Assembly (NCBI GenBank): GCA_963745945.1
Contig: CAVUZG010000004.1
Location: 1,526,711 to 1,590,710 of the forward strand
DNA from: an uncultured Ignavibacteria bacterium
GTDB taxonomy: Bacteria > Bacteroidota > Ignavibacteria > Ignavibacteriales > Ignavibacteriaceae
Reading direction: 5' to 3'
DNA length: 64,000 nucleotides
This document shows positions 1 through 64,000 of the stretch, piece by piece (position 1 is the first letter of the stretch; each line of letters starts with the position of its first letter). The notes beneath the pieces are model-generated. The model was not told the origin of the DNA. It made no database searches and saw only the letters and a list, made by a program, of their open reading frames with translations. The position numbers were made by a program, and so were the translations under genes.

Positions 1-183
1 TTTTAAATCTATTCCGCTCATTTTTCCCGATTAATAAAATTTTAATCAGATGCAGTTTCTGTTCTTACGGAACTTAAATCACATAGTAAATGTTTTTTGA
101 ATTATAGTGTTTCATAACTCTAAATTCTTAATTAGTTTAATATTAAATAATTCAATTTTAATTAATCCAGTGAAAGGTTAATT

Positions 184-1134
184 ATGTCAGAGAAAAAGAT
201 AATTGCAGTTATAGGAGCTACCGGAGCTCAGGGTGGAGGGGTTGTTCATTCAATTCTTGCAGATAAAAATGGTCAGTTTGTTGCCCGTGCTATTACGAGG
301 AATAAGAATTCAGATAAGGCGAAACCTCTTATCAGCGAAGGTGTGGAAATTGTAGAAGCAGATGCAAATGATGTTGAAAGTTTAACAAAGGCATTTACTG
401 GTGCTTACGGAGCATTCTGTGTTACGAATTACTGGGAACTTTATTCACCGGAAAAAGAAAAAGCACAAGCTGAAAATATGGCCGTTGCTGCTAAAGCGGC
501 AGGGCTAAAACATGTTATCTGGTCAACACTCGAAGATTCCAGGAAATGGATTCCTCTGGATGATGACAGAATGCCGACTTTAATGGAAAAATATAAAGTG
601 CCGCATTTTGATGCTAAAGGAGAATCAGATAAATATTTTATAGAAAACGGTGTTAATACAACTTTTTTGATTGCTTCTTTTTATTGGGATAATATGATAT
701 ACTTTGGGATGGGCCCCAAAAAAGGACCCGACGGTAAATTGGGTATAACTTTCCCAATGGGAGATAAAAAATTAGCCGGAATTGCGGCTGAGGATATTGG
801 TAAATGCGCTTACGGAATATTTAAAGCCGGTGATAAATACATTGGTAAAACAGTGGGAATTGCCGGAGATCATCTTACTGGAACTGAAATGGCCACCAAA
901 CTCAGCAAAGCATTGGGAAAAGAAATACGTTATAACGAAGTAGCACCAGAAGTATATAGAAGTTTTGGATTTCCCGGTGCAGATGATATTGGGAATATGT
1001 TTCAGTTTTACCGGGATTTTGAAAAAGATTCTCTGCAAATACGGGATCTTAATACTACCCTGTCATTGAATCCTGCGCAGTTGAATTTTGATGCATGGTT
1101 AACTAAAAATAAAAGCAAAATTCCAGTGGAATAA
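184..1134 (+). CDS. NmrA-family NAD(P)-binding protein
   Basis: 316-aa ORF. N-terminal Rossmann motif IAVIGATGAQGG and an overall NmrA/HSCARG-like layout. AAAGG-type RBS just upstream of the ATG. Confidence 0.8.
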   Translation: MSEKKIIAVIGATGAQGGGVVHSILADKNGQFVARAITRNKNSDKAKPLISEGVEIVEADANDVESLTKAFTGAYGAFCVTNYWELYSPEKEKAQAENMAVAAKAAGLKHVIWSTLEDSRKWIPLDDDRMPTLMEKYKVPHFDAKGESDKYFIENGVNTTFLIASFYWDNMIYFGMGPKKGPDGKLGITFPMGDKKLAGIAAEDIGKCAYGIFKAGDKYIGKTVGIAGDHLTGTEMATKLSKALGKEIRYNEVAPEVYRSFGFPGADDIGNMFQFYRDFEKDSLQIRDLNTTLSLNPAQLNFDAWLTKNKSKIPVE

Positions 1135-1147
1135 AATCATTTATTAT

Positions 1148-1179
1148 AAAGATGGCATCAATTAACTGGTGTCATCTTT
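1148..1179 (+). terminator. putative rho-independent hairpin after the NmrA-like gene
   Basis: aaagatgGca / tgTcatcttt inverted repeat with one G-T pair and a 12-nt loop, 14 nt after the stop. A T-rich tail follows. Confidence 0.4.
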
Positions 1180-1330
1180 GTTAATTTATTTAAATCAAAT
1201 ATGTAATAACGGCGGTTTTTATTGATGAATAATTATTATCAGATTTTTTAATCCTGCATATTGATACTATCTTCTTTAATCCTTACATTATTTGTCAATC
1301 AATTAAATAATATACATACCGGGGGTTGTT

Positions 1331-3910
1331 ATGAAAAAATACAATCTTCTTTTCCTCCTTCTCTTTATTACTTTTTTAATTCTGAATAAAAGCAATTATG
1401 CACAGGGATTTGACTTAACCCAGTATCAAATCTTCCTGCAGAATCACCAGAATATGCAGACAGGTGAACTGCTTGATTTGCATCCGGCCGGAACATTTCA
1501 GAACAATATTGATCTAAATTACCAGGATGTTTTTTATTTCGATTCTATCGATGCAAAATATAATCTAACAGGGTTTGAAAAATCTTTAATTCAGGAACAC
1601 GGCTTTATGGTTAGCCAAAGACTTTCACAGCCTTCATTCGGACAGATACTTCTGGATATTCACCATAACGATCTTCCAGTCTTCGTTTCAACTGATGCAA
1701 TTTTGTATGCTTATCATGTTTCTTATGACAGAATACTCAGAGAAGTTGAACTCGGATATCTGATTGATAAGGTCGATAACCTTTTAATGTCACTCAGGAA
1801 TTCATTCCCTCAAATGGTTTCCAATTATTCATCAACTCCGGGAATGTCGCAGTCACTTCTTGATGTGGATTTCTATATTACTGTGGGGCTTAAATTAATT
1901 GGTGAAAATGTTAATCCCTATTTTCAGCAGAATAATGCAAAGGTTGATACGGTTGTCAGTCTTGCGATGGAGGCGAATGGCTTTACCTCGGACACATTAT
2001 TCTCATCAGAATGTGTTGCTCATGATTGGAGCCAGTTTAAACCACGCGGTCATTATGATTCAGATCTTTACCCTCAGCTCAGATTATATTTCCGGACAAT
2101 GATGTGGCTTGGAAGAATTGAAATGTATCTTATCAAACCAACATTTGGCAGCCCGGGTTGTTATCCGCAAACTTTTGCAGATATACAGAGACAAATAATA
2201 GATGCGAATCTTGTTTACGAATTGTTTGATCTCGCCAATGTTCATTCTGATTATGAGAATATTGAAGATGTAATTAAATTTTTTGTGGGCAACCAGGATA
2301 ATGTGACACTTGATAATTTAGAATACCTGAGGAATGCGGTACAGTTGAATTCGGCAAATCAACTTCTGGATTCTATGAAAGTTGTTGAGTACCAGGATAC
2401 ATTAAGCAATCAATCATTCGCATACCAATTGATACTATCGCAAATTCTTTCAGGAAATCCTATTGCAGGAGATAGCGTTGTACCCGCATCATCATTTCTT
2501 TTATTCGGTCAGAGATTCGTTGATGATTCCTATGTAACTGCAAGCGTGGTGTACGACAGAATTAGTTACCAGGGACAAAGAATCTGCCGGTTATTCCCTT
2601 CGGCTCTCGATCCTATGTTTGCGCTTGGTAATAATGCTGCAGCACAATTGTTAATTCCCGAATTGGATTATTATCACTATTCAACTAATCTTGCCGCCTT
2701 ACGTTATTTGTTTGATTCATTTCCTTCCGCGTACTGGAATAGTTCATTATATAAAGAATGGCTTAAAACGATTAAGACTCTTAACCCTCCGGAAGACAGG
2801 AGCAATTTACCTGCTTTTATGACAACCGCAGCTTTCTGGCAGGAAAAAATGAATACTCAATTAGCTTCGTGGGCTGAACTTCGACACGATAATTTATTAT
2901 ATGCAAAACAATCCTATACCGGTGTTCCAGTCTGTTCATTCCCTTATAGTTATGTAGAACCTTTTCCTGATTTTTATGAATCATTAAAAACTGCGGGAGA
3001 ATCTGGTTATAATTATTTTGCGAATATTACATTTTTAGACGGCACAATAAAACAGAATATACTAGATTACTTTTCAAACCTTCAGTATACCTGCGATACC
3101 TTAAAATCAATTTCTGAAAAAGAACTTTCAGATACTCCCCTTTCATCTGAAGAAACAAATTTTCTGAAAAACATGATGTTCCAGGTTACCACTTATACAG
3201 GAATAGATTACAACGGCTGGTATCCGGGCCTGGTCTATCAGGATGCCGCGTACGATCACGAAGGATTGATGAGCGAAAATTATATTGTTGCCGATATACA
3301 TACCACACCAGCAGATTGTATCGGTAATATGATGGGTTGGGTTTCACATGTAGGTACTGGTCCTGTTGATGCCGGTGTTTTCATTGCAAAACTTCCGGGT
3401 GGAGAAGATTGTGCTTTCATTGGTCCTGTTTTAAGTTACCGTGAATACACAACAACTAATTTCCTTCGGTTAACAGATGATGAATGGAGTTCCGATTATC
3501 TCTTCTCTTCATCACGGCCTGACTGGGTTAATCTTTACCTGGCTGATTCAACAGGTGAAAGCAGAGGTGAAGGAGGACAATTAATTACTTCGGTAAAACC
3601 TGAAAATAAAAATAATATCCCTGCAAAATATCTGACTGTTTCGAACTATCCGAACCCGTTTAATCCGACTACAATAATAAGTTTCTCAGTTCCGTATGAT
3701 TTGAGCAATAAAAATGCTGAGCTGATTATATATGATTTACAGGGACAGGTGGTTAAGCATTTAATAAACCAGGTTTTACCAGCCGGCAATTATCTGACCA
3801 AATGGTTTAGCGATAATGATAACGGTTTACCTGTATCAAGCGGAATTTATATATACAGGCTGAGAGTTGCGGACAGGCAGGCTGTTGGAAAGATGAACCT
3901 GGTAAGGTAA
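1331..3910 (+). CDS. secreted DUF3160-like protein with T9SS C-terminal sorting domain
   Basis: 859-aa ORF with a signal peptide. The block WSQFKPRGHYDS..LRLYFRTMMWLGR is typical of DUF3160 as I recall it. The C-terminus NYPNPFNPTT...SGIYIYRL...KMNLVR is a T9SS CTD. Confidence 0.7.
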   Translation: MKKYNLLFLLLFITFLILNKSNYAQGFDLTQYQIFLQNHQNMQTGELLDLHPAGTFQNNIDLNYQDVFYFDSIDAKYNLTGFEKSLIQEHGFMVSQRLSQPSFGQILLDIHHNDLPVFVSTDAILYAYHVSYDRILREVELGYLIDKVDNLLMSLRNSFPQMVSNYSSTPGMSQSLLDVDFYITVGLKLIGENVNPYFQQNNAKVDTVVSLAMEANGFTSDTLFSSECVAHDWSQFKPRGHYDSDLYPQLRLYFRTMMWLGRIEMYLIKPTFGSPGCYPQTFADIQRQIIDANLVYELFDLANVHSDYENIEDVIKFFVGNQDNVTLDNLEYLRNAVQLNSANQLLDSMKVVEYQDTLSNQSFAYQLILSQILSGNPIAGDSVVPASSFLLFGQRFVDDSYVTASVVYDRISYQGQRICRLFPSALDPMFALGNNAAAQLLIPELDYYHYSTNLAALRYLFDSFPSAYWNSSLYKEWLKTIKTLNPPEDRSNLPAFMTTAAFWQEKMNTQLASWAELRHDNLLYAKQSYTGVPVCSFPYSYVEPFPDFYESLKTAGESGYNYFANITFLDGTIKQNILDYFSNLQYTCDTLKSISEKELSDTPLSSEETNFLKNMMFQVTTYTGIDYNGWYPGLVYQDAAYDHEGLMSENYIVADIHTTPADCIGNMMGWVSHVGTGPVDAGVFIAKLPGGEDCAFIGPVLSYREYTTTNFLRLTDDEWSSDYLFSSSRPDWVNLYLADSTGESRGEGGQLITSVKPENKNNIPAKYLTVSNYPNPFNPTTIISFSVPYDLSNKNAELIIYDLQGQVVKHLINQVLPAGNYLTKWFSDNDNGLPVSSGIYIYRLRVADRQAVGKMNLVR

Positions 3911-3992
3911 AATAAGAGACGAATACTCTTAATCAGATTTTGAAATTAAGAATTTTAAATCTGAAAATCTACAGTTTTATTCATGATTATAC

Positions 3993-4016
3993 ATCCCCTG
4001 TTTACAAACAGGGGAT
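3993..4016. terminator. bidirectional hairpin between convergent genes
   Basis: Perfect 10-bp stem atcccctgtt/aacaggggat with a 4-nt loop, located between the stops at 3910 (+) and 4028 (-). Confidence 0.6.
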
Positions 4017-4027
4017 ATATAATTTTA

Positions 4028-4783
4028 TCACGAATTCGTCAGGTCAGGATTTACCTCTAAATCATTTATAACTCGTATTACACCAGTTACACTTTCAAAT
4101 TCCTGCTCAATTTTATCTTTTGTCCATAAGTTTGATACTGCACCTTCAATGGTCACAAAACCATTCTGCACTGAAATGCTAAGGTCTTTTCTAGCTGTGA
4201 GCGGGAATTCATTTACAAGTATAGAGTTTAAGTAAGACTTAATGTTGTCATCGTCAATCGCTTTGCCTATTGGTGTCACCATTATATTATTTTCAATATC
4301 TTTAACTCCATTTGCCTGCGATGCAAGAGTCATAGCAATTATTTTCTCCCTGTTAAAACTTACATTACCAGAAAGTTTCACCAATGAATTATCAACTTCA
4401 ACATTTATTTTCTGAGGTTCTTTAATTACTCCGCTCCCGTCTATCATATTCCTTATATTCGCCTCAATCATTTTTTCTGGAAGCTGATTTGTAGTAACGG
4501 TTATGTCGTTAGTTATTTTTTTCACCCCCTGAACCTGCGAGGTTATCTCATAAATCCGGTACTTATCATAAAGCGAATTTACACCTCCCTTCAGGATAAC
4601 CAGACCATCATCATTCACTGTAACCTGTATTTCTGAAGGATCGTACCTGCTGGTAATCGCTTCCTTAACTTTATCAGTTAAGTTATTGTTATTAGCTGCA
4701 TAAATTGTTTGCACAGTAAAAAACAGAGCTATCCAAAAAACAAATGAAAATATCATCATATGAGATTTCATAATCTTAATCAT
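4028..4783 (-). CDS. periplasmic BON-domain (OsmY-like) protein
   Basis: 251-aa ORF with a signal/TM segment. It contains three repeats of the BON pattern (..V.V..G.V.L.G.V.S...K......A....GV..I.N.I.V). Confidence 0.7.
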   Translation of the reverse strand: MIKIMKSHMMIFSFVFWIALFFTVQTIYAANNNNLTDKVKEAITSRYDPSEIQVTVNDDGLVILKGGVNSLYDKYRIYEITSQVQGVKKITNDITVTTNQLPEKMIEANIRNMIDGSGVIKEPQKINVEVDNSLVKLSGNVSFNREKIIAMTLASQANGVKDIENNIMVTPIGKAIDDDNIKSYLNSILVNEFPLTARKDLSISVQNGFVTIEGAVSNLWTKDKIEQEFESVTGVIRVINDLEVNPDLTNS

Positions 4784-5107
4784 CGTATTACACTTCCTTT
4801 CAAAATTTATTTTGAATTTATTATAAATTTAAATTGTAATGGATCAGTATGTTTATGATGTTGCTCAATTTAATGTCTGAAGAATAGGATGTGTGTCCGG
4901 GGATATTTCTGCTGATTATATCTGGCAATCTTTGTTTTGTGTGAATTCCGATACAAAGAAATTGTTCTGAAAGCAGACTATATGTGAGAAATGATGTATA
5001 TGGTCTGTTATTGCCCCACAATTAATTAGGTTACCATGCTTATTAAAGGTAGCTTGTCTTACCTGCTATAATTCAGGATTTTATTTATTATTTATAAGAG
5101 GTTCGTT

Positions 5108-5359
5108 GTGAGCACTAAGTTATTTGTTGGTTCTCTCCCCTATTCGGTTAACGATGAAGAGTTGAAAGAGACATTTGAAAAACATGGAAATGTAATTTCT
5201 GCAAAAGTTATTACGGACCGTGACACAAGAAAATCAAGAGGATTTGGGTTTGTTGAAATGATGAATCCTACTGACGCTACAAAAGCAATTAAAATATTAA
5301 ACGATTCGAAATTGGACGGAAGAAATATCATTGTTAATGAAGCTACCCCGCGCAACTAA
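5108..5359 (+). CDS. RRM-type RNA-binding protein
   Basis: 83-aa ORF with a GTG start after an AGAGG RBS. RNP2 is KLFVGSL and RNP1 is RGFGFVEM. Confidence 0.9.
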   Translation: MSTKLFVGSLPYSVNDEELKETFEKHGNVISAKVITDRDTRKSRGFGFVEMMNPTDATKAIKILNDSKLDGRNIIVNEATPRN

Positions 5360-5583
5360 TTTTTTACACATCGAATAACTATTTACAATTTAATTCCCGG
5401 AAAGACGTCTTAAGGACGCCTTTTTTATATAATTAATAAAACACAAATGTGATTACTGCAAGCGAGTTAACGACCGGGACAGATTCTATATTCAGATTTT
5501 ATTTTAATGATTATTGTTGAAAAGAATTCCAGTGATTATGTTTGCTCTTTAGTTTGATAGTTATAGTCAGCAAATAAATCAGT

Positions 5584-7315
5584 ATGCATAAAACAGATTT
5601 CTATAAAAAACCACTCATCTTTTTCTCCTTAATTGGCCTACTATTTATTCAGATCAACTGTGTTGAATCTCCTCATCCGCCTGACCCGGTTAGCAGTAAA
5701 AACGGGATGGCAGTTTCTGCAAGTTCTTATGCTTCACAGGTTGGAATCAATATAATGAAAAAAGGCGGTAACGCGATTGATGCTGCAGTTGCTGTTGGTT
5801 TTGCGCTTGCAGTTACATATCCTTATGCAGGAAATATAGGCGGTGGCGGATTTATGGTTATCCACCTGGCTGATGGGAGAAATGCAACTATCGACTTTCG
5901 TGAGAAAGCTCCATTGTCTGCATTCAGAGATATGTATTTAAATAAAGAGGGTGATTTTATTCCTGAGCTTAGTCAGCAGGGAGCCACATCTGCGGGAGTG
6001 CCCGGTAGTGTAGCGGGATTAATTTATGCGTTGGAAAAATATGGTACTCTGCCCCTCTCAAAAGTTATTCAGCCGGCAATTGATCTCGCAGAAAAAGGAT
6101 GGAAGTTAAATGGAAGAGATGCCCGCATTTTTGTTAATTATAAATCGTTATTTGAAAAGTATCCTTCCACAAAAAAAATATTTATGAAAGATACTTCTTC
6201 TTACAAAAAAGGCGAGTTGTTCCGGCAGCCTGAGCTTGCACAGACATTGAAACTTATAAAAGAAAAAGGGAAAGACGGATTCTACAAAGGAAAGGTCGCA
6301 GAACTTCTTGTAAAACAGGTTACTTCACTGGGCGGATATATTACTACTGAAGATCTTGAAAAGTATCAGCCGGTGGAAAGAGAACCGGTGACGGGTTCTT
6401 ACCGCGGATATGAAGTCGTATCAATGCCTCCTCCGAGTTCAGGTGGGATTGCACTTGTTGAACTGCTGAACATTCTTGAAAATTATAACCTGCAGAAAGA
6501 AGGATGGAACAGCAGTGAATATATTCATCATCTTGTGGAAGCAATGAAATACACTTACGCAGACAGAACTTTTCATCTCGGTGATGCAGATTTCTTTCCT
6601 GTTCCGCAAAAAGAACTGACGTCAAAAAAATATGCTGAAACAATTTTTAAACTGATAGAAAAAAGCGAAAGATAAAGCTGTTCCCTCCAATGAAATAAAA
6701 AGACCTGATATTGCTCAATATCATGAAAGTAATCAAACAACACATTATTCTGTTTATGATTCGTATGGAAATGCAGTAAGCACTACAACAACAATTAATT
6801 CCGGTTTTGGTTCGGGTATTGTAGTTGAAGGCGCCGGTTTTCTGCTTAATAACGAAATGGATGACTTCAGCAGTAAACCGGGAGTACAGAACCAGTTTGG
6901 ATTACTGGGTACAGAAGCAAATTCTATTCAACCTGAAAAAAGAATGCTGAGTTCAATGACTCCAACAATTGTTCTGAAAGATGGAAAGCCATTTATTATA
7001 GCAGGATCGCCCGGCGGATCTACAATTATAACCGTTGTGCTACAGGTAATCCTGAATTGTATTGATTTTGATATGAATATCCGCGAAGCAATTGAAAAAC
7101 CGAGAATTCATCACCAGTGGATACCCGATTCAATTTATTATGAGAAGAAATCATTAACTGAAAATGTAAAGAATGAATTAAAAGTGATGGGGTACAATTT
7201 TATTGCTGAAAGTTCTCTATTGGGAATTGTTGAGGGAATAATGATTGATAATAAAAATAATATTATCTACGGTGCAGATGATCCGCGTGGAGGCGGACTT
7301 GCAGATGGTTATTGA
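5584..7315 (+). pseudogene. ggt: gamma-glutamyltransferase interrupted by a +1 frameshift (or an assembly indel)
   Basis: ORF 5584..6675 (frame 1) covers the GGT large-subunit region (GGNAIDAAVAVGFALAV, GGGGFM). The catalytic-Thr block NQTTHYSVYD and LLNNEMDDFS..PGGSTII (through 7315) read only in frame 2. Frame 2 opens at 6659 after a TAG. The two frames meet in the A6 run at 6659-6664. Confidence 0.85.
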
Positions 7316-7430
7316 TAGCATATTTTAGATTATAGTTTGTTGCGAAAGGGTGATTTGATAAAAGTTGCGTATATTCCATTTTAGTAAAAATTTGGTACAA
7401 AAGATTTTTTTTCATTTGTAAACAGAAGGT

Positions 7431-7832
7431 GTGAACATGGATATTTTAGACTCAATTTCTAACCCCGGTGGTGAAGGTAAGCAAGGTGATCTTGTCTCTA
7501 CAATTATGGAATTGATTAGTGGACAAAACGGAGGGCTTAACGGACTGATTCAACAATTTACTTCCAAAGGTCTTGGGGATACTGTTTCCTCCTGGGTTGG
7601 AAGCGGGGAAAACCTTCCTCTATCAGCGGATCAGATTCAGAACGTGCTTGGTTCAGATACAATCAAAAACATCTCTTCAAAACTTGGAATTGATGCCGGC
7701 AGTTTGTCAGGAAAATTATCGAATATACTTCCTCAGGTAGTTGATAAATTAACTCCTGAAGGTAAAGTACCTGAGGGTAATTTACTTAATGAAGGCATGA
7801 ACATACTGGATGGATTGTTTGGTGGAAAGTAA
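7431..7832 (+). CDS. YidB/DUF937 family protein
   Basis: 133-aa ORF. GLGDTVSSWVGSGENLPLSADQIQNVLG...LSNILPQVVDKLTPEG matches the YidB-like pattern. The ATG at 7437 is an alternative start. Confidence 0.7.
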   Translation: MNMDILDSISNPGGEGKQGDLVSTIMELISGQNGGLNGLIQQFTSKGLGDTVSSWVGSGENLPLSADQIQNVLGSDTIKNISSKLGIDAGSLSGKLSNILPQVVDKLTPEGKVPEGNLLNEGMNILDGLFGGK

Positions 7833-7879
7833 AATTGAGTTTTAATTTTTTACAATTCAGAACAACTCACCGGATTTAT

Positions 7880-8902
7880 TCATTTGATCAATTCAAGATT
7901 ATAATTTTTTTCAAATAGCTGGTTGTAATGAACACTACCGTCGGAAGCTACAATCAAAATCGGATATTTAAGATTTTTATCTTCCAACGATTTCTTCCAT
8001 CCTAAAAGAAAAATATAAGTTGCTGTGGCATCTGCCTCCTCTGCTGTAGGAGCCAGAACCGTTGAGCTTTCGGAAAGAGTCCCCGGATAACCTGTGGCGG
8101 GATCGAGAATATGGTGATAACGTATACCGTTAATAATTTTAAATCTTTCATAATCACCGCTTGTGGCAACGGCATAATCTTTCAGATTAAATTCTGCAAC
8201 AAGATCATTTGTATTTCGTGGATGTTTTATTCCAAGCTTCCACTGTGTATCATTATCCTTATTACCGGAAACATAAATATCTCCGCCAGCATTAAGTATA
8301 AAATTTGTTATCCCATTTTCTTTGAGCATAGCAGAACCTCTGTCAATCGCATAACCTTTTGCAATCCCGCCCAAATCTATAGACATTCCTTTTTTCTTAA
8401 GAAAAACTGTAGTGTCTTTTTCATTAATCACAATATTTTTATAGTTCACAAGCTTATCGAGTTTTTTAATTTCCTGATCCCGGGGGAGAACTATGACTTT
8501 ATCTTCACTAAAACCCCACAGATCAGAAAGAGGACCAATAGTTACATCAAACACACCGTTGTATTTTTTACAATAGGCATCAGAGCGTTTCAACATCGAC
8601 AGAGTTTCATAGCTTACTTTTACAGGATGAATTCCGGCTTCACGATTTATTGCAGAAATTTCACTTGAGTCTTTATAGCAGCTCAACAGATTTTCTATTC
8701 TCTGCATTTCCTGGTATGCTTTTACCAACACCAGTTTACAATGATTTATGTCTGTACTTCGCGCGGTGGTTTCAACAGTAGTGCCCATTAAATATTTAGT
8801 AACTGATACCTTGTACATCGTGGTATCTGTCTGTGCACTTAACACTGAAGAACAAATAACTAAAAATGAAATGAGCAGATAACTGATTTTAAGGATTTTC
8901 AT
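7880..8902 (-). CDS. apbE: FAD:protein FMN transferase (ApbE family)
   Basis: 340-aa ORF with a signal peptide. ApbE blocks are present: FDVTIGPL, DLGGIAKGYAIDR, ATSGDYERF, HHILDP.TG.P. Confidence 0.85.
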   Translation of the reverse strand: MKILKISYLLISFLVICSSVLSAQTDTTMYKVSVTKYLMGTTVETTARSTDINHCKLVLVKAYQEMQRIENLLSCYKDSSEISAINREAGIHPVKVSYETLSMLKRSDAYCKKYNGVFDVTIGPLSDLWGFSEDKVIVLPRDQEIKKLDKLVNYKNIVINEKDTTVFLKKKGMSIDLGGIAKGYAIDRGSAMLKENGITNFILNAGGDIYVSGNKDNDTQWKLGIKHPRNTNDLVAEFNLKDYAVATSGDYERFKIINGIRYHHILDPATGYPGTLSESSTVLAPTAEEADATATYIFLLGWKKSLEDKNLKYPILIVASDGSVHYNQLFEKNYNLELIK

Positions 8903-8916
8903 TTGCTTTGACTTTG

Positions 8917-9603
8917 TTAAAAAGTAATGCTGTCTACACCGGTTGCATTTTTACCGGCGATAGAAATATTAACCTGGTTTGGAATGCAAACTATATTTTC
9001 TCCCGGTTTTGATATCGCATTCATATCCATACAGGTTTTATGTTTGCAGGATGCAGAAACAACCTTAACTGATTTATCCTTTATTCTTATATCAACGTGT
9101 CCTTTCAAACCTTCAATCCTGTATTGATCAATATCCTTATTTAAGGATAACTGACAGATTAAATTATCACCCCTGAAAACATTTATTTTGCCCGGTTCTG
9201 ATAAATTCTGAAGTGATGAGAATTGCAGCATAACTGGATTATCAAGTGTTCTTGGAAGCGAAAGTGATTTTGCACTTTCATCGAGAATCTTTGAGAACTC
9301 GTCTGATCCTTTATGATAATCAATAAGTTTACGTGATTTTATATAGGCAATATCTCCTGTGTGTGTTCCCATCAGTCTGTATTCTGAAAATTGTAATGTC
9401 CTGTTTCCATACACAGAGTTTTTAATTGCCTGTTCAATGTTGTGTATAGTTGCAGATGGTTTATCAGTGATTACAGATAGCGAAAAAGTTCCGCTATTCT
9501 TAACTGCAGCAAAAACCTTCCTGGTAAAGGGATCTATCATTCCGATTGCCGCAGTTGCCGGCAGCACCAAAGAACTATACTTTAGGAAATCACGTCTTTT
9601 CAT
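8917..9603 (-). CDS. Tat-signal protein with C-terminal NusG-domain-II-like (DUF1312-like) module
   Basis: The N-terminus MKRRDFLKYSSLVLPATAA is a twin-arginine signal. The C-terminus ..VKVVSASCKHKTCMDMNAISKPGENIVCIPNQVNISI resembles the NusG_II fold signature. It lies 14 nt upstream of apbE on the same strand. Confidence 0.55.
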   Translation of the reverse strand: MKRRDFLKYSSLVLPATAAIGMIDPFTRKVFAAVKNSGTFSLSVITDKPSATIHNIEQAIKNSVYGNRTLQFSEYRLMGTHTGDIAYIKSRKLIDYHKGSDEFSKILDESAKSLSLPRTLDNPVMLQFSSLQNLSEPGKINVFRGDNLICQLSLNKDIDQYRIEGLKGHVDIRIKDKSVKVVSASCKHKTCMDMNAISKPGENIVCIPNQVNISIAGKNATGVDSITF

Positions 9604-9698
9604 TTTATTCTTCCTTTGAAGTTTACTTTTTTAAAATTCTGGTTCCATTTTTTTTATATTCTAATAATTAGTCTTCGTTCAGGTTATGTTGACATAAT

Positions 9699-10904
9699 TC
9701 AGTAACGGTAACGTATACCAAAGTTAACATCTGTCGCAAAAAGATTATTCATATTATTAAACCAGTACGGCGAATTAGTATGACGCAGATAAAAATTAAG
9801 ATTGATAATATACTGCACGCGATCATCTCTCAGGAACGGGAGATAATCCTGCCTGTCTCCGCCGGTTAGAATAAGGTTCAATTGAAGTTCATTCGAATAA
9901 CCTGCATCAAGCTTTATATCAGTTGTCATAAATTGTTCAGGCGCTGCATATTTTGGCTTAAAGAAAAATGCCTGAGATTGAATATTAGTGCGCCATCCCA
10001 GACCAAGAATAACGTGTTTGGATAAATATCTTTCATAATCAGCAGAATATGTATTTGCATTTAGATTCCATGAGTCCCAGTAATACCTGTAGCCAAGTTG
10101 CAAAGATGATTTATCAGTTAGCCTGTATTTAAGTGATAAAGCCGCTGCACGTCTGATTCTCTTGTCGGGATGAACAGGATCAAACAAACTGTCTTTACCT
10201 GCAATCGTAATTGGAACCAGTTTATAGTTATCAGACAATAACCCGCTGTTATCAGTGTAAGAGGAAAGAATCTGCAGAATTAAACTCTTGCTTACAACCT
10301 GTGAAAAATTTGCATTGAAGGTTAATACATTCTTGTTCTTTTTCCACGTCTTAGTTTTAGGAAAAACCTTGTCCCAGCTTCTTACAACACCTAACTGAAT
10401 TGATGTATTATTCTCGGCAAAGTACTGAGTGAAATTTCCGATAAGAGTTGAAGAAGTATAATCACTTTCAGTGCTGTAGATACCATCACCGGTTAATATT
10501 CCGCTCCCAAGCACATGTGCAAAGCCTAGATTGAATTCATGACGCACTTCATCAAATGCGGGGGCCGAGTTACCGCCGCCGCCGCTTCCCCCTGATGATC
10601 TGCCCGAAGCTGCTGTTACCGCATCTACTTTCTGAAGGGAATTATTAGTTGTGGTAGTTGCTGCCGGACTATGATTTCGTATTGAAGCAGCTGTTATCAT
10701 ATCAACCAGGTATCTTCCTGTAATGCTTGTAGATTCAGAAACTCTTTTTGTTATTGCAATGCTGGGATAGAGAACAGAAACATTGAAGTCATCAAAATAT
10801 CCGCTGAAATTTACCTGCGTCTCATTAGGTGGTAAAATCTGTGCAAAATCTATTGTGTAAAGGTTTAGAAAAAACAGTGAGAACAATATGGTTTTTTTAG
10901 CCAC
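9699..10904 (-). CDS. DUF3570-like outer-membrane beta-barrel protein
   Basis: Alternating beta-strand pattern ending in ..NFGIRYRY (terminal aromatic), plus a Gly/Ser-rich loop. The likely start is GTG at 10904 (VAKKTILFSLFF.. signal), overlapping the upstream stop by 8 nt. The track ORF extends to 10961. The family call rests on the conserved DUF4266-DUF3570 pairing as I recall it. Confidence 0.6.
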   Translation of the reverse strand: MAKKTILFSLFFLNLYTIDFAQILPPNETQVNFSGYFDDFNVSVLYPSIAITKRVSESTSITGRYLVDMITAASIRNHSPAATTTTNNSLQKVDAVTAASGRSSGGSGGGGNSAPAFDEVRHEFNLGFAHVLGSGILTGDGIYSTESDYTSSTLIGNFTQYFAENNTSIQLGVVRSWDKVFPKTKTWKKNKNVLTFNANFSQVVSKSLILQILSSYTDNSGLLSDNYKLVPITIAGKDSLFDPVHPDKRIRRAAALSLKYRLTDKSSLQLGYRYYWDSWNLNANTYSADYERYLSKHVILGLGWRTNIQSQAFFFKPKYAAPEQFMTTDIKLDAGYSNELQLNLILTGGDRQDYLPFLRDDRVQYIINLNFYLRHTNSPYWFNNMNNLFATDVNFGIRYRY

Positions 10905-11115
10905 ACCCGCAACCGCCGCTTTCTGCGCCTGTGGCACCTTCAACCCCTTCCCTGTAATCAAGAAAATGTTCCCTTAACCCGGCGTTAATCGGGTTTTCAT
11001 CAATTATCATGATTGGATCTGAAAGACTTTCCTTCTCCCACGGCCTGACAGTAGCACAGCCATACAAAAGCAGAGAAGCCGCAAGAAAAATCAGAATTCG
11101 GATTTTGATTATCAC
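10897..11115 (-). CDS. DUF4266-like small lipoprotein
   Basis: 72-aa ORF with lipobox LLLYGC. CATVRPWEKESLSDPIM and a C-terminal ..GGCGCG tail are typical of DUF4266. Confidence 0.65.
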   Translation of the reverse strand: MIIKIRILIFLAASLLLYGCATVRPWEKESLSDPIMIIDENPINAGLREHFLDYREGVEGATGAESGGCGCG

Positions 11116-11117
11116 TT

Positions 11118-11621
11118 TTAATTCTCTTTCAATAATTGATTTAATTCTGTATTAAAATCAGTAACATAAGATTCTTTAAAACCATTATGCCAGAAACGGA
11201 TTTTCCCTTTTTTATCTATAAAAATTGTAGTCGGCATAGCTTGTATATCAAATAATGGAGGAATTTTCTGGGAGTCATCTGATATTATAGGAAAAGTAGC
11301 CCGCGGGAAAAGCTTATCTAAAAAGCGATCCATATTTCCTTTATTATCATCAATATTTATAGCAAGCAGTTGAAAGTCGGGATCTGTGTGCGATTTATAA
11401 AATTTTATAAGCGCGGGCATTTCCTCACGGCAGGGCGGACACCAGCTCGCCCAGAAATCTAACAGTATTACTTTACCCTGGTAATCAGATAATTTTATTT
11501 CTTTACCCTGGATAGTTTTTCCTTCAAAATCAGGAGCTGCAGAACCTTCTTTTTCCTGGCATATCCCCGCACCAATAAATACCGTTAACAGAAGAACAGA
11601 AATAAATTTTGTTATTCTCAT
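11118..11621 (-). CDS. TlpA-family thiol:disulfide oxidoreductase
   Basis: 167-aa ORF with a signal peptide. Thioredoxin-fold motif FWASWCPPC. It lies 2 nt upstream of the DUF4266 gene. Confidence 0.85.
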   Translation of the reverse strand: MRITKFISVLLLTVFIGAGICQEKEGSAAPDFEGKTIQGKEIKLSDYQGKVILLDFWASWCPPCREEMPALIKFYKSHTDPDFQLLAINIDDNKGNMDRFLDKLFPRATFPIISDDSQKIPPLFDIQAMPTTIFIDKKGKIRFWHNGFKESYVTDFNTELNQLLKEN

Positions 11622-12052
11622 AGGGACCGTTCTCTATAAATGTTTATGAGAAAGTGATTTAAGAATAGTTTAACATTAAACAATGCCAATTTCAGAATCA
11701 TGATATAAAAAACAGACTGCATTAAAAATGGGATTAAACACACTAATGGGCATAAGTTGATTTCCAGCATTTTGAAAATATTACCCTTTGCAGAATAAAA
11801 AAAGATCATTTTTTGATCTCATTTCAAACCCGTACTTTCGGGCCAACCGCAAAAATTAACTATTTATCACTTATAAGTGATCCTTCATCCCGTTTTTATA
11901 TTCTATTGATTATCGAAATACTATCTTAAGATAGTAACCTTAAAACTTAATTTAATCTGCAAATTAATTTTAACACCTATGAACATAATTAATGCTTGTT
12001 CTGGTGGAATTCTGTTACCTGAAAAATTCTTGCTAAAAAAAGGAATAGTAGT

Positions 12053-13831
12053 ATGAAAGTTTTGTCTATCATTTCCATCGTTCTGATTTTAACTTCGGTT
12101 TCCAAACCACAACAGTTTACTAAAGTGACAGAGGGTACCCCTGTGAATGATGGAGGGGACTCAAGATCAGTGAACTGGATTGATTATAACGGCGATGGTT
12201 ACCTGGATCTTTTTGTCAGCAACGGTCCTTCCGGCGGACAAAATAATTTTCTCTATAAAAATAACGGCGACGGAACATTTGAAAAAATTTCCGGTTTAGC
12301 TATCACCTCCGATGATCGTTCATCAGACGGCAGCAGCTGGGGAGACTTTGATAATGACGGCGATCCGGATCTGTTCGTTGCAAACTGGTACAACCAGAAT
12401 AATCTTTTTTACAGTAACAACGGTGACGGTACGTTCACATTGAATTCAGGATCTGTAATTGCAAGCGACGGCGGTTATTCCGAATCGGGTACCTGGGGAG
12501 ATTATAATAATGATGGGTTACTCGATCTTTACGTATGTAACAGCGAGGGGAACAAAAGAAACTTTCTCTATAAAAATAATGGTGACGGATCCTTTGAGAA
12601 GATCATTACAGGTCCGCAATCAACTGATGCTTTTTATTCCCGCAATGCTGACTGGATCGATTACAATAATGACGGCTTTGATGATCTGTTTGTTACTAAC
12701 GAAGCAAATCAGAATGAAAATTTATATGAAAATAATAATGGTGAATCATTTACTTCTCTGCAAATACCGTCTCTTTTAAACTTTAACGGAAAATCAACTA
12801 GCAGCAGCTGGGCTGATATAAATAATGATGGTTATTTTGACGTATTTGTTGCAAACTATGATAACCAGAATAATTTTCTGTTTATAAATAATGGTGACGG
12901 AACTTTTACCAAAGTTACAAATGATCCTGTGGTTACTGATAACGCGAATTCATTCGGAAGTTGTTTCGGGGATGTTGATAATGACGGTGATCTTGATCTG
13001 TTTGTTACAAATGCATTCACAGGATCGAAGACTATTAATTATTTCTATCTGAATAACGGTGACGGAACATTTACCAAAGATGAAGAATTCTCATCTGATT
13101 CAGGTTGGGCTTACGGATGTGCTTTCGGAGATTATAATAAAGACGGTTACCCCGATCTATTTGTTGCAAAATGTTTCGGAGCAGTTGAGAATAATGCTCT
13201 CTATAAAAATAATGGGGGAAGCAATAACTGGCTGATGCTCGATCTTGAAGGAATCAAATCAAACAGATCTGCAATCGGCGCCGTAGTAAAAATTAAGGCA
13301 GACATCCTCGGGAATTCTGTCTGGCAGATGAGAAGAGTAGCAGGGCAAACCGGGTATTGCGGACAAAATCTTCAGCTTCATTTTGGTTTAGGTGATGCAG
13401 TTTCTGTTGATTCAATGATTATTGACTGGCCATCAGGAATAAAGCAGATCTTAACTCATTTGAACACAAATACAGATATGAAAATTATTGAAGATACAAC
13501 ACTCATTACCTCGACAAAAACCGGCCAATTATTACCAAAGAAATTTATGTTATATCAAAATTATCCGAATCCTTTTAATCCTACTACAAGTATTTTGTAT
13601 ACAATTAACGATAATCAATTTGTCTCACTAAATGTATATGATGTTCTCGGAAATAAAATTTTTTCTTTAGTTAATGAAGAAAAACAGGCAGGAAGTTATT
13701 CTGTAAACTTTCCCGGGAACAGCATTGCTAACAGTGTTTCAGCCGGAAGTGATTATGCCTCAAGCGTATATTTTTATCAGTTAAAAGCCGGTAACTACAC
13801 AGAAACAAAAAAAATGGTATTTATGAAATAG
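12053..13831 (+). CDS. FG-GAP/VCBS-repeat protein with UnbV/ASPIC domain (CRTAC1-like) and T9SS CTD
   Basis: Repeated D.N.DG..DLFV.N motifs. UnbV-like block RSAIGAVVKIKA...GYCGQNLQLHFGLG. C-terminal NYPNPFNPTT..VYFYQL..KMVFMK. Confidence 0.8.
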   Translation: MKVLSIISIVLILTSVSKPQQFTKVTEGTPVNDGGDSRSVNWIDYNGDGYLDLFVSNGPSGGQNNFLYKNNGDGTFEKISGLAITSDDRSSDGSSWGDFDNDGDPDLFVANWYNQNNLFYSNNGDGTFTLNSGSVIASDGGYSESGTWGDYNNDGLLDLYVCNSEGNKRNFLYKNNGDGSFEKIITGPQSTDAFYSRNADWIDYNNDGFDDLFVTNEANQNENLYENNNGESFTSLQIPSLLNFNGKSTSSSWADINNDGYFDVFVANYDNQNNFLFINNGDGTFTKVTNDPVVTDNANSFGSCFGDVDNDGDLDLFVTNAFTGSKTINYFYLNNGDGTFTKDEEFSSDSGWAYGCAFGDYNKDGYPDLFVAKCFGAVENNALYKNNGGSNNWLMLDLEGIKSNRSAIGAVVKIKADILGNSVWQMRRVAGQTGYCGQNLQLHFGLGDAVSVDSMIIDWPSGIKQILTHLNTNTDMKIIEDTTLITSTKTGQLLPKKFMLYQNYPNPFNPTTSILYTINDNQFVSLNVYDVLGNKIFSLVNEEKQAGSYSVNFPGNSIANSVSAGSDYASSVYFYQLKAGNYTETKKMVFMK

Positions 13832-14047
13832 ATTTTTTTTGCGGGTATATATTAATTTGCATTCATTATATTATTGTTTTTTATACCAGTATTTAATAAT
13901 CTTTATTCTCTTTTCATCTCTCATCTTTATTAATAACCGTTCATCATTATTTGGATACTGTATTCTTGGCTAAACCTGATTATTCAATTAAATTGGAATC
14001 CCAAATACATAAATCATTATCACTCAAATTAAATAAGGAAGTTAATT

Positions 14048-15397
14048 GTGTTTAAACTTAATCCAGTATTAATATTGGGATTGATTTCACTTTTGCTCAC
14101 ATCTGTAAATGCGCAAAACGATAAAATCCTTCCCTACCCTATTTATCAGCATCAGCTGGCAAACGGATTGAACGTTGTTACAGTACCGTTTGATAGTCCC
14201 GGCTTAGCAGCCTTTTATATTGTAGTTCGTGTAGGTTCAAGAAATGAAGTTGAAGACGGCGTAACCGGCTTCGCTCATTTTTTTGAACATATGATGTTCA
14301 GGGGGACCGATAAATATCCCCGCGAGGAATATAACCGCGTGTTAAAAATGACCGGTGCGGGAGCTAATGCAAATACTTCTTTAGACCGCACTATTTATCA
14401 TATGACCGGAAATGCGGACTATCTTGAAAAGATGTTTGAACTTGAATCTGACAGGTTCATGAATCTTCATTATTCAGAGCACGATTTTAAAACCGAAGCA
14501 GGTGCGGTAAAAGGTGAGTATACAAAAAATTATGCGAGTCCCTACCAGCAATTGTATGAAAACCTGCTTAACACAGCTTTTGACGTTCACACATACAAAC
14601 ATACAACAATGGGATTCTTTAAAGATGTGGTCGATATGCCGAATCAGTATGAGTACTCGTTAACATTTTTCAAACGCTACTACAGACCTGAATATTGCAC
14701 CATTGTTGTAGTAGGCGATGTTACCCCCGAAAAAGTAAATGAACTTTCCGGAAAGTATTTCAGCAAATGGGAACGGGGAAATTATTCTGCTGAAATTCCG
14801 GCTGAACCGGAACAAAAAGCAGAAAGGAACTATCATCTGCAGAACGGATCAATTCCTCCTTATATGAGCATGAATTATAAGGGACCTGCATTCAGCGACA
14901 CTAAGATTGATATGCCCGCAATTGATGTAATGAACACTATTCTTTTTTCGCAAAATTCCAAACTTTTTAAGAAACTTGTTGTTGATGAGCAGAAACTCAG
15001 GTTCATCGGCGGCGGGGCTATGGATTCCCGCGATCCTTACCTGATAACCATACAGGCATCATTCATAAATAAGGATGATTTTCAATACGTGAAAGATGAA
15101 ATAAAAAAAGCTATAGAAGATGTTAAGAATAACGGCGTTGATCCGGAATTACTTGAGGAGACTAAATCGAATCTTAAATACAATTTTGCAATGAGTATCG
15201 ATAATCCTGATGCAATTGCAAATTCTGTGAGCCATTATATTTATCTTACCGGTGATCCCGAATCACTTAACAGATTATATGCTTTGTATGATAAGGTAAC
15301 TATCGACGATATAAAGATGGTTGCGGAAAAATATTATAAGGACAGCGGATTAACAATTGCTACAATATCAGCAGACGAGAAAGGAGGGGTAGAATAA
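14048..15397 (+). CDS. M16-family zinc peptidase (active subunit)
   Basis: 449-aa ORF with a GTG start and a signal peptide. Inverted zinc motif HFFEH followed by ..MMFRGT. Confidence 0.85.
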   Translation: MFKLNPVLILGLISLLLTSVNAQNDKILPYPIYQHQLANGLNVVTVPFDSPGLAAFYIVVRVGSRNEVEDGVTGFAHFFEHMMFRGTDKYPREEYNRVLKMTGAGANANTSLDRTIYHMTGNADYLEKMFELESDRFMNLHYSEHDFKTEAGAVKGEYTKNYASPYQQLYENLLNTAFDVHTYKHTTMGFFKDVVDMPNQYEYSLTFFKRYYRPEYCTIVVVGDVTPEKVNELSGKYFSKWERGNYSAEIPAEPEQKAERNYHLQNGSIPPYMSMNYKGPAFSDTKIDMPAIDVMNTILFSQNSKLFKKLVVDEQKLRFIGGGAMDSRDPYLITIQASFINKDDFQYVKDEIKKAIEDVKNNGVDPELLEETKSNLKYNFAMSIDNPDAIANSVSHYIYLTGDPESLNRLYALYDKVTIDDIKMVAEKYYKDSGLTIATISADEKGGVE

Positions 15398-16929
15398 TGA
15401 AAGCAATAATATTTTCATTGTTATTAACCGGATTTATTATGGCACAGCAGGTTGTGGAATTAAAACAGCCGAACTCGGCAAAACTGGTTGTAAAACTTAT
15501 GTTCAAAAATGGTTCGATGTGTGATCCGCAGGGCAAAGAAGGATTAACTTTCACAACTGCCCAGTTAATTACACAGGGCGGAACAGGTGATCTTTCTTTC
15601 AGCGATATCAAAGATAAAATTTACCCTATGGCTGCAAGATATTATTCTTCCGTTGATAAAGAAGTTACAATTTTCACTTTTGAATTTCATAAAGACTGGA
15701 TGGATAAGTTTTACCCTATAATGATAGGGCTGATCACCAACCCTTCTTTAACACAATCTGATTTTGACAGGGTGAAAACTAATCAGCAGGCTTATGTTGA
15801 CCAGGTAATCCGCGCTTCATCTGATGAAGAATACAGTAAAAAATCCCTGGAGGATTTTCTGTTCCGTGGAACCGATTACCAGCATATGATCGAAGGAAAA
15901 TCGGCATCAGTTGCTGCAATTACACTTGATGATGTTAAAGAACAATATAAAAAGTTCTTCACAAAGAATAACCTGGTGATAGGAATTGCCGGGAACTATT
16001 CCGAATCATTTCTAAATAAATTAAAATCCGATCTTGCAAAGTTACCCGATACAAATCCTGAAATTCCATCAGCTCCTGTTGTTAAAATGCCGGACGGAAT
16101 TGATGTTGAGATAATAGCAAAAAACGGTGCATTCGGTTCTGCAATTTTTGCGGGATATCCTTTATCAATAACAAGAGCCGATGATGATTTTGCCGCACTT
16201 ATGGTAGCAAACTCATATCTCGGTGAACACAGAAAATCATACGGGAAATTGTACCAGATGATCCGCGAACAGCGTTCAATGAATTACGGTGATTACTCGT
16301 ACATCGAATGGTACAATAACGGCGGCGGTAACATGGTTCCGCCTTCAGGAGTTCCGAGACACTCAAATTATTTTGCACTCTGGATAAGACCTGTACAAAT
16401 TGCCAAGCAATTAAAAATGCAGTATGAAGAGCTGAAAGATGTTAATATCGGGCATGCTCATTTTGCGCTTAGAATGGCTTTAAGGGAAATGGACAAGATG
16501 ATTACGAATGGAATTTCGCAGGAGGATTTTGAAGCAACCAGGGCTTTCCTTCAGAGCTACATAAAATTGTATATTCAATCACCTGATGAACAGCTTGGTT
16601 ATCTTATGGATTCCAGGATGTACGGCAGAGAAAATTATATTAAAGAACTCGGCAGCTCGCTTGGAAAGCTTACGCTTGATGATGTGAATAAAGCTATAAA
16701 AAAATATATGCAGATTGATAATATGAAAATAACCATTGTAACTGATGTAAGCGAGGCTGAGGCTCTTGCTGAAAGCCTGAGAAATAATTCCCCTTCCCCG
16801 ATGAGTTATTCCAATCTTGTTAAAGCAGGATTACCGGAAGATGTATTGAATGAAGATGCTGCGACAGAAAATTTTCAGCTAAATATTAAAAATGTAACCG
16901 TGGTTGATTCGAAAGATACTTTTAAGTAA
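15397..16929 (+). CDS. M16-family peptidase-like protein (no HxxEH motif, probable non-catalytic partner)
   Basis: 510-aa ORF whose ATG overlaps the upstream TAA by 1 nt. M16 C-terminal-domain-like sequence without the zinc motif. Confidence 0.7.
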   Translation: MKAIIFSLLLTGFIMAQQVVELKQPNSAKLVVKLMFKNGSMCDPQGKEGLTFTTAQLITQGGTGDLSFSDIKDKIYPMAARYYSSVDKEVTIFTFEFHKDWMDKFYPIMIGLITNPSLTQSDFDRVKTNQQAYVDQVIRASSDEEYSKKSLEDFLFRGTDYQHMIEGKSASVAAITLDDVKEQYKKFFTKNNLVIGIAGNYSESFLNKLKSDLAKLPDTNPEIPSAPVVKMPDGIDVEIIAKNGAFGSAIFAGYPLSITRADDDFAALMVANSYLGEHRKSYGKLYQMIREQRSMNYGDYSYIEWYNNGGGNMVPPSGVPRHSNYFALWIRPVQIAKQLKMQYEELKDVNIGHAHFALRMALREMDKMITNGISQEDFEATRAFLQSYIKLYIQSPDEQLGYLMDSRMYGRENYIKELGSSLGKLTLDDVNKAIKKYMQIDNMKITIVTDVSEAEALAESLRNNSPSPMSYSNLVKAGLPEDVLNEDAATENFQLNIKNVTVVDSKDTFK

Positions 16930-16949
16930 ACGGTATAACTTTAAGATAC

Positions 16950-16975
16950 AAAGCCGGGTTTAAGCCCGGCTTTTT
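16950..16975 (+). terminator. rho-independent terminator
   Basis: aaagccggg-tttaa-gcccggcttttt, a GC stem plus a T tract, 21 nt after the stop. Confidence 0.75.
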
Positions 16976-17097
16976 AATCCAATAGCTGTCCATAGGACCC
17001 CTTCGGGGAAGTTATTGGTTAATGAAATTGTACTTTTTATCATTAACCAACGGTTTTATCTGTTGGATTATTGGTAACCGAACACTCTCCTCTCTCT

Positions 17098-17166
17098 CAT
17101 TAACCAACGGACCTGCCTTTGCCGGCTCGCCTCGCTGAGCCGTGGCGAAGCGGGCAGGCAGGTTTA
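17098..17166 (+). repeat. GC-rich palindromic interspersed repeat, D-type, copy 1
   Basis: cattaaccaacggacctgcctttgccggctcgcctcgctgagccgtggcgaagcgggcaggcaggttta. It aligns almost base for base with 18766-18832. The cattaaccaacgg head also occurs at 17041, and inverted at 17013-17026. Confidence 0.85.
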
Positions 17167-17287
17167 GTCAGGTGAGAAAAACAATCCCTCCATAAAAATT
17201 AACCGTTTTAACGGTTTACAATTTTTCTATTGCTTACATAAAAGTCTTTTTATAATTTCTTATAAACAAAAATGATTCTTGATACTT

Positions 17288-18673
17288 ATGAAAAAATTAT
17301 GCCTTCCTTACTTTTTTATAATAATGCTTGCCGCAGGGAATAATCTTTTCGCGCAGAACATTTACTTCCCACCCAATACCGGGAATACATGGGAAACTGT
17401 TTCTCCTGAATCACTTGGCTGGTGCACTGAAAACATCGATACCCTGTATTCTTTTCTTGAACAGAAACACTCAAAGGCATTTATTGTCCTGAAAGACGGC
17501 AGAATTGTAATTGAACATTACTTCGGTTCATTTACACAGGACAGTATATGGTACTGGGCTTCTGCCGGAAAAACACTTACAGCTTTCCTTGTCGGCATAG
17601 CTCAGGAGGAAGGATACTTTTCCATACAGGATTCGACTGCAGAATATCTTGGTACCGGCTGGACATCCTGTCCGCCTGAAAAAGAACAGCTGATTACAAT
17701 CCGTAACCAGCTTACAATGACCAGCGGATTAAATGATGCTGTCAGCGATCCGTATTGTACTGATCCTGCATGTCTTGTTTACCTGGCTGATGCAGGAACA
17801 AGATGGGCTTACCATAATGCGCCTTATACTCTTCTTGATAAAGTTGTTGAAAACTCAACCGGGCAGAATTATAATGTGTATTTCAATAATAAAGTAAGAT
17901 CGCGTATTGGAATGAACGGATTGTGGCTGCCTTCGGGTTATAACAATGTTTATTTCAGCAGTGCAAGAAGTATGGCAAGGTACGGAATACTGATAGAGAA
18001 CCACGGAGTATGGGATGCTGATACACTGATGCGCGATACTTCATACTTTAATGCAATGGTAAATACATCGCAGGATCTGAATAAATCTTACGGCTACCTT
18101 TGGTGGCTTGCAGGAAAAGAATCTTATATGATTCCGCAGACGCAGATTGTTTTTCCCGGTACGTGGGCGCCGGATGCACCTTCAGATATGATTGCCGCAC
18201 TTGGCAAGAACGGGCAGATATTAAATGTTGTTCCGTCTCTCGGACTTGTGCTTGTGCGAATGGGCGATCCGCCTGATACTTCACTTTATATTTCAACTTA
18301 CTTTAATAACCAGATATGGCAATTGCTGAATAACATAATCTGCAATCAGACTGCAATAAAAACCGGTAGCACAACACCGGCTGATTTTACTCTTGCACAG
18401 AATTATCCGAATCCGTTCAATCCCGAAACAATTATAAAATATTCAGTCCCGAATGTCATTTCGATCCCGACTGGTCGGGAGAGAAATCTTTTTGTTACTC
18501 TAAAAATTTACGATATACTCGGAAGAGAAATAACCACACTGGTTAACGAAGAAAAACCTGCAGGAAGTTACGAAGTTAGTTTTAACGGCAGCAGACTTCC
18601 GAGCGGAGTTTACTTTGTACGAATGACTGCAGGTGAATTTAGTTCGGTAATTAAGATGAGTTTGGTGAAGTGA
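17288..18673 (+). CDS. serine hydrolase (beta-lactamase/class C fold) with T9SS CTD
   Basis: S-x-x-K motif in WASAGKTLTA and an overall AmpC/esterase-like sequence. C-terminal NYPNPFNPET...LVNEEKPAGSYEV..GVYFVRM..KMSLVK. The ATG at 17288 (MKKLCLP.. signal) is preferred over the TTG at 17279. Confidence 0.8.
   Translation: MKKLCLPYFFIIMLAAGNNLFAQNIYFPPNTGNTWETVSPESLGWCTENIDTLYSFLEQKHSKAFIVLKDGRIVIEHYFGSFTQDSIWYWASAGKTLTAFLVGIAQEEGYFSIQDSTAEYLGTGWTSCPPEKEQLITIRNQLTMTSGLNDAVSDPYCTDPACLVYLADAGTRWAYHNAPYTLLDKVVENSTGQNYNVYFNNKVRSRIGMNGLWLPSGYNNVYFSSARSMARYGILIENHGVWDADTLMRDTSYFNAMVNTSQDLNKSYGYLWWLAGKESYMIPQTQIVFPGTWAPDAPSDMIAALGKNGQILNVVPSLGLVLVRMGDPPDTSLYISTYFNNQIWQLLNNIICNQTAIKTGSTTPADFTLAQNYPNPFNPETIIKYSVPNVISIPTGRERNLFVTLKIYDILGREITTLVNEEKPAGSYEVSFNGSRLPSGVYFVRMTAGEFSSVIKMSLVK
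18454..18490. repeat. A-type hairpin repeat embedded in-frame inside the CDS
   Basis: tgtcatttcgatcccgactggtcgggagagaaatctt is the reverse complement of the intergenic unit aagatttctctcccgaYcagtcgggatcgaaatga (26671-26703, 22713-22740, 28813-28838). It is translated as NVISIPTGRERNL. Confidence 0.85.
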
Positions 18674-18709
18674 GAGAAGTTAAACTGTTAAAACAGTTAG
18701 GTTCTTCTC
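18674..18709 (+). terminator. nested hairpin immediately after the stop codon
   Basis: gagaag..aactgtt-aa-aacagtt..cttctc nested inverted repeats starting 1 nt after the TGA. Confidence 0.45.
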
Positions 18710-18765
18710 TTGCTTAGTTTATCTCACCGGGATGAATCCCGGTGTTAACCATTATTTTAAAGTCT

Positions 18766-18832
18766 CATTAACCAGCGGACGCCTTTGCCGGCTCCCCTCG
18801 CTGAGTTGTAGCGAAGCGGGCAGGCAGGTTTA
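18766..18832 (+). repeat. GC-rich palindromic interspersed repeat, D-type, copy 2
   Basis: cattaaccagcggacgcctttgccggctcccctcgctgagttgtagcgaagcgggcaggcaggttta. It has the same orientation as copy 1, a 2-nt deletion and a few substitutions. Confidence 0.85.
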
Positions 18833-18946
18833 TCTATTGGGTTATAAAATGGGGAACTTAATTATAATTAATGGCAAACAGGTGCAGGGGGATTTTTAAA
18901 AATAATTATTGAGTAAATGGGTTGAAGTGATTATGTTTGAACAATT

Positions 18947-19855
18947 ATGAAAATGTGGGTCGGCGTTACCGATAAAAAGTGGTTTGATTATCTCTCCAGT
19001 ATTTCACCAGATGAGGTAAACTTTTGGAAACCAAGCGGAAAGAATTTCGGCGCTATTGATATTGGTGCACCTTTCCTTTTTAAATTACATAGTCCAATTA
19101 ATAAAATTGTCGGTGGCGGTTACTTCATTCGTTCCGAACAATTACCACTGTCCTTAGCTTGGGATGCTTTTGGTAGTAAGAACGGCGCCCATAATTTTAT
19201 AACATTGAGGGATTCAATAAACTTTTATAGAAATTCAGGTGATGCTGATCCTACGATTGGTTGTATAATACTGAATGAACCATTCTTTTTTAAAGAAGAC
19301 CAATGGATTGATGTACCGGATTCATTTGCAAGAAATATTGTAACTGGAAAAATTTATGATACTAGTGAATACGATGGCAGAAAAATTTGGGATGCGGTTT
19401 CTGAAAGGTTAGACTTTCAAAATGTTAGTGGAATTGTTGCTGAACCATTAGCTGGTTATGGAAATGAATACTTGATTAAAAGCAGATTGGGACAGGGCGC
19501 TTTTAGAATTTTAGTGACAGATGCTTATAAAAGGAATTGTGCCATAAGTGGCGAAAAGGCGTTACCGGTTTTACAAGCTGCACACATAAAACCTTTTAGT
19601 GAACAAGGACCGAATAGTATTAACAATGGTTTATTACTCCGCTCTGATTTACATATACTTTTTGATAGAGGATATATAACAGTAACTCCTGAATATAAAA
19701 TTGAAGTGAGTAAAAAAATTAAAGAAGAGTTCAATAATGGTAAACATTATTATGCTTTTCAAGGAAAAGAATTAAAATCCTTACCACACTTAAATCAAGA
19801 TAAACCAAGTCTTGATTTTGTTCGGTGGCATAATGAAAATATTTATAAATATTAA
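18947..19855 (+). CDS. HNH nuclease fusion (HNH_2/COG3440-like predicted restriction endonuclease) with an uncharacterised N-terminal domain
   Basis: The C-terminal half has RLGQGAFR..CAISG..LQAAHIKPF..NGLLLRSDLHILFDRGYITV. The N-terminal ~170 aa (WVGVTDKKWFDYL..FWKPS..FLFKL..IVGGGYF) form a separate domain. Calling it PUA/EVE-like is based on pattern only. Confidence 0.75.
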   Translation: MKMWVGVTDKKWFDYLSSISPDEVNFWKPSGKNFGAIDIGAPFLFKLHSPINKIVGGGYFIRSEQLPLSLAWDAFGSKNGAHNFITLRDSINFYRNSGDADPTIGCIILNEPFFFKEDQWIDVPDSFARNIVTGKIYDTSEYDGRKIWDAVSERLDFQNVSGIVAEPLAGYGNEYLIKSRLGQGAFRILVTDAYKRNCAISGEKALPVLQAAHIKPFSEQGPNSINNGLLLRSDLHILFDRGYITVTPEYKIEVSKKIKEEFNNGKHYYAFQGKELKSLPHLNQDKPSLDFVRWHNENIYKY

Positions 19856-19869
19856 AGGGGAACTGATTA

Positions 19870-20717
19870 TGAAAAAAAACTTTGATCCTATTATTTATGT
19901 TGAAAATGATGGACTAAAAACTTCGGATGTTGGTATTTGGGCGATGGAAAAATATCAATTGTTGGGCGGTTATTGCGATATATTTACTAAGGGAATGAGA
20001 TCAAAATGGAAAAATTTAGTCTATCTTGATTTATTTTCGTCTGCTGGGTACTCCAGAATTAGAGAAAATGGTAAATTAGTCAAATCATCCCCCCTCATTG
20101 CTTTATCAATACCAACAAAATTTGATAAATATATTTTTTGTGAAGAAGACACTGAACTCTTTTCTGCTTTAACAAAAAGAGTTGAGAAAACTAATAAAAT
20201 ATTGAATGTTGAACTTTTCAATGAGAATTGTAATTTAGCTATTGATAAGATAAAGAATTCTATTCCAGATTATTCTGTGAACAACACTGTTTTATCATTC
20301 TGTTTTTTAGACCCGTATGACTTATCAATAAATTTCTCAACAGTTAAGAACCTTGCAAGTGGTTTAATTGATTTTTTAATTTTACAAGCATTACACATGG
20401 ACGGAAATAGGAATTTTAGGACTTATTTATCAGAGAATAATGAAAAGATCAATAATTATTTAGGAAGAGATGATTGGAGAAAATTATGGGAAAAGTCAAA
20501 ATTATTACCCAAAGATTTTGTAAGATTTTTAGCCGATCAATATGATGATAATATGAAAAAACTTGGATATTTGACAGCAAAGAGACATCTAATTAAACTG
20601 CCATTTAAAAATGTTCCTCTGTATTATTTAACTTTTTATTCAAAACACAAAACCGGCCTTGATTTTTTTGATAAAGTCGATGAATATTCTACACCTCAAC
20701 TTAATTTTGGAATATAG
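19870..20717 (+). CDS. tcmP: three-Cys-motif partner protein (TcmP-like)
   Basis: The ATG at 19870 follows an AAAGGGGA RBS, 14 nt after the upstream stop, so the track ORF start at 19812 is not needed. The sequence (..NLVYLDLFSSAGYS..YIFCEED..FCFLDPYD..) and its position directly upstream of a Gp37/Gp68 three-Cys protein match the TcmP family as I remember it. Confidence 0.7.
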
Positions 20718-20718
20718 T

Positions 20719-21453
20719 ATGGCACAAACAAGAATAGAGTGGACTGAATTAACCTGGAACCCAACTACCGGATGCAATAAAGTATCTCAGGGTTGTAAAT
20801 TCTGTTATGCAGAAGTAATGGCACGAAGACTAAAAGCTATTGGGCTAGAAAAATATCGAAATGGATTTGAATTAAACTTGCACGAAGAGGCACTTAAAAT
20901 ACCTTATTCTTGGAAACAGCCGAAAATTGTATTTGTTAATTCAATGAGTGATTTATTTCATAAAGATATACCATTAGAGTTTATCCAAAGAGTTTTTAAT
21001 GTAATGAATGATAATCCTCAACATGTATTTCAAGTTTTAACAAAACGGGCAGATATACTTTTAAAGTATCATAAGGAACTTGATTGGACGCATAATATTT
21101 GGATGGGCGTTTCTGTTGAAAATGAAAAGTCACTCAGTCGGATTAATCTTCTAAGAAGGACAAATGCCAAGGTAAAATTTCTTTCTTGTGAACCTTTAAT
21201 TGGGCCTCTTTCAAATTTAAACCTTAAAAAAATCGATTGGGTTATTGTTGGTGGTGAAAGTGGAAGAAGACCAAGACCTATGAAACCTGAATGGGTTTAT
21301 GAAATACAGAATAAGTGCCTTGAAACAAATGTTCCATTCTTCTTTAAACAATGGGGAGGAACAAATAAAAAGAAAACGGGAAGGGTTTTAAAAGGCAGAA
21401 CTTATAGTGAGATGCCAATGGTCAAGAATCTTTTAGAAAATTATAATACTTGA
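20719..21453 (+). CDS. phage Gp37/Gp68-family (DUF5131) three-Cys protein
   Basis: The ATG lies 1 nt after the tcmP stop. IEWTELTWNPTTGCNKVSQGCKFCYA has C-x6-C-x2-C. The blocks FVNSMSDLFH, FLSCEPLIGPL, DWVIVGGESG and FFFKQWGG are hallmarks of the family. Confidence 0.8.
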   Translation: MAQTRIEWTELTWNPTTGCNKVSQGCKFCYAEVMARRLKAIGLEKYRNGFELNLHEEALKIPYSWKQPKIVFVNSMSDLFHKDIPLEFIQRVFNVMNDNPQHVFQVLTKRADILLKYHKELDWTHNIWMGVSVENEKSLSRINLLRRTNAKVKFLSCEPLIGPLSNLNLKKIDWVIVGGESGRRPRPMKPEWVYEIQNKCLETNVPFFFKQWGGTNKKKTGRVLKGRTYSEMPMVKNLLENYNT

Positions 21454-21456
21454 CAA

Positions 21457-22191
21457 ATGAAATCCTTCTTCCCAAAACCAAACCTCAAAACAGATGATAT
21501 AATTTCTTATGCAGAATTAGTTGCAGAAGAAAATGCAAACATACAAAAGGGAATGAACTTTCAGATAAAACCTGAATACTCAATATTTTTAATGTCTGTC
21601 CGCAAAAATGCACCTTATGCTGATGAATGGGATGAAAAAGCAAACACACTTATTTATGAAGGACACGATGTACCGAGAAATGTTTCTCAAATTCCTAAAG
21701 AAGTAGACCAACCTTTAACAACTCCAAACGGGACACTAACTGAAAACGGAAAGTTTTTTACAGCGGCTCAATCATATAAAATGAAATTGATGGAACATCC
21801 TCATAAGATAAAAGTTTATGAAAAAATTAAAGATGGTATTTGGTGTTATAAAGGTTTCTTCAGCTTAGTAGATGCAAAAGTTGTTTTTGATGGAGTACGA
21901 AACGTTTTTAAATTTTATCTTCAACCTGTAGAGATGAAATCATTTAAGAAAGAAATTATTTTACCACATAATCGATTAATTCCTACACACGTTAAAGTAG
22001 AAGTTTGGGCAAGAGATAAAGGAAAATGTGTGAAATGCGGTTCAAAAGAAAACTTACATTTTGATCACGATCTTCCCTACTCAAAAGGCGGAACAAGTTT
22101 AACAGCAGATAATGTTAGAATATTATGTATGAAGCATAATTTGAAGAAATCTGATAAGATTTTAACAATCCCACCAATATTCTTCAGTTAA
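21457..22191 (+). CDS. HNH nuclease with SRA/YDG-like N-terminal domain (putative modification-dependent endonuclease)
   Basis: The ATG lies 3 nt after the upstream stop. C-terminal HNH motif CVKCGS..LHFDHDLPYSKGG..NVRILCMKHNLKKSDK. The N-terminal EYSIFLMS..YADEWDE..LIYEGHD..VDQPLT..NGTL mirrors the spacing of SRA domains. The SRA reading is an inference. Confidence 0.7.
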   Translation: MKSFFPKPNLKTDDIISYAELVAEENANIQKGMNFQIKPEYSIFLMSVRKNAPYADEWDEKANTLIYEGHDVPRNVSQIPKEVDQPLTTPNGTLTENGKFFTAAQSYKMKLMEHPHKIKVYEKIKDGIWCYKGFFSLVDAKVVFDGVRNVFKFYLQPVEMKSFKKEIILPHNRLIPTHVKVEVWARDKGKCVKCGSKENLHFDHDLPYSKGGTSLTADNVRILCMKHNLKKSDKILTIPPIFFS

Positions 22192-22197
22192 AGTAAA

Positions 22198-22225
22198 TCA
22201 CACTTCGACCAAGCTCAGTGTGACA
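22198..22225. repeat. hairpin (terminator and/or repeat fragment) closing the four-gene island
   Basis: tcacact-tcgaccaagctc-agtgtga, a 7-bp stem located 7 nt after the stop at 22191 and followed by caaaaagattttt. Confidence 0.5.
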
Positions 22226-22272
22226 AAAAGATTTTTACCATTCTCCCCGGTTTACATTCTGAATATTTTCGG

Positions 22273-22596
22273 CTAAGGTAAATAATCCTCCCTTACCGGA
22301 GAAAAAACTTCAATCACAACCGAGTCCTCGTGTACTTTTACACAATGCTCTACGTTTCCCGGAATATTCCAGCTGTCGCCTGCTTCAGCATCAAATTCTT
22401 TTCCATCAATTATGAAGGTCATTCTTCCTGAAACTGCATAACCCGTCTGTTCATGCGGATGGCTGTGGTTTGGAATTATATATCCCTTTGCAAGATGGAA
22501 TTCACCAAGCGATGTTTTATCACCGTAGGTAAGTGTTTTATACGTAACACCTTCTATAGCCTGCCTGTAATTAGTTAAATCTTTTTTGTAGAACAT
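22273..22596 (-). CDS. cupin-domain protein
   Basis: 107-aa ORF with cupin motifs HSHPHEQTGY and GD.W.IP..V.H. Confidence 0.8.
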   Translation of the reverse strand: MFYKKDLTNYRQAIEGVTYKTLTYGDKTSLGEFHLAKGYIIPNHSHPHEQTGYAVSGRMTFIIDGKEFDAEAGDSWNIPGNVEHCVKVHEDSVVIEVFSPVREDYLP

Positions 22597-22710
22597 TTCT
22601 TAATCCTTTTAATTAACAAATTAATATATACAGAAATGAAAATAAAAGTGCAGGCAGCTTTTCAGCCGGTTTTCTTTTAATAAAACAAATGGAATTTATA
22701 TTGTTTAGTT

Positions 22711-22875
22711 TGTTAAGATTTCTCTCCCGACCAGTCGGGAACTGCCTTACCGGCGGCCAAGTTGAAATGACAAATTTTGGAGAGATCCTGAAATTCAACA
22801 GAATGACACTCCATTAAGATTACTTCCACCAGAGGCGGACAGGCCAGTCGTCCTGCGGACTTCTTCGAAATGACT
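22711..22875. repeat. mosaic cluster of GC-rich hairpin repeats (A- and B-type units)
   Basis: ttaagatttctctcccgaccagtcgggaac..ttaccggcggccaagttgaaatgacaaa matches 28811-28873. cagaatgacactccattaagat matches 28796-28817. ccaccagaggcggacaggcca matches 26400-26420. Confidence 0.85.
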
Positions 22876-23053
22876 AAAAACCTGCTCCGTTAAAAAAATA
22901 ATATCACTTCGTTATCACTTTTCCTTTCTTTTCCTGCGTTTAATAAAAGAGAGATAAATCATTTATAAACAAAGTTGAAAACCAAAAAAGGTAACCTTTG
23001 CTTCCTGTTACCATCCTGGATTGAGCTTTTCAACACTAAAGGAGACAATATTT

Positions 23054-26000
23054 ATGAAAAAGATCGGATTATTCTGTCTGTTTACTTTTACAGTAATTCT
23101 CACGGTCAGCTTTTCCACACCCGCTCAAACTTCCGGGTACAGGGACAGGCTTAACCAGGTAAAAGATCTTGTTAATTCAAATGAATTAATTATGATATGG
23201 AGCCAGGGGGACAATTCGAGTGCTCAGAATTTGCACCAGAGAATTTATGATCTCGATTTAACGCGTCCGGGCGGTGTTGATTCAACACTTGTAAGAAAAC
23301 CGCTGGAGATTGATTCATCCATAACAGGCAATAAAACTCTTGCGGTTGCCTCAGGAAATTTTCTTGACGGGGAATATAAAAATATAGTCGCGGCGTGGGA
23401 ATCGGGAGATAATACAGTGCGGGTTTCTGTTCCTGAAATAAATTCAGGAACTTTATCCTGGACAAACACAAATGAATTAACATTAAACGGGCTTGCGACA
23501 TTTGAAAAAAATAAGATACACGTTGCAGCCGGAAACTTTTTCGGTAATCCCCAGGAGGAATTTGTGGTTGCGTACCAGGGGCAGGATACAACAATACATC
23601 TTCAGTTATGCGGGTTTAACCCGGGGAGTCTTGTTCCGCACCTGCAGGGAAGTATTAACGATGAACAATCTTATAAAGCCAATGTATTCATGAATAATTT
23701 TGATGTTGTTACAGGAGATTTTAACAGCGACGGGTATGATGATATTGCATTGCTGTTTCTTAAACCGGTCGGAGCAAACAACTGGGCTCTGTGGATTACA
23801 ATTTATACTATTGATAATAACGGAAATTTTGTAAGAAGATCTTCCAAGCAGGTATTTGAAGAACCGGCATATACTATAGATGATGTGAGTATAGATGGTA
23901 CTGCCGGATCATTTGACGGCGATGCTGAAGAGGAAATTGCCTACGGGTTCTCATTTTTCCAGAGAGATCAACCCGGAAATGACACTTACGTTTATCTTCT
24001 TGATATAAAGGATAATCTTGATTCAATAATTGTTGATGATTCAAAAAGAGTTGCTGCAAATTTAGTGGGACCGAATGAAATGCCGCTGTTTAATATTGCC
24101 GCTGGAGATCTTAACAGGGATAATCATGATGAACTGGTTCTGATGTCCGGCGGAACATTCTATGTTTATTCAGTTGATAATGATTTAAACGCTCAATACA
24201 AATCGCAGCAAAGTGTACTGACACCGGGGTTAAACTGGGACAGCGATGCTTTTCTTGCTGTAGGAGATATGGATCTTGACCGGAGTGCAGAAATAGTAAT
24301 TGTAAAAAATTACCAGGACTTTGACCCGGGAGGTTTGCAGTATTTTCAAATGAATGTATTTAGCATTGATACAACCCTTACAAACTATACACTGAAAGCA
24401 AGAAGACTGCAGGAAGAATCAATACCCAGAAACTTCAACGAAAGAAAATATGCAATAGCCCTGGGTGATTTTGATGGTGACAGGGTGAGACTGGGTGATC
24501 CTGTACATTACAGCAGAAGCGGTGTAATGCAGCCTGAAGTAGTTCTGAACACTCCCCCGGTTCATTATGATATTATTAACGGAACTACTTATGATTTAAG
24601 CGGGTGTTATCCTGATCAGAATTGCGGCTTTACTTCTTCATATGTACAATCGACAACCAGCGATACTACAATTACTACAGAAGTGCACGAAGACTGGGGA
24701 GGTGATGTTACAGTAACTGCATCCCAGTTTTTACTAAAAGAAAAAGTTAAGGCAACTTACGGTGAGAATTTCAGTAATAAACAATCTTCAGGAACATCAT
24801 ATACCATAACTACCGGCAGAATTGCTGCAGGGGATGACTGGATATACTCGAATGTTTTTGATATAGATTTTTATGAGTATCCTGTTTATAACGGGCAGGA
24901 CCCGACACCAATAGGATATTTTATGGTAACTATTCCGAAAAACCCCCGGCCTTTATGGATAGAGATGAAAGATGATGATTTACTCGGCAACCAATTCAGA
25001 CCTGATCATGAAACGGGTAATGTGCTTTCGTACAGATCAACAGATACTTATGATACTTCCCGTGTTATTGTGGATTTTCCCGAGCAGACAATTGGCGCAA
25101 CCGGGAATAGTTTTGTTTCCCTTCAGATTCAGTCGTTCCAGGAACATAACGTAGAAACAAGCTGGGATGAAGGACTGGAAGTTGGTGCAACTCTCGATCT
25201 TTCAATCAATCTGCTTGGTTTTGATGCCGGTGTTGATGTAGAGGCAAACGGACATTATAATCTTGGTGAAATTTCCACTCAAACTGTCAGGGTTCAGAAT
25301 TCACTGGAGGTAAGAGGCGACCTCGGTCATTTAAATAATCAGTTTGGAACAAGCGGAACTTATTATGTACAGCCTTATGCATACTGGACATCTTATGGGG
25401 CGCTTGATTTGGATTATAAAGTTACTCAATTGCCGGTCGGGGCAAATTCATTCTGGCAAACTCACTACGGTAATAAGACCGATCTTGCTTTTAGTCTGCC
25501 GTGGAGATACGACCCTGAAAAAGGTTATCCCCTGCCGGGTAATGATACAACATACCGCTATCGTTCAAGAGATATAAGATTATCAAAGATTCAGCCGCTT
25601 GGCGGAGATACCGTTACTATTACCGCAAAAGTACGAAACTTCGGGCTGCAGGCTGTCACAACTCCATTCAGTGTAAAATTTTATAAAGGTGATCCGGACA
25701 ATGGCGGGTCTATGATAGCCCAAACTACAGTTGACACCACAATTGCAGCACGCGGTTACAGGAATGTTTCCGTTCAATGGGCAATACCGCTAAGCCAGAA
25801 TTTAGACAGTGTAAGAATTTATGCAGTACTTGACCAGGAAAATGCGGTTACAAATGAAGTTCATGAAAATAATAATAAAGGCTGGGCTCCGGCTGTCGGT
25901 TACGGATCAATAACAGGAATTAAACCCGAACATAACACGGTTCCCGGCAAGTTTACTCTATACCAGAATTACCCGAATCCATTCAATCCCGAATCGACAA

Positions 26001-26209
26001 TTAAATTTGAACTGCCCTCTTCAGGTAAAGCGTCTCTTATAATTTATAATATACTCGGGCAGCAAGTGCAGACTCTTGTAGACGGATTTTTAAATAGGGG
26101 AACTTATGCAGTACAGTTTAACGGGGCAAAACTTGCAAGCGGTGTTTATTTCTATCGCCTGCAAACTAACGGCTTCGCTCAGACAAAGAAAATGATGCTG
26201 ATGAAATAA
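23054..26209 (+). CDS. large secreted FG-GAP-repeat / CARDB-domain protein with T9SS CTD
   Basis: The ATG at 23054 follows an AAAGGAGA RBS (the track ORF starts at TTG 23021). Repeated GDFN.DG.DDI / GDLNRDNHDELV / GDMDLDRSAEIV / GDFDGDR motifs. CARDB-like ITAKVRNFGLQAV..VKFYKGDP. C-terminal NYPNPFNPEST..GVYFYRL..KMMLMK. Confidence 0.75.
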   Translation: MKKIGLFCLFTFTVILTVSFSTPAQTSGYRDRLNQVKDLVNSNELIMIWSQGDNSSAQNLHQRIYDLDLTRPGGVDSTLVRKPLEIDSSITGNKTLAVASGNFLDGEYKNIVAAWESGDNTVRVSVPEINSGTLSWTNTNELTLNGLATFEKNKIHVAAGNFFGNPQEEFVVAYQGQDTTIHLQLCGFNPGSLVPHLQGSINDEQSYKANVFMNNFDVVTGDFNSDGYDDIALLFLKPVGANNWALWITIYTIDNNGNFVRRSSKQVFEEPAYTIDDVSIDGTAGSFDGDAEEEIAYGFSFFQRDQPGNDTYVYLLDIKDNLDSIIVDDSKRVAANLVGPNEMPLFNIAAGDLNRDNHDELVLMSGGTFYVYSVDNDLNAQYKSQQSVLTPGLNWDSDAFLAVGDMDLDRSAEIVIVKNYQDFDPGGLQYFQMNVFSIDTTLTNYTLKARRLQEESIPRNFNERKYAIALGDFDGDRVRLGDPVHYSRSGVMQPEVVLNTPPVHYDIINGTTYDLSGCYPDQNCGFTSSYVQSTTSDTTITTEVHEDWGGDVTVTASQFLLKEKVKATYGENFSNKQSSGTSYTITTGRIAAGDDWIYSNVFDIDFYEYPVYNGQDPTPIGYFMVTIPKNPRPLWIEMKDDDLLGNQFRPDHETGNVLSYRSTDTYDTSRVIVDFPEQTIGATGNSFVSLQIQSFQEHNVETSWDEGLEVGATLDLSINLLGFDAGVDVEANGHYNLGEISTQTVRVQNSLEVRGDLGHLNNQFGTSGTYYVQPYAYWTSYGALDLDYKVTQLPVGANSFWQTHYGNKTDLAFSLPWRYDPEKGYPLPGNDTTYRYRSRDIRLSKIQPLGGDTVTITAKVRNFGLQAVTTPFSVKFYKGDPDNGGSMIAQTTVDTTIAARGYRNVSVQWAIPLSQNLDSVRIYAVLDQENAVTNEVHENNNKGWAPAVGYGSITGIKPEHNTVPGKFTLYQNYPNPFNPESTIKFELPSSGKASLIIYNILGQQVQTLVDGFLNRGTYAVQFNGAKLASGVYFYRLQTNGFAQTKKMMLMK

Positions 26210-26211
26210 AG

Positions 26212-26259
26212 GATGGATGATGTCTGATGGTTGATGGATGATGTCTGATGGTTGATGGA
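26212..26259 (+). repeat. 21-nt tandem direct repeat, 2.3 copies
   Basis: gatggatgatgtctgatggtt occurs twice, perfectly, followed by gatgga. The array starts 3 nt after the stop codon at 26209. Confidence 0.9.
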
Positions 26260-26260
26260 A

Positions 26261-26278
26261 GCAAATTAAAAATTTGCA
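26261..26278 (+). terminator. AT-rich hairpin after the tandem repeat
   Basis: gcaaatt-aaaa-aatttgc perfect 7-bp stem. It is weak because it has no GC and no clear T tract. Confidence 0.3.
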
Positions 26279-26330
26279 AGACCGAAAGATTACAGGATTA
26301 CAAATTTTAAAGTGCTGAAGAGAAGGACAA

Positions 26331-26790
26331 GTCCCGCAGCCCGCTTCGCTAAAGCTCAGCGAGGAAAGGAGCGGGACAGGCTTCGCTATTAAGATTTCTC
26401 CACCAGAGGCGGACAGGCCAATTGTTCTGCTGAAGCAGAACTCACTCTGGTAAAGTCATACCTCTGTCATAGGCAGACAGGTTTGGCAGAAATGACTGTG
26501 AGAGAAAAAATTATCGGGAATAAGAATTGTCATATCGAAGGAGTCCGGAGGACGACTGAGATATCTATCCTGGGAGTTAAGATTTCTCCCTACGCCTGCC
26601 TACCGGCATAGGCAGGGTCAAAATGACTCTGTGTGAGAGATTCTGATATTCATCAGAATGACACTCCTTTAAGATTTCTCTCCCGATCAGTCGGGATCGA
26701 AATGATCCGCCAGAACGGGAAAAGCAAGCCTGCCAGAGAAAGGTAAGTCCCAAATAGCGGCAGACGGGGAGCAACAAACCCTTATTTTTC
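26331..26790. repeat. about 460-nt mosaic array of nested GC-rich palindromic repeat units (BIME/REP-like)
   Basis: Successive hairpins are gtcccgc..gcgggac (an inverted D-type unit), accagag[gttctgc-tgaa-gcagaac]ctctggt, cctgccta-ccggc-ataggcagg, attctgat-attc-atcagaat and tcccga-tcag-tcggga. They are linked by recurring taagatttctc and (t/g)(c)(g/a)aaatgac connectors. Confidence 0.85.
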
Positions 26791-27152
26791 CGGTTATCAA
26801 CTGACAAACCAAAGCAAAGTTTACCAAGTAAAGTGTAATTGTTTCTTAAAAAAGTGTGCCTGATCGCAGCCATAACGTAGTTTATTATTAAATATGAACC
26901 TTATTAATAATAAATAGTGGCATATAATTTGGTTCTGATCATCCGGCGACATATTTTTAAATTAACATTGTGGATTTACTTGTATGGTTTACTGTTCACC
27001 GGTATACGTCCACGCACCAGAAGAATTCTATCAACACACCTGTTTGATTTCCAATAAATATCTATTCCAGGATGGCTGCATAATAACAAATATTATATTA
27101 ACACATTGTAATAATGCAGGACCCATCAAAAAAAAACACATAGGAGAATATT

Positions 27153-28517
27153 ATGAGAAAGTGTTTACTGTTTGTTATGGTTCTGCTTATCAGCTTTTTA
27201 ATTAATACAACATTTGCACAAAACAGTTGGGTAGAGCAATCCAACCCGCTGGGAACCGGCGAGAATGCTATGATAGGCAATGTTCAGTTCGTAAGTCCGA
27301 CTGAAGGATGGATTTCAGGCAGCAACGGCGATCTGCTTCACACAACCAATGCCGGTGCAGATTGGCTGCTTGTAACACCTTTTCCGAACGATACTGTCTG
27401 GTCCTCTTCTGATCCGGCATTGTCTATGTCGTGGGTTAATGCCACTCACGGCTGGAAAATTAATTCTATAGGTACGGCATATGGCATTTCCTATGGTGTT
27501 GTAGTACACAGTACAACCAATGGCGGAAATACCTGGCAGAAGAAAGTACTGTCTACTACAGAAGGTGATTTCGGTTTTGAGATTCAGTTTGCAGATGTAA
27601 ACAATGGCTGGCTTCTTGTTTTTAATTTTACAACACAGACTGCAACTTTTATGAGGACAACTGACGGCGGAAACAACTGGGTTCCATTTGATGGTGCCGG
27701 AATCTTTTTCTATGTGGATGCTAACACAGGCTGGTCATTCTACGGATCAGGTGTAAATGGTGCAGACCCTCCGTATAAAATATTGCGCACTACAAACGGA
27801 GGAACAAACTGGACGGAACAATATTCAGATAATGCAGCCGGCGGCTATAACGCAATGTATTTTTCCGATCTGCAGCACGGATGGATTGTAGGAGATAGTG
27901 CTAAGGTTATGAAAACAACTGACGGAGGTACTACCTGGAATTTTATTACAAACAGCGGTATAAGTACGGATTACAGAAGTAAATCAGTCTTCTTTCTTGA
28001 TGCAAACAATGGGTGGATCTCCTCCAAAGACGGTGCCGGTTACGGAACTGTTCAGCACACTACAAATGGCGGGACAACGTGGTCAACCCAGGTAACCCCT
28101 CTCCAGAATACACAAGGCGGCAATTCAATTTTTAGTATTTATTTTGTTGATGCTCAGCATGGCTGGCTCACCGCTGATTACGGATATATTTGCGGTTATA
28201 CAGGGACAACTGCCATTGAAAGTGATAACGGGAGAGTAAATTCTTTTGCACTTTCACAGAATTATCCGAATCCTTTTAACCCGTCAACCAGGATTCAGTA
28301 TTCAATAGACAGTAAGCAATTCATAACCCTGAAGGTTTATAATGTTCTGGGAAATGAAGTTGCAACACTAGTTAATGAAGAAAAGCCCGCAGGTAATTAC
28401 TCCGCTGTATTCAATAGTAATACCTACGCAGGTCAGAGTCTTACAAGCGGTGTATATTTCTATAGGCTTACAGGCGGAATCTTTACGGAAACCAGGAAAA
28501 TGATCTTGATAAAATGA
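27153..28517 (+). CDS. BNR/Asp-box beta-propeller (Ycf48/sialidase-like) protein with T9SS CTD
   Basis: Repeated T.DGG.TW / TTNGG.NW Asp-box motifs and a signal peptide. C-terminal NYPNPFNPST..LVNEEKPAGNYS..GVYFYRL..KMILIK. Confidence 0.8.
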   Translation: MRKCLLFVMVLLISFLINTTFAQNSWVEQSNPLGTGENAMIGNVQFVSPTEGWISGSNGDLLHTTNAGADWLLVTPFPNDTVWSSSDPALSMSWVNATHGWKINSIGTAYGISYGVVVHSTTNGGNTWQKKVLSTTEGDFGFEIQFADVNNGWLLVFNFTTQTATFMRTTDGGNNWVPFDGAGIFFYVDANTGWSFYGSGVNGADPPYKILRTTNGGTNWTEQYSDNAAGGYNAMYFSDLQHGWIVGDSAKVMKTTDGGTTWNFITNSGISTDYRSKSVFFLDANNGWISSKDGAGYGTVQHTTNGGTTWSTQVTPLQNTQGGNSIFSIYFVDAQHGWLTADYGYICGYTGTTAIESDNGRVNSFALSQNYPNPFNPSTRIQYSIDSKQFITLKVYNVLGNEVATLVNEEKPAGNYSAVFNSNTYAGQSLTSGVYFYRLTGGIFTETRKMILIK

Positions 28518-28544
28518 TGAAGTAAAAATTATTTATTCAATAAA

Positions 28545-28569
28545 GCTGCCGCAGGGTAAATGCGGCAGC
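28545..28569 (+). terminator. hairpin terminator
   Basis: gctgccgca-gggtaaa-tgcggcagc, a 9-bp GC-rich stem 28 nt after the stop. The T tract is weak. Confidence 0.55.
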
Positions 28570-28673
28570 GATAATTTTCCCGTTGAATAAGATTTATCTG
28601 TCAACGTAATACCTCTCTTAATAAATCAAATCTATGAAAACTATTCACCTGCAAATTGGATTATTGTGTGCAA

Positions 28674-28935
28674 TTAAGATTTTTTCCATCAGGATTGGAA
28701 TAGCCAGTCTTCTTCCGGAAACTTCTTCTGACAAAGCCAAGCCTCTGCCATAGGCAGGGTCGAAATGACTCTGTGTGAGAGATTCTGATATTCATCAGAA
28801 TGACACTCCATTAAGATTTCTCTCCCGACCAGTCTGGAACCGAATTACCGGCAGCCAAGTCGAAATGACAAAGTGTGAGATACTGCCACTTACAGAAATG
28901 CCTTAGGCGAAAAGGTCAAAGCGACTGAGAAATCT
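28674..28935. repeat. mosaic cluster of GC-rich hairpin repeats
   Basis: It contains a 90-nt segment (28749-28838) differing at 4 positions from 26607-26696, followed by a module shared with 22712-22775. Confidence 0.85.
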
Positions 28936-29083
28936 GAAAACTTCTCTTTCCTTCCGCGGACGGCTCTCCTTCAAAATTCAATTTGCCCTTTTATCACTCC
29001 CCTTAACCTGCAGTTTAATTTTACTTACTATCCGTTTCATATATCATAAAATTGCCGGCGGAAATTCCCGGAGATAAAGGTTT

Positions 29084-31750
29084 ATGAAAATTTTACTATT
29101 AATTTGTCTTATCACTTCAGCGTCGGTATATGCAAAGTATCCCAGCCTTAAAGAAAATTCAGACACACAAATAACCGCCGTAAGATCAGTTGAAAAAATT
29201 ACTATTGATGGTAAGCTGAATGAAAAAATCTGGAAGAGACCGGGGTTTAATAAACTTATTCAGCAGGATCCCCAACAGGGTGTAATACCTTCACAGAAAT
29301 CAGAGTTCTGGACTGCATACGATGATGAAGCTTTCTACTTTGCCGCAAGATTTTATGATACAAGTCCTGATTCAATTATGGCAAGACTTGTAAGAAGAGA
29401 TTTTATATGGGGCGATCCATCGGACGGATGTGTTTTATATATTGATTCGTACCGCGATAAAAGGAACGGGTACTTTTTTTATGTATCTGCAGCAGGAGCA
29501 GTTGCGGACGGTTTAATTGAGAATGATGTAAAGCAGCCTAACGATCTCAGCTGGGATGCTGTGTGGGAAGGCGCAAGAAATATTGATGATAAAGGATGGA
29601 CAGTTGAAATGAAAATTCCCTACTCGCAGTTAAGATTTAACAAAGGCGATACACAGAAGTGGGGAATAAATGTTGAACGATTTATAAGCCGGAGATTTGA
29701 AACTGACATGGTTGTTTATACACCGAGGAATGAAAGCGGGTTCACTTCAAGATTTCCCGATCTCGTTGGTATTGAAAATATTACACCTCCCGCACAGATT
29801 GAATTTTTACCTTACATTGTGGGCAAGGCAAAGTATATCAGCTCCGATCCGAATGATCCGTTCAATTCCGGTCACGATTATTCTCCCGGTGCCGGTCTCG
29901 ATTTAAGAGCAGGACTCGGAAGCAGTCTTACACTGAATGCAACTATCAATCCTGATTTCGGACAGGTTGAAGTAGATCCCGCAGTAGTAAACTTATCGGA
30001 TGTAGAATCAACTTTTGATGAGAAGCGCCCTTTCTTTACTGAAGGAGTGAGCATTTACAGGTTCGGCCGCGGTGGAACAAATAACAATGTATCATTTAAC
30101 TGGCCGATTACCACCATCTTCTACAGCAGAAGAATCGGGAGAAATCCCCAGGGTAATTTACCGGGTTATGATTTTGCGGATATTCCCGACGGAACACATA
30201 TTCTCGGTGCGGCTAAAATTTCAGGACAGGCTTATGACAACTGGAAAGTGGGAACAATACACGCAGTTACCCGGCGCGAGTTTGCAGATATTTCATCCGG
30301 CGGAGTACGCTCAAGTATTGAAGTGGAACCGTTAACCTACTATGGTGTGCTGAGACTTCAGAGAGATTTTAATTCAGGAAAACAGGGATTCGGATTGCTC
30401 TCAACTTTTACAAACCGTTTTTTTAACAGTGCGGGATTAAACAATTCCATTAGTAAAAATGCTTTTGTTTTAGGTGGTGACGGCTGGACATTTTTAGATG
30501 AAGAAAACACTTATGTATTAACAGGCTGGGCGGCACTTTCGAATGTTACAGGATCAAGGGAAAGAATTACTGCTCTTCAGCAGAGCCCGGTTCATTATTT
30601 CCAGAGACCGGATGCATCATATATTTCTGTTGATAGTGCTGCAACTTCATTAACAGGTTACAGCGGAAGACTGATGCTGAATAAAAACCGGGGAAGATTA
30701 ACTTTTAATACTGCAGTTGGTTTTATAAGCCCGGGATTTGAAGTAAACGATCTCGGTTTCGGTTCATACAGTGATTATATAAATGCACATTTTTTTACAA
30801 GCTACAGGTGGAACGAGCCGACCGGTTTTTATCAGAATTTCGGAATAAATGCCGCTGCATATACAAGCTATGATTTCGGCGGCGATAATACTGCTCTCGG
30901 CTACTGGCTGGGCAGCTATCTTACTATGCCCGATTATACCGGGGGAGAGGTTACGGTAAATTATAATCCTTCAACACTTAATTCCCGGAGAACACGCGGC
31001 GGTCCGCTTACTGTTAACCCGGAAAGCACTTCTTTCAGTGCTGATTTTTATACAGACAGCCGTGTATGGTGGGTTTTAAATGCAGGAGGAAATGTATCTT
31101 TAAGCAAAGATGGAGATTCACATTCAATTTATTCTAATATCGAATTTAAAGTGCTTCCTACTCTTACTCTGTCACTGGGACCTGAATTTACAAGAGACAT
31201 TTCGGAAACTCAGTGGGTCGGTAACTTTAATGATTCCAGAGCGGCAGACACCTATAATAAAAGATACGTATTTGCACACCTTGATCAGACTATATTTGCA
31301 GCGAATATACGCGCCGACTGGATTCTTAGTCCGACCCTGAGTTTCCAGGTTTACCTGCAGCCGCTTATTGCATCGGGAAGATATAACAGTTTCAGGTACC
31401 TTTTAAAACCGAGCAGTTATAACTTCACTACATATGGTGAGGATGGATCAACCATAGTCCGGAACAATTCTGAAAATGGAGATATAGTTTCTTACGAACT
31501 TGATCCAGACGGACAGGGACCTGCAGAGGCACAGGTAATTAGTAATCCGGATTTTAATTATATATCACTTCGTGGTAACGCGGTACTGCGCTGGGAATAT
31601 CTGCCGGGCTCAACACTTTATCTTGTATGGACCCAGAGCAGAGAAGATATTAATCCTGACGGCACATTCCGGTTTGGAAGATCATTCAATAACCTGTTTA
31701 GCGTACGTCCAGATAATATTTTCATGCTTAAAGTGAGTTACTGGCTGTAG
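29084..31750 (+). CDS. CBM9-like / DUF5916 outer-membrane-associated protein
   Basis: 888-aa ORF with a signal peptide. The N-terminal ITIDGKLNEKIWKRP.. carbohydrate-binding family 9-like start and the long beta-rich body ending ..MLKVSYWL are typical of DUF5916 proteins as I recall them. Confidence 0.65.
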   Translation: MKILLLICLITSASVYAKYPSLKENSDTQITAVRSVEKITIDGKLNEKIWKRPGFNKLIQQDPQQGVIPSQKSEFWTAYDDEAFYFAARFYDTSPDSIMARLVRRDFIWGDPSDGCVLYIDSYRDKRNGYFFYVSAAGAVADGLIENDVKQPNDLSWDAVWEGARNIDDKGWTVEMKIPYSQLRFNKGDTQKWGINVERFISRRFETDMVVYTPRNESGFTSRFPDLVGIENITPPAQIEFLPYIVGKAKYISSDPNDPFNSGHDYSPGAGLDLRAGLGSSLTLNATINPDFGQVEVDPAVVNLSDVESTFDEKRPFFTEGVSIYRFGRGGTNNNVSFNWPITTIFYSRRIGRNPQGNLPGYDFADIPDGTHILGAAKISGQAYDNWKVGTIHAVTRREFADISSGGVRSSIEVEPLTYYGVLRLQRDFNSGKQGFGLLSTFTNRFFNSAGLNNSISKNAFVLGGDGWTFLDEENTYVLTGWAALSNVTGSRERITALQQSPVHYFQRPDASYISVDSAATSLTGYSGRLMLNKNRGRLTFNTAVGFISPGFEVNDLGFGSYSDYINAHFFTSYRWNEPTGFYQNFGINAAAYTSYDFGGDNTALGYWLGSYLTMPDYTGGEVTVNYNPSTLNSRRTRGGPLTVNPESTSFSADFYTDSRVWWVLNAGGNVSLSKDGDSHSIYSNIEFKVLPTLTLSLGPEFTRDISETQWVGNFNDSRAADTYNKRYVFAHLDQTIFAANIRADWILSPTLSFQVYLQPLIASGRYNSFRYLLKPSSYNFTTYGEDGSTIVRNNSENGDIVSYELDPDGQGPAEAQVISNPDFNYISLRGNAVLRWEYLPGSTLYLVWTQSREDINPDGTFRFGRSFNNLFSVRPDNIFMLKVSYWL

Positions 31751-31855
31751 TAAAATTGCCGGCTTACCTGATCTGGGAATTAAGGATTTTAACAATTCGC
31801 CAATCTTTCTAACTTACCGGTTAGTAAAAAAAACTATTAGCAAAAGGTAAATTAA

Positions 31856-32386
31856 ATGAAAAAGCGATTCTTCCTTCTTTCATCGTTAATTACAGTATTA
31901 GCAATATTTCTGCTTTCTATTTCTTTCTCATGCCGTGAGTATAAGAATCCGCACTCTCATAATCTTACAGGAATGTGGAAAGGAAAAGTTCAGTTCAGAA
32001 CAGGAGATTATGCACAGATTAAAGACCTGGAATTTATGCGTGTTTATAATGCAGGCGGAACTATGACTGAATCTTCAAACTACGACGGTGTGCCTCCTAC
32101 TCCTCCGGCTTACGGTATCTGGAAAAAAACGGGAACTAATAAATATGAAACGAGATATGAATTTTACTGGAATAATGTTCCGCCGGCTTACGAAGATTTA
32201 AAACTGAACGGCGGTTTTTCTCCCGGCGGTTACGGAATTCTTACAGAGAAAATTACTCTTTCAGAGGATGGAAAATCTTACACTTCAAAAATCAGCTTCA
32301 GTTCATTTGATAAAACCGGGAAGCAGATTGTTTCAGGAGATGAGGGAGATACAGAAGCTAAAAAAATGGAGTTTGATGAAAATTAG
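31856..32386 (+). CDS. hypothetical lipoprotein
   Basis: 176-aa ORF with a signal peptide and a Cys (..ISFSC). No family recognised. Confidence 0.5.
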   Translation: MKKRFFLLSSLITVLAIFLLSISFSCREYKNPHSHNLTGMWKGKVQFRTGDYAQIKDLEFMRVYNAGGTMTESSNYDGVPPTPPAYGIWKKTGTNKYETRYEFYWNNVPPAYEDLKLNGGFSPGGYGILTEKITLSEDGKSYTSKISFSSFDKTGKQIVSGDEGDTEAKKMEFDEN

Positions 32387-32463
32387 AATCTGATGATATT
32401 AATCTTTGTTTCCGGATTTGAACAGCAGGTATTTTTTATAACCAAATAATTTATTTTTTATTT

Positions 32464-32805
32464 ATGGCTTACAATCTAAAACTTGCAGACAGAGTAAGAC
32501 AGTCCCTTTCCATATTAAAAAACGTTGAAGAAAAAAAGATGATGGGCGGACTTACGTTTATGGTTAATAATAAAATGTGCGTCGGAATTTATAAAGATAA
32601 ATTAATGGCGCGCATAAGCCCGAAGGTTTATGAATCTTCGCTTGAGAAACCGGGATGCAGGAAAATGGAATTTACCGGCAGACCGCTGAAAGGTTTTGTT
32701 CTTGTGGAACCTGAAGGAATCAAAACAAAAAGAGAACTTCAATACTGGATTAACCTAGCGCTTGAATTCAATAAACATGCAAAGGCTTCAAAGAAGAAAA
32801 AATAA
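32464..32805 (+). CDS. TfoX/Sxy N-terminal-domain protein
   Basis: 113-aa ORF. The pattern LADRVRQSL....EEKKMMGGLTFMVNNKMCVGI.KD.LM.R is typical of TfoX_N. Confidence 0.7.
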   Translation: MAYNLKLADRVRQSLSILKNVEEKKMMGGLTFMVNNKMCVGIYKDKLMARISPKVYESSLEKPGCRKMEFTGRPLKGFVLVEPEGIKTKRELQYWINLALEFNKHAKASKKKK

Positions 32806-32827
32806 AACTACTCACCCGTATTAATAT

Positions 32828-33823
32828 TTAATAAACAAATTCACCTTCTTTCATTAAGAATTTTTTGTTTCCGTTTTTGTACTGTATTTCCATAGTAGGT
32901 TTGTACAAAAGATAATCTCTGTGAATGCCTGAATTATTTTTTCCTCCGCCGGGAAAATCTGCATTATTACCGAAAGCAATATGAGCTGTATGCAGTGCTT
33001 TTTCATCTTCCAGCATATTCCCGGTTATATGTGCACCGGGATTAACTCCTATACCAAGCTCACCTATAACATCCGCTTCATCATCAACATACGTAAGCTC
33101 CTTAATTCTCTTTTCAAGTTCTTTATCACTACTTTCAAACCTTGTGATTTTTCCTCTGCTAACGTGAACTTTTAGCGGCTTCTTAAGCAGACCTATGTCA
33201 CCAATGCTTGCATCAAATACAATAACACCTTCTGCTTCGGTTTCTAGAGGAGCACAATAAATTTCGCCGCAGGGAATATTGCACATTTCGCCCCCAGATA
33301 CTCCTATGTCGCCCGTAAACTTTCTGCCTGCTACCCCTAATTGAACATCAGTTCCTATAGTTGTTGTAATATGAATTTTATCAGCATTCCTCAGCTTATT
33401 AATCAGCTTTTCTGATGTTGCCTTCATCTTTCCAAAATCAACATTAACTGAGTTAAGCATCATATTTTCATTTATCCCGGGCATATGTCCCATCCTGGCA
33501 ACCGGGTTTTCTTCAACTTTGAATATCCATTTTATGCGGAAGTATATTTCCCCGGGAAAAGCTCTGATTATATTAAGCACAATTGTTTTCCCCGGCAGCA
33601 TTTTTTCAAGTCCTGAAGGAATTTCTTTTAACGGGCGCATATCATTCTTAATTTCATAAACCTCAACGGAACAATTCTTTTCAATTGAAGCTATACGAAA
33701 TGCTTCTGCAACAGAAGCGGAATCTGTATCTGTAAGTATCAGAACTTTTTCATTCAATGCAGGATTAAAAATATATTCCATTGCCCCTGAGGCTGCGGAG
33801 ATCAGCTTATTTCTGTTTTCCAT
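32828..33823 (-). CDS. M29-family (AmpS/aminopeptidase T-like) aminopeptidase
   Basis: 331-aa ORF. ..GELGIGVNP.., HIAFGNN and ..GIHRD blocks resemble thermophilic metalloprotease M29. Confidence 0.6.
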   Translation of the reverse strand: MENRNKLISAASGAMEYIFNPALNEKVLILTDTDSASVAEAFRIASIEKNCSVEVYEIKNDMRPLKEIPSGLEKMLPGKTIVLNIIRAFPGEIYFRIKWIFKVEENPVARMGHMPGINENMMLNSVNVDFGKMKATSEKLINKLRNADKIHITTTIGTDVQLGVAGRKFTGDIGVSGGEMCNIPCGEIYCAPLETEAEGVIVFDASIGDIGLLKKPLKVHVSRGKITRFESSDKELEKRIKELTYVDDEADVIGELGIGVNPGAHITGNMLEDEKALHTAHIAFGNNADFPGGGKNNSGIHRDYLLYKPTMEIQYKNGNKKFLMKEGEFVY

Positions 33824-34134
33824 TGCAGGCTCCCATAATTATTTAAAACAATTATTTATACAATAATGTATACTCAAATAACGGGCGAGATTCAACTCCG
33901 GGTGTAATTCGATACAGAAAATTTTTTGATACACTGAAAAAGATTTTTTAATTGAGAAATTTCACTGAACTTTCCTGAAGCATTGATTATAAACATTGTC
34001 CCTCCGGGTTATTTTTCCTGTTAAAATTTTTTAATAAAAGTTTAATCCCGCTTTAATTTTTAATCCGTATTTATAAATGATATATGGTTTAGCAGCTAAT
34101 TAATTTATTCGTTCACAATTAAAGAAAGAATTCT

Positions 34135-34440
34135 ATGAAAATGCTTTTGAGAGTAACCCTGCCGCATGAACCTTTTAATGCTTTGGTAAAAAAAGGTACC
34201 GTGGGAAAAACACTGGAAAAGATTATGGGAGAATTAAAGCCTGAAACCGCATTCTTTTCACTGAACAATGGTCAGAGAAGTGCACTAATGGTTGTAAATG
34301 TAACCAATGGCGGTGATTATGTTAAGTATGCTGAACCGTTCTTTCTGCAGTTCAACGCAAATATAAGTTTTGAAATTCTAATGACTCCGGAGGAATTGAA
34401 GGCTTCCGGGATTGAGGAGATAGGTAAAATATATGGTTAA
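34135..34440 (+). CDS. small conserved hypothetical protein
   Basis: 101-aa ORF. MKMLLRVTLPHEPFNALVKKG...AEPFFLQFNANISF resembles a widespread family of ~100-aa proteins of unknown function. Confidence 0.5.
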   Translation: MKMLLRVTLPHEPFNALVKKGTVGKTLEKIMGELKPETAFFSLNNGQRSALMVVNVTNGGDYVKYAEPFFLQFNANISFEILMTPEELKASGIEEIGKIYG

Positions 34441-34472
34441 TTCCCTTTAAAAACCGAATGAAGCGTGTAGGG

Positions 34473-34504
34473 ATGGCACAAACTGATTTTTAAGTTTGTG
34501 CCAT
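34473..34504 (+). terminator. rho-independent terminator
   Basis: atggcacaaact-gattttta-agtttgtgccat, a 12-bp perfect stem followed by tctcaattttt. Confidence 0.7.
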
Positions 34505-34687
34505 TCTCAATTTTTAAATAAGTACTCTCTCAACTGCGGGTCTGCAAAAACCGGTTAAATTCCGGATAGCTTGTGTTTCACAATTCATTTATCCCCTTCC
34601 GGTTTTTAATACTAAATTCATAATTATATAAAATTTTTTATATTGATGAACAGATCAATCATTCAATAATAAATTATCGAGGGAAAT

Positions 34688-35518
34688 ATGGATAGTCTTA
34701 ATACCAGTAATCTGCAAAGCTACGGGGAGAAATTCATCGGGCTTGCTTTTGAATACGGACCAAAATTGCTGCTTGCAATCCTGGTACTTGTAATAGGTCT
34801 GTGGATAATACGGTTAGTTCTGAAAGCGGCTAACAAAACTATGGAACGATCAGCCCTTGAAATTTCATTAAGAAAATTTTTAAGTAGTCTTTTCGGGATT
34901 ATATTAAAAGTTCTCCTGCTCATAAGTGTTGCCTCAATGATGGGTATCGCCACAACATCCTTTATTGCTATACTCGGCGCGGCTGGTCTTGCTGTTGGAT
35001 TAGCACTCCAGGGAGGTCTGGCAAATTTTGCAGGCGGGGTTATAATCCTGATCTTCAAACCGTTTAAAGTTGGTGACTTTATTGAGGCTCAGAGTTATTT
35101 GGGAACTGTGCATGAGATTACAATATTCACAACAATTCTTAAGACCCCGGATAATAAAACAGTTATTATTCCGAACGGCGCATTATCAAACGGAAGTATG
35201 GTTAACTTTTCCACCGAACAAAACAGGCGGGTTGATATGGTATTCGGGATAGGTTACGGTGACAGTATTGAAAAAGCAAAAAAGGTTTTAACAGATCTTG
35301 TAAATTCAGATGAAAGAGTTCTTAAAGATCCCGCTCCGCAAATAGTGGTAGGAGAATTGGGAGACAGCTCGGTAAACTTTAATGTCAGGGTCTGGTGTGA
35401 TGCTTCAAACTACTGGAGTATTTATTTTGATACGCATGAAAAAGTAAAACTGACTTTTGATGCACAAGGAATTTCCATTCCTTTCCCGCAACGAGATGTA
35501 CATATGTATAACCAGTAA
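34688..35518 (+). CDS. small-conductance mechanosensitive channel (MscS family)
   Basis: 276-aa ORF with three TM helices followed by FKPFKVGDFIE..G.V.EI.IF.T.L.T.DN..V.IPN. Confidence 0.85.
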   Translation: MDSLNTSNLQSYGEKFIGLAFEYGPKLLLAILVLVIGLWIIRLVLKAANKTMERSALEISLRKFLSSLFGIILKVLLLISVASMMGIATTSFIAILGAAGLAVGLALQGGLANFAGGVIILIFKPFKVGDFIEAQSYLGTVHEITIFTTILKTPDNKTVIIPNGALSNGSMVNFSTEQNRRVDMVFGIGYGDSIEKAKKVLTDLVNSDERVLKDPAPQIVVGELGDSSVNFNVRVWCDASNYWSIYFDTHEKVKLTFDAQGISIPFPQRDVHMYNQ

Positions 35519-35691
35519 TTTTATTGTAGGAAGATAATTCGTATTGCGCAGAGAAGTATTAAAATGATTTAACAATATAAAGTCTGAATGGATGAATGTT
35601 TGTAATTTATTTTGAAAAATGATCACATTCATCCATTCATAAATTCAGTTGTTCAGCTACACTCTACCAGGAAAACCAGCAGCCAGTTCTC

Positions 35692-36675
35692 TTACTTCTT
35701 ATTCAGAAAATCATTTATAGTTTTAATAAAAAGGTCAGGCTGATCAACAAATGTCATATGACCGCTCTGAGGAAATATAACCAGCTTTGAACCGGGAATT
35801 TTTTCGTGCATCTCTTCTGATAGTGAAGGAGCGCATTCATCATGATCCCCGCAGTTTATAAGTGTCGGGACTTTTATCGTATGAAGCTTATCAACATATT
35901 CAACTGACTTAAGATTTCCATCAATAACATACTCACCATCGGATCCCCACATCTCACGGTAAAGAGTCCATGCAAAGCCCTGGCTAACCGGATCATAGGA
36001 AGGATCGGGATTACGCTGGTAGAGGTAAGGGAAATATCCTTCACCCCATGCGGCGTTCATATATTCTGTTGTGTACCGGTTCTGTTCATAAGGAAGTCCG
36101 TGACCATATAATCCTTCCTTTTCCATTTTATTAATTCTGTCACGCAATTCGGGCGGCATATTTTCTTTTATCTTCACAAAAACGTCATTCATCTGTTTTG
36201 TGCTGGGGAATGTGCTGCATAAAATGAGGTGCGACAAATTCTCCTGGTATTTAAGAGCGTAAGCCTGTGCAAGTACTCCGCCGTATGAATGCCCAAGCAG
36301 ATTTATTTTACCAAGACCGAGAGCTTTTCTGACTGCTTCAACATCTTCAGCCATATTCTCTACTGTGTATTGAGTTGCATCATCAAGTACTCCTGATTTA
36401 CCTGAGCCTCGTTCATCAATAAAAATCAAACGGTTATGCCGCGCGAGCGGAAGCAGGTAAGGGAGGAAGTAATCGTGTGTGGCGCCGGGCCCTCCGTGAA
36501 CGATCATCAGAGGTTCACCCTTTCCAAACTCTTCGTACCATATCATCACTCCGTTCGCATCAACATACCCCTGCTGTATCTGGTATACGTTTGAAGATTT
36601 GTCCTGTGATTGCTGGCAGAATAACAAAGTTGATAAAAATATGGAAAATAAAGTAGAAATAATAAAGCGGTTCAT
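35692..36675 (-). CDS. alpha/beta hydrolase (proline iminopeptidase-like)
   Basis: HGGPG oxyanion motif and GHSYGG nucleophile elbow. The signal peptide begins at MNRFIIST (36675). The track ORF extends to 36711. Confidence 0.75.
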   Translation of the reverse strand: MNRFIISTLFSIFLSTLLFCQQSQDKSSNVYQIQQGYVDANGVMIWYEEFGKGEPLMIVHGGPGATHDYFLPYLLPLARHNRLIFIDERGSGKSGVLDDATQYTVENMAEDVEAVRKALGLGKINLLGHSYGGVLAQAYALKYQENLSHLILCSTFPSTKQMNDVFVKIKENMPPELRDRINKMEKEGLYGHGLPYEQNRYTTEYMNAAWGEGYFPYLYQRNPDPSYDPVSQGFAWTLYREMWGSDGEYVIDGNLKSVEYVDKLHTIKVPTLINCGDHDECAPSLSEEMHEKIPGSKLVIFPQSGHMTFVDQPDLFIKTINDFLNKK

Positions 36676-36848
36676 CTTTTTACTCCCGTAATTTTTAGAA
36701 AGCTTTAACAAACTTACGAAGGATATGTGAGTTAATACAAAGGCTTTGATGTATAATCAATTAGTGTTTTACTCTTATTAAAATTTAGTTATGTTATGAA
36801 AGATAATTGCGGGATAAATTTTTTCTTTAAACTGAAATAAAGGAAAAG

Positions 36849-37076
36849 ATGAGCAAAAATTGGTTTGTGCGAAAAGGAATTTTCTTTTTTCCCGTCTCAA
36901 TGACCGGGTGGTTAATTGCAGCCGGAGCCCTGGTATATTGTATTTATATCTTTATTGATATAGACAGCAGCTCACATTCAGCCAGCGATACACTAAGAAA
37001 CTTTTTCTTTATGGCTTTAATTGCAGGAGCTGTCTATTCTATTATTGCTTTTTTTACAAGTAATGAGATAAAATGA
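36849..37076 (+). CDS. small two-TM membrane protein
   Basis: 75-aa ORF with two hydrophobic helices. No family recognised. Confidence 0.4.
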   Translation: MSKNWFVRKGIFFFPVSMTGWLIAAGALVYCIYIFIDIDSSSHSASDTLRNFFFMALIAGAVYSIIAFFTSNEIK

Positions 37077-37077
37077 T

Positions 37078-37112
37078 ATCTGCCTGCAATCTTAAAATTG
37101 AAGCAGGCAGAT
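37078..37112. terminator. bidirectional hairpin between convergent genes
   Basis: atctgcctgc-(15 nt)-gcaggcagat, a 10-bp stem located between the stops at 37076 (+) and 37135 (-). Confidence 0.6.
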
Positions 37113-37134
37113 TAATTTTTAGAAAAAGATTTTT

Positions 37135-37698
37135 CTACATTACCGGCCACAGCCATCCGAAAATACCTGCTGTGAACAGCGCATAAATTAACCCATCGAA
37201 CATAGATTTAAAAGTTGCGCCCCAGCTTTTCATATACCAGATGCTGTCCTGCATAAGTGCAAGACTATAACCAGCAAATGAAACGGCACCGACAAACCGG
37301 AACACTGAAAGATAATCAGATCCCGCCTGAACTGCGTGACCCGTAATGTATGCTGAAAAAATGCCGATGATAAGGCAATAGATGAACCATAAAACCAGGC
37401 TCTTACCCATTTTCATTTCACCTGAGGGAAAAACCGTTGTAATAAGAACCGGACCTTTGTTCATTTTCTCCTGGAATTGTTCCGATTTTCTTTCTTTGGG
37501 ATCGTCACAGAAAGGAAGCATATAATCCCCAGTCGGAATATTATACTTCCTGAGATCATTCATTATCTCATCTTCGGAAGGAAGTTTTTTGAAATCGGAA
37601 TTATGGTAAGTAAAAAGCATGTGCAGAAGAGAACTAATAACAAAAACGGCAACGGCAGAAAGTAGTATCGGCAGCCAGAGCGAAACAATGGAAACCAT
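37135..37698 (-). CDS. integral membrane protein, unknown function
   Basis: 187-aa ORF with about four predicted TM helices. Confidence 0.5.
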   Translation of the reverse strand: MVSIVSLWLPILLSAVAVFVISSLLHMLFTYHNSDFKKLPSEDEIMNDLRKYNIPTGDYMLPFCDDPKERKSEQFQEKMNKGPVLITTVFPSGEMKMGKSLVLWFIYCLIIGIFSAYITGHAVQAGSDYLSVFRFVGAVSFAGYSLALMQDSIWYMKSWGATFKSMFDGLIYALFTAGIFGWLWPVM

Positions 37699-37784
37699 AT
37701 TATTTCCTCCAGTAATTTTTAAATAGTGTGAATTTTTACCTGTGTGACAAGATAGTGAAGTTTGAACGACAACCGCAATAAAAA

Positions 37785-39056
37785 TTATTTAATTCCGAAA
37801 AAATAAACCAGTACATCTGATTCACTCTCTCTCCAGTTCCCCCACTGATGACCGCCGTTGTATATATGAAATGAATGACGAATATTTAATTTGTTCATTT
37901 CATTATCCAGTTTCTGATTTGCTGATAAAAACGTATGCCCTTCAATTGTTCCGCCAGCCAGGTCATAAACTCCAGCTTCAAAGCTAAAATTCATCTTCTT
38001 CAGATCTGAATTGCTATTGGATGCATCTTCAAGAACATCCAGAAGTTTATCTGAAATTGTTGGTGATTGTCCGGCAGCGTTAAGAAATTTATCAGTTCTT
38101 TTAAGCGGAACAAGAAGAGAAACATGTGCACCTGCGGAAATTCCCATTGCAACACGATTCTCAGCCAGCATTGATGTCTTATAATTTTTATCTATGTAAG
38201 GAACAAGCTCATCACATATAAAAGATATATATGGATCTGTTTCGTTCAGATAATAATTCACATCGCCGTCAACAAACTGAATGAACACCGCAATAACCGG
38301 ACGGATTTTCTTTTCAGCTATAAGGTTATCTAATATGTTCACGAAAGAACAATACTTTATTGCTTCAAGTCCATCACTGTAATACAAAGATGGAAGACCT
38401 GACAACGAATCATAACCAGAGGGTTTATAAATCTTTATTAATCTTGTTTTCCCGGAATCGATTTTACTTTTGAATAACAGGCTGTCTGTTGTTCCATGAA
38501 AAATATTTTCATTATAATTCCTCACAGGATCTGGTTTGAACAACGGCATTGCCAGTTGTGAATGAGGTCCGAATCCACTCGGTGTTATCTCAGGGTTACG
38601 CGGATCAGTCATTGCATTATTATTTATACTAAACAAATAATCAACCCGTGTATCGGGAGGAAGAGAATAGATTTTGTAAAAGAAATTCTCCTTACCGCAA
38701 GGTATTTTTTCAAGTGTGTCAGGAGTTGACCAGCCTGATTGAATATCGCCGTTGACCAAAACCACGGAATCCGCTCCCACGTAGTAAATAATAGCTAAAT
38801 CACTGTCTTCAATTATCGGGGATATTGGGTGAGCTGCTATAAGGTTCTGGAGAAAGTCAGAGCGCTCAATTAAGGGGAGCTGCTTCAGTGAATCAATAAA
38901 TCTTACGGTAATGCTTTTTTCAAGTCGTGATTCTGATGGTACAGTTGAGGGAACCTGTACAGATTTTATGCTATCTTCGCAGCAGGTCAGCAGCGGAAGG
39001 AAAATAAGAATTGAAAAGAATAAATATCTCTCCCCCGCTTTCATTTTTAACCTCAT
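37785..39056 (-). CDS. putative esterase (enterochelin-esterase-like alpha/beta hydrolase) lipoprotein
   Basis: 423-aa ORF with lipobox-like LLTC. The C-terminal half has ..VAMGISAGA.. (GxSxG-like) and ..HIYNGGHQW. Confidence 0.6.
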   Translation of the reverse strand: MRLKMKAGERYLFFSILIFLPLLTCCEDSIKSVQVPSTVPSESRLEKSITVRFIDSLKQLPLIERSDFLQNLIAAHPISPIIEDSDLAIIYYVGADSVVLVNGDIQSGWSTPDTLEKIPCGKENFFYKIYSLPPDTRVDYLFSINNNAMTDPRNPEITPSGFGPHSQLAMPLFKPDPVRNYNENIFHGTTDSLLFKSKIDSGKTRLIKIYKPSGYDSLSGLPSLYYSDGLEAIKYCSFVNILDNLIAEKKIRPVIAVFIQFVDGDVNYYLNETDPYISFICDELVPYIDKNYKTSMLAENRVAMGISAGAHVSLLVPLKRTDKFLNAAGQSPTISDKLLDVLEDASNSNSDLKKMNFSFEAGVYDLAGGTIEGHTFLSANQKLDNEMNKLNIRHSFHIYNGGHQWGNWRESESDVLVYFFGIK

Positions 39057-39250
39057 TCACAATATGATTTTAACTATGCAAAAATATAGAACAATTAATT
39101 CTCAAAAAAAATTTTCTACGGATAACACATTTTCCCGGCCGGAATATTCGAAGGGAAATTTGTAAATGTGTATTTAATAAAAATTATTTTTAATTACGGG
39201 TAACATTTTACCATGTTTTTGCGTCTCTCTGATAGCAAACGAAAATATCT

Positions 39251-39772
39251 TTGATTAATAAATCTGAAAATATATTAGAGTTTACTTTACTGTATAATAA
39301 ATACAAAATACGACTCTATAATTACGTTCTTAAGATGTGTTCAGACAGTATGCTGGCGGACGACATCGTGCAGGACGTTTTCATAAAGCTTTACAGGAAT
39401 TTAAGCTCCATACAAAATAAGCAGAGTGTGCATTTCTGGTTATTCAAAACTGCTAGAAATGAATTCTATACACTTTTAAGAAACACAAAACTCAGTAAGC
39501 TATATACTAACGCTGAAGATTACGATGAACTTGAAATTGAAGATGAACTTTCGGTTACAGAGGAAATTGAAAATAATGAACTTAAATCAATAGTAATAAA
39601 TGAACTTGATAAGATGAGTGCTGAAAACAAAGAAATTTTTGTGCTGAAAGAATACTCCGGATTTACATATAAAGAAATAGCTGCGTTGCTTGAACTCGAT
39701 ATTGAAACAGTAAAAAGCAGGTTATATAAAATCAGGCAAAGACTTATTAAAAAGATATCAAAACTTGTGTAG
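39251..39772 (+). CDS. ECF-type RNA polymerase sigma factor
   Basis: 173-aa ORF with a TTG start. Region 2 is DDIVQDVFIKLYRN..WLFKTARNEF. Region 4 is FVLKEYSGFTYKEIAALLELDIETVKSRLYKIRQRL. Confidence 0.8.
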   Translation: MINKSENILEFTLLYNKYKIRLYNYVLKMCSDSMLADDIVQDVFIKLYRNLSSIQNKQSVHFWLFKTARNEFYTLLRNTKLSKLYTNAEDYDELEIEDELSVTEEIENNELKSIVINELDKMSAENKEIFVLKEYSGFTYKEIAALLELDIETVKSRLYKIRQRLIKKISKLV

Positions 39773-39793
39773 AAAATAATACAGGTGATTTAA

Positions 39794-40261
39794 ATGGATG
39801 ATAATAAAATCAGGGAAATGATTAATCTTTATTGCGATGATGAACTGAAAAAAGATGAAGAATCATTTTTATTCACTCAGCTTTCGGAGAATTTTGAGGC
39901 GAGAGAATATTTCAAAAGATTAAACAGTATTAAAGGCGCAATTGCGGACTCAGTTGAAGAATTTCCTGAAGAACTAGATGAAAGAATTCTTAAGTCCGTC
40001 AATTTGGAGAATTCATCCGGACAATCACTTTATTCAAAACATAATTTATTCATTTCGGTTTCAATTGCGGCATCAATTGTTCTGCTGATTATCAGCGGCT
40101 ACCTGTTTTTCAGAATTTCTGTTTACAATGGAAAAGTTGATAACCTTTCACAACAGTTAAAAATGCAGTCCCGCACAATAGAAATGCTCTACAATTCCTT
40201 ACCGGGAATAGAAGTTGAATCATCACTAAAAAATGCAATTATCATAAAACCAAACAGTTGA
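39794..40261 (+). CDS. putative anti-sigma factor (single TM)
   Basis: 155-aa ORF 21 nt downstream of the ECF sigma gene. It has an N-terminal cytoplasmic helix region and one TM segment (LFISVSIAASIVLLIISGYLFF). Confidence 0.5.
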   Translation: MDDNKIREMINLYCDDELKKDEESFLFTQLSENFEAREYFKRLNSIKGAIADSVEEFPEELDERILKSVNLENSSGQSLYSKHNLFISVSIAASIVLLIISGYLFFRISVYNGKVDNLSQQLKMQSRTIEMLYNSLPGIEVESSLKNAIIIKPNS

Positions 40262-40268
40262 GAATAAA

Positions 40269-41003
40269 ATGAAAACAAATTATTTATTTCTGCTTTTACT
40301 TCTTCTTATTCCATTCGGATGCAAAGAAGGAAATGATATTGAAGTAGTAACTGATTATAATCAGGACTATGTTCAGTATAAAGATTTAGATAAATCTCCC
40401 CAATTAATAAATGGAAATTCGGACGCGCTAATACACTCGATTATGACAGTTTATCACAAAAAATACCCTGTTACAGATAAGGTAAATGAAAAGCCATCTC
40501 TCGAATACAGGTTTCTGGTAGACGAAAAAGGTACGGTGAAAAAAGTTATTGTAGGTAAGAATAATGATCCGGAAATAAATAAGCTTGTACTAAATTCAGT
40601 AAAAGACTGGAAATTCACACCCGGTGAAAAGAATGGTAAGGTTGTAAAGTTTCAGGATCCGATGATATTATCTGAATTTGCCAACCTTGATATAAATGAA
40701 AAAGATTATTATCAGGCCGTCGATCAAATGCCGGAACCCATTGGAGGCATGATGTCCATTCAGCAAAAGATTGTATATCCTGACTCCGCAAAAAATAATG
40801 GAATTGAAGGAAAAGTTTTTCTGACAGCATATATTAATGAAGCAGGAAATGTTGTATCAGTTAAAATTAATAAAGGAATCGGCGGCGGATGCGATGAAGC
40901 TGCAATGCAGGCAGTTCTGCAAACAAAGTTTATTCCGGGAAAGCAGGATGGCAAACCTGTAAAAGTTCAGGTCACTATTCCAATAGTTTTTAAACTGCAT
41001 TAG
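40269..41003 (+). CDS. lipoprotein with two TonB-C-terminal-like domains
   Basis: Lipobox IPFGC. The second domain MPEPIGGMMSIQQKIVYPDSAKNNGIEGKVFLTAYINEAGNV..GCDEAAMQAV...FIPGKQDGKPV is classic TonB_C. A degenerate copy precedes it. Confidence 0.7.
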   Translation: MKTNYLFLLLLLLIPFGCKEGNDIEVVTDYNQDYVQYKDLDKSPQLINGNSDALIHSIMTVYHKKYPVTDKVNEKPSLEYRFLVDEKGTVKKVIVGKNNDPEINKLVLNSVKDWKFTPGEKNGKVVKFQDPMILSEFANLDINEKDYYQAVDQMPEPIGGMMSIQQKIVYPDSAKNNGIEGKVFLTAYINEAGNVVSVKINKGIGGGCDEAAMQAVLQTKFIPGKQDGKPVKVQVTIPIVFKLH

Positions 41004-41026
41004 AAAACAGTTTACTTAATTTTTAT

Positions 41027-41053
41027 AGAAGGAAGTTATTTACACTTCCTTCT
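41027..41053 (+). terminator. rho-independent terminator
   Basis: agaaggaagt-tatttac-acttccttct followed by tttgtt. Confidence 0.65.
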
Positions 41054-41121
41054 TTTGTTCCAACCTGTTTTCACAAATCAAAATCTATCCGTATATTTTT
41101 CCAATCCTTTACAAAAAATGA

Positions 41122-44100
41122 ATGAGACACTTTATGAAGCAGGTTTACTTTTTAACTTTTGCTGTTTTAATTTCACTTATATTTGATTCAAATCTTTCTG
41201 CACAGACGCAACCTGCAAACATTAATCAAACCAATCAGAGGATTCTATCTTCAGATCAGCCCTTTGCTTCATACTGGTTCCCGCTTGATCTTTTAAGCTG
41301 GTCGCCCACAAGTGATCCTGATGCACCTTACAATCGTTCCGGAGTTGCTTTAAAAGATAAATATGTTGACAGCCTTTCAATTGTTAATTCTAATGCAAGG
41401 GTTAATGAAGCAACTGTAAATCCTCTTGCAGCATTCGCACCTACAAGTGATAATCCATCTCAGGGTTCTTTAAATATTGATTATTACTCGTTCAGTTTCT
41501 GGCAGTATGTTAACCAGCTTGTTTTCTGGGGAGGTTCTGCAGGCGAGGGTTTAATACTCGCACCAAACCCGACTATAATAGATGCGGCCCACCGAAACGG
41601 TGTAAAAATCTTAGGTAACATTTTCTTTCCTCCGGCAGCTTATGGCGGACAGTTTCAATGGGTAAATGATTTTCTTCAGAAAAGCGGAAACACCTTTCCA
41701 GTTGCAGATAAATTAATTGAAGCAGCAGAATATTACGGTTTCGATGGATGGTTTATTAACCAGGAAACTTCAGGCGGTAATTCACAAACTGCAGCCGATA
41801 TGAGAGATTTTATGATTTACTTTCAGCAGCATTCAAACCTTGAAATAGAATGGTATGATGCGATGACTGAAAGCGGAAGTGTTTCCTGGCAGAATCAGCT
41901 TGATACTCAGAACGACTGGTTTTTTCAGTATGGCGATACTCTTGTTTCGCAGACAATGTTTTTAAATTTTAACTGGTCATCAACAGGATTAAATAACTCG
42001 CGTACTCTTGCTCAAAGTTTAGGCAGAAGCGAGTATGATTTATTTGCAGGTATTGATGTTGAGGCAAATGGATATAATAGTTTTGTAAACTGGTCTTCCC
42101 TTTTTCCGGCAAATCAGTCGCACATAACTTCACTCGGAATTTACAGACCTGACTGGTGCTACAATTCCTCTACAGATATAAATAACTATTATGATAATTC
42201 GAGCACATTCTGGGTTGGGTGGAATCACGATCCGAGCAATACTACAACTTCAAATAACTGGAAAGGAATTGCAAATTATATTCCTGCTTTCACTCCGATT
42301 ACATCCGTTCCTTTTACAACAAATTTCTGTACAGGACAGGGTTACGATTTTTATATAGATGGAGAAAAATTATCCTATCCTGATTTATCTGCAAACGGAT
42401 GGAATAATTTGTCGCTACAGGATGTTCTGCCAACTTGGAGATGGATTGTGCAGAGCAGCGGAACAAAGCTTACTCCGGAATTTGATTTTACTGATGCATA
42501 CTATGGCGGAAACTGTTTAAAGATCTCAGGTGATTTGACAAGCGATAATCTCATTAAACTTTACAAAGCAAACTGTACTGTTTCATCAAATACAAAAATT
42601 GATATCGCTTTTAAAACAGGAAGCATTGGATCAACAAATATGAAAGTCGGTTTGGCTTTTGAGAATGATCCTTCTTCATTCATTTATTTTGATGTGGGAA
42701 GTACAAACTCTGCAGACTGGAATCTGAAAACAATTGATATCAGTTCATACAGCGGACAAAAGATTGAAGAGACTGCTCTTTTCTTTACAGGCAGCTTTGG
42801 AACCGGTTATGAAATGAAAGTCGGAAGAATTGGAATTTATAATGGTTCTATCGGAACTCCGAATCCTCCGGCAAATCTTTATGTGGAAGATAAAACTGAT
42901 GAATCAGGTTTTGTAACTTTAAGATTAAGATGGGATCATTCAACAAGTGATGTTTATTATTATAATGTTTTCAGAAGAAACCAGGACAGTTCGCTCACCT
43001 ATCTCGGCGGAACAGCGAACAATGCTTACTTTGTTCCTTTTGTAAAATATGAAAACGGCGACAGCGCTGTGTCTGTTTTAGTTCAGGCAGTCGGAAATGA
43101 TTTTGGTGAATCTGATTTTGCCGAAACAACATTTGAATGGTTTTCTGCTCCGGGAATGGCTTCGAATCCTTCACCAACAAACGAAGATACTTTATCAATC
43201 AGGAATCCTTCACTTAGCTGGACTCCGGGAAATGGCACAACTTCAAATGATGTTTATTTGGGAACAACTAATCCTCCTTCATTTGTAAGTAATATAACTT
43301 CAAATACTTATCAGACAGAATTACTTTCTCCGAACACAACCTACTATTGGAGAATTGATTGTAAAAATCAATACTATACAACCGAAGGACAAGTCTGGAC
43401 TTTCACAACAGGAACTTCTGTTGCTGATACCAATGGATATGCTCTTCAGTTTGACGGCACAGATGATCTGCTTGACTGCGGCAACAACAGTTCACTTCAG
43501 ATTACAGGAAACAAAATAACTCTTGAAGCATGGATAAATGTAAGTGAGTTTAAAAGCCAGCCTTATACAGGAAGTGTTATTGTAAAAGACCAGGGATCAA
43601 ACTCATCCGGTTATATGATACGATGCGGCGGAAACGGAATAATAAATTTTAATATCGGAAACGGAAGCTGGCATGAAATCAACACCCCCGTAAATGCCGT
43701 GGATTTAAATAACTGGCATCACGTTGCAGCAACTTATGATGGAAGCCAGATGAAAATTTATATCGACGGGAACCTTGATGCACAAAATAATATCTCAATT
43801 AATATCGGCAATGCGAATAACAGCAATCTGTTTGTTGGTGAATCACCGGGATTTCCGGGAAGAGTTTTTAACGGAAAAATTGATGAAGTAAGAATCTGGA
43901 ATGTTGCACGTACTCAATCGGAAATTCAAAGCACAATGAACATTTCGTTATCGCCCGAATATTATACTTCACCAGACAGCGGACTTGTCGGTTACTGGAA
44001 ATTTGATGAAGGTACAGGACAAACAGCAGCTGATTTATCGTACTTTGGAAATAATGCAATTCTTGGCACTTCACCCGATCCTGATGCTAGTGATCCGGAG

Positions 44101-44427
44101 TGGGTTCCGGCAAACATTCTAATCCTTGGTGCAAAAGATGACAATTCCACAGCACAAATTCCGGCTGAATATAATCTGTCACAAAATTATCCCAATCCAT
44201 TTAATCCTGAGACAATTATTAATTATCAATTAACAATGAATAATTATGTTACGATTAAGGTATATGATATTCTCGGAAGAGAAGTTGCAACATTAGTTAA
44301 TGAAGAAAAACCTGCCGGAAAATATTCTCTTAACTTTGACGCTTCTAAACTCAGCAGCGGAATTTACTTCTATAGAATAAAAGCAGGGAGTTTTACTCAA
44401 ACAAGAAAAATGATCCTCCTGCGTTAA
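41122..44427 (+). CDS. GH85 endo-beta-N-acetylglucosaminidase with LamG/concanavalin-like domain and T9SS CTD
   Basis: The GH85-like region is ..FWQYVNQLVFWGGSAGEG.I..P......AHRNGVKILG..FFPP...FDGWFINQET. The LamG-like region is LQFDG.DD......ITLEAWI....WHHVAATYDG..MKIYIDG...VDEVRIWN. C-terminal NYPNPFNPET..GIYFYRI..KMILLR. Confidence 0.75.
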   Translation: MRHFMKQVYFLTFAVLISLIFDSNLSAQTQPANINQTNQRILSSDQPFASYWFPLDLLSWSPTSDPDAPYNRSGVALKDKYVDSLSIVNSNARVNEATVNPLAAFAPTSDNPSQGSLNIDYYSFSFWQYVNQLVFWGGSAGEGLILAPNPTIIDAAHRNGVKILGNIFFPPAAYGGQFQWVNDFLQKSGNTFPVADKLIEAAEYYGFDGWFINQETSGGNSQTAADMRDFMIYFQQHSNLEIEWYDAMTESGSVSWQNQLDTQNDWFFQYGDTLVSQTMFLNFNWSSTGLNNSRTLAQSLGRSEYDLFAGIDVEANGYNSFVNWSSLFPANQSHITSLGIYRPDWCYNSSTDINNYYDNSSTFWVGWNHDPSNTTTSNNWKGIANYIPAFTPITSVPFTTNFCTGQGYDFYIDGEKLSYPDLSANGWNNLSLQDVLPTWRWIVQSSGTKLTPEFDFTDAYYGGNCLKISGDLTSDNLIKLYKANCTVSSNTKIDIAFKTGSIGSTNMKVGLAFENDPSSFIYFDVGSTNSADWNLKTIDISSYSGQKIEETALFFTGSFGTGYEMKVGRIGIYNGSIGTPNPPANLYVEDKTDESGFVTLRLRWDHSTSDVYYYNVFRRNQDSSLTYLGGTANNAYFVPFVKYENGDSAVSVLVQAVGNDFGESDFAETTFEWFSAPGMASNPSPTNEDTLSIRNPSLSWTPGNGTTSNDVYLGTTNPPSFVSNITSNTYQTELLSPNTTYYWRIDCKNQYYTTEGQVWTFTTGTSVADTNGYALQFDGTDDLLDCGNNSSLQITGNKITLEAWINVSEFKSQPYTGSVIVKDQGSNSSGYMIRCGGNGIINFNIGNGSWHEINTPVNAVDLNNWHHVAATYDGSQMKIYIDGNLDAQNNISINIGNANNSNLFVGESPGFPGRVFNGKIDEVRIWNVARTQSEIQSTMNISLSPEYYTSPDSGLVGYWKFDEGTGQTAADLSYFGNNAILGTSPDPDASDPEWVPANILILGAKDDNSTAQIPAEYNLSQNYPNPFNPETIINYQLTMNNYVTIKVYDILGREVATLVNEEKPAGKYSLNFDASKLSSGIYFYRIKAGSFTQTRKMILLR

Positions 44428-44903
44428 CACTTCGGCGGACAGGTTTTGATGAAGTAAAAAATAAGATATCTCTGGTATTCCAGAATATTGCCTGATATCT
44501 TTATTTGCCGCCGGGCAATATTTTACTTGGTATTCATCAAATATTAGTCTAAGTTAAACTGAAACCTAAATCCACTCCTTGAGGAATGGTGATAAATCTA
44601 ATAATCTATTGCCCGTACTTCTGGAATTCCTCTTCTCTCCTTAAGCGTTGATACGGTTCTCTGTAACGAGTTCTGTGTTCACGTATATTCTTTTTTACTA
44701 TTACTTCCGTATTTGACAGGGAAATATATGACCGCCCCCCACATAAGCCTTTTTTTGAAAGATTTAAATTTACCTGAGTCAGCTTCATCGTCTCATATTG
44801 TTATATCAATATACGTTATCCGATACCAATACCTGTTTAGTAAAAACAATAAATAATCCGGCCGAAAAATCAGTTTATAAATTCAATAAATAAGGAACAA
44901 AAA

Positions 44904-45788
44904 ATGTCTAAGGCGAAAATGTTAATATTGACTGCAATAATATTGCTGCTCTCCCTTTCAAAGATGTCCGCACAAAACCAAGGTCATCTATTAATAAAAG
45001 CATTTGATGGTTCATACATTGAAAGTCAGGAAGTAAAAGAGTTTGATGAACAGCAACTTGTACTGGGTAAAGTTCAGGATGACGGTTCAGTAAAAACTGT
45101 AAAGCTTGAAGGAAAAATAACAAGGCTGGATTATCGTGATCCTGATAATCGTTCTTCACTTGAACGTATACGAAACTATGAGGATGCTTTCAAAAAAGCA
45201 GGCTATGAAATAAAATTCAGTTGCAGCAAGGAGGAGTGCGGACCGGAAATTCAGATTGAGTCTATAGGTTATTATCCGCCCGAACGTTACCTGACTGCTT
45301 TTCAAAAGCGAGAAGAAGGAAATATATGGATCGGTGTTTTTGTAGCAGAAGGTCCCTGGACGAAAATCAGAATTGTTGAAGAAAAACCGATGGAAAGCGG
45401 TAAGGTAAAAATAACGGCAGCTCTTCTGAAAACAAATGTTCTTAAAGATGGTCATATGTCAATCTACGGAATTTACTTTGACACTGGTAAATACGAAATA
45501 AAACCTGAATCTTCTGAAACTTTAACTGAGATTGCAGCTTTCCTGAAAAACAATTCGTCGCTACAAGTGTACGTTGTTGGTCATACTGATAACGCCGGGA
45601 AGTTAAATGACAATATGGAACTTTCTCAAAAACGAGCAGAAGCAGTAGTGAACGAATTAGTTTCTAAATACAAAGTTTCCTCATCTAGTATTCAGGCACA
45701 CGGGGTAGGGCCATTAGTACCGGTTGCAACAAACGATACAGAAGAAGGAAAAGAGTTAAACAGACGAGTTGAAATAGTAAAGAACTAA
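44904..45788 (+). CDS. OmpA-family protein (C-terminal OmpA/peptidoglycan-binding domain)
   Basis: Signal peptide. The C-terminal block is IYFDTGKYEIKPES...VVGHTDN.G....N..LS.KRAEAV...L.......I.A.G.G...P.A.N.T.EG...NRRVEIV. Confidence 0.8.
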   Translation: MSKAKMLILTAIILLLSLSKMSAQNQGHLLIKAFDGSYIESQEVKEFDEQQLVLGKVQDDGSVKTVKLEGKITRLDYRDPDNRSSLERIRNYEDAFKKAGYEIKFSCSKEECGPEIQIESIGYYPPERYLTAFQKREEGNIWIGVFVAEGPWTKIRIVEEKPMESGKVKITAALLKTNVLKDGHMSIYGIYFDTGKYEIKPESSETLTEIAAFLKNNSSLQVYVVGHTDNAGKLNDNMELSQKRAEAVVNELVSKYKVSSSSIQAHGVGPLVPVATNDTEEGKELNRRVEIVKN

Positions 45789-45820
45789 TTTTTTAGTGTA
45801 ACAAATATTATAGGTGTTAT

Positions 45821-46474
45821 GTGAATTGTGCAAATAAAAAGAAAAAACATAATTTAATCCTATTTAAATCTTTCACTGTTTTTTTTACAATAACAACAAC
45901 TATTGTAATTGCCCTTCTAACAAATGCATCGTTGCTGATTGCGAGTGAAAGGAATCAACAAGATTCTGTAACGATTAGAAATGAAGAGTATCGATTTGAA
46001 GTAACAACTCCGGAAAGCTGGACATTCAAAAAAATCGTGCAGCAAGACCCTTACGAAGAAATGAAGTCGGGTTTATATGGTTCCTCAATCTCCGCCGACG
46101 AGCAGGAACCGGAAGGCTGGAATTGTTTTAAGCTCATCTCTACCGACACATCGGATAATAATCCTCAGCCTTTTCTTATAATCTATGCCCACAAAGCACC
46201 AGAACAAAATCGGGAGGAATTTACGAAGCTGTTCAAAATGTCAATCTCAAGATTTAATGGAAAGAATTTAGACTCAAACTGGGATTTCGCTGTTGGAGAT
46301 GCGAAAGGTTTCGATTGTACCTATGGCCTTGGCGCCAAAGTTCGCTATACAGCTCTCTACAGGGATGGAATACGAGTTGTCATTATGTACTTTTTTCCCT
46401 CAAGTGATCCAACTGCTTTTGATATGTATGCACCTGAGGTTGATGCTGTCATTCGGTCTTTGCAGATTGAATAG
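45821..46474 (+). CDS. hypothetical membrane-anchored protein
   Basis: 217-aa ORF with a GTG start and one N-terminal TM segment. No family recognised. Confidence 0.4.
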   Translation: MNCANKKKKHNLILFKSFTVFFTITTTIVIALLTNASLLIASERNQQDSVTIRNEEYRFEVTTPESWTFKKIVQQDPYEEMKSGLYGSSISADEQEPEGWNCFKLISTDTSDNNPQPFLIIYAHKAPEQNREEFTKLFKMSISRFNGKNLDSNWDFAVGDAKGFDCTYGLGAKVRYTALYRDGIRVVIMYFFPSSDPTAFDMYAPEVDAVIRSLQIE

Positions 46475-46531
46475 TCGAATATAGATTTTAAAAATAATTA
46501 GTTGATTCGTAAAAAAATTACAGGAGCAAAA

Positions 46532-48217
46532 ATGAAAGTCTCTAATATTGTTATTCTTATTGTTTTACTATGTTTTCTTAGTTTAGATTTGTCCGCTCAG
46601 GTAACACAGGAGTGGGTTGCAAGATACAACGGGCCAAACAACAACTTTGAGTATGCTTATTCTATGGCAGTTGATGATTCGGGAAATGTCTATGTAACAG
46701 GCTCTAGTCCCGGAATCGGGACCTTTACTGATTATGCAACTATTAAATACAACACCTTAGGTGAAGAGCAATGGGCTGCAAGATATAACGGATCTCAAAA
46801 CTCTACTGATGAGAGCAAATCTATTGCTATAGACGACTCAGGAAATGTTTATGTTACAGGTAATAGCGCGGGAGACGGAACTGGTATGGACTATGCAACA
46901 ATCAAGTATAACTCTTCTGGAATTGAGCAGTGGGTCTCAAGATATAGTTTGTTGCAAACCGCTGCTGGTGATTTTAGCAATTCTATTGCAGTTGACAAAT
47001 TCGGTAACGTATATGTAACTGGCCATAGCGAGGGGGGCCAAACAGGTACTGATATTGCAACAATTAAGTATAATTCTTCCGGGGACTCTGTCTGGGTTCA
47101 AGTATTTAACACCCCGGGGGCTGGCACTCAAGAAATGGCAAATGCCCTTGCAATCGACACTCTTGGTAATGTCTATGTTTCGGGATGGAGATTTACTCCC
47201 GGTACAACGACGAATGATAACTACTTAACTATCAAATATAATTCCGCAGGTCTTCAATTATGGGTAGCTGAATACGACGGTCCTGCAAATTCAAATGACA
47301 TTGTGAATGCCTTGGTAGTTGACGGTAATGGAAATGTTTATGTTACTGGAAATAGCCAGAATTCACTTGTTTCCGGCGGAGACAACGACTATGCGACAGT
47401 AAAGTATAATTCTTCGGGGATTGAGCAGTGGACTGCGAGGTTCAATGGACCGGGAAATCCTTCCTCCGCCGCACAGGACATTCCACACTCCATCGCTGTT
47501 GATGACTCGGGGAACGTTTTTGTTACTGGTGGAAGTGTTGATGTAAATGGCTCAACAACTGATTATGTTACTATCAAATATAATTCATTAGGCGCAGAGC
47601 AGTGGATTTCTATATATGGTGGGATCGTAAGCAGCAGCAGTGATGAAGCCAATACTCTTGCGATTGACAACCTGGGTAATGTGTATGTGACTGGAACTAG
47701 CGGGACTTTCGGTGGAACAAAAGCTGACTATGCTACAGTAAAGTATAATTCGTTAGGTGTTCAGCAATGGGCAGAAAGATACAATGGACCTCCGGGAAAT
47801 GGAAATGATAAAGCTAATTCAATCGTACTGGATAACCTGGGTAATGTTTACGTATCTGGGACTAGTGCTGGATCTGGAACTTCGGATGATTTTGCTACAA
47901 TCAAGTATTCACAGACACCAACCGGTATTGACCAAACAGACTATAATCTACCAGGGAACTATTCCCTGCATCAAAACTATCCAAACCCTTTTAATCCAAG
48001 CACGACTATTAGTTACCAATTGCCAATCAACGGACAAGTAACACTTAAAGTTTATGATGTACTTGGAAATACAATTGCAATATTAGTTAACGAAGAAAAA
48101 CCGGCAGGAAATTATTCTGTAAATTTTAATGCTTCACATCTTGCGAGCGGAATATATTTTTACAGGATTTATTCGGGAAGTTTTACACAAACAAGAAAAA
48201 TGATATTGATGAAGTAA
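46532..48217 (+). CDS. SBBP beta-propeller-repeat protein with T9SS CTD
   Basis: About 9 repeats of D.SGNVYVTG.S......DYATIKYNS.G.EQW..RYNG. C-terminal NYPNPFNPST..LVNEEKPAGNYS..GIYFYRI..KMILMK. The ATG at 46532 (MKVSNIV.. signal) is preferred over the TTG at 46502. Confidence 0.8.
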   Translation: MKVSNIVILIVLLCFLSLDLSAQVTQEWVARYNGPNNNFEYAYSMAVDDSGNVYVTGSSPGIGTFTDYATIKYNTLGEEQWAARYNGSQNSTDESKSIAIDDSGNVYVTGNSAGDGTGMDYATIKYNSSGIEQWVSRYSLLQTAAGDFSNSIAVDKFGNVYVTGHSEGGQTGTDIATIKYNSSGDSVWVQVFNTPGAGTQEMANALAIDTLGNVYVSGWRFTPGTTTNDNYLTIKYNSAGLQLWVAEYDGPANSNDIVNALVVDGNGNVYVTGNSQNSLVSGGDNDYATVKYNSSGIEQWTARFNGPGNPSSAAQDIPHSIAVDDSGNVFVTGGSVDVNGSTTDYVTIKYNSLGAEQWISIYGGIVSSSSDEANTLAIDNLGNVYVTGTSGTFGGTKADYATVKYNSLGVQQWAERYNGPPGNGNDKANSIVLDNLGNVYVSGTSAGSGTSDDFATIKYSQTPTGIDQTDYNLPGNYSLHQNYPNPFNPSTTISYQLPINGQVTLKVYDVLGNTIAILVNEEKPAGNYSVNFNASHLASGIYFYRIYSGSFTQTRKMILMK

Positions 48218-48256
48218 CGGATCTTTGCCAAATAAATTAATTCAAAATCAGACTGT

Positions 48257-50696
48257 TCAGATAAATTTTATTTCACTTACATCTTTCACAGATTCGTTAG
48301 CAAGCGGAATCCAGACAAGATTAAAATATTTAACGAATATATTTGTCTTCTGGGGTCTGATTTTGATTCTCTCAAACTCTTCAGTTGAAATATCATATTT
48401 CTCACCAAGCCCGTCTATCTCACTTTGCAAAGTCTTTTCCAGTTCATCGTATTGAGCCTTAAGATCTTCAAGTTTTTCCCTGCTTAATGTTACATCCTGT
48501 TTTTCCTTCATTATTTTTGAGGCGGATCTCATTGTACTGCCTGCCCGACTTATTGTTGAAGCACTGAATGATTTTCTGCCCAACAGCGCTCCGAGTATTG
48601 TTGCACCTGCAGAAATAGCGGTTTGTAAAGTCTGTTGGGATGACTGCGCCTGTTCTTTAGCCATCCTGTCTTCGGCTGTTCTAATTTTGTTCTCCAAGCC
48701 GGTCAGCTTTGCCTGGTATTTGTCTTTCAGTTTCTGAACCTGCAAATCCTTGGCTTCCCTTGAAAGCTGATTCAGCCTTATTCTGAAATCCCGCTCCGTT
48801 TCACCCGGTTTTGACTGTTCATTTAATACTGAACTGTTAAAAATCTCCAGCGTGTAATTGTTGTATAGAAAATCTTTGAGGTCCTTCTCCCACGAACTGA
48901 AATTTTTTGAATCTTTAGCAGAATCCGGCAGATCAGCAAACTTTATTCCTTTCGATGCATCATTAGTAAGCTGGTTTAAATCAATTTCCACCTCAAACGA
49001 TGATTCCCAGTTTACAGGAATTGCTTCATCAGAAACAGGCGCTAAAAACATTGACTCCTTATCCAAATCAATTTTAGCTTTTCTATCGGAGAAAAGGATT
49101 TGTGTTTTACCAATAATATAAGGCAGATAGGATGTTTCATCCGGATTTATTTTTTGTGGATTTCTCAGAAGGAAGTTAGGTGAAATATTTTTCGGCAATA
49201 CCGGCATTTGAGTATTTGCAACTGGTATTTTGATTACAGATTTAATTTCTTCTTTAGGATTCTGAGTAACCGTCTCACTATCTGAAGCGACTAATAATTT
49301 TAACTGGCTTTTTGTTAATGGTCCTCTCAGATAAGATAAAGCCCACCGTGTTTGAAAAATCTGAATGTTATCATCGTTCACATTATTCATCAGGAAAACA
49401 CGTTTATCTAAATTGGCAATTATTTCCGAAATCCTTTTCCTGTCAAATGATTTACCGCCCACATCGTTCGCACCTTCAAGTCCGTCAATTAACCTATCAA
49501 TATCTTTTTCAGTCTGCAGTCTTCCTATAAACCAGGTTCCGGCATTAGAAAGGCTTTTATAATCAAGGTCTATCGGGTTTTGTGTTGCGAGAACAAGTCC
49601 TAATCCAAATGCTCTTGCCTGTTTGAGCAAAGTAAGAAAAACTTTTTTAGAGGGAGGAGTTAGCAACGGGCGGAATGTATCCGAATATTTCATCAACATA
49701 TAGCAAAGCACGCAGACTTGTAGTTCCGCTTTGTTTTCTCATCCAGCTTAATAATTGATTTAAAAACAGAGTTGTAAAAAACATTCTTTCCGAATCAGTT
49801 AAATGGGCAGTGTACATTATAGATACTTTGGGTTTGCCAGTTTCAGTAAATAAAAGTTTGTCGATAGATAAAGGTTCTCCGGTTAGCCACGACTGGAAAC
49901 GTAGGTGCAGAAAGAATATTATTGAGAAGCATTGCAAGTTCGAACCTTTCTTTCTGCGGATAGAAAGCATCGATATCGAATACACCGACTTTTTTCATCG
50001 GCGGGATTCTGTACACTTTGTATTAACGAGGCAAGATCAAGATTTTGTTTATTGCTCCAGTAAGTATTGAAATATGTTTGAAATCAGAATATGTTCTCTG
50101 CTTTTAATCGGATCAGTATCAATTCCAAGTAAACCAAGAATGCTTGAAGATGTGGTCGTTGTAATTTTTTCATTTAGCAAGTCAGGATCATCTAATAAGC
50201 TTTCATCCGGCGCATCGAATGAATTTAAAATAGAAATTTGTTTTGCAGCAGAACTTCCGGGTGTGTAAATATTAAATTCCGCTGCAGATTTTAACTTACT
50301 TATTCTGCTTTGGTCCTGTCCCCAATCCTGTAAACCCTTCTTCCATAAATCCGCCTGTGATTTTGCAAACTCAAGTTCAGTCATATTCTTTCTTTCAGCG
50401 TCAGATTTATTTATCCAGGGAAGAAAATCTTCGGGTTTTAATTCCGGAAAGGTTAAAAGCAGATTAGTAATATCACCTTTAGGATCAATAACTAGTGCAG
50501 GGATGTTATCAATTACGGCTTCTTCAAGTAATGAAATACACAAACCAGTTTTACCGCTGCCCGTCATTCCCACGCACACAGCATGAGTTGTCAAATCTTT
50601 AGATTGATAAAGCAGTAAATCTTCGGTTAGAGATTTGGTTTCCGGATTATAATTTTTACCTAAATAAAAAACACCTAATTTTTCAAAATCGATCAT
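48257..50696 (-). pseudogene. HerA/FtsK-superfamily (DUF87-like) P-loop ATPase, disrupted by four +1 frameshifts
   Basis: Walker A is VGMTGSGKTG (ORF 50049..50696). Walker B is [11 protein letters not shown] (ORF 49647..49985). LLKQARAFGLGLVLATQNP.DLDYK.LSN.GTWFIGRLQ lies in ORF 48257..49711. The missing link WSNKQNLDLASLIQSVQNP / [35 protein letters not shown] is readable in the other two frames. The shifts are near 50062, 50002, 49896 and 49660. Confidence 0.8.
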
Positions 50697-50949
50697 AATT
50701 TCTGACTCCCTGACTTAATTTAAAATGAAGCATATGAAATTGTTAGATTAAAATAAGATTTATTTCTTTAATTAATTGTTTCAAATATGGGAATCTCAAA
50801 TAAATTTAAGACTACAATCATTAATCCTAAGCAACACCGCCTGTAAATTATTTAAGGAGTGATAGGATTCAGCTATACAAATATGTTTGTATGCATTACC
50901 ATCAGAAATATGATTGTTAATTCTTAAAGATAATATGGAGCTTTCATAA

Positions 50950-51108
50950 AAAAGGGCAGAAGCTGTTGTGAACGAATTGATTACAAAATATAAAGTTGCA
51001 TCATCAAGTCTTGAGGCACATGGTGTCGGACCTTTATCACCTGTTGCATCAAACGAAACAAAAGTGGGGAAAGAATTGAACAGAAGGGTTGAAATAGTTA
51101 AAAGATGA
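50950..51108 (+). pseudogene. orphan 3' remnant of an OmpA-domain gene
   Basis: It reads KRAEAVVNELITKYKVASSSLEAHGVGPLSPVASNETKVGKELNRRVEIVKR*. This is colinear with the last ~52 codons of the gene at 44904..45788 (roughly three quarters nucleotide identity by eye). It has no start codon, and only AT-rich non-coding sequence lies upstream. Confidence 0.75.
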
Positions 51109-51205
51109 TTCCGGAAGACAAAATATAATTGATAGGAAGGATGCTTAAATATATGATATTAGTGAAAATATTGAGGAAGTTCCATAAGACTCTCAAAAAC
51201 TGAAA

Positions 51206-54157
51206 CTATTCAGACGTGGGTGTCTTATTCAAGATATCTTTATACTTCCGGGCCTTACCTGTTTTCCCCCATTGTTCATAATTTTTTATAAGCAATTTCA
51301 TAGTACTGAGCGTTAATCTGTCATCCTTTCCTCTTTTATCCAGAAGATTGTTATAAGCCTTTAATAATATTTTCTCAGCCTGTCCATATTTACCTTCTCT
51401 AGAATAACATTTTCCTAGAATACTTTCCGCATAAGAAATGTTCCAATGATCAGGTGAAAGATCATGCTTATATATTTCTATTCCTTTTTTGATGTTTTGT
51501 TCAGCTTCGGCAAAATTGCCGGCAGAAATTAACGCATTCCCTAATCCAATGTAAGCATTTGCAGTTTGTGGATGATTTTCTCCAAGCATTTTTATTCGTA
51601 ACGCAAGTGATTTTCTATATTGCTCGACTGCTTTTTTAAACTTTCCCTGGCTGGTGAGCAACCCGGCATAAATATTCAGACTAGTAACAACATCCGGATG
51701 ATTTTCTCCAAGTAATTTGATTCTCATCTCTAATGCTGATTTAATTAGTGGTTCGGCCAGATTATACTTTCCCCACCGATTGTACAATACGCCAAGATTA
51801 CTCAGACTTGTGGCAACTTCCGGGTGCTCTTTCCCGTATATCTTTTTATTAAGATCAAGTGATTTTTTATATAATTCTTCTGCTTTTGAATAATCACCTT
51901 TATCATTAAGTATCCCCGCAAGATTGTTGTAGTCGAGAGCAATATAAGGATGTTTTTCACCTAAAAGTTTTTTATCTAATTCAAGAACTTCTGTGTACAA
52001 TTTTTCTGCAGATTGTAAATCTCCCATTAAAGCTGTGTTGGAAGCAATATTGTATAAGTCCGTGGATATTGTTGGATGAATATCACCAAATAATTTCTTA
52101 TCAATCTTTAAAGACTTATTAAACAAAGTTGAAGCTTCATCATATTTTCCCATTTTTTGTAAGAGCATTGCAAGGTTACTTATGGTTTCTGTTACTGAGG
52201 GATGGATTTTACCGTAAAGATTTTCTTTTATTAAAAGAGATTCTTCAAATAATTTTTTAGCTTCATCATATTTTCCTTTATCCTGGTAAAGGAGTGCAAG
52301 ATTGTTCATTGATTCAGAAACCTCCGGTCCTTTATCTGATGAGCGTTTTTTTCTGATTGCTAAAGATCGAATAAGTAATTTTTCAGCTTCATCATATTTC
52401 CCCTGTTCCCTGAGAACCATCGCCAGATCGTTCAAACTTTCAGCGGTTTCCATACTTTCTTCGCCAAAAATACGTTCTCTAGTCTTAACAATTTTATTAA
52501 ACCTGCTTATCGCCTGATCATAATCTCCCATAGCAAAATTTAAATTTGCAAGATCATTCAGACTTTTTGCCGTCTCTGGACTGGTAAGCCCGAACAGGGA
52601 ATCATTAATATCATAAGCTTTGTTTAACAATACTAAAGCATTTTTATATAATCCCAGACTTTTATAAACATTACCGGTAACATCTAGCATATTCGCCAGC
52701 ACCTCAGGTTGATCTGAAAGTTCACTCTCAAAACTTTTTACCCCTTTATCCAATAATTCCCTTGCCGTGATAGTTTCTCCCCTGGACTGATCGGGATCTG
52801 AAACTTTAAATATACCGGCTAGAAACTCAGATACTTTTTTTGATTTTTCGGCTTCAACCTGAGCCCTGTCTCTTTCTTCTGCAAGCTTGAGTGTATAAAA
52901 GATTGTAACCAGTGCGATTATTAAAAAAGCAACTGAAGTGATTACAACGCCCGCTTTGTGTCTTTGAATAAATTTTTTAGCAAGATATAATGCGGTGCTT
53001 TTTCGTGCAGTAATTGGTTGTCCGGAAAGATGATTGTTAATATCATTTATCATTTGAGCAACGGAATTATATCTGCGTTCCGGTTCTTTACGAAGAGCCA
53101 TTAAACAAATATTATCGAGGTCTCCGGAAATTCGTTTCCGCAATTTTGACTGTGAAATTCCCCGGTTCTGACTGATAACAACAGGAGACAACTTTTTTGC
53201 CCTGTCAACATTTAAAGTTGAAAATTTAGTTATCATAATACTGGGTTTGGGCGGCTCGGTAAAACAAATTATTTTTTCCATCTCTATCGCAGAATTGGTA
53301 TGAACTTCGTAAGGAGGACAACCTGTAAGTAATTGATAAAGAATCAATCCTAATGAATAAATATCGGTAGCAGTGTTTACAGGTTCTCCCCTAACCTGTT
53401 CCGGCGAGGCATATTCCGGCGTCATAACTCTTATACCGGTAAGAGTTAAATTTTTTTGATTTGCATCCTCTTCAAATACTTTTGCTATTCCAAAATCCAG
53501 CAGCTTTACATTGCCGTCTTTCTGAACAAGAATATTACTCGGTTTTATATCCCTGTGAATAACGAGATTCTGATGAGCATATAAAATCGCATCACACACT
53601 TTTAAAAAGAGTTCAAGTCTTTTTTCAATTGTCAGGTTATTTTCATCACAGAACTCGGTGATAGGTTTACCATCAACATATTCCATTGTAAAATAAGGCA
53701 GACCCAATTCTGAAATTCCACCATCCAGCAGTTTTGCTATGTTAGGATGTTGAAGCCTGGCTAATATTTGTCTTTCCCCTTCAAACCGGGTTATGATTTC
53801 CTGTGAGTTCATCCCGGGTTTTATAATTTTAAGAGCGACCTTTTGTTCAAATAATCCGTCAACTCTTTCAGCAAGATAAACAGAACCCATTCCACCTGAA
53901 CCGATTTGTTCTGTTGCAAGATAATTACCAAAAGTTTTCCCCTCCAGTGTTGCATCATCAGCAGCAATGTAGTCCGAAGCAGAACCTGAAAAAATACTGT
54001 GCTCATCTTCATCAGCTTTTAACAAAGAAATCACTTCATCGAAAAGATCCTGATCATTTGCACATTCCTTTTTTAAATAAATTTCTCTTTCAGAATGATT
54101 AAGTTCAAGAGCTTTGGCAAATAATGACTGAACTTTTTCCCAACTCTCCGGGCTCAT
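51206..54157 (-). CDS. Ser/Thr protein kinase with TM segment and C-terminal TPR array
   Basis: Kinase motifs GSGGMGSVY, VALK, HRDIKPSNIL, DFGIAK and TPEYASPE. One TM segment (VVITSVAFLIIALVTIFY). At least 10 TPR_12-like repeats follow. Confidence 0.9.
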   Translation of the reverse strand: MSPESWEKVQSLFAKALELNHSEREIYLKKECANDQDLFDEVISLLKADEDEHSIFSGSASDYIAADDATLEGKTFGNYLATEQIGSGGMGSVYLAERVDGLFEQKVALKIIKPGMNSQEIITRFEGERQILARLQHPNIAKLLDGGISELGLPYFTMEYVDGKPITEFCDENNLTIEKRLELFLKVCDAILYAHQNLVIHRDIKPSNILVQKDGNVKLLDFGIAKVFEEDANQKNLTLTGIRVMTPEYASPEQVRGEPVNTATDIYSLGLILYQLLTGCPPYEVHTNSAIEMEKIICFTEPPKPSIMITKFSTLNVDRAKKLSPVVISQNRGISQSKLRKRISGDLDNICLMALRKEPERRYNSVAQMINDINNHLSGQPITARKSTALYLAKKFIQRHKAGVVITSVAFLIIALVTIFYTLKLAEERDRAQVEAEKSKKVSEFLAGIFKVSDPDQSRGETITARELLDKGVKSFESELSDQPEVLANMLDVTGNVYKSLGLYKNALVLLNKAYDINDSLFGLTSPETAKSLNDLANLNFAMGDYDQAISRFNKIVKTRERIFGEESMETAESLNDLAMVLREQGKYDEAEKLLIRSLAIRKKRSSDKGPEVSESMNNLALLYQDKGKYDEAKKLFEESLLIKENLYGKIHPSVTETISNLAMLLQKMGKYDEASTLFNKSLKIDKKLFGDIHPTISTDLYNIASNTALMGDLQSAEKLYTEVLELDKKLLGEKHPYIALDYNNLAGILNDKGDYSKAEELYKKSLDLNKKIYGKEHPEVATSLSNLGVLYNRWGKYNLAEPLIKSALEMRIKLLGENHPDVVTSLNIYAGLLTSQGKFKKAVEQYRKSLALRIKMLGENHPQTANAYIGLGNALISAGNFAEAEQNIKKGIEIYKHDLSPDHWNISYAESILGKCYSREGKYGQAEKILLKAYNNLLDKRGKDDRLTLSTMKLLIKNYEQWGKTGKARKYKDILNKTPTSE

Positions 54158-54193
54158 TAATTTCCTTTTTGAAATTTTGAATTGTTCTAAAGT

Positions 54194-54763
54194 TTAAAGT
54201 GTTTGATTTAGTTCACGGCTGAGCCAGGCTTTTGCCAGCCGAAAATCCCTGCGCACTGTTGGCAATGAAACTTTTAATATTTCCGCAATTTCTTCGTGAT
54301 TCAAACCAACAAAGAACCAGTATTCAATAATTTTAGATTGCCTTTCACTAATTGCTTCAAGTTTTTTAAGAGCTTCGTCAAGGGCAATTATTTCTTCAGG
54401 TTTTGATTCCCGTTTTACCTTATCATCAACAAAAGTAACAAGAATCTGGTTTCCACCCCTTTTTTGGGCAATTCGTGCGTTAGCATAATTTATCAATATT
54501 CTTCTCATTGCCTGAGATGCTATTCCAAAAAAATGTGCCCGGCTCTGCCAGCTGATTTTATCCTGACCAACCATTTTCATATAGGCTTCATGTACAAGTG
54601 CCGTCGCATTTAGTGTGTGGTTTCTTCTTTCCCCTCTTAAATGCATATGTGCAAGCTGATGCATTTCCTTATAAACCAGCGGCATCAGTTTATCAACGAC
54701 CTCACGATTTCCATTGCCAAGCTCTCCTAAGAGCTGAGTAATATTTTCACCGGGCTGATTCAT
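54194..54763 (-). CDS. ECF-type sigma factor (kinase-associated subgroup)
   Basis: 189-aa ORF. ITQLL.....GN.....LMPLVY.E...LA...L..ER..HTL..TALVHEAY..L is typical of the ECF group found next to Ser/Thr kinases. The region 4 HTH is GLNHEEIAEILKVSLPTVRRDFRLAKAWL. Confidence 0.8.
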   Translation of the reverse strand: MNQPGENITQLLGELGNGNREVVDKLMPLVYKEMHQLAHMHLRGERRNHTLNATALVHEAYMKMVGQDKISWQSRAHFFGIASQAMRRILINYANARIAQKRGGNQILVTFVDDKVKRESKPEEIIALDEALKKLEAISERQSKIIEYWFFVGLNHEEIAEILKVSLPTVRRDFRLAKAWLSRELNQTL

Positions 54764-55232
54764 ATCTTAAATACTTGGTTAACAATCATAAATCGAACAA
54801 TTCCGGGATATAATAATTTATTGCAATAAAACGTTATCACTTTTCGAATTATTTCTTGAATCTAATATCAGAATGTAAAAACATTCAGGAAATAACAATT
54901 GATAAACTTCATTAAGAAACAAAGTAGTAAATAGAAATAATTATTACAAACAATAAATTAAGCCAAACAAGTAAAAAATGAACAGAATGAGACATAAACA
55001 AAGGAACTGTTAATTGTATGAGTACTGCTAAAGGTAGAGATAAATATTGCAGCTTGAAGTCAAAACAACAGCCCAACCTTGCCAGATCCGGCTATAAATA
55101 ATTCAAACCTTCCCTGGTTAACCAATACTTAACGTAATTTTTTTACTCCTTCCTGTTATAAATCCTAAATAAAAATTATGATGTTGAACTTTTCTTATTT
55201 TAGAGTTGTTGTTGATTGAAAATAATGAAGAA

Positions 55233-57518
55233 ATGATGAGAAAATTTATAAATATTTTATCGATGTTAATTTTAATCCCTGCATTCATTTCAGCCCAGGA
55301 TGAAAAAGGGTCAATATATGGTAAAGTAACTGATGCTGTAAGCAATCAGCCGTTGATCGGGGTTAATATAATTCTGGAAGGGACAAACTTTGGTGCAGCA
55401 ACTGATCTTAATGGCAGGTACGAAATAAATGATGTTCCTACCCGAACCTACCGGATAAAAGCTTCGATAATTGGTTATTCATCTAAAACAAAAACTGATA
55501 TTTTTGTGCGTTCATCGAAACCGGTGGAGGTTGATTTTAATCTCGCTGAAGAAGTAATTAAACTTCAGGATGTAACCGTTAGATCAGAATATTTTTCAAA
55601 AGCACCAACAGAAGTAAACAGCGTAAGAAGTCTGAGTTATGAGGAGATAAGAAGATCGCCGGGGGGATTTGAGGATGTTATAAGAGCTTTGTCTATACTG
55701 CCGGGAGTTGCACAGGCAGATCCGGGCAGAAATGATCTTGTAGTGCGTGGTGGTGCGCCTTCAGAAAATCTGTACATTGTTGATGGAATAGAAATACCGA
55801 ATATAAACCACTTTGGCACACAGGGCGCAGCCGGTGGTCCTTTAAGCTATATCAATCTTGATTTCGTAAAAGAAACGACCTTTTCAACAGGAGGATTTTC
55901 TGCGGAATATGGTGACAAACTTTCTTCAGTGTTGAAAATAAATTTAAGAAAAGGAAGGGAAGACAGGTTAGGCGGAAAAGCAACTATATCAGCATCAATG
56001 TTCGGTTTAAACCTTGAAGGACCAATAAGTAAAAATAGTAATTTTATTTTCTCTGCCAGGAGAAGTTATCTTGACTTTATTTTCAAAGCTGCGGGATTCG
56101 GATTCGTTCCTGAGTATTATGATGTAATTTCAAAAGCGGATTTCAAACTGGATAATTCAAACAGTATTTCATTCCTTTTCCTGGGAGCCTTCGATAATGT
56201 AAAATATTTTAATCAGACGGCAGATCAGAGATTTGATAATTCAAGAATTCTTGGGAGTGATCAGAAACAATATGCCACGGGAATAAGTTATCAGCACCTT
56301 ATACAAAATGGATTTTTTAATATTGTTCTCAGCAGAACTTTTGTTGATTACAACACTTTGCAGAGAGATAGTCTTCTGAATCCAATCTTTAAAAATATTT
56401 CGCGTGAACAGGAAAATTCACTCAAAGCCGACCTGGTTTATAAATTTTCATCTTCGACAGAAATTTCTGCAGGACTTGAGGGAAAACTTGCAAAGTTTGA
56501 GGCTGATGTTTTAATTCCTGATTTTGTTACTTCATTCGGAGATACGCTTCCAATAAATTCACTTAATACAAATGACTATTACTCAAAGGCATCTGCTTAC
56601 ATCAATCTGAATAATATTTTCTTTAACAGGTTGAAAACCAACTTAGGCTTAAGGCTGGATTATTTTAACCCTCTTGAGAAGAAATTTTACTTCGGACCCA
56701 GGATTTCTGCATCTTACGTTTTAACTGACCTGACATCAATTAATGCAAGTTCAGGAATTTATTATCAATCACCATCATATATCTGGCTGGCAGTAAATGA
56801 AAATAAAAATAACTTAAAAAATATCCGCGCAAATCATTTGATACTGGGAATTGATCATCTCCTGAGAGAAGATGCATTAATTAAATTGGAGGGATTTTAT
56901 AAATGGTATTATGATTATCCAACCAGTTTAATAAGACCATATCTAATATTAGCAAATACAGGTGCAGGATTTTCAGGCTCGGATAATAATTTTTCATCAT
57001 TCGGATTGGAACCATTGACTGATAAAGGTAAAGGTGTCAGCAGAGGTATTGAACTTTCCGTTCAGAAAAAATTATCTGATCTGCAATTCTATGGAATCTT
57101 CAGTTTAACTTACAGTGAAACAAGGTTTACCCCTCTCGATGGAATCACACGTCCGGGAGTTTATGATCAGAAATGGATTTTGAACTTAAGCGGCGGATAT
57201 AAATTTAATGAGAAGTGGGAAGCAAGCATGAAATTCCGTTTCGCTTCCGGAAGTCCTTATACACCTTTTGAGATTGACGGAATGCAGCTGGTTTCAAGGT
57301 ATTTAAGTGATTATTATTCACCATTGCACAGTCTTGATATTAGAGTTGACAGAAGATGGTACTTCAGCAGTTTAACATTGATTACTTATATAGATATTCA
57401 GAATATTTATAATAACAAAAGTAGTAATTCTATCCGTTGGAACCCCAGAACCCAAAAAGCGCAAAAAGGTGAATCAATAGGAATTCTTCCCTCAATCGGC
57501 GTGAGCCTGGAATTTTAA
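55233..57518 (+). CDS. TonB-dependent receptor with N-terminal carboxypeptidase-regulatory-like domain
   Basis: Signal peptide, then GKVTDAVSNQPLIGVNIILEGTNFGAATDLNGRYEI (CarbopepD_reg). A plug region follows (VRGG...N.Y.VDGI), and the beta-barrel ends in ..GVSLEF. The ATG at 55233 is preferred over the TTG at 55206. Confidence 0.8.
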   Translation: MMRKFINILSMLILIPAFISAQDEKGSIYGKVTDAVSNQPLIGVNIILEGTNFGAATDLNGRYEINDVPTRTYRIKASIIGYSSKTKTDIFVRSSKPVEVDFNLAEEVIKLQDVTVRSEYFSKAPTEVNSVRSLSYEEIRRSPGGFEDVIRALSILPGVAQADPGRNDLVVRGGAPSENLYIVDGIEIPNINHFGTQGAAGGPLSYINLDFVKETTFSTGGFSAEYGDKLSSVLKINLRKGREDRLGGKATISASMFGLNLEGPISKNSNFIFSARRSYLDFIFKAAGFGFVPEYYDVISKADFKLDNSNSISFLFLGAFDNVKYFNQTADQRFDNSRILGSDQKQYATGISYQHLIQNGFFNIVLSRTFVDYNTLQRDSLLNPIFKNISREQENSLKADLVYKFSSSTEISAGLEGKLAKFEADVLIPDFVTSFGDTLPINSLNTNDYYSKASAYINLNNIFFNRLKTNLGLRLDYFNPLEKKFYFGPRISASYVLTDLTSINASSGIYYQSPSYIWLAVNENKNNLKNIRANHLILGIDHLLREDALIKLEGFYKWYYDYPTSLIRPYLILANTGAGFSGSDNNFSSFGLEPLTDKGKGVSRGIELSVQKKLSDLQFYGIFSLTYSETRFTPLDGITRPGVYDQKWILNLSGGYKFNEKWEASMKFRFASGSPYTPFEIDGMQLVSRYLSDYYSPLHSLDIRVDRRWYFSSLTLITYIDIQNIYNNKSSNSIRWNPRTQKAQKGESIGILPSIGVSLEF

Positions 57519-57537
57519 ACTCAACAAAGAAATGTAG

Positions 57538-57572
57538 AAGGCTGCTTAAAAAAATGATTCCCAAGCAGCCTT
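57538..57572. terminator. bidirectional hairpin between convergent genes
   Basis: aaggctgctt-(15 nt)-aagcagcctt, a 10-bp stem located between the stops at 57518 (+) and 57588 (-). Confidence 0.6.
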
Positions 57573-57587
57573 AATATTAAGTATTTC

Positions 57588-58373
57588 TTATTCACTTTTT
57601 GTGTAACTGAGATCGGGCCTTGAGTGACCGTTTTTATGTTCAAAGTGAACAAGCAAAGGTATCATCTGGTGCCATAAATCTTCCCCCTCTTTTCCCAGCG
57701 CTGCATTGTCTTTATCCATCTGCTGATAAAAGGATACTGCATCTTTCGCAATCGAAGTAATTACTATCAGGTTGTCATTCTCACCCATGTCGGCCAGCCA
57801 TACTGCATAAGGAGTGGGGATTTTTTTATCCTCATTCAGCTTTTTGTATTTAGCGCCCAGATCCAACATATCTTTCATTTTACCGGCTTTTACGGTGTAG
57901 TAATCCCAGTGAATAAAATTTTCTTTGCTCAAATCGAGTGAAGGTTTTTGTGCCGGATCATAAGAAAGTGAATTTGAGCGTTTGAACACCAGTTCACGGA
58001 CCGATTCAATTGATTCGGCGTTTTCCTTCATAAGCTTATTCATCTTATCTTTGTCTGCTTTGGACATCATATCATTAAAAGCGGAAGACATTTTATCGAT
58101 GTCTGCATAGTTTTTAAGAGGTACGAGGTAATAAAAATGCAGATCATCGGTCTGGGAAGCACGAATAAAAGGAACGTCCAGCTTTGAATCCATCATCATC
58201 TGGGTGAAATCCTTTGATGTGCTGTTATACTGATCGATCTTATCGATCTTAGCTACTTCTTCGTGTATGTAAAAAAGCTGATCTTTCGGTTCATCCTGCG
58301 AAAAAATTATGGTTGTAAAAAGAAGAAGAGAAAATAGCAGAAGAACCGGACGGGAATTGTATAATGACAACAT
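57588..58373 (-). CDS. secreted hypothetical protein
   Basis: 261-aa ORF with a signal peptide. No family recognised. Confidence 0.45.
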   Translation of the reverse strand: MLSLYNSRPVLLLFSLLLFTTIIFSQDEPKDQLFYIHEEVAKIDKIDQYNSTSKDFTQMMMDSKLDVPFIRASQTDDLHFYYLVPLKNYADIDKMSSAFNDMMSKADKDKMNKLMKENAESIESVRELVFKRSNSLSYDPAQKPSLDLSKENFIHWDYYTVKAGKMKDMLDLGAKYKKLNEDKKIPTPYAVWLADMGENDNLIVITSIAKDAVSFYQQMDKDNAALGKEGEDLWHQMIPLLVHFEHKNGHSRPDLSYTKSE

Positions 58374-58524
58374 ACAAACCTCCTCGGGGTTTAATTTTGA
58401 AAATAGTTTTTTTGGTTATAAGCTCAACTGAACTTACATTGCAGAGAGGAGAGAGTCAATAAGATTCTTTAAAACAATAATTATTTCTAATAAATAATTT
58501 ACTGTAAATATCTGTTGTCGGTTA

Positions 58525-59976
58525 TTAAGTATCTTTTTGCAATCCGATTATATTCTCAGCCATTCCATTAAAAATAAAATGATGAAATGGAAAAACAGAA
58601 TACCAGTACAATCTGCCGAGCAATCCTCTTGGTCGGAAGGTTGCAGTTTGTATCAGAAAATATTTTTTATCTTTGTCAGAAATTTTAAACTCAAGCCAGG
58701 CTTCCCCGGGAAGTTTCATTTCTGCATAAAGAAGCAAACGTTTGTTTTGTTTATCAGCAGCCAGCACTCTCCAGAAATCAAGTGTATCGCCGGTGTTTAT
58801 ATTGTGTGGATTTGTTCTTCCCCGACGCAAACCAACACCACCGAACAGTTTGTCCAGGAATCCGCGAATGTGCCAGAGCCAATCACCGTAATACCATCCC
58901 CGCTCGCCGCCGATAGACCAGATGTTTTCTAACACCCTATCAAAACTATCACCTATTAACTTTTTCCTTTCGTCCGTATAGCATCCGTTGGCAGGAACAT
59001 TAATATGTTGAAGAAGCGAGTTATCAGCAAAACTCGAAACCAGCGCATCTTTCCAGCTGGATATAACATTATTCTGTTCGATATTCCGAAAGGCTGTCTG
59101 GACAGCTTCTTTATATGTTATCGGAACTACATCCAGCATTTTTTGAAGCTCATTGTTTTTAGCTACAACTTCAATTTTCATACTATTAACAAGATTTATT
59201 GCAAGCATATAAGAAGTTGAAGTAACAAAGTAAAGCCAGTAAGATGAGAGCCGTGGAGTCATAACAGGAACGGTAAAGATATATCTTTTAAGTCCGCGTA
59301 CTTCGGCAAACTGAAGCAGCATTTTTTTGTAGGATAAAACATCAGGTCCTCCTATATCATAGGATTTATTAAATGTTTCCGGCTTAAGAAGAACTCCTGT
59401 TAAATACCTCAACACGTCTCTTATAGCAATAGGTTGATGTTTTGTGTTCAGCCATTTTGGGGTGATCATTACGGGCAGCTTTTCTACAAGGTCACGGATA
59501 ATTTCAAATGATGCACTTCCGGATCCAACTATTATTCCTGCTTTAAGTGAAGTTAAAGAAATACCGCTTCCTTTCAGAATCTCCTCAACCTTTTTCCGGG
59601 AAGCCAGGTGTTTGGAGAGCTTTTCTTCATTTGTAATTCCGCCAAGATAAATTATTTGTTTTACGGATGTTTGTTTAACAAGATTAATAAAGTTATTGGC
59701 GGAATCTATTTCGAGCCTTTCAAAATCTTTTATGTTTGAACTCATCGAATGAATCAGGTAGTATGCCGCATCAATATTTTTTATTGAATCAGTAATCTTA
59801 ACTTCTTCGAGGAAATCTACTTCAAACACAGAGATATTTTTATGTGTATAAATACCGTCCGAAGGGAAGCGGTTTTTATCTCTTACACAGCATATTACTT
59901 CGTGGTTTTGTTCAATGAAAACGGGAAGAAGTCTTTTCCCTATATATCCGCTCGCGCCAGTTAATAATATTTTCAT
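58525..59976 (-). CDS. SDR-type NAD(P)H-binding protein fused to a DUF2867-like C-terminal domain
   Basis: N-terminal MKILLTGASGYIGKRLL Rossmann motif. The C-terminal ..DFWRV......RLLL.AEMKLPG.AWLEF.. block is typical of DUF2867. Confidence 0.7.
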   Translation of the reverse strand: MKILLTGASGYIGKRLLPVFIEQNHEVICCVRDKNRFPSDGIYTHKNISVFEVDFLEEVKITDSIKNIDAAYYLIHSMSSNIKDFERLEIDSANNFINLVKQTSVKQIIYLGGITNEEKLSKHLASRKKVEEILKGSGISLTSLKAGIIVGSGSASFEIIRDLVEKLPVMITPKWLNTKHQPIAIRDVLRYLTGVLLKPETFNKSYDIGGPDVLSYKKMLLQFAEVRGLKRYIFTVPVMTPRLSSYWLYFVTSTSYMLAINLVNSMKIEVVAKNNELQKMLDVVPITYKEAVQTAFRNIEQNNVISSWKDALVSSFADNSLLQHINVPANGCYTDERKKLIGDSFDRVLENIWSIGGERGWYYGDWLWHIRGFLDKLFGGVGLRRGRTNPHNINTGDTLDFWRVLAADKQNKRLLLYAEMKLPGEAWLEFKISDKDKKYFLIQTATFRPRGLLGRLYWYSVFPFHHFIFNGMAENIIGLQKDT

Positions 59977-60299
59977 GTAATTTTTTAATATATTATCATT
60001 TAAACGTTAAAGTTAATAATAAAATTCCCCGGAATATTAAATAAAAAAGTTACTTTACCCGATTGATGCAGAATTTAACCTGAATAGTACATTTTGGTCG
60101 AATAAATCTGAAAGATTTCTTAATCCATTCAATATATATCAGTTTTTTCATTGCAAAAAATAGATAATTCTGCCGTTCATAACATTTTTCTTGAAAACGA
60201 ATTTTCAAGTCAATAAATTTATTTCATCTCATAATCAATGAATTCAAAATATTGTTCAATATTCAATTCTATTCAAATAATCAATAATTCAGGATAACC

Positions 60300-63200
60300 A
60301 TGAAAAAGATACTTTTCTTTGCAGCTGCTTTCTTTGCTCTTTCTCTGTTGCAGATGTCTTTTGCCCAGGTAAACGCAAGAATGCTTCAGTACCCGGATGT
60401 TTCGAAAACACAGATAACATTTTACTACGGCGGAGATCTGTGGGTTGCACCAAAAGAGGGTGGAACAGCTAACAAACTAACTAATGCAATGGGACAGGAA
60501 ATTCTGCCGCGCTTTTCACCCGATGGTTCCCAAATTGCATTCAGCGGAAATTATAACGGTAATGTTGATATTTATATTGTTCCATCAAAAGGGGGAATGG
60601 CGGAAAGAGTCACTCACCATGGAATGTTTGACCGGATGACAGACTGGTACCCGGACGGAAGTAAAATTCTGTATACATCTTCTATGGAAAGCGGTAAACA
60701 GAGATTCAGCCAGTTTTACAGTGTTTCGCCAAAAGGCGGAATGCCTGATAAACTTCCTGTTCCATATGGTGAATTCGGCGTTATTTCACCCGATGGAAAA
60801 ATGATTGCCTACACTCCGAGAACCAGAAGCAACAGAACATGGAAAAGATACCGCGGCGGTATGGCTCCTGATATCTGGATATTTAATCTTGAAACAAAGG
60901 CTTCCGAAAACATAACCGACGATCCGGCAAATGATGAATTTCCGATGTGGCATGGAAATACAATTTATTTTCTCTCAGACAGAAATCCTGCGAAGAGAGG
61001 AAATATTTATGCATACGATGTAAACACAAAAAAAATAAGGCAGGTAACAGACTTTACAGATTATGACACTCACTTCCCTTCCATTGGACCCGATGATATT
61101 GTTTTTGAAAACGGCGGCCGGTTATATCTTCTTGATCTTGCCACTGAAAAATATCATGAAGTAAAAATTGATGTGGTAACAGATGAATCAACCCTTCTTC
61201 CCCATTCAGAAAATGTAAGCAAGCTGATAAAAAGTTTCTGGTTATCACCTGATGGAAACAGAGCAGTATTTGAAGCACGCGGTGATCTCTTTTCAGTTCC
61301 GGCAGAAAATGGTCCTGTTCTGGATTTAACAAATTCTTCCGGTTTTGCTGAACGTTTTCCATCATGGTCACCAAATGGAAAATATATTGCTTACTGGAGT
61401 GATAAATCGGGAGAGTACGAACTTTATGTTAAAGATATGGAAAATCCGAACAGCGATAAAAAACTTACTTCATTTCATAATGGATATACAGGTACCAGAT
61501 TTATCTGGTCGCCTGATAGTAAACAAATGGCTTTTATTGATAAAGGAATGGAAGTTTATATTTACAACATGGACAAAGATAAACTCATTAAAGTTGATAA
61601 AGAAAAAACTTTGTACGAAGGCGGACTTGAAAACTTCAGCGTGAGCTGGTCACCGGACAGCAGATGGGTTGCTTATCCAAAGGATCTGGATAATAATCAT
61701 ACTGCTATTGCGCTTTTCGATACTAAGGATGAAAAAGTACACCAGGTTACTTCTGGCTATTACAATGATATGCAGCCTGTTTTTGATCCGGATGGAAAAT
61801 ATTTGTTCTTTCTTACAAACAGAAACTTCAGTCCCATTTACAGTGATTATGAGAATACCTTTGTTTATGCGAACGCAACAAATATTGCTGCGGTATCACT
61901 TGATAAGGATACACTTTCCCCGCTTGCACCAAAGAATGACAGTGTTGTGATAAAGAAAGATGAAGAGAAGAAAAAAGATGAAAAGGATAAAAAGAAAGAT
62001 GAGGATAAGAAGGATGAGAAATCAAATGAAACAAAAATAACTCTTGACGGATTTGAGAGCAGAGTGATAATTCTTCCTCCCGAGGCAGGCAATTACACAA
62101 ATCTTCAGGCAGTAAAAGGAAAAGTTCTTTACTTAAAAGTTCCCCCTTCAGGTTCTCAGGGAGAAAAAAGAGCTGTTGTTTATTATGATTTAAATAAGCG
62201 TGAAGAAAAAACTGTTATTGCTGACGTTAATAATTTTACTCCATCTGCAGACGGAAAAAAATTATTGATTTCAAAAGACGGTAGTTTCTTTGTAATAGAT
62301 ATTGCCCCGGATCAGAAACCTGATAAGAGAATGCCTACCGATCAAATGGAGATGACAGTTGTGCCCCGTGAAGAATGGACACAATTATTTAATGATACTT
62401 GGAGATTTGAAAGAGATTTCTTTTATGATCCCAATATGCACGGTGTTGATTGGAATCTAATGAAAGAACGTTATGGTAAACTCATAAATTCTGCTGTTAC
62501 CAGGTGGGATGTTAATTATATTATCGGGGAACTGATTGCAGAACTTGAATTCATCTCATACTTATAAAGGCGGCGGGGATGAAGAAAAAGCTCCAAGCAG
62601 ACCTGTCGGATATCTTGGCGTTGACTGGACTCTTGATAACGGTGCATACAAAATTAAAAAAATAATAAAAGGTGCAGAATGGGACAGCGAAGTAAGATCA
62701 CCCCTTGATGCGCCCGGCGTTGATGTTAAAGAAGGAGATTATATCCTTGCAGTTAACGGAATTCCTATTGATGTAACAAAAGATCCATGGGCAGCATTTG
62801 AAGGACTTGCCGGGAAAACTGTTGAACTTACGGTAAACAGTAAACCCGGAATTGAAGGCTCACATAAAGTTCTTATTGAAACTCTTAAGGATGAAACACG
62901 TTTAAGAAACCTTGCCTGGATTGAAGCAAACAGAAAATATGTTGATACCAAAACCGGTGGAAAGATCGGTTACATATACGTACCGGATACAGGGATAAAC
63001 GGACAAACAGAACTTGAGAGACAGTTTACCGCACAGTACAATAAACAGGGTTTGATAGTTGACGAACGATTTAACAACGGCGGACAAATTCCCGACAGGT
63101 TTATTGAAATGCTGGACAGGAAACCGCTTGCGTTCTTTGCAGTCAGAGACGGTATAAAATGGCAGTGTCCTACTATCGCTAACTTTGGTCCTAAAGTTAT

Positions 63201-63579
63201 GCTAATAAACGGATGGAGCGGATCAGGCGGAGACGCTTTTCCTGATTTCTTCCGTAAAGCAGGATTAGGTCCGCTAATCGGAACAAGAACATGGGGCGGA
63301 CTAATCGGTATTTCCGGAGCACCCGGTTTAATTGACGGCGGAGGAATAACTGTTCCTACATTCAGGCAGTTTAATCCTGATGGAACCTGGTTTGCTGAAG
63401 GACATGGGGTTGATCCTGACATTAAAGTTGTTGATAACCCGACACAGCTTGCAAACGGAGTTGATCCGCAGCTTGAAAAAGGAATTGAAACGGTAATGGA
63501 TTTATTAAAGAAGAATCCCCCGATAAACCCAGAACAGCCTCCCTACCAGAACAGAAGTGCATCGGGCGGAAATAACTAA
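60300..63579 (+). pseudogene. tricorn-like S41 protease interrupted by a +1 frameshift (or an assembly indel)
   Basis: ORF 60300..62567 gives the beta-propeller region (PDVS..QI.F.Y.GDLW.., repeated SPDG motifs) and ends IGELIAELEFISYL*. The family continuation ..AELNSSHTYKGGGD.. and the PDZ and S41 catalytic regions (LINGWSGSGGDAF) read in the next frame (ORF 62536..63579). The shift is at about 62547. Confidence 0.8.
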
Positions 63580-63602
63580 AATATTATTAGAAGTTTATCA
63601 TC

Positions 63603-63633
63603 AGCCCCGGAAAAATCCCGGGGCTTTTTTTTT
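63603..63633 (+). terminator. rho-independent terminator
   Basis: agccccgg-aaaaatc-ccggggct followed by a T9 run. Confidence 0.8.
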
Positions 63634-63694
63634 GATAATTAAATAAAGTGATCAGACAAAATAATTGTATTTCATCATCAATAATTTTTTCAAA

Positions 63695-64000
63695 TCAATT
63701 ACTGTAAGCATTTATGCTTTCATTAATACATTTCGCTACATGTTCGGCATCTCTCCCCACGCCGTGTACCATCGCTGAAGCTAATGCATATAGAAAATGA
63801 AGTCCGACAAAGTATAATCCTTTTTCTTTTTCAACTATTCCTCTGTTCTGCATGGGTTCACGATCTTTAAAAGCGGGAATATCTATCCAGGAGAAAGCCG
63901 GATAAAACCCTGTACACCATATTACATTATTCACTTTAACTACACTTCCATCTTCAAGCAAAGGAAAACCATCTTTAACACCGGCAACCCTGGGAACTCT
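63695..64000 (-). CDS. FAD/NAD(P)-dependent oxidoreductase (flavin monooxygenase-like), C-terminal part; the gene continues past the window end
   Basis: ..VIWCTGF.P.FSWIDIP......G.......GLYFVGL.F.......M.HGVGRDAEHVA.. The reading frame stays open upstream to position 64000. Confidence 0.6.
   Translation of the reverse strand, partial: RVPRVAGVKDGFPLLEDGSVVKVNNVIWCTGFYPAFSWIDIPAFKDREPMQNRGIVEKEKGLYFVGLHFLYALASAMVHGVGRDAEHVAKCINESINAYSN

What the first reader, a model, noticed from the sequence alone, without database searches (positions are those of the whole stretch)
18454..18490. Intergenic hairpin repeat unit inserted in-frame inside a T9SS sorting domain
The 37-nt string tgtcatttcgatcccgactggtcgggagagaaatctt inside the hydrolase gene is the reverse complement of the intergenic repeat unit seen at 22713-22740, 26671-26703 and 28813-28838. 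It is translated as NVISIPTGRERNL. The six other T9SS tails in this window have about 6 residues between the ..[ILF].[YF].. strand and the V.LK[VI]YD strand. This one has about 17, so roughly 11 codons (about 33 nt) are extra. The reading frame and the downstream CTD (LVNEEKPAG..GVYFVRM..) are intact. This is a clean example of a REP/MITE-like element colonising a coding loop without destroying the frame.
Basis: seen in the sequence. Interest (0 to 1): 0.6.

Follow-up and report, generated by a model that had tools for sequence, protein, structure and literature searches.

The report
Hairpin repeat translated inside secretion-tag loop
A 36-base copy of a small hairpin-forming DNA repeat that normally lies between genes sits in frame in a surface loop of the removable secretion tag of an intact hydrolase gene; close relatives lack it, and the same loop holds such repeats in many other secretion tags of this bacterial order, which extends the known habit of palindromic repeats settling in tolerant parts of proteins.

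Summary
**Observation.** It is confirmed. Bases 18455-18490 (12 codons, VISIPTGRERNL) are a copy, in reverse orientation, of a bracketed hairpin repeat (AAGATTTCTC-stem/loop-TCGAAATGAC). The pattern scan gave 91 hits in this Ignavibacteriales genome.

**Host gene.** It is an intact serine hydrolase (PF00144) with a T9SS type A sorting domain. It is under purifying selection (dN/dS 0.21).

**Gain, not loss.** All 120 homologues lack the segment. These include a same-genus orthologue that is 90% identical. Metagenome contigs of the no-insert allele also lack it. The segment is therefore a recent gain.

**Position in the protein.** AlphaFold puts it at the tip of the hairpin between strands 2 and 3 of the seven-strand tag. 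That is far from the C-terminal export signal.

- The event was not clean. Six bases of the old loop are gone, and substitutions cluster in the 18-24 nt on either side. This points to a recombination patch rather than cut-and-paste.
- It is not a one-off. Five other tags in this genome, five in the sister genome and over 100 protein clusters in public data carry hairpin units at the same junction. Units of this family are always read in the same phase.
- Neither the MITE nor the RAYT-REP definition is met.

**Classification.** It is an RPE-like passenger in a recurrent permissive slot. The phenomenon is known in kind. The host site and the repeat family appear undescribed in the papers I searched.

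The parts
17288..18673 (+). Serine hydrolase gene (beta-lactamase fold, 'CubicO group peptidase' type) with an N-terminal signal-like segment and a C-terminal T9SS type A sorting domain. The open frame runs from TTG 17279; the likely start is ATG 17288.
   Evidence: ORF list and translation. PF00144 98.6 bits and PF18962 36 bits. S95-x-x-K98 and Y178 are invariant in an 88-sequence alignment. dN/dS 0.21 against the G005 orthologue.
18392..18670 (+). T9SS type A C-terminal sorting domain (residues 372-464). The predicted strands are 370-373, 383-390, 404-411, 417-426, 429-436, 443-451 and 454-462.
   Evidence: PF18962 and TIGR04183 both score above their cut-offs. The AlphaFold2 model has mean pLDDT 85.4 and seven strands. 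A PorU sortase gene is present in the genome (966 bits against a cut-off of 420).
18455..18490 (-). The repeat unit, 36 nt. In unit orientation (minus strand) it reads AAGATTTCTC-TCCCGAC-CA-GTCGGGA-TCGAAATGAC. On the coding strand it is read as 12 codons, VISIPTGRERNL (residues 393-404).
   Evidence: Pattern and repeat searches. It folds as a two-tier hairpin of -12.4 to -13.9 kcal/mol. It is absent from orthologues. It is identical over 39 nt to the copy in another tail at G000:C7:136176-136214.
18436..18454 (+). Upstream flank of the patch. It reads KYSVPN, where the orthologues read NYQLTINN. The flank is locally diverged and 6 nt shorter.
   Evidence: DNA alignment of G000 against G005. 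Substitutions and deletions are also seen against the metagenome contigs of the no-insert allele.
18491..18508 (+). Downstream flank of the patch. It reads FVTLKI, where the orthologue reads FVSLKV. There are 4 substitutions in 18 nt, 2 of them synonymous. The next ~100 nt are identical.
22715..22771 (+). Intergenic composite copy of the family. It has the same 5' bracket and first stem, a second hairpin inside, and then the 3' bracket.
   Evidence: It is conserved at the syntenic place in G005, with small changes inside the hairpin.
26671..26707 (+). Intergenic copy closest to the coding copy in the window (3 mismatches in 37).
28813..28869 (+). Intergenic composite copy. It is a paralogue of 22715-22771 (88% identity over 67 nt).

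Best explanation
**What it is.** Bases 18455-18490 are a copy of a REP-like family of small imperfect palindromes. The family design is 5'-AG-AT-NNC ... stem-loop-stem ... GNN-AT-GAC-3'. The outer bracket is conserved and the interior varies but stays paired.

**Where it sits.** The copy lies in frame as 12 extra codons. It is at the tip of the beta-hairpin between strands 2 and 3 of the cleavable T9SS type A sorting domain of an otherwise intact secreted serine hydrolase.

**When it arrived (shown).** It was gained in the lineage of this genome after it split from its closest sequenced relative.

**How it arrived (inferred).** It probably arrived as part of a short recombination tract of about 70-80 nt. 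The donor was either another unit-bearing sorting domain (paralogous gene conversion or template switch) or a diverged allele of the same gene. A clean transposition is less likely.

**Why it persists (inferred).** The loop is far from the C-terminal export signal in strands 6-7. The whole domain is also removed by the PorU sortase after export. The mature enzyme is therefore unaffected, and the unit is a tolerated passenger.

**Wider pattern (shown).** The same junction (..IPx | unit | xVTLKVYD) acts as a recurrent slot for hairpin repeats in sorting domains of Ignavibacteriales. Units of this family are always read there in one phase (GTC ATT = V I). Their stems are kept by compensatory changes even when this changes the encoded residues. 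The constraint, or the copying source, therefore acts on the nucleic acid and not on the peptide.
For: **Family**
- The pattern scan gave 91 hits in G000, a few of them chance matches with a mismatch. They are mostly intergenic and clustered on contig C2.
- The exact bracket occurs in 21 of 41 related genomes with widely different interiors. The reversed-pattern control gave 0 hits.
- Covariation is seen in both stems, for example TTTC/GAAA against TATC/GATA and CCCGAC/GTCGGG against CCGGC/GCCGG.

**Gain**
- The G005 orthologue and all 120 homologues lack the segment. 77 of the 100 homologues with a scorable tail have the canonical 23-residue spacing.
- Salt-marsh contigs hold the allele that is 30 nt shorter.

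**Patch**
- 11 of 42 flank bases differ against 3 of 170 elsewhere in the domain (p = 1.3e-6). There is a 6-nt loss and there are synonymous changes next to the unit.
- The gene is mosaic elsewhere too.
- The unit plus the preceding AAT is identical over 39 nt to G000:C7:136176-136214.

**Slot**
- Six tails in G000, five in G005 and two in G017 carry a unit at the same junction.
- 111 of the 117 best public CTD matches have inserts there: 15 VIS..RN, 24 VIA..KQS, and others.
- Other phases of the same units occur in a methylase gene. The fixed phase in tails is therefore not forced by stop codons.

**Hairpin kept in coding copies.** L034 has CCCGAT..ATCGGG (peptide IPIYRE) where the window has CCCGAC..GTCGGG (IPTGRE).

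**Tolerance**
- The insert spans residues 393-404, between strands 383-390 and 404-411. The 10-residue block 391-400 has mean pLDDT 70.
- PorU is present.
- The export signal lies in the last two strands, and the CTD is cleaved off (PMC4804311).
- dN/dS is 0.21.
Against: - No donor with matching flanks was found. The flanks resemble the common consensus of many tails, with or without a unit, about as well as they resemble unit-bearing ones. The recombination step is therefore inferred from the local clustering of changes alone.
- No reads from the source sample were available. Neither the allele nor its expression or secretion could be verified independently.
- The public-database enrichment is biased. 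The query itself carries an insert. Within genomes only 0-6 of about 150 tails are occupied.
- The enzyme or process that spreads the units is unknown.
Confidence: 0.8

Rival explanations
1. Direct, site-specific insertion ('landing pad'). A hairpin-recognising enzyme or a hairpin-stalled copy-choice process writes bracketed units into one nucleotide position of sorting-domain genes. The unit in the hydrolase would then be a de novo integration, not a recombination import.
For: - All copies of this family in tails have the same junction and the same reading phase.
- The insertion follows AAT in 4 of 6 G000 tails and in the histidine kinases.
- The empty site in the orthologue reads AAT|TTC.
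- Stems are kept by compensatory change in coding copies.
- Different interiors sit at the same slot in related tails of G000 and G005.
Against: - The flanks of the hydrolase insert are changed and 6 nt are lost. A precise integration does not predict this.
- Unrelated hairpin families without this bracket (LPAGRQG, SPLLGGDGRGG and others) occupy the same junction. This points to structural tolerance or descent rather than one enzyme's target.
- Intergenic copies show no common flanking target.
- No candidate enzyme is linked. The four Y1/RAYT-type genes are flanked by other palindromes, and only one of six GIY-YIG genes is flanked by units.
- Only one gain is seen between G000 and G005, at dS 0.28.
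Confidence: 0.2
2. The unit has a function of its own in the gene. It could be an intragenic RNA hairpin followed by a U-run that ends or pauses transcription or translation and yields tag-less enzyme. Alternatively, the loop peptide could modulate recognition of the tag.
For: - The hairpin (-13.9 kcal/mol) is followed by CUUUUUGUU in this gene and in 3 other G000 tails.
- Stems are conserved at the nucleic-acid level in coding copies.
Against: - The terminator scan does not call it.
- The residue after the unit varies (F, N, K, R, L, Q), so the U-run is not conserved.
- Two G000 tails have TGTTAC directly after the unit.
- Most tails (134 of 156) do without any insert.
- The peptide varies freely.
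Confidence: 0.07
3. The segment is ancestral coding sequence of sorting domains, and the intergenic units are its decayed derivatives.
For: Units occur in several tails, and some of these are conserved between G000 and G005.
Against: - Orthologues lack it.
- About 80 intergenic copies occur in arrays. They are not enriched downstream of tail-bearing genes (5 of 91 against 4.5 expected).
- The bracket occurs in genomes that have no occupied tails.
- Copies lie in unrelated genes, a kinase and a methylase, in other phases.
Confidence: 0.02
4. Assembly artefact. A repeat-induced chimera in a metagenome-assembled genome placed the unit in the gene.
For: The genome is a 9-contig draft. No read set from its own sample could be laid, and the exact protein is not on record elsewhere.
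Against: - Both sides of the unit continue the same gene at 97-100% identity to the orthologue. The frame is kept and the length is an exact multiple of three.
- The same arrangement is seen in independent assemblies for other tails.
Confidence: 0.02

Closest known systems
Rickettsia palindromic elements (RPE; Ogata et al. 2000, as summarised in PMC10969869 and PMC3733652)
   Same: Both are palindromic repeat elements found between genes and also in frame inside functional protein-coding genes. Both are translated as extra surface segments compatible with the fold. No transposase is known for either.
   Different: - RPEs are about 100-150 bp and encode a conserved peptide. They are scattered over unrelated genes of an obligate intracellular alphaproteobacterium.
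- The units here are 27-37 nt with a conserved bracket and a variable interior. They occur in free-living Ignavibacteriales.
- The units here recur at one fixed junction and phase of one domain family.
Intragenic REPs of the GTAG- and CGTC-tagged superfamilies (Di Nocera, De Gregorio and Rocco 2013, PMC3733652)
   Same: Both are 20-40-nt imperfect palindromes. Both are mostly extragenic, are often paired in opposite orientation, and have some copies entirely inside ORFs. That paper notes REPs at about the same site in recB of two Xanthomonas species.
   Different: - This unit has no GTAG or CGTC tag. Its invariant ends are AGAT and ATGAC.
- No REP-flanked RAYT was found for it.
- The host site is a secretion tag occupied repeatedly in paralogues and across genomes.
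REPIN/RAYT systems (REP doublets mobilised by a Y1 HUH transposase)
   Same: Hairpin units occur singly and as inverted pairs. Examples are the pair inside the kinases and the alternating arrays on C2. Copy number runs to tens per genome.
   Different: The four Y1_Tnp genes of this genome are flanked by other palindromes, not by this family.
MITEs with in-frame coding insertions (e.g. ERIC, Anabaena MITEs; review PMC10969869)
   Same: Both are small non-autonomous repeats that can end up translated inside genes.
   Different: This unit has no terminal inverted repeats of 15-30 bp and no target-site duplication. Its length is far below 70-300 bp.

Membership tests
T9SS type A C-terminal sorting domain (Por_Secre_tail) | Profile match above the curated cut-off, at the extreme C-terminus | tested here: met
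   PF18962 scores 36.0 bits (cut-off 27) over residues 376-457. TIGR04183 scores 33 bits (cut-off 23) over residues 376-460 of 464.
T9SS type A C-terminal sorting domain (Por_Secre_tail) | Ig-like beta-sandwich of seven antiparallel strands (PMC4804311) | tested here: met
   The AlphaFold2 model shows seven strands between residues 370 and 462. pLDDT is about 87-95 outside the insert. This is a prediction, not a solved structure.
T9SS type A C-terminal sorting domain (Por_Secre_tail) | Secretion machinery with the PorU sortase that removes the domain | tested here: met
   NF033707 scores 966 bits (cut-off 420) at G000:C4:438584-441865. Other T9SS components were not searched.
T9SS type A C-terminal sorting domain (Por_Secre_tail) | Export and cleavage of this particular protein with the enlarged loop | not testable with these tools
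   This needs a secretome analysis or a reporter assay.
REP / REPIN mobilised by RAYT | Short (20-40 nt) imperfect palindrome in many, mostly extragenic, copies | tested here: met
   Units are 26-37 nt. The pattern scan gave 91 hits, of which about 10 lie in real genes.
REP / REPIN mobilised by RAYT | Conserved GTAG or CGTC tetranucleotide at one end | tested here: not met
   The invariant ends are AGAT and ATGAC. CGTC occurs only in some sister units (..TCGTCGATATGAC).
REP / REPIN mobilised by RAYT | A RAYT (Y1_Tnp) gene flanked by the same REPs | tested here: not met
   The genome has four PF01797 genes. All are flanked by other palindromes, and no bracket motif lies within 500 nt of any of them.
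Rickettsia palindromic elements (RPE) | Palindromic repeat inserted in frame in a functional ORF, at a surface position | tested here: met
Rickettsia palindromic elements (RPE) | Element of about 100-150 bp encoding a family-specific conserved peptide; sequence related to RPE-1 to RPE-10 | tested here: not met
   The unit is 36 nt and its interior and peptide vary. Sequence relatedness to RPEs was not tested.
MITE | Terminal inverted repeats of 15-30 bp and a target-site duplication | tested here: not met
   The whole unit is one hairpin with a 5-bp outer stem. The junctions AAT|unit|TTT show no duplication.

The most novel reading that the evidence does not exclude
The strand 2-3 loop of one large subfamily of T9SS sorting domains is a dedicated exchange slot.
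- Bracketed hairpin cassettes (GTCAT...ATCT and sister brackets) would be written and rewritten there in a fixed phase by a hairpin-directed process.
- That process could be a single-strand DNA nuclease or transposase still to be identified, or template switching at the bracket.
- Selection would act on the DNA or RNA hairpin rather than on the peptide.
- The hydrolase gene would then be a rare caught-in-the-act conversion of a naive loop into an occupied slot.
Probability: 0.15. Interest if true: 0.8.

Novelty: new variant of a known kind. Interest (0 to 1): 0.5.

Why it matters
**What this case adds.** In-frame palindromic repeats are known from Rickettsia and from scattered intragenic REPs. 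This case adds three things.
- It gives a dated presence/absence pair. The same gene is 90% identical in a sister species, with and without the unit.
- It shows that one loop of the most abundant secreted-protein tag of an entire bacterial order is a recurrent harbour for several hairpin families. Units of this bracket family are always read there in one phase.
- It shows that the stems are kept by compensatory changes inside coding sequence.

**Why the site is informative.** The tag is cleaved off after export. It is therefore a natural safe harbour. It can be used to study how selfish hairpins enter and move between genes and how much loop enlargement T9SS recognition tolerates. It may also explain why annotation pipelines meet odd peptides (VIS..RNL, VIASEAKQSQ and the like) in metagenomic proteins.

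**Practical use.** The loop is a candidate permissive site for engineering T9SS tags.

Tried and rejected
- **RAYT link.** The four Y1_Tnp genes are flanked by other palindromes. Rejected.
- **GIY-YIG link.** One small GIY-YIG gene (C2:120576) is flanked by units. The five others are not. Left open and weak.
- **Rfam.** No family matched at the gathering threshold over the window. With E-value up to 1 over 18300-29100 there was only a chance miRNA hit.
- **Intrinsic terminator.** The scan does not call the unit, and the U-run after it is not conserved.
- **Units placed near tail-bearing genes.** Intergenic units are not enriched downstream of sorting-domain stop codons (5 of 91 against 4.5 expected at 1 kb).
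- **Donor of the patch.**
  - BLAST of the patch finds only the unit itself. The best match is 39 nt at C7:136176-136214.
  - Flank ranking does not single out unit-bearing tails.
- **Read support.** No run holds the window's own allele. The salt-marsh runs hold the no-insert relative. The exact protein is not on record.
- **Unit-bearing tails as a clade.**
  - They are more alike than average (68% against 49% identity).
  - Tails without a unit are equally close.
  - The hydrolase tail's nearest relative is its unit-less orthologue.
- **Literature.** String searches for the bracket and for T9SS plus REP found nothing relevant.

Full report
**1. Observation.**
- The string TGTCATTTCGATCCCGACTGGTCGGGAGAGAAATCTT is at 18454-18490.
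- Its reverse complement matches 26671-26707 with three mismatches, where shuffles give none.
- It is perfectly complementary to 22715-22740 over 26 nt and 86% complementary to 28813-28848.
- It lies in ORF 17279-18673 (likely start ATG 17288) and reads NVISIPTGRERNL.
- The window holds six other T9SS tails. From NYPNPF to the V.LK[VI]YD strand, five have 23 residues and one has 26. This tail has 33.
- Genome-wide, 134 of 156 such tails have 23.
The net excess is 10 codons: a 12-codon unit with two loop codons lost.

**2. The gene.**
- The protein has a beta-lactamase-fold serine hydrolase domain (PF00144, 98.6 bits) and a Por_Secre_tail domain (PF18962 36 bits; TIGR04183 33 bits).
- Public homologues are named serine hydrolase or CubicO-group peptidase, from Ignavibacteriales.
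- The Ser-x-x-Lys and Tyr motifs are invariant in an 88-sequence alignment.
- Against the same-genus orthologue, dN/dS is 0.21.
- The genome encodes a PorU-type sortase.
- The gene looks functional.

**3. The repeat family.**
- A pattern scan finds 91 hits in the 3.5-Mb genome, a few of them chance matches with a mismatch. Each starts with AGATTTCTC and ends with CGAAATGAC (one mismatch allowed per end), and their interiors span 7 to about 90 nt.
- Most are intergenic. Many lie in two dense arrays on contig C2 around a polysaccharide gene cluster.
- Sister brackets occur there as well, namely AGATATC..GATATGAC and AGATTCT..AGAATGAC.
- The common design is AG-AT-NNC, a stem-loop, then GNN-AT-GAC.
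- An alignment of 23 distinct units shows compensatory changes in both the outer and the inner stem.
- The unit folds at -12 to -14 kcal/mol on either strand.
- The exact bracket is present in 21 of 41 related genomes, across families of the order, with very different interiors. The control pattern gave no hit.
- No Rfam family matches.

**4. It is a gain.**
- The closest orthologue (G005, same genus, 90% aa identity) reads ..ETIINYQLTINNFVSLKVYD.. where the window reads ..ETIIKYSVPN-VISIPTGRERNL-FVTLKIYD...
- None of 120 homologues has the segment. 77 of the 100 with a scorable tail have the canonical spacing.
- Contigs from three salt-marsh metagenomes cover 18000-18750 at about 93% identity with 30 bases fewer.
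- The two closest database homologues (90% and 83% identity) share the G005 loop. Parsimony therefore places the gain in this genome's lineage.

**5. It was not a clean insertion.**
- Outside the patch, the domain differs from G005 at 3 of about 170 bases.
- In the 24 nt before and 18 nt after the unit it differs at 11 of 42. Six bases are missing, and two of the four downstream changes are synonymous (Fisher p = 1.3e-6).
- The gene is mosaic elsewhere too. Two other patches are as diverged as this one.
- I read this as arrival by a short recombination tract. The source was either another unit-bearing tail or a diverged allele that already had the unit.
- The unit plus the preceding AAT is identical over 39 nt to the copy in the tail at G000:C7:136176-136214.
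- No donor with matching flanks exists in the assembly. The flanks resemble the general consensus of many tails. This step remains an inference.

**6. The same slot elsewhere.**
- Five further tails in this genome carry a unit of the family at the same codon junction, in the same orientation and phase (..IP[NDS] | VIS..RN[LP] | [F]VTLKVYD). Three of these units are 27 nt and two are 36 nt.
- G005 has five, some orthologous and identical. The 39 other relatives have none with this bracket.
- G017 has two with the sister bracket GTCATTGCGA..GCAATCT, read VIASEAKQSQ.
- A search of the public protein collection with the tail alone returned 117 new proteins. 111 of them have an enlarged loop at this junction:
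  - 15 VIS..RN;
  - 24 VIA..KQS;
  - 10 VTLRQAQSD;
  - 8 LPAGRQG;
  - 7 VETHRDASL-like;
  - 6 QARND (the same bracket in the other orientation);
  - the rest are other types.
- That list is biased by the query's own insert. Within genomes only a few per cent of tails are occupied.
- In a methylase gene of G019 the same units are read in other phases. The single phase in tails is therefore not imposed by stop codons. It points to descent and recombination among tails, or to a precise integration point.
- Unit-bearing tails are similar to each other but are not a clean clade.

**7. Hairpin kept inside coding sequence.**
- Tails from other assemblies carry GTCATTTCGATCCCGATTTATCGGGAGAGAAATCT (peptide IPIYRE) and ..CCCGACGAGTCGGG.. 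(peptide IPTSRE) at the same junction.
- The first keeps the stem by a double change that alters two residues non-conservatively.
- The copies thus track the nucleic-acid hairpin, not the peptide.

**8. Why it is tolerated.**
- The AlphaFold2 model (mean pLDDT 85.4) gives seven strands for the tail.
- The insert (residues 393-404) lies between strands 383-390 and 404-411. Confidence there is lower (mean pLDDT about 70 for residues 391-400), and neighbouring strands are intact.
- In the solved RgpB tail the export signal lies in the last two strands, and the domain is cleaved off by PorU (PMC4804311).
- An enlarged early hairpin in a disposable domain is a plausible safe harbour. This is inference.

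**9. What spreads the units.**
- Nothing could be linked to their spread.
- The four Y1/RAYT-type genes are flanked by other palindromes.
- One of six GIY-YIG genes is flanked by units.
- Intergenic units are not enriched behind tail-bearing genes.
- The syntenic intergenic cluster at 22715 is conserved in G005 with small changes inside hairpins. Turnover is therefore slow at this depth (dS 0.28).

**10. Comparison and novelty.**
- In-frame palindromic elements are known, namely RPEs and intragenic REPs (PMC10969869, PMC3733652).
- This unit fails the REP tag and RAYT tests and the MITE tests. It is far shorter than an RPE.
- The repeated occupation of one loop of T9SS tags was not found in the papers searched.
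- Earlier notes of this scan describe the same habit in at least 23 other genomes. These are leads, not independent evidence, but my database search agrees with them.
- New here are the dated gain with altered flanks, the fixed phase contrasted with other phases in other genes, and this bracket family.

**11. Limits.**
- No reads of the source sample, no expression data and no secretion data were available.
- The structure is a prediction.
- The database counts are biased by the query.
- The recombination donor is unidentified.

Noticed in passing
G000 contig C4:486649-486723 and C4:491180-491254 (outside the window, minus strand): Two paralogous hybrid histidine kinases carry an in-frame pair of units, giving 26 extra residues (VISKESSTEKSLLYGNKISPFGRND) inside the HATPase_c domain. 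The pair is a 33-nt unit in antisense, a 16-nt spacer, and a 26-nt unit in sense. Pfam aligns only profile positions 35-110 after the insert.
   Followed up: partly
L027:1479-1553 (G019:C2 about 379.2 kb): A type I HsdM-like N6-DNA methylase ORF (520 aa) holds a unit pair in frame. It is read in phases different from those in T9SS tails (LSFRPKGEIL / KDSSPDKSGFGMT).
   Followed up: partly
L023 (G000:C7:136179 region) against L014 (G005:C6:29523): The G000 gene with the identical 36-nt unit ends prematurely 26 residues after it (..EQKPAGKI*). The G005 orthologue has a full tail. The cause could be a frameshift, a pseudogene or an assembly error.
   Followed up: no
L014, L016, L018, L022 (G005 tails): Later loops of the same tails also carry hairpin-derived peptides (TAVPIGRQAGSYS, TVVPNGRQAGSFS, NSYFDKSAGRGQNLSSG, NLPAGKAGLSSG). 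At least two further loops of the domain therefore accept repeats.
   Followed up: no
G000 contig C4, minus strand, tail starting at reverse-complement offset 1177077 (outside the window): The loop reads ISDQARNDKLRVTLK (DNA ATGATTTCGGACCAAGCACGGAATGACAAA). It looks like a degenerate unit of the same family in the opposite orientation at the same slot.
   Followed up: partly
G000 contig C2:119900-130600 and 152600-169100 (outside the window): Dense arrays of bracketed hairpins from three sister brackets, partly as roughly 258-nt tandem composites, flank a polysaccharide-biosynthesis cluster. They are interspersed with small ORFs: one GIY-YIG (Pfam-supported), plus ORFs that look DUF559-like, four-helix-bundle-like and GxxExxY-like by eye only.
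   Followed up: partly
window 18431-18459, minus strand: The unit's end ATGACA, a 17-nt spacer and TATAAT in the old coding sequence make an 11-of-12 sigma-70-like promoter match that points antisense into the hydrolase gene. It may be chance, and the promoter type of this phylum was not established here.
   Followed up: no
window 17639-18673 against L003 (G005 orthologue): Divergence between the two hydrolase genes is mosaic. Two further patches (alignment positions about 90-200 and 390-430 of the 3' 1074 nt) reach 15-38% mismatch between stretches of near identity. This suggests frequent recombination with diverged alleles. The G005 gene is also split into two frames (residues 1-129 and 120-464).
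   Followed up: partly
window 44185-44424 (+): Another tail in the window has the loop ETIINYQLTMNNYVTIKVYD. This is nearly the loop of the unit-less hydrolase orthologues, and it shows what the ancestral loop looked like.
   Followed up: no
window 18937-22111 against G005:C2 (L024/L025): The block just downstream of the hydrolase gene (the HNH/defence cassette noted by another reader) is not shared with G005. G005 has about 3.9 kb of other sequence there, and an extra 3.7 kb at the place corresponding to window 26592-26697.
   Followed up: no

Follow-up and report, generated by a model that had tools for sequence, protein, structure and literature searches.

Do four genes that are packed head to tail on one strand form a single machine, or do they only share an address? 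The question is raised by a block at positions 18947–22191 of the window, the 64,000-nucleotide stretch of DNA that was analysed here. The block consists of g1 (18947..19855, + strand; 302 aa, with a C-terminal HNH_2 domain, PF13391), TcmP (19869..20717, + strand; 282 aa, TIGR04474 and PADLOC PDC-M41A), DUF5131, also called Gp37/Gp68 (20719..21453, + strand; 244 aa, PF07505), and g4 (21457..22191, + strand; 244 aa, with a C-terminal HNH domain, PF01844). An earlier note on this DNA gave intergenic gaps of 14, 1 and 3 nt; the close packing on one strand holds, and ORF calls place the TcmP start codon at 19869 rather than 19870, so that the gaps are 13, 1 and 3 nt. A pattern scan found no convincing terminator within the block. 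With such gaps co-expression of the four genes is almost certain, and functional cross-talk among them is therefore possible. The GC content of the block is 31.9% versus 39–40% in the 5-kb flanks, the lowest of 244 sliding windows, and domain calls bear out that it includes no integrase, transposase or classical methyltransferase. The earlier note took the block for one four-gene system, in which the inner pair writes a mark and both HNH fusions read it. We instead favour, with a probability of roughly 60%, three separable, probably anti-phage modules that have been stacked at one variable defence site; the chromosome is Ignavibacteria-like.

The three modules do come apart in relatives. In two related loci (L125 and L126), which share a beta-lactamase/T9SS gene of the upstream region with the window, g1 is followed by g4 after a gap of 6 nt with no pair in between; L125 has extra genes before g1. 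By blastn, L125 5001–5907 corresponds to window 18947–19847 and L125 5922–6655 to window 21457–22190, with 14 nt between them in L125, so that the stretch missing there (19848..21456, + strand) comprises the last codons of g1 and TcmP-DUF5131. Direct adjacency of g1 and g4 without the pair is also found in L060, L062 and L068, and other genes occupy the same place elsewhere: a DUF262/NsnA gene in L038, where synteny holds on either side (nucleotide identity 86% and 94%), and an OLD/GajA-like ATPase gene in L039. The g4 copies of these two loci, 94% and 77% identical to that of the window, each stand behind different upstream genes. Defence genes replace one another at this site, and the view that the locus is of the defence type was right. 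For the whole set, synteny in other genomes, which the earlier note made a test of its reading, gives a mixed picture: L037 is the one other locus with all four genes, and there an extra ORF is inserted, the pair is intact and g4 is degenerate and truncated. Parts of the block do recur: L048 keeps TcmP-DUF5131-g4 (about 70% nucleotide identity) and L045 keeps DUF5131-g4 (about 82%), and in L058 and L059 the start codon of g4 overlaps the stop codon of a related PDC-M30 pair. DUF5131 cassettes are thus among the commonest neighbours of g4. In addition, g1 adjoins the pair in two further arrangements (L002 and L037).

What, then, is the inner pair? TcmP-DUF5131 is an autonomous two-gene cassette that has been inserted between the HNH genes. 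Among 33 GTDB species-level loci surveyed with a 6-kb neighbourhood, an intact or fragmented DUF5131 gene directly follows TcmP in 30, mostly with gaps of 0–5 nt (the remaining three are cut short or have no TcmP ORF), and in none of the 33 does that neighbourhood contain a homolog of g1 or g4. Embedding in restriction-modification operons is frequent: the pair is next to or within a type I, III or ISP operon in 13 of the 33 loci, with hsdR upstream in 10, most of which have hsdS/hsdM downstream, a type III system before it in two and a type ISP enzyme before it in one. Other loci adjoin Shedu, a dCTP-deaminase-type defence gene or HigB, and plasmids carry the pair as well, beside Abi and Hna-like genes. 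PADLOC already lists the inner pair as the candidate system PDC-M41. Genes 2 and 3 form an adjacent two-gene unit, as do PDC-M41 and PDC-M30, its sibling (Payne et al., bioRxiv 10.1101/2024.01.29.577857). PDC systems are candidates that turned up inside BREX, DISARM and type I restriction-modification systems (bioRxiv 10.1101/2024.01.29.577857); in relatives the unit lies within type I operons, the kind of setting that first brought the candidates to light, whereas the pair in the window lies between two HNH genes, outside restriction-modification, BREX or DISARM. The match names the inner pair without explaining it. A literature search found no biochemical characterisation of the pair, in agreement with the earlier note, and its listing in PADLOC is that of a 'guilt-by-embedding' candidate.

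Both members of the cassette have features of nucleic-acid-modifying enzymes, as had been surmised. DUF5131 matches PF07505 over its full length (E 1.5e-98) and PADLOC PDC-M41B/PDC-M30B (E 4e-127), and TIGR04471 with an E value of 2.4e-28, under that model's cut-off; Pfam gave no PF04055 match, and sequence searches detected no solved structure. Across 33 DUF5131 sequences, C19-x6-C26-x2-C29-Y30, NSMSD at 74–78 and GGESG at 178–182 are near-invariant, no column having more than one exception; the 27 sequences of alignment A7 all share the Cys triad, Y30 and G178–G182 without exception. This combination of an invariant C-x6-C-x2-C-Y with a GGE motif, as in radical SAM enzymes, is new for DUF5131. 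The family forms an SFLD/RadicalSAM.org subgroup in megacluster 5 (5-2), next to that of spore photoproduct lyase (5-3; PMC9477430). With the radical SAM superfamily it has in common a three-Cys cluster motif, an aromatic residue after it and a GGE motif; the spacing C-x6-C-x2-C differs from the canonical C-x3-C-x2-C. Judged by these motifs, DUF5131 is a radical-SAM-superfamily enzyme. Temperate phages also carry members in their lysogeny region, next to a methyltransferase.

TcmP matches TIGR04474 (E 5e-37) and PADLOC PDC-M41A (E 6e-20), and its AlphaFold model is confident (pLDDT 92, pTM 0.91). The best PDB matches of this model in Foldseek are E. coli RlmJ (6qe0/4blv; full-length, TM 0.53, ~292 columns), which methylates N6 of A2030 in 23S rRNA, and the DUF519 protein 2oo3, and nearly all other top matches are class I SAM methyltransferases. 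The placing of RlmJ as the most similar structure is likewise new. D54-L55...G60 and D148-P149 are invariant and C91 nearly so. The order of the SAM-binding motifs is that of RlmJ, a DUF519 protein, with an acidic-Pro motif at the end of strand 4. Motif IV is D-P-P-Y in RlmJ and D-P-[Y/F] in TcmP; sequence identity is only 10–12%, Pfam gave no DUF519/RsmJ match in TcmP, and TcmP, unlike RlmJ, has a radical SAM protein as its obligate partner. On the predicted structure, TcmP is a class I SAM-methyltransferase-fold protein closest to RlmJ, an adenine-N6 methyltransferase. The separability of the three modules, the folds and motifs and the embedding in restriction-modification operons are shown. 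As to the substrates, chemistry and anti-phage roles of the modules, we infer for the cassette a two-enzyme SAM-dependent unit, in which a [4Fe-4S] radical SAM DUF5131 and an RlmJ-like TcmP would jointly modify or process a base of a nucleic acid, DNA being the most likely one. RNA is also a possible substrate, since RlmJ is an rRNA enzyme. The cassette would serve defence or epigenetics in an accessory role, travelling with restriction-modification systems that need SAM, and its co-transcription with g1 and g4 would result only from the end-to-end packing of cassettes at the site.

As the earlier note described them, the outer genes fuse an N-terminal domain to an HNH domain, HNH_2 in g1 and HNH in g4. 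The first 165–170 residues or so have no Pfam match in either protein, and both proteins resemble modification-dependent restriction enzymes. The HNH_2 domain of g1 (residues 198–246, E 2e-14 in Pfam) has counterparts in TagI and, with E 3e-12 in a profile search, in the EVE-HNH enzyme VcaM4I (6yex); PADLOC HNH/REase_II models also match g1. Its family comprises more than 7463 clusters, all of about 300 aa. The N-domain (about residues 1–170), which has no Pfam or PDB sequence match and no detectable similarity to EVE or SRA, is present in 2323 representative clusters and stands at the N-terminus in almost every one of the best 150 matches, a few of which have N-terminal extensions. In g4, the HNH domain (residues 191–233) scores 23.1 bits against a Pfam cut-off of 21.4. 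The AlphaFold model of g4 is poor (pLDDT 47), and SRA domains make up almost all of its top 30 PDB matches in Foldseek (SUVH5 3q0d, E 2e-4; UHRF1/2), so that the N-domain is probably SRA-like as far as this low-confidence model goes; Pfam gave no SAD_SRA match. The layout of a ~170-aa N-domain and a C-terminal HNH domain, in about 300 aa for g1 and 244 aa for g4, is that of VcaM4I, TagI (SRA-HNH, 6ghs) and ScoMcrA-type SRA-HNH enzymes (PMC7897488, PMC6765204, PMC7461809), the similarity lying in the HNH module for g1 and in the N-domain for g4. Characterised PUA/SRA-HNH enzymes cleave modified DNA and are seldom encoded beside methyltransferases (PMC6765204), and a resident writer of their target would therefore be self-destructive. 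g1 is probably a stand-alone type IV (modification-dependent) restriction endonuclease. Most likely, g1, with a reader-like N-domain, and g4 would each be a self-contained type IV endonuclease cutting invading DNA with modified bases; they would be the resident pair at the site, with the separately mobile TcmP-DUF5131 lying between them.

Unlike the VcaM4I, TagI and ScoMcrA-type enzymes, g4, whose family has at least 7000 clusters, stands as a conserved 3′ partner behind a wide variety of genes and is the 3′ anchor of the variable site. In 30 of 61 g4 loci it lies at most 20 nt downstream of another gene, and these genes belong to at least 15 unrelated defence families, including OLD/GajA-like ATPase, GHKL ATPase, DUF262/NsnA, DpdB-like, HerA/Zot-like, RelA_SpoT and DUF5131. 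This raises an alternative that we regard as unlikely, in which g4 is a shared downstream nuclease serving any upstream module, so that TcmP-DUF5131 would mark or damage invading nucleic acid that g4 reads and cuts, a mark-then-cut system of three genes, g1 being independent. Many of the upstream genes, the ones just named among them and some coupled by ATGA overlaps, are nuclease-less, and the coupled loci leave no room for a separate g4 promoter. One PADLOC model, PDLC03418, has an N-terminal part that matches the DUF262 protein of L038 and a C-terminal HNH part that matches g4, as if GmrSD were split, and the conserved blocks of L048 and L045 and the PDC-M30 pair abutting g4 fit as well. 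Some partners, however, are complete nucleases themselves, namely Mrr (PADLOC mREase_IV, E 3e-95) and g1; the upstream gene is antisense in 10 of the 61 loci and more than 100 nt away in others; the pair does without g4 throughout the species survey; and L037 keeps an intact pair beside its degenerate g4.

We also consider it improbable that the pair is no DNA modifier at all and acts as a guard or back-up for SAM-dependent restriction, or as an effector directed at small molecules or RNA. It might sense phage-induced SAM depletion or anti-restriction in the manner of PrrC-EcoprrI, make a modified nucleotide like viperin, or modify rRNA or tRNA and so halt translation. The type I, III and ISP restriction classes, near which the pair lies in the 13 loci, use SAM as cofactor or effector. 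The position of the pair next to hsdR also resembles that of embedded PrrC, which is almost exclusively found embedded (bioRxiv 10.1101/2024.01.29.577857), the nearest solved fold to TcmP is an rRNA methyltransferase, and no nuclease accompanies the pair with any consistency. On the other hand, the window and many other loci have no SAM-dependent restriction-modification system nearby, DUF5131 groups with the megacluster of a DNA-acting enzyme, spore photoproduct lyase, and no toxin-like component or trigger is evident; such a role is pure inference. The four-gene system, whose inner pair would modify host DNA so that both HNH fusions tell self from non-self, draws on the tight packing, on two plausible modifying enzymes, on L037 and on g1 beside the pair in L002, but is very unlikely in view of the 33 pair loci without g1 or g4, the g1-g4 loci with no or other cargo, the single, imperfect recurrence in L037 and the preference of related HNH fusions for modified rather than unmodified DNA away from methyltransferases.

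Three modules at one variable site, the reading we prefer, would resemble known chromosomal defence hot spots. At such places, of which the immigration control region of E. coli K-12 is an example, restriction-type genes swap at a fixed site between conserved flanks, and here type IV enzymes, type I-like accessories and ATPase systems likewise replace one another. Unlike in hot spots, one conserved flank (g4) is itself a defence-type gene, and the cassettes abut its start codon without a spacer or recognisable recombination site.

No direct or inverted repeats were found flanking the block, and the GC-rich hairpin repeats once said to bound it are two unrelated elements rather than a matched pair. 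The downstream element (22198..22223, unstranded) is a weak hairpin (−7.1 kcal/mol) between g4 and its 3′ neighbour, a convergent cupin gene (22273–22596, − strand); it is possibly a terminator shared by the two genes, and a simple terminator scan made no call there. The upstream element (18763..18832, unstranded) is a REP-like GC-rich structured intergenic repeat that folds to −27.4 kcal/mol. It is dispersed, with a 90% copy at 17095–17166 and a partial inverted copy at 26339–26364, and is no module boundary. On the syntenic contig of L038, an IS200-type Y1 transposase block directly follows the position equivalent to this repeat.

The four same-strand open reading frames described at 18947-22191 are present in the window, and the best reading of them is a mosaic of three separable modules at a variable defence site, in which a cassette of the phage defence candidate PDC-M41 is inserted between two predicted type IV-like HNH endonucleases. 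The first gene (g1, 18947-19855, 302 aa) joins an unassigned N-terminal domain to a C-terminal HNH_2 domain (E 2e-14), the second (19869-20717, 282 aa) encodes a TcmP protein (TIGR04474, E 5e-37), the third (20719-21453, 244 aa) encodes a three-cysteine protein of the DUF5131 (Gp37/Gp68) family (E 1.5e-98), and the fourth (g4, 21457-22191, 244 aa) carries an HNH domain (PF01844, 23.1 bits against a cut-off of 21.4). These family scans confirm the domain calls made for all four genes in the earlier note, and also its remark that a classical restriction-modification (R-M) methyltransferase is absent: no N6_Mtase, N4 or C5 methyltransferase, HsdS, Mod or Res of types I-III occurs in 18947-22191. 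Of the intergenic gaps of 14, 1 and 3 nt that had been reported, the second and third are correct but the first is 13 nt. The start codon of TcmP had been placed at 19870, one base off: frame 19870 contains 21 stops, and the ATG at 19869 opens the 282-aa product common to all homologs. The comparison of base composition that had been proposed gave a GC content of 31.9% for the block against 39-40% in the 5-kb flanks, the lowest value of 244 sliding windows.

All components belong to known or already listed kinds. Genes 2 and 3 match the PADLOC models PDC-M41A (PDLC04635, E 5.9e-20) and PDC-M41B (PDLC04639, E 4.2e-127), respectively, and show the adjacency that goes with this candidate, being same-strand neighbors with a 1-nt gap. 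The PADLOC check proposed in the earlier note, meant to confirm that the cluster is not an already named system, found its inner pair listed as a candidate. The PDC systems come from a "guilt-by-embedding" screen of genes lying within operons of BREX, DISARM and type I R-M systems, and all 145 of them are predicted candidates according to their source (bioRxiv 10.1101/2024.01.29.577857). No R-M, BREX or DISARM embedding surrounds the pair within the window. Scanning one genome per species returned 33 loci, in 30 of which DUF5131, whole or fragmented, directly follows TcmP, mostly with gaps of 0-5 nt; the remaining three are cut or have no TcmP frame. In 10 of the 33 loci hsdR lies upstream of the pair, with hsdS/hsdM downstream in most of those 10, and the pair follows type III Mod-Res in two loci and a type ISP enzyme in one. 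Other neighbors among the 33 include Shedu, a dCTP-deaminase-type defence gene, HigB, HTH-M78 and a GIY-YIG/exonuclease fusion. The pair is strongly linked to SAM-requiring R-M operons. The neighborhood survey suggested in the earlier note does find the pair in R-M and defence settings, but a homolog of g1 or g4 lies within 6 kb of it in none of the 33 species loci. TcmP-DUF5131 is an autonomous, already listed defence candidate; full-text literature searches found no functional study of it.

What occupies the same site in relatives? In one comparison locus, L038, synteny with the window extends to either side (nucleotide identities of 86% and 94%), and the gene order is g1 (85%), a 507-aa DUF262/NsnA gene, g4 (94%) and the same convergent cupin gene as the window. 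In L039, the gene between g1 (75%) and g4 (77%) encodes an OLD/GajA-like ATPase. L125 and L126 share with the window the beta-lactamase/T9SS gene of the upstream region and have extra genes between that gene and g1; in both of them g1 and g4 are directly adjacent with a 6-nt gap, and window positions 19848-21456 are absent from L125 by blastn. The same empty state is seen in three further loci (L060, L062 and L068). As the site is either empty or otherwise filled in these relatives, TcmP-DUF5131 is cargo that entered between g1 and g4, the resident pair. All four genes occur together again only in L037 (2932-6700), where an extra small frame is present and g4 is degenerate (C194F, C-terminus lost). 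TcmP of L037 is only 51% identical to that of the window and the adjacent DUF5131 88%, with nucleotide similarity at the two ends of TcmP only, which points to recombination inside the pair. The site therefore offers a natural allelic series, comprising the empty state, TcmP-DUF5131, DUF262/NsnA and the OLD-like ATPase, that can guide the cloning of minimal units.

DUF5131 is a putative radical SAM enzyme with intact cluster and SAM motifs. Twenty-seven aligned sequences, two of them from phages, share as strictly invariant elements C19-x6-C26-x2-C29-Y30, NSMSD (74-78), Q-x-LTKR and GGESG (178-182). A radical SAM enzyme would be expected to have such a cysteine triad for the cluster, an aromatic residue following the triad and a GGE motif; the SAM-binding GGE was assigned by motif to G178-G179-E180-S181-G182. 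The cysteine spacing C-x6-C-x2-C is, however, non-canonical for the radical SAM [4Fe-4S] motif. Among curated radical SAM models, PF04055 did not match gene 3 and TIGR04471 gave 99 bits against a cut-off of 355, and no related solved structure was detectable in the PDB with a single sequence or a profile. DUF5131 is curated as a radical SAM subgroup by SFLD/RadicalSAM.org, which puts it in megacluster 5, the one that also holds spore photoproduct lyase (PMC9477430).

TcmP is predicted to have an RlmJ-like class I SAM methyltransferase fold. An AlphaFold model built from a 119-sequence alignment (pLDDT 92, pTM 0.91) found as its best whole-length Foldseek matches in the PDB the E. coli RlmJ and a DUF519 protein (TM about 0.53, E 6e-6 to about 1e-5), and nearly all other top matches were class I SAM methyltransferases. 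E. coli RlmJ is the N6-methyltransferase of A2030 in 23S rRNA. The invariant residues of TcmP include motif I (D54-L-F...G60) and a shortened motif IV, D148-P149-[Y/F], where D/N-P-P-Y is the form for amino-group methylation; the nearly invariant C91-E fits motif II. At the sequence level, none of 16 TcmP members matched Pfam DUF519/RsmJ even at E up to 10, and neither a single sequence nor a profile found a match in the PDB. Foldseek against viral models returned only generic methyltransferases. Two marginal hhalign results, with the methyltransferase gp43 of phage Angelique (E 0.32) and with PDC-M30A, the A protein of a sibling PADLOC candidate (E 0.0017, probability 15%), are not claimed as homologies. 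Taken together, the RlmJ-like fold and the radical SAM partner turn TcmP-DUF5131 into a testable hypothesis of two-step SAM-dependent base modification, in which two predicted SAM-using enzymes would act together on a nucleic-acid base of DNA or RNA.

Outside the window, the pair is distributed over Bacteroidota, Ignavibacteriota, proteobacterial plasmids and cyanobacterial phages. Distant pairs on proteobacterial plasmids adjoin Abi genes, an Hna-like helicase and a CHAT protein, sometimes in reversed order: a Leisingera plasmid (L128) has DUF5131 before TcmP beside Abi genes, and an Agrobacterium pAt plasmid (L127) has two TcmP paralogs with DUF5131 beside the Hna-like helicase and CHAT protein. 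In S. meliloti, TcmP adjoins the Hna defence gene (PMC12445080). Among phage records, DUF5131 alone is found in 178, mostly of temperate actinophages, and TcmP in only two. In Gordonia phage Angelique (L121, 32816-34668), DUF5131 lies in the lysogeny region between integrase and repressor, and its neighbor is a convergent "methyltransferase" gene; a methyltransferase-type neighbor of DUF5131 is thus kept across the very different arrangements of L121, L127 and L128. Frameshifts or stops break the pair in six of the 33 species loci, splitting DUF5131 in L006, L024 and L026 and TcmP in L030, L032 and L033. Decay of this kind is common in costly or dispensable defence genes, but some cases are possibly assembly errors of metagenome-assembled genomes.

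The HNH region of g1 shows homology to that of VcaM4I, an EVE-HNH enzyme (profile E 3e-12), and weak homology to that of the SRA-HNH enzyme TagI (E 0.03), both of which are modification-dependent endonucleases (PMC7897488, PMC6765204). The layout of g1, an N-terminal domain followed by a C-terminal HNH, is like theirs, and by this analogy the N-terminal domain of g1 may be a reader domain. The g1 family comprises more than 7463 clusters, all of about 300 aa; the N-terminal domain was found in 2323 representative clusters and, among the best 150 matches, nearly always occupies the N-terminus. Even a 63-sequence profile of this domain had no sequence match in Pfam or the PDB, to the PUA superfamily (EVE, SRA, ASCH, YTH) or otherwise, and hhalign of the two families showed no relation to the N-terminal domain of g4. 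A phosphorothioate-dependent SBD-HNH enzyme (NF045808) was rejected for g1, which scored 72.5 bits against a cut-off of 180 and matched only the HNH part (profile positions 162-284). In other phyla, g1 homologs about 60% identical adjoin a Schlafen group-3-type helicase of about 660 aa (L123, 2924-5930; L124, 2914-5927; L002, 1819-4725), which suggests a different, possibly older, partnership of g1.

The HNH motif of g4 is intact: D203, H204, N219, N228 and C191 are invariant, and so is C194 except in the degenerate copy of L037. The AlphaFold model, made from 16 close homologs, is poor (pLDDT 47), and its Foldseek result was used as a lead only; almost all of its top 30 matches are SRA domains of SUVH5, KRYPTONITE and UHRF1/2 (E from 2e-4, TM to target 0.44-0.48, all for this low-confidence model). 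The N-terminal domain gave no sequence match to Pfam SAD_SRA or the PDB. Overall, the Pfam and PDB searches for TcmP, DUF5131 and the N-terminal domains of g1 and g4, which used single sequences and profiles of 13-63 members, yielded hits only to the HNH cores. The arrangement of g4 as SRA-like plus HNH is accordingly probable rather than established. A Septu-like PtuB identity was discarded, with no PtuB model matching at E up to 0.1.

The g4 family includes at least 7000 clusters. Scanning with g4 gave 80 metagenome loci, 61 of which have an upstream frame on the contig. Of these 61 frames, 51 are on the same strand as g4 and 30 end no more than 20 nt from its ATG, often overlapping it as ATGA. 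The upstream genes represent at least 15 unrelated defence families, among them Mrr (PADLOC mREase_IV, E 3e-95), g1, DUF5131 (of PDC-M41 in L045 and L048, and of PDC-M30 in L058 and L059), DUF262/NsnA, OLD-like and GHKL ATPases, a 1403-aa STAND-like protein, and DpdB-like, HerA/Zot-like, RelA_SpoT and ORF6N proteins. The loci become similar to one another precisely at the ATG of g4, and no conserved motif was found upstream of this ATG in 73 loci. In the two PDC-M30 loci (L058, 33-1919; L059, 196-2752), the module comprises an A protein of 364 aa (E 6e-135) and a DUF5131 that shares 62% identity with the window copy. It abuts g4 on the upstream side, and its stop codon overlaps the g4 start; the D-F-F-A-G-P-G motif of this A protein aligns weakly with motif I of TcmP.

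How should this coupling be understood? It may point to a defence hot spot bounded by g4 on the 3′ side, or g4 may be an effector shared by its upstream partners. If function rather than packing lies behind it, a conserved HNH gene that anchors at least 15 unrelated defence genes on their 3′ side would amount to a new principle of modular design. A further step, which we consider improbable, would make the conserved SRA-like-HNH g4 a universal nuclease that receives diverse sensor or writer cassettes, each exchanged precisely up to the g4 start codon; here the radical-SAM/RlmJ-like pair would mark or lesion invading DNA, and g4, perhaps with g1, would read and cut it. Compatible with it are the repeated occurrence of DUF5131-g4 junctions with translational coupling (PDC-M41 in the window, L045 and L048; PDC-M30 in L058 and L059) and the many partners upstream of g4 that lack a nuclease, and if true it would mean mark-then-cut immunity by radical SAM chemistry. 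The weakest proposal is that of the earlier note, a single system in which the pair writes a mark and both HNH fusions read it: the four-gene block is real, but the single-system reading is unsupported, as the pair stands without g1 or g4 in 33 of 33 species loci and g1-g4 stands without the pair in relatives. One system should not be inferred from tight operon packing in defence islands. Of most value are the assignment of folds and motifs to the pair, its link to SAM-requiring R-M operons, the allelic series and the promiscuous coupling of g4.

The GC-rich hairpin repeats that had been thought to bound the block do not do so: the upstream element is a dispersed one, and the hairpin downstream, a weak structure, has no relation to it. 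No repeats flanking the block were found, nor any of the att-like or cassette-junction signals searched for. A promoter scan gave nothing above shuffled expectation, the consensus being probably unfit for this phylum. The upstream element is a REP-like repeat (18763-18832) with further copies at 17095-17166 and 26339-26364; it is GC-rich, folds strongly and is scattered over intergenic regions. In L038 (1020-4083), an IS200-type Y1 transposase block directly follows the equivalent of window position 18828. Both genes flanking the block, at 17279-18673 and 23021-26209, encode secreted proteins with a type IX secretion (Por_Secre_tail-like) sorting domain at the end, and this domain recurs elsewhere in the window, with blastn cross-matches at about 13556, 28257, 44172 and 47966.
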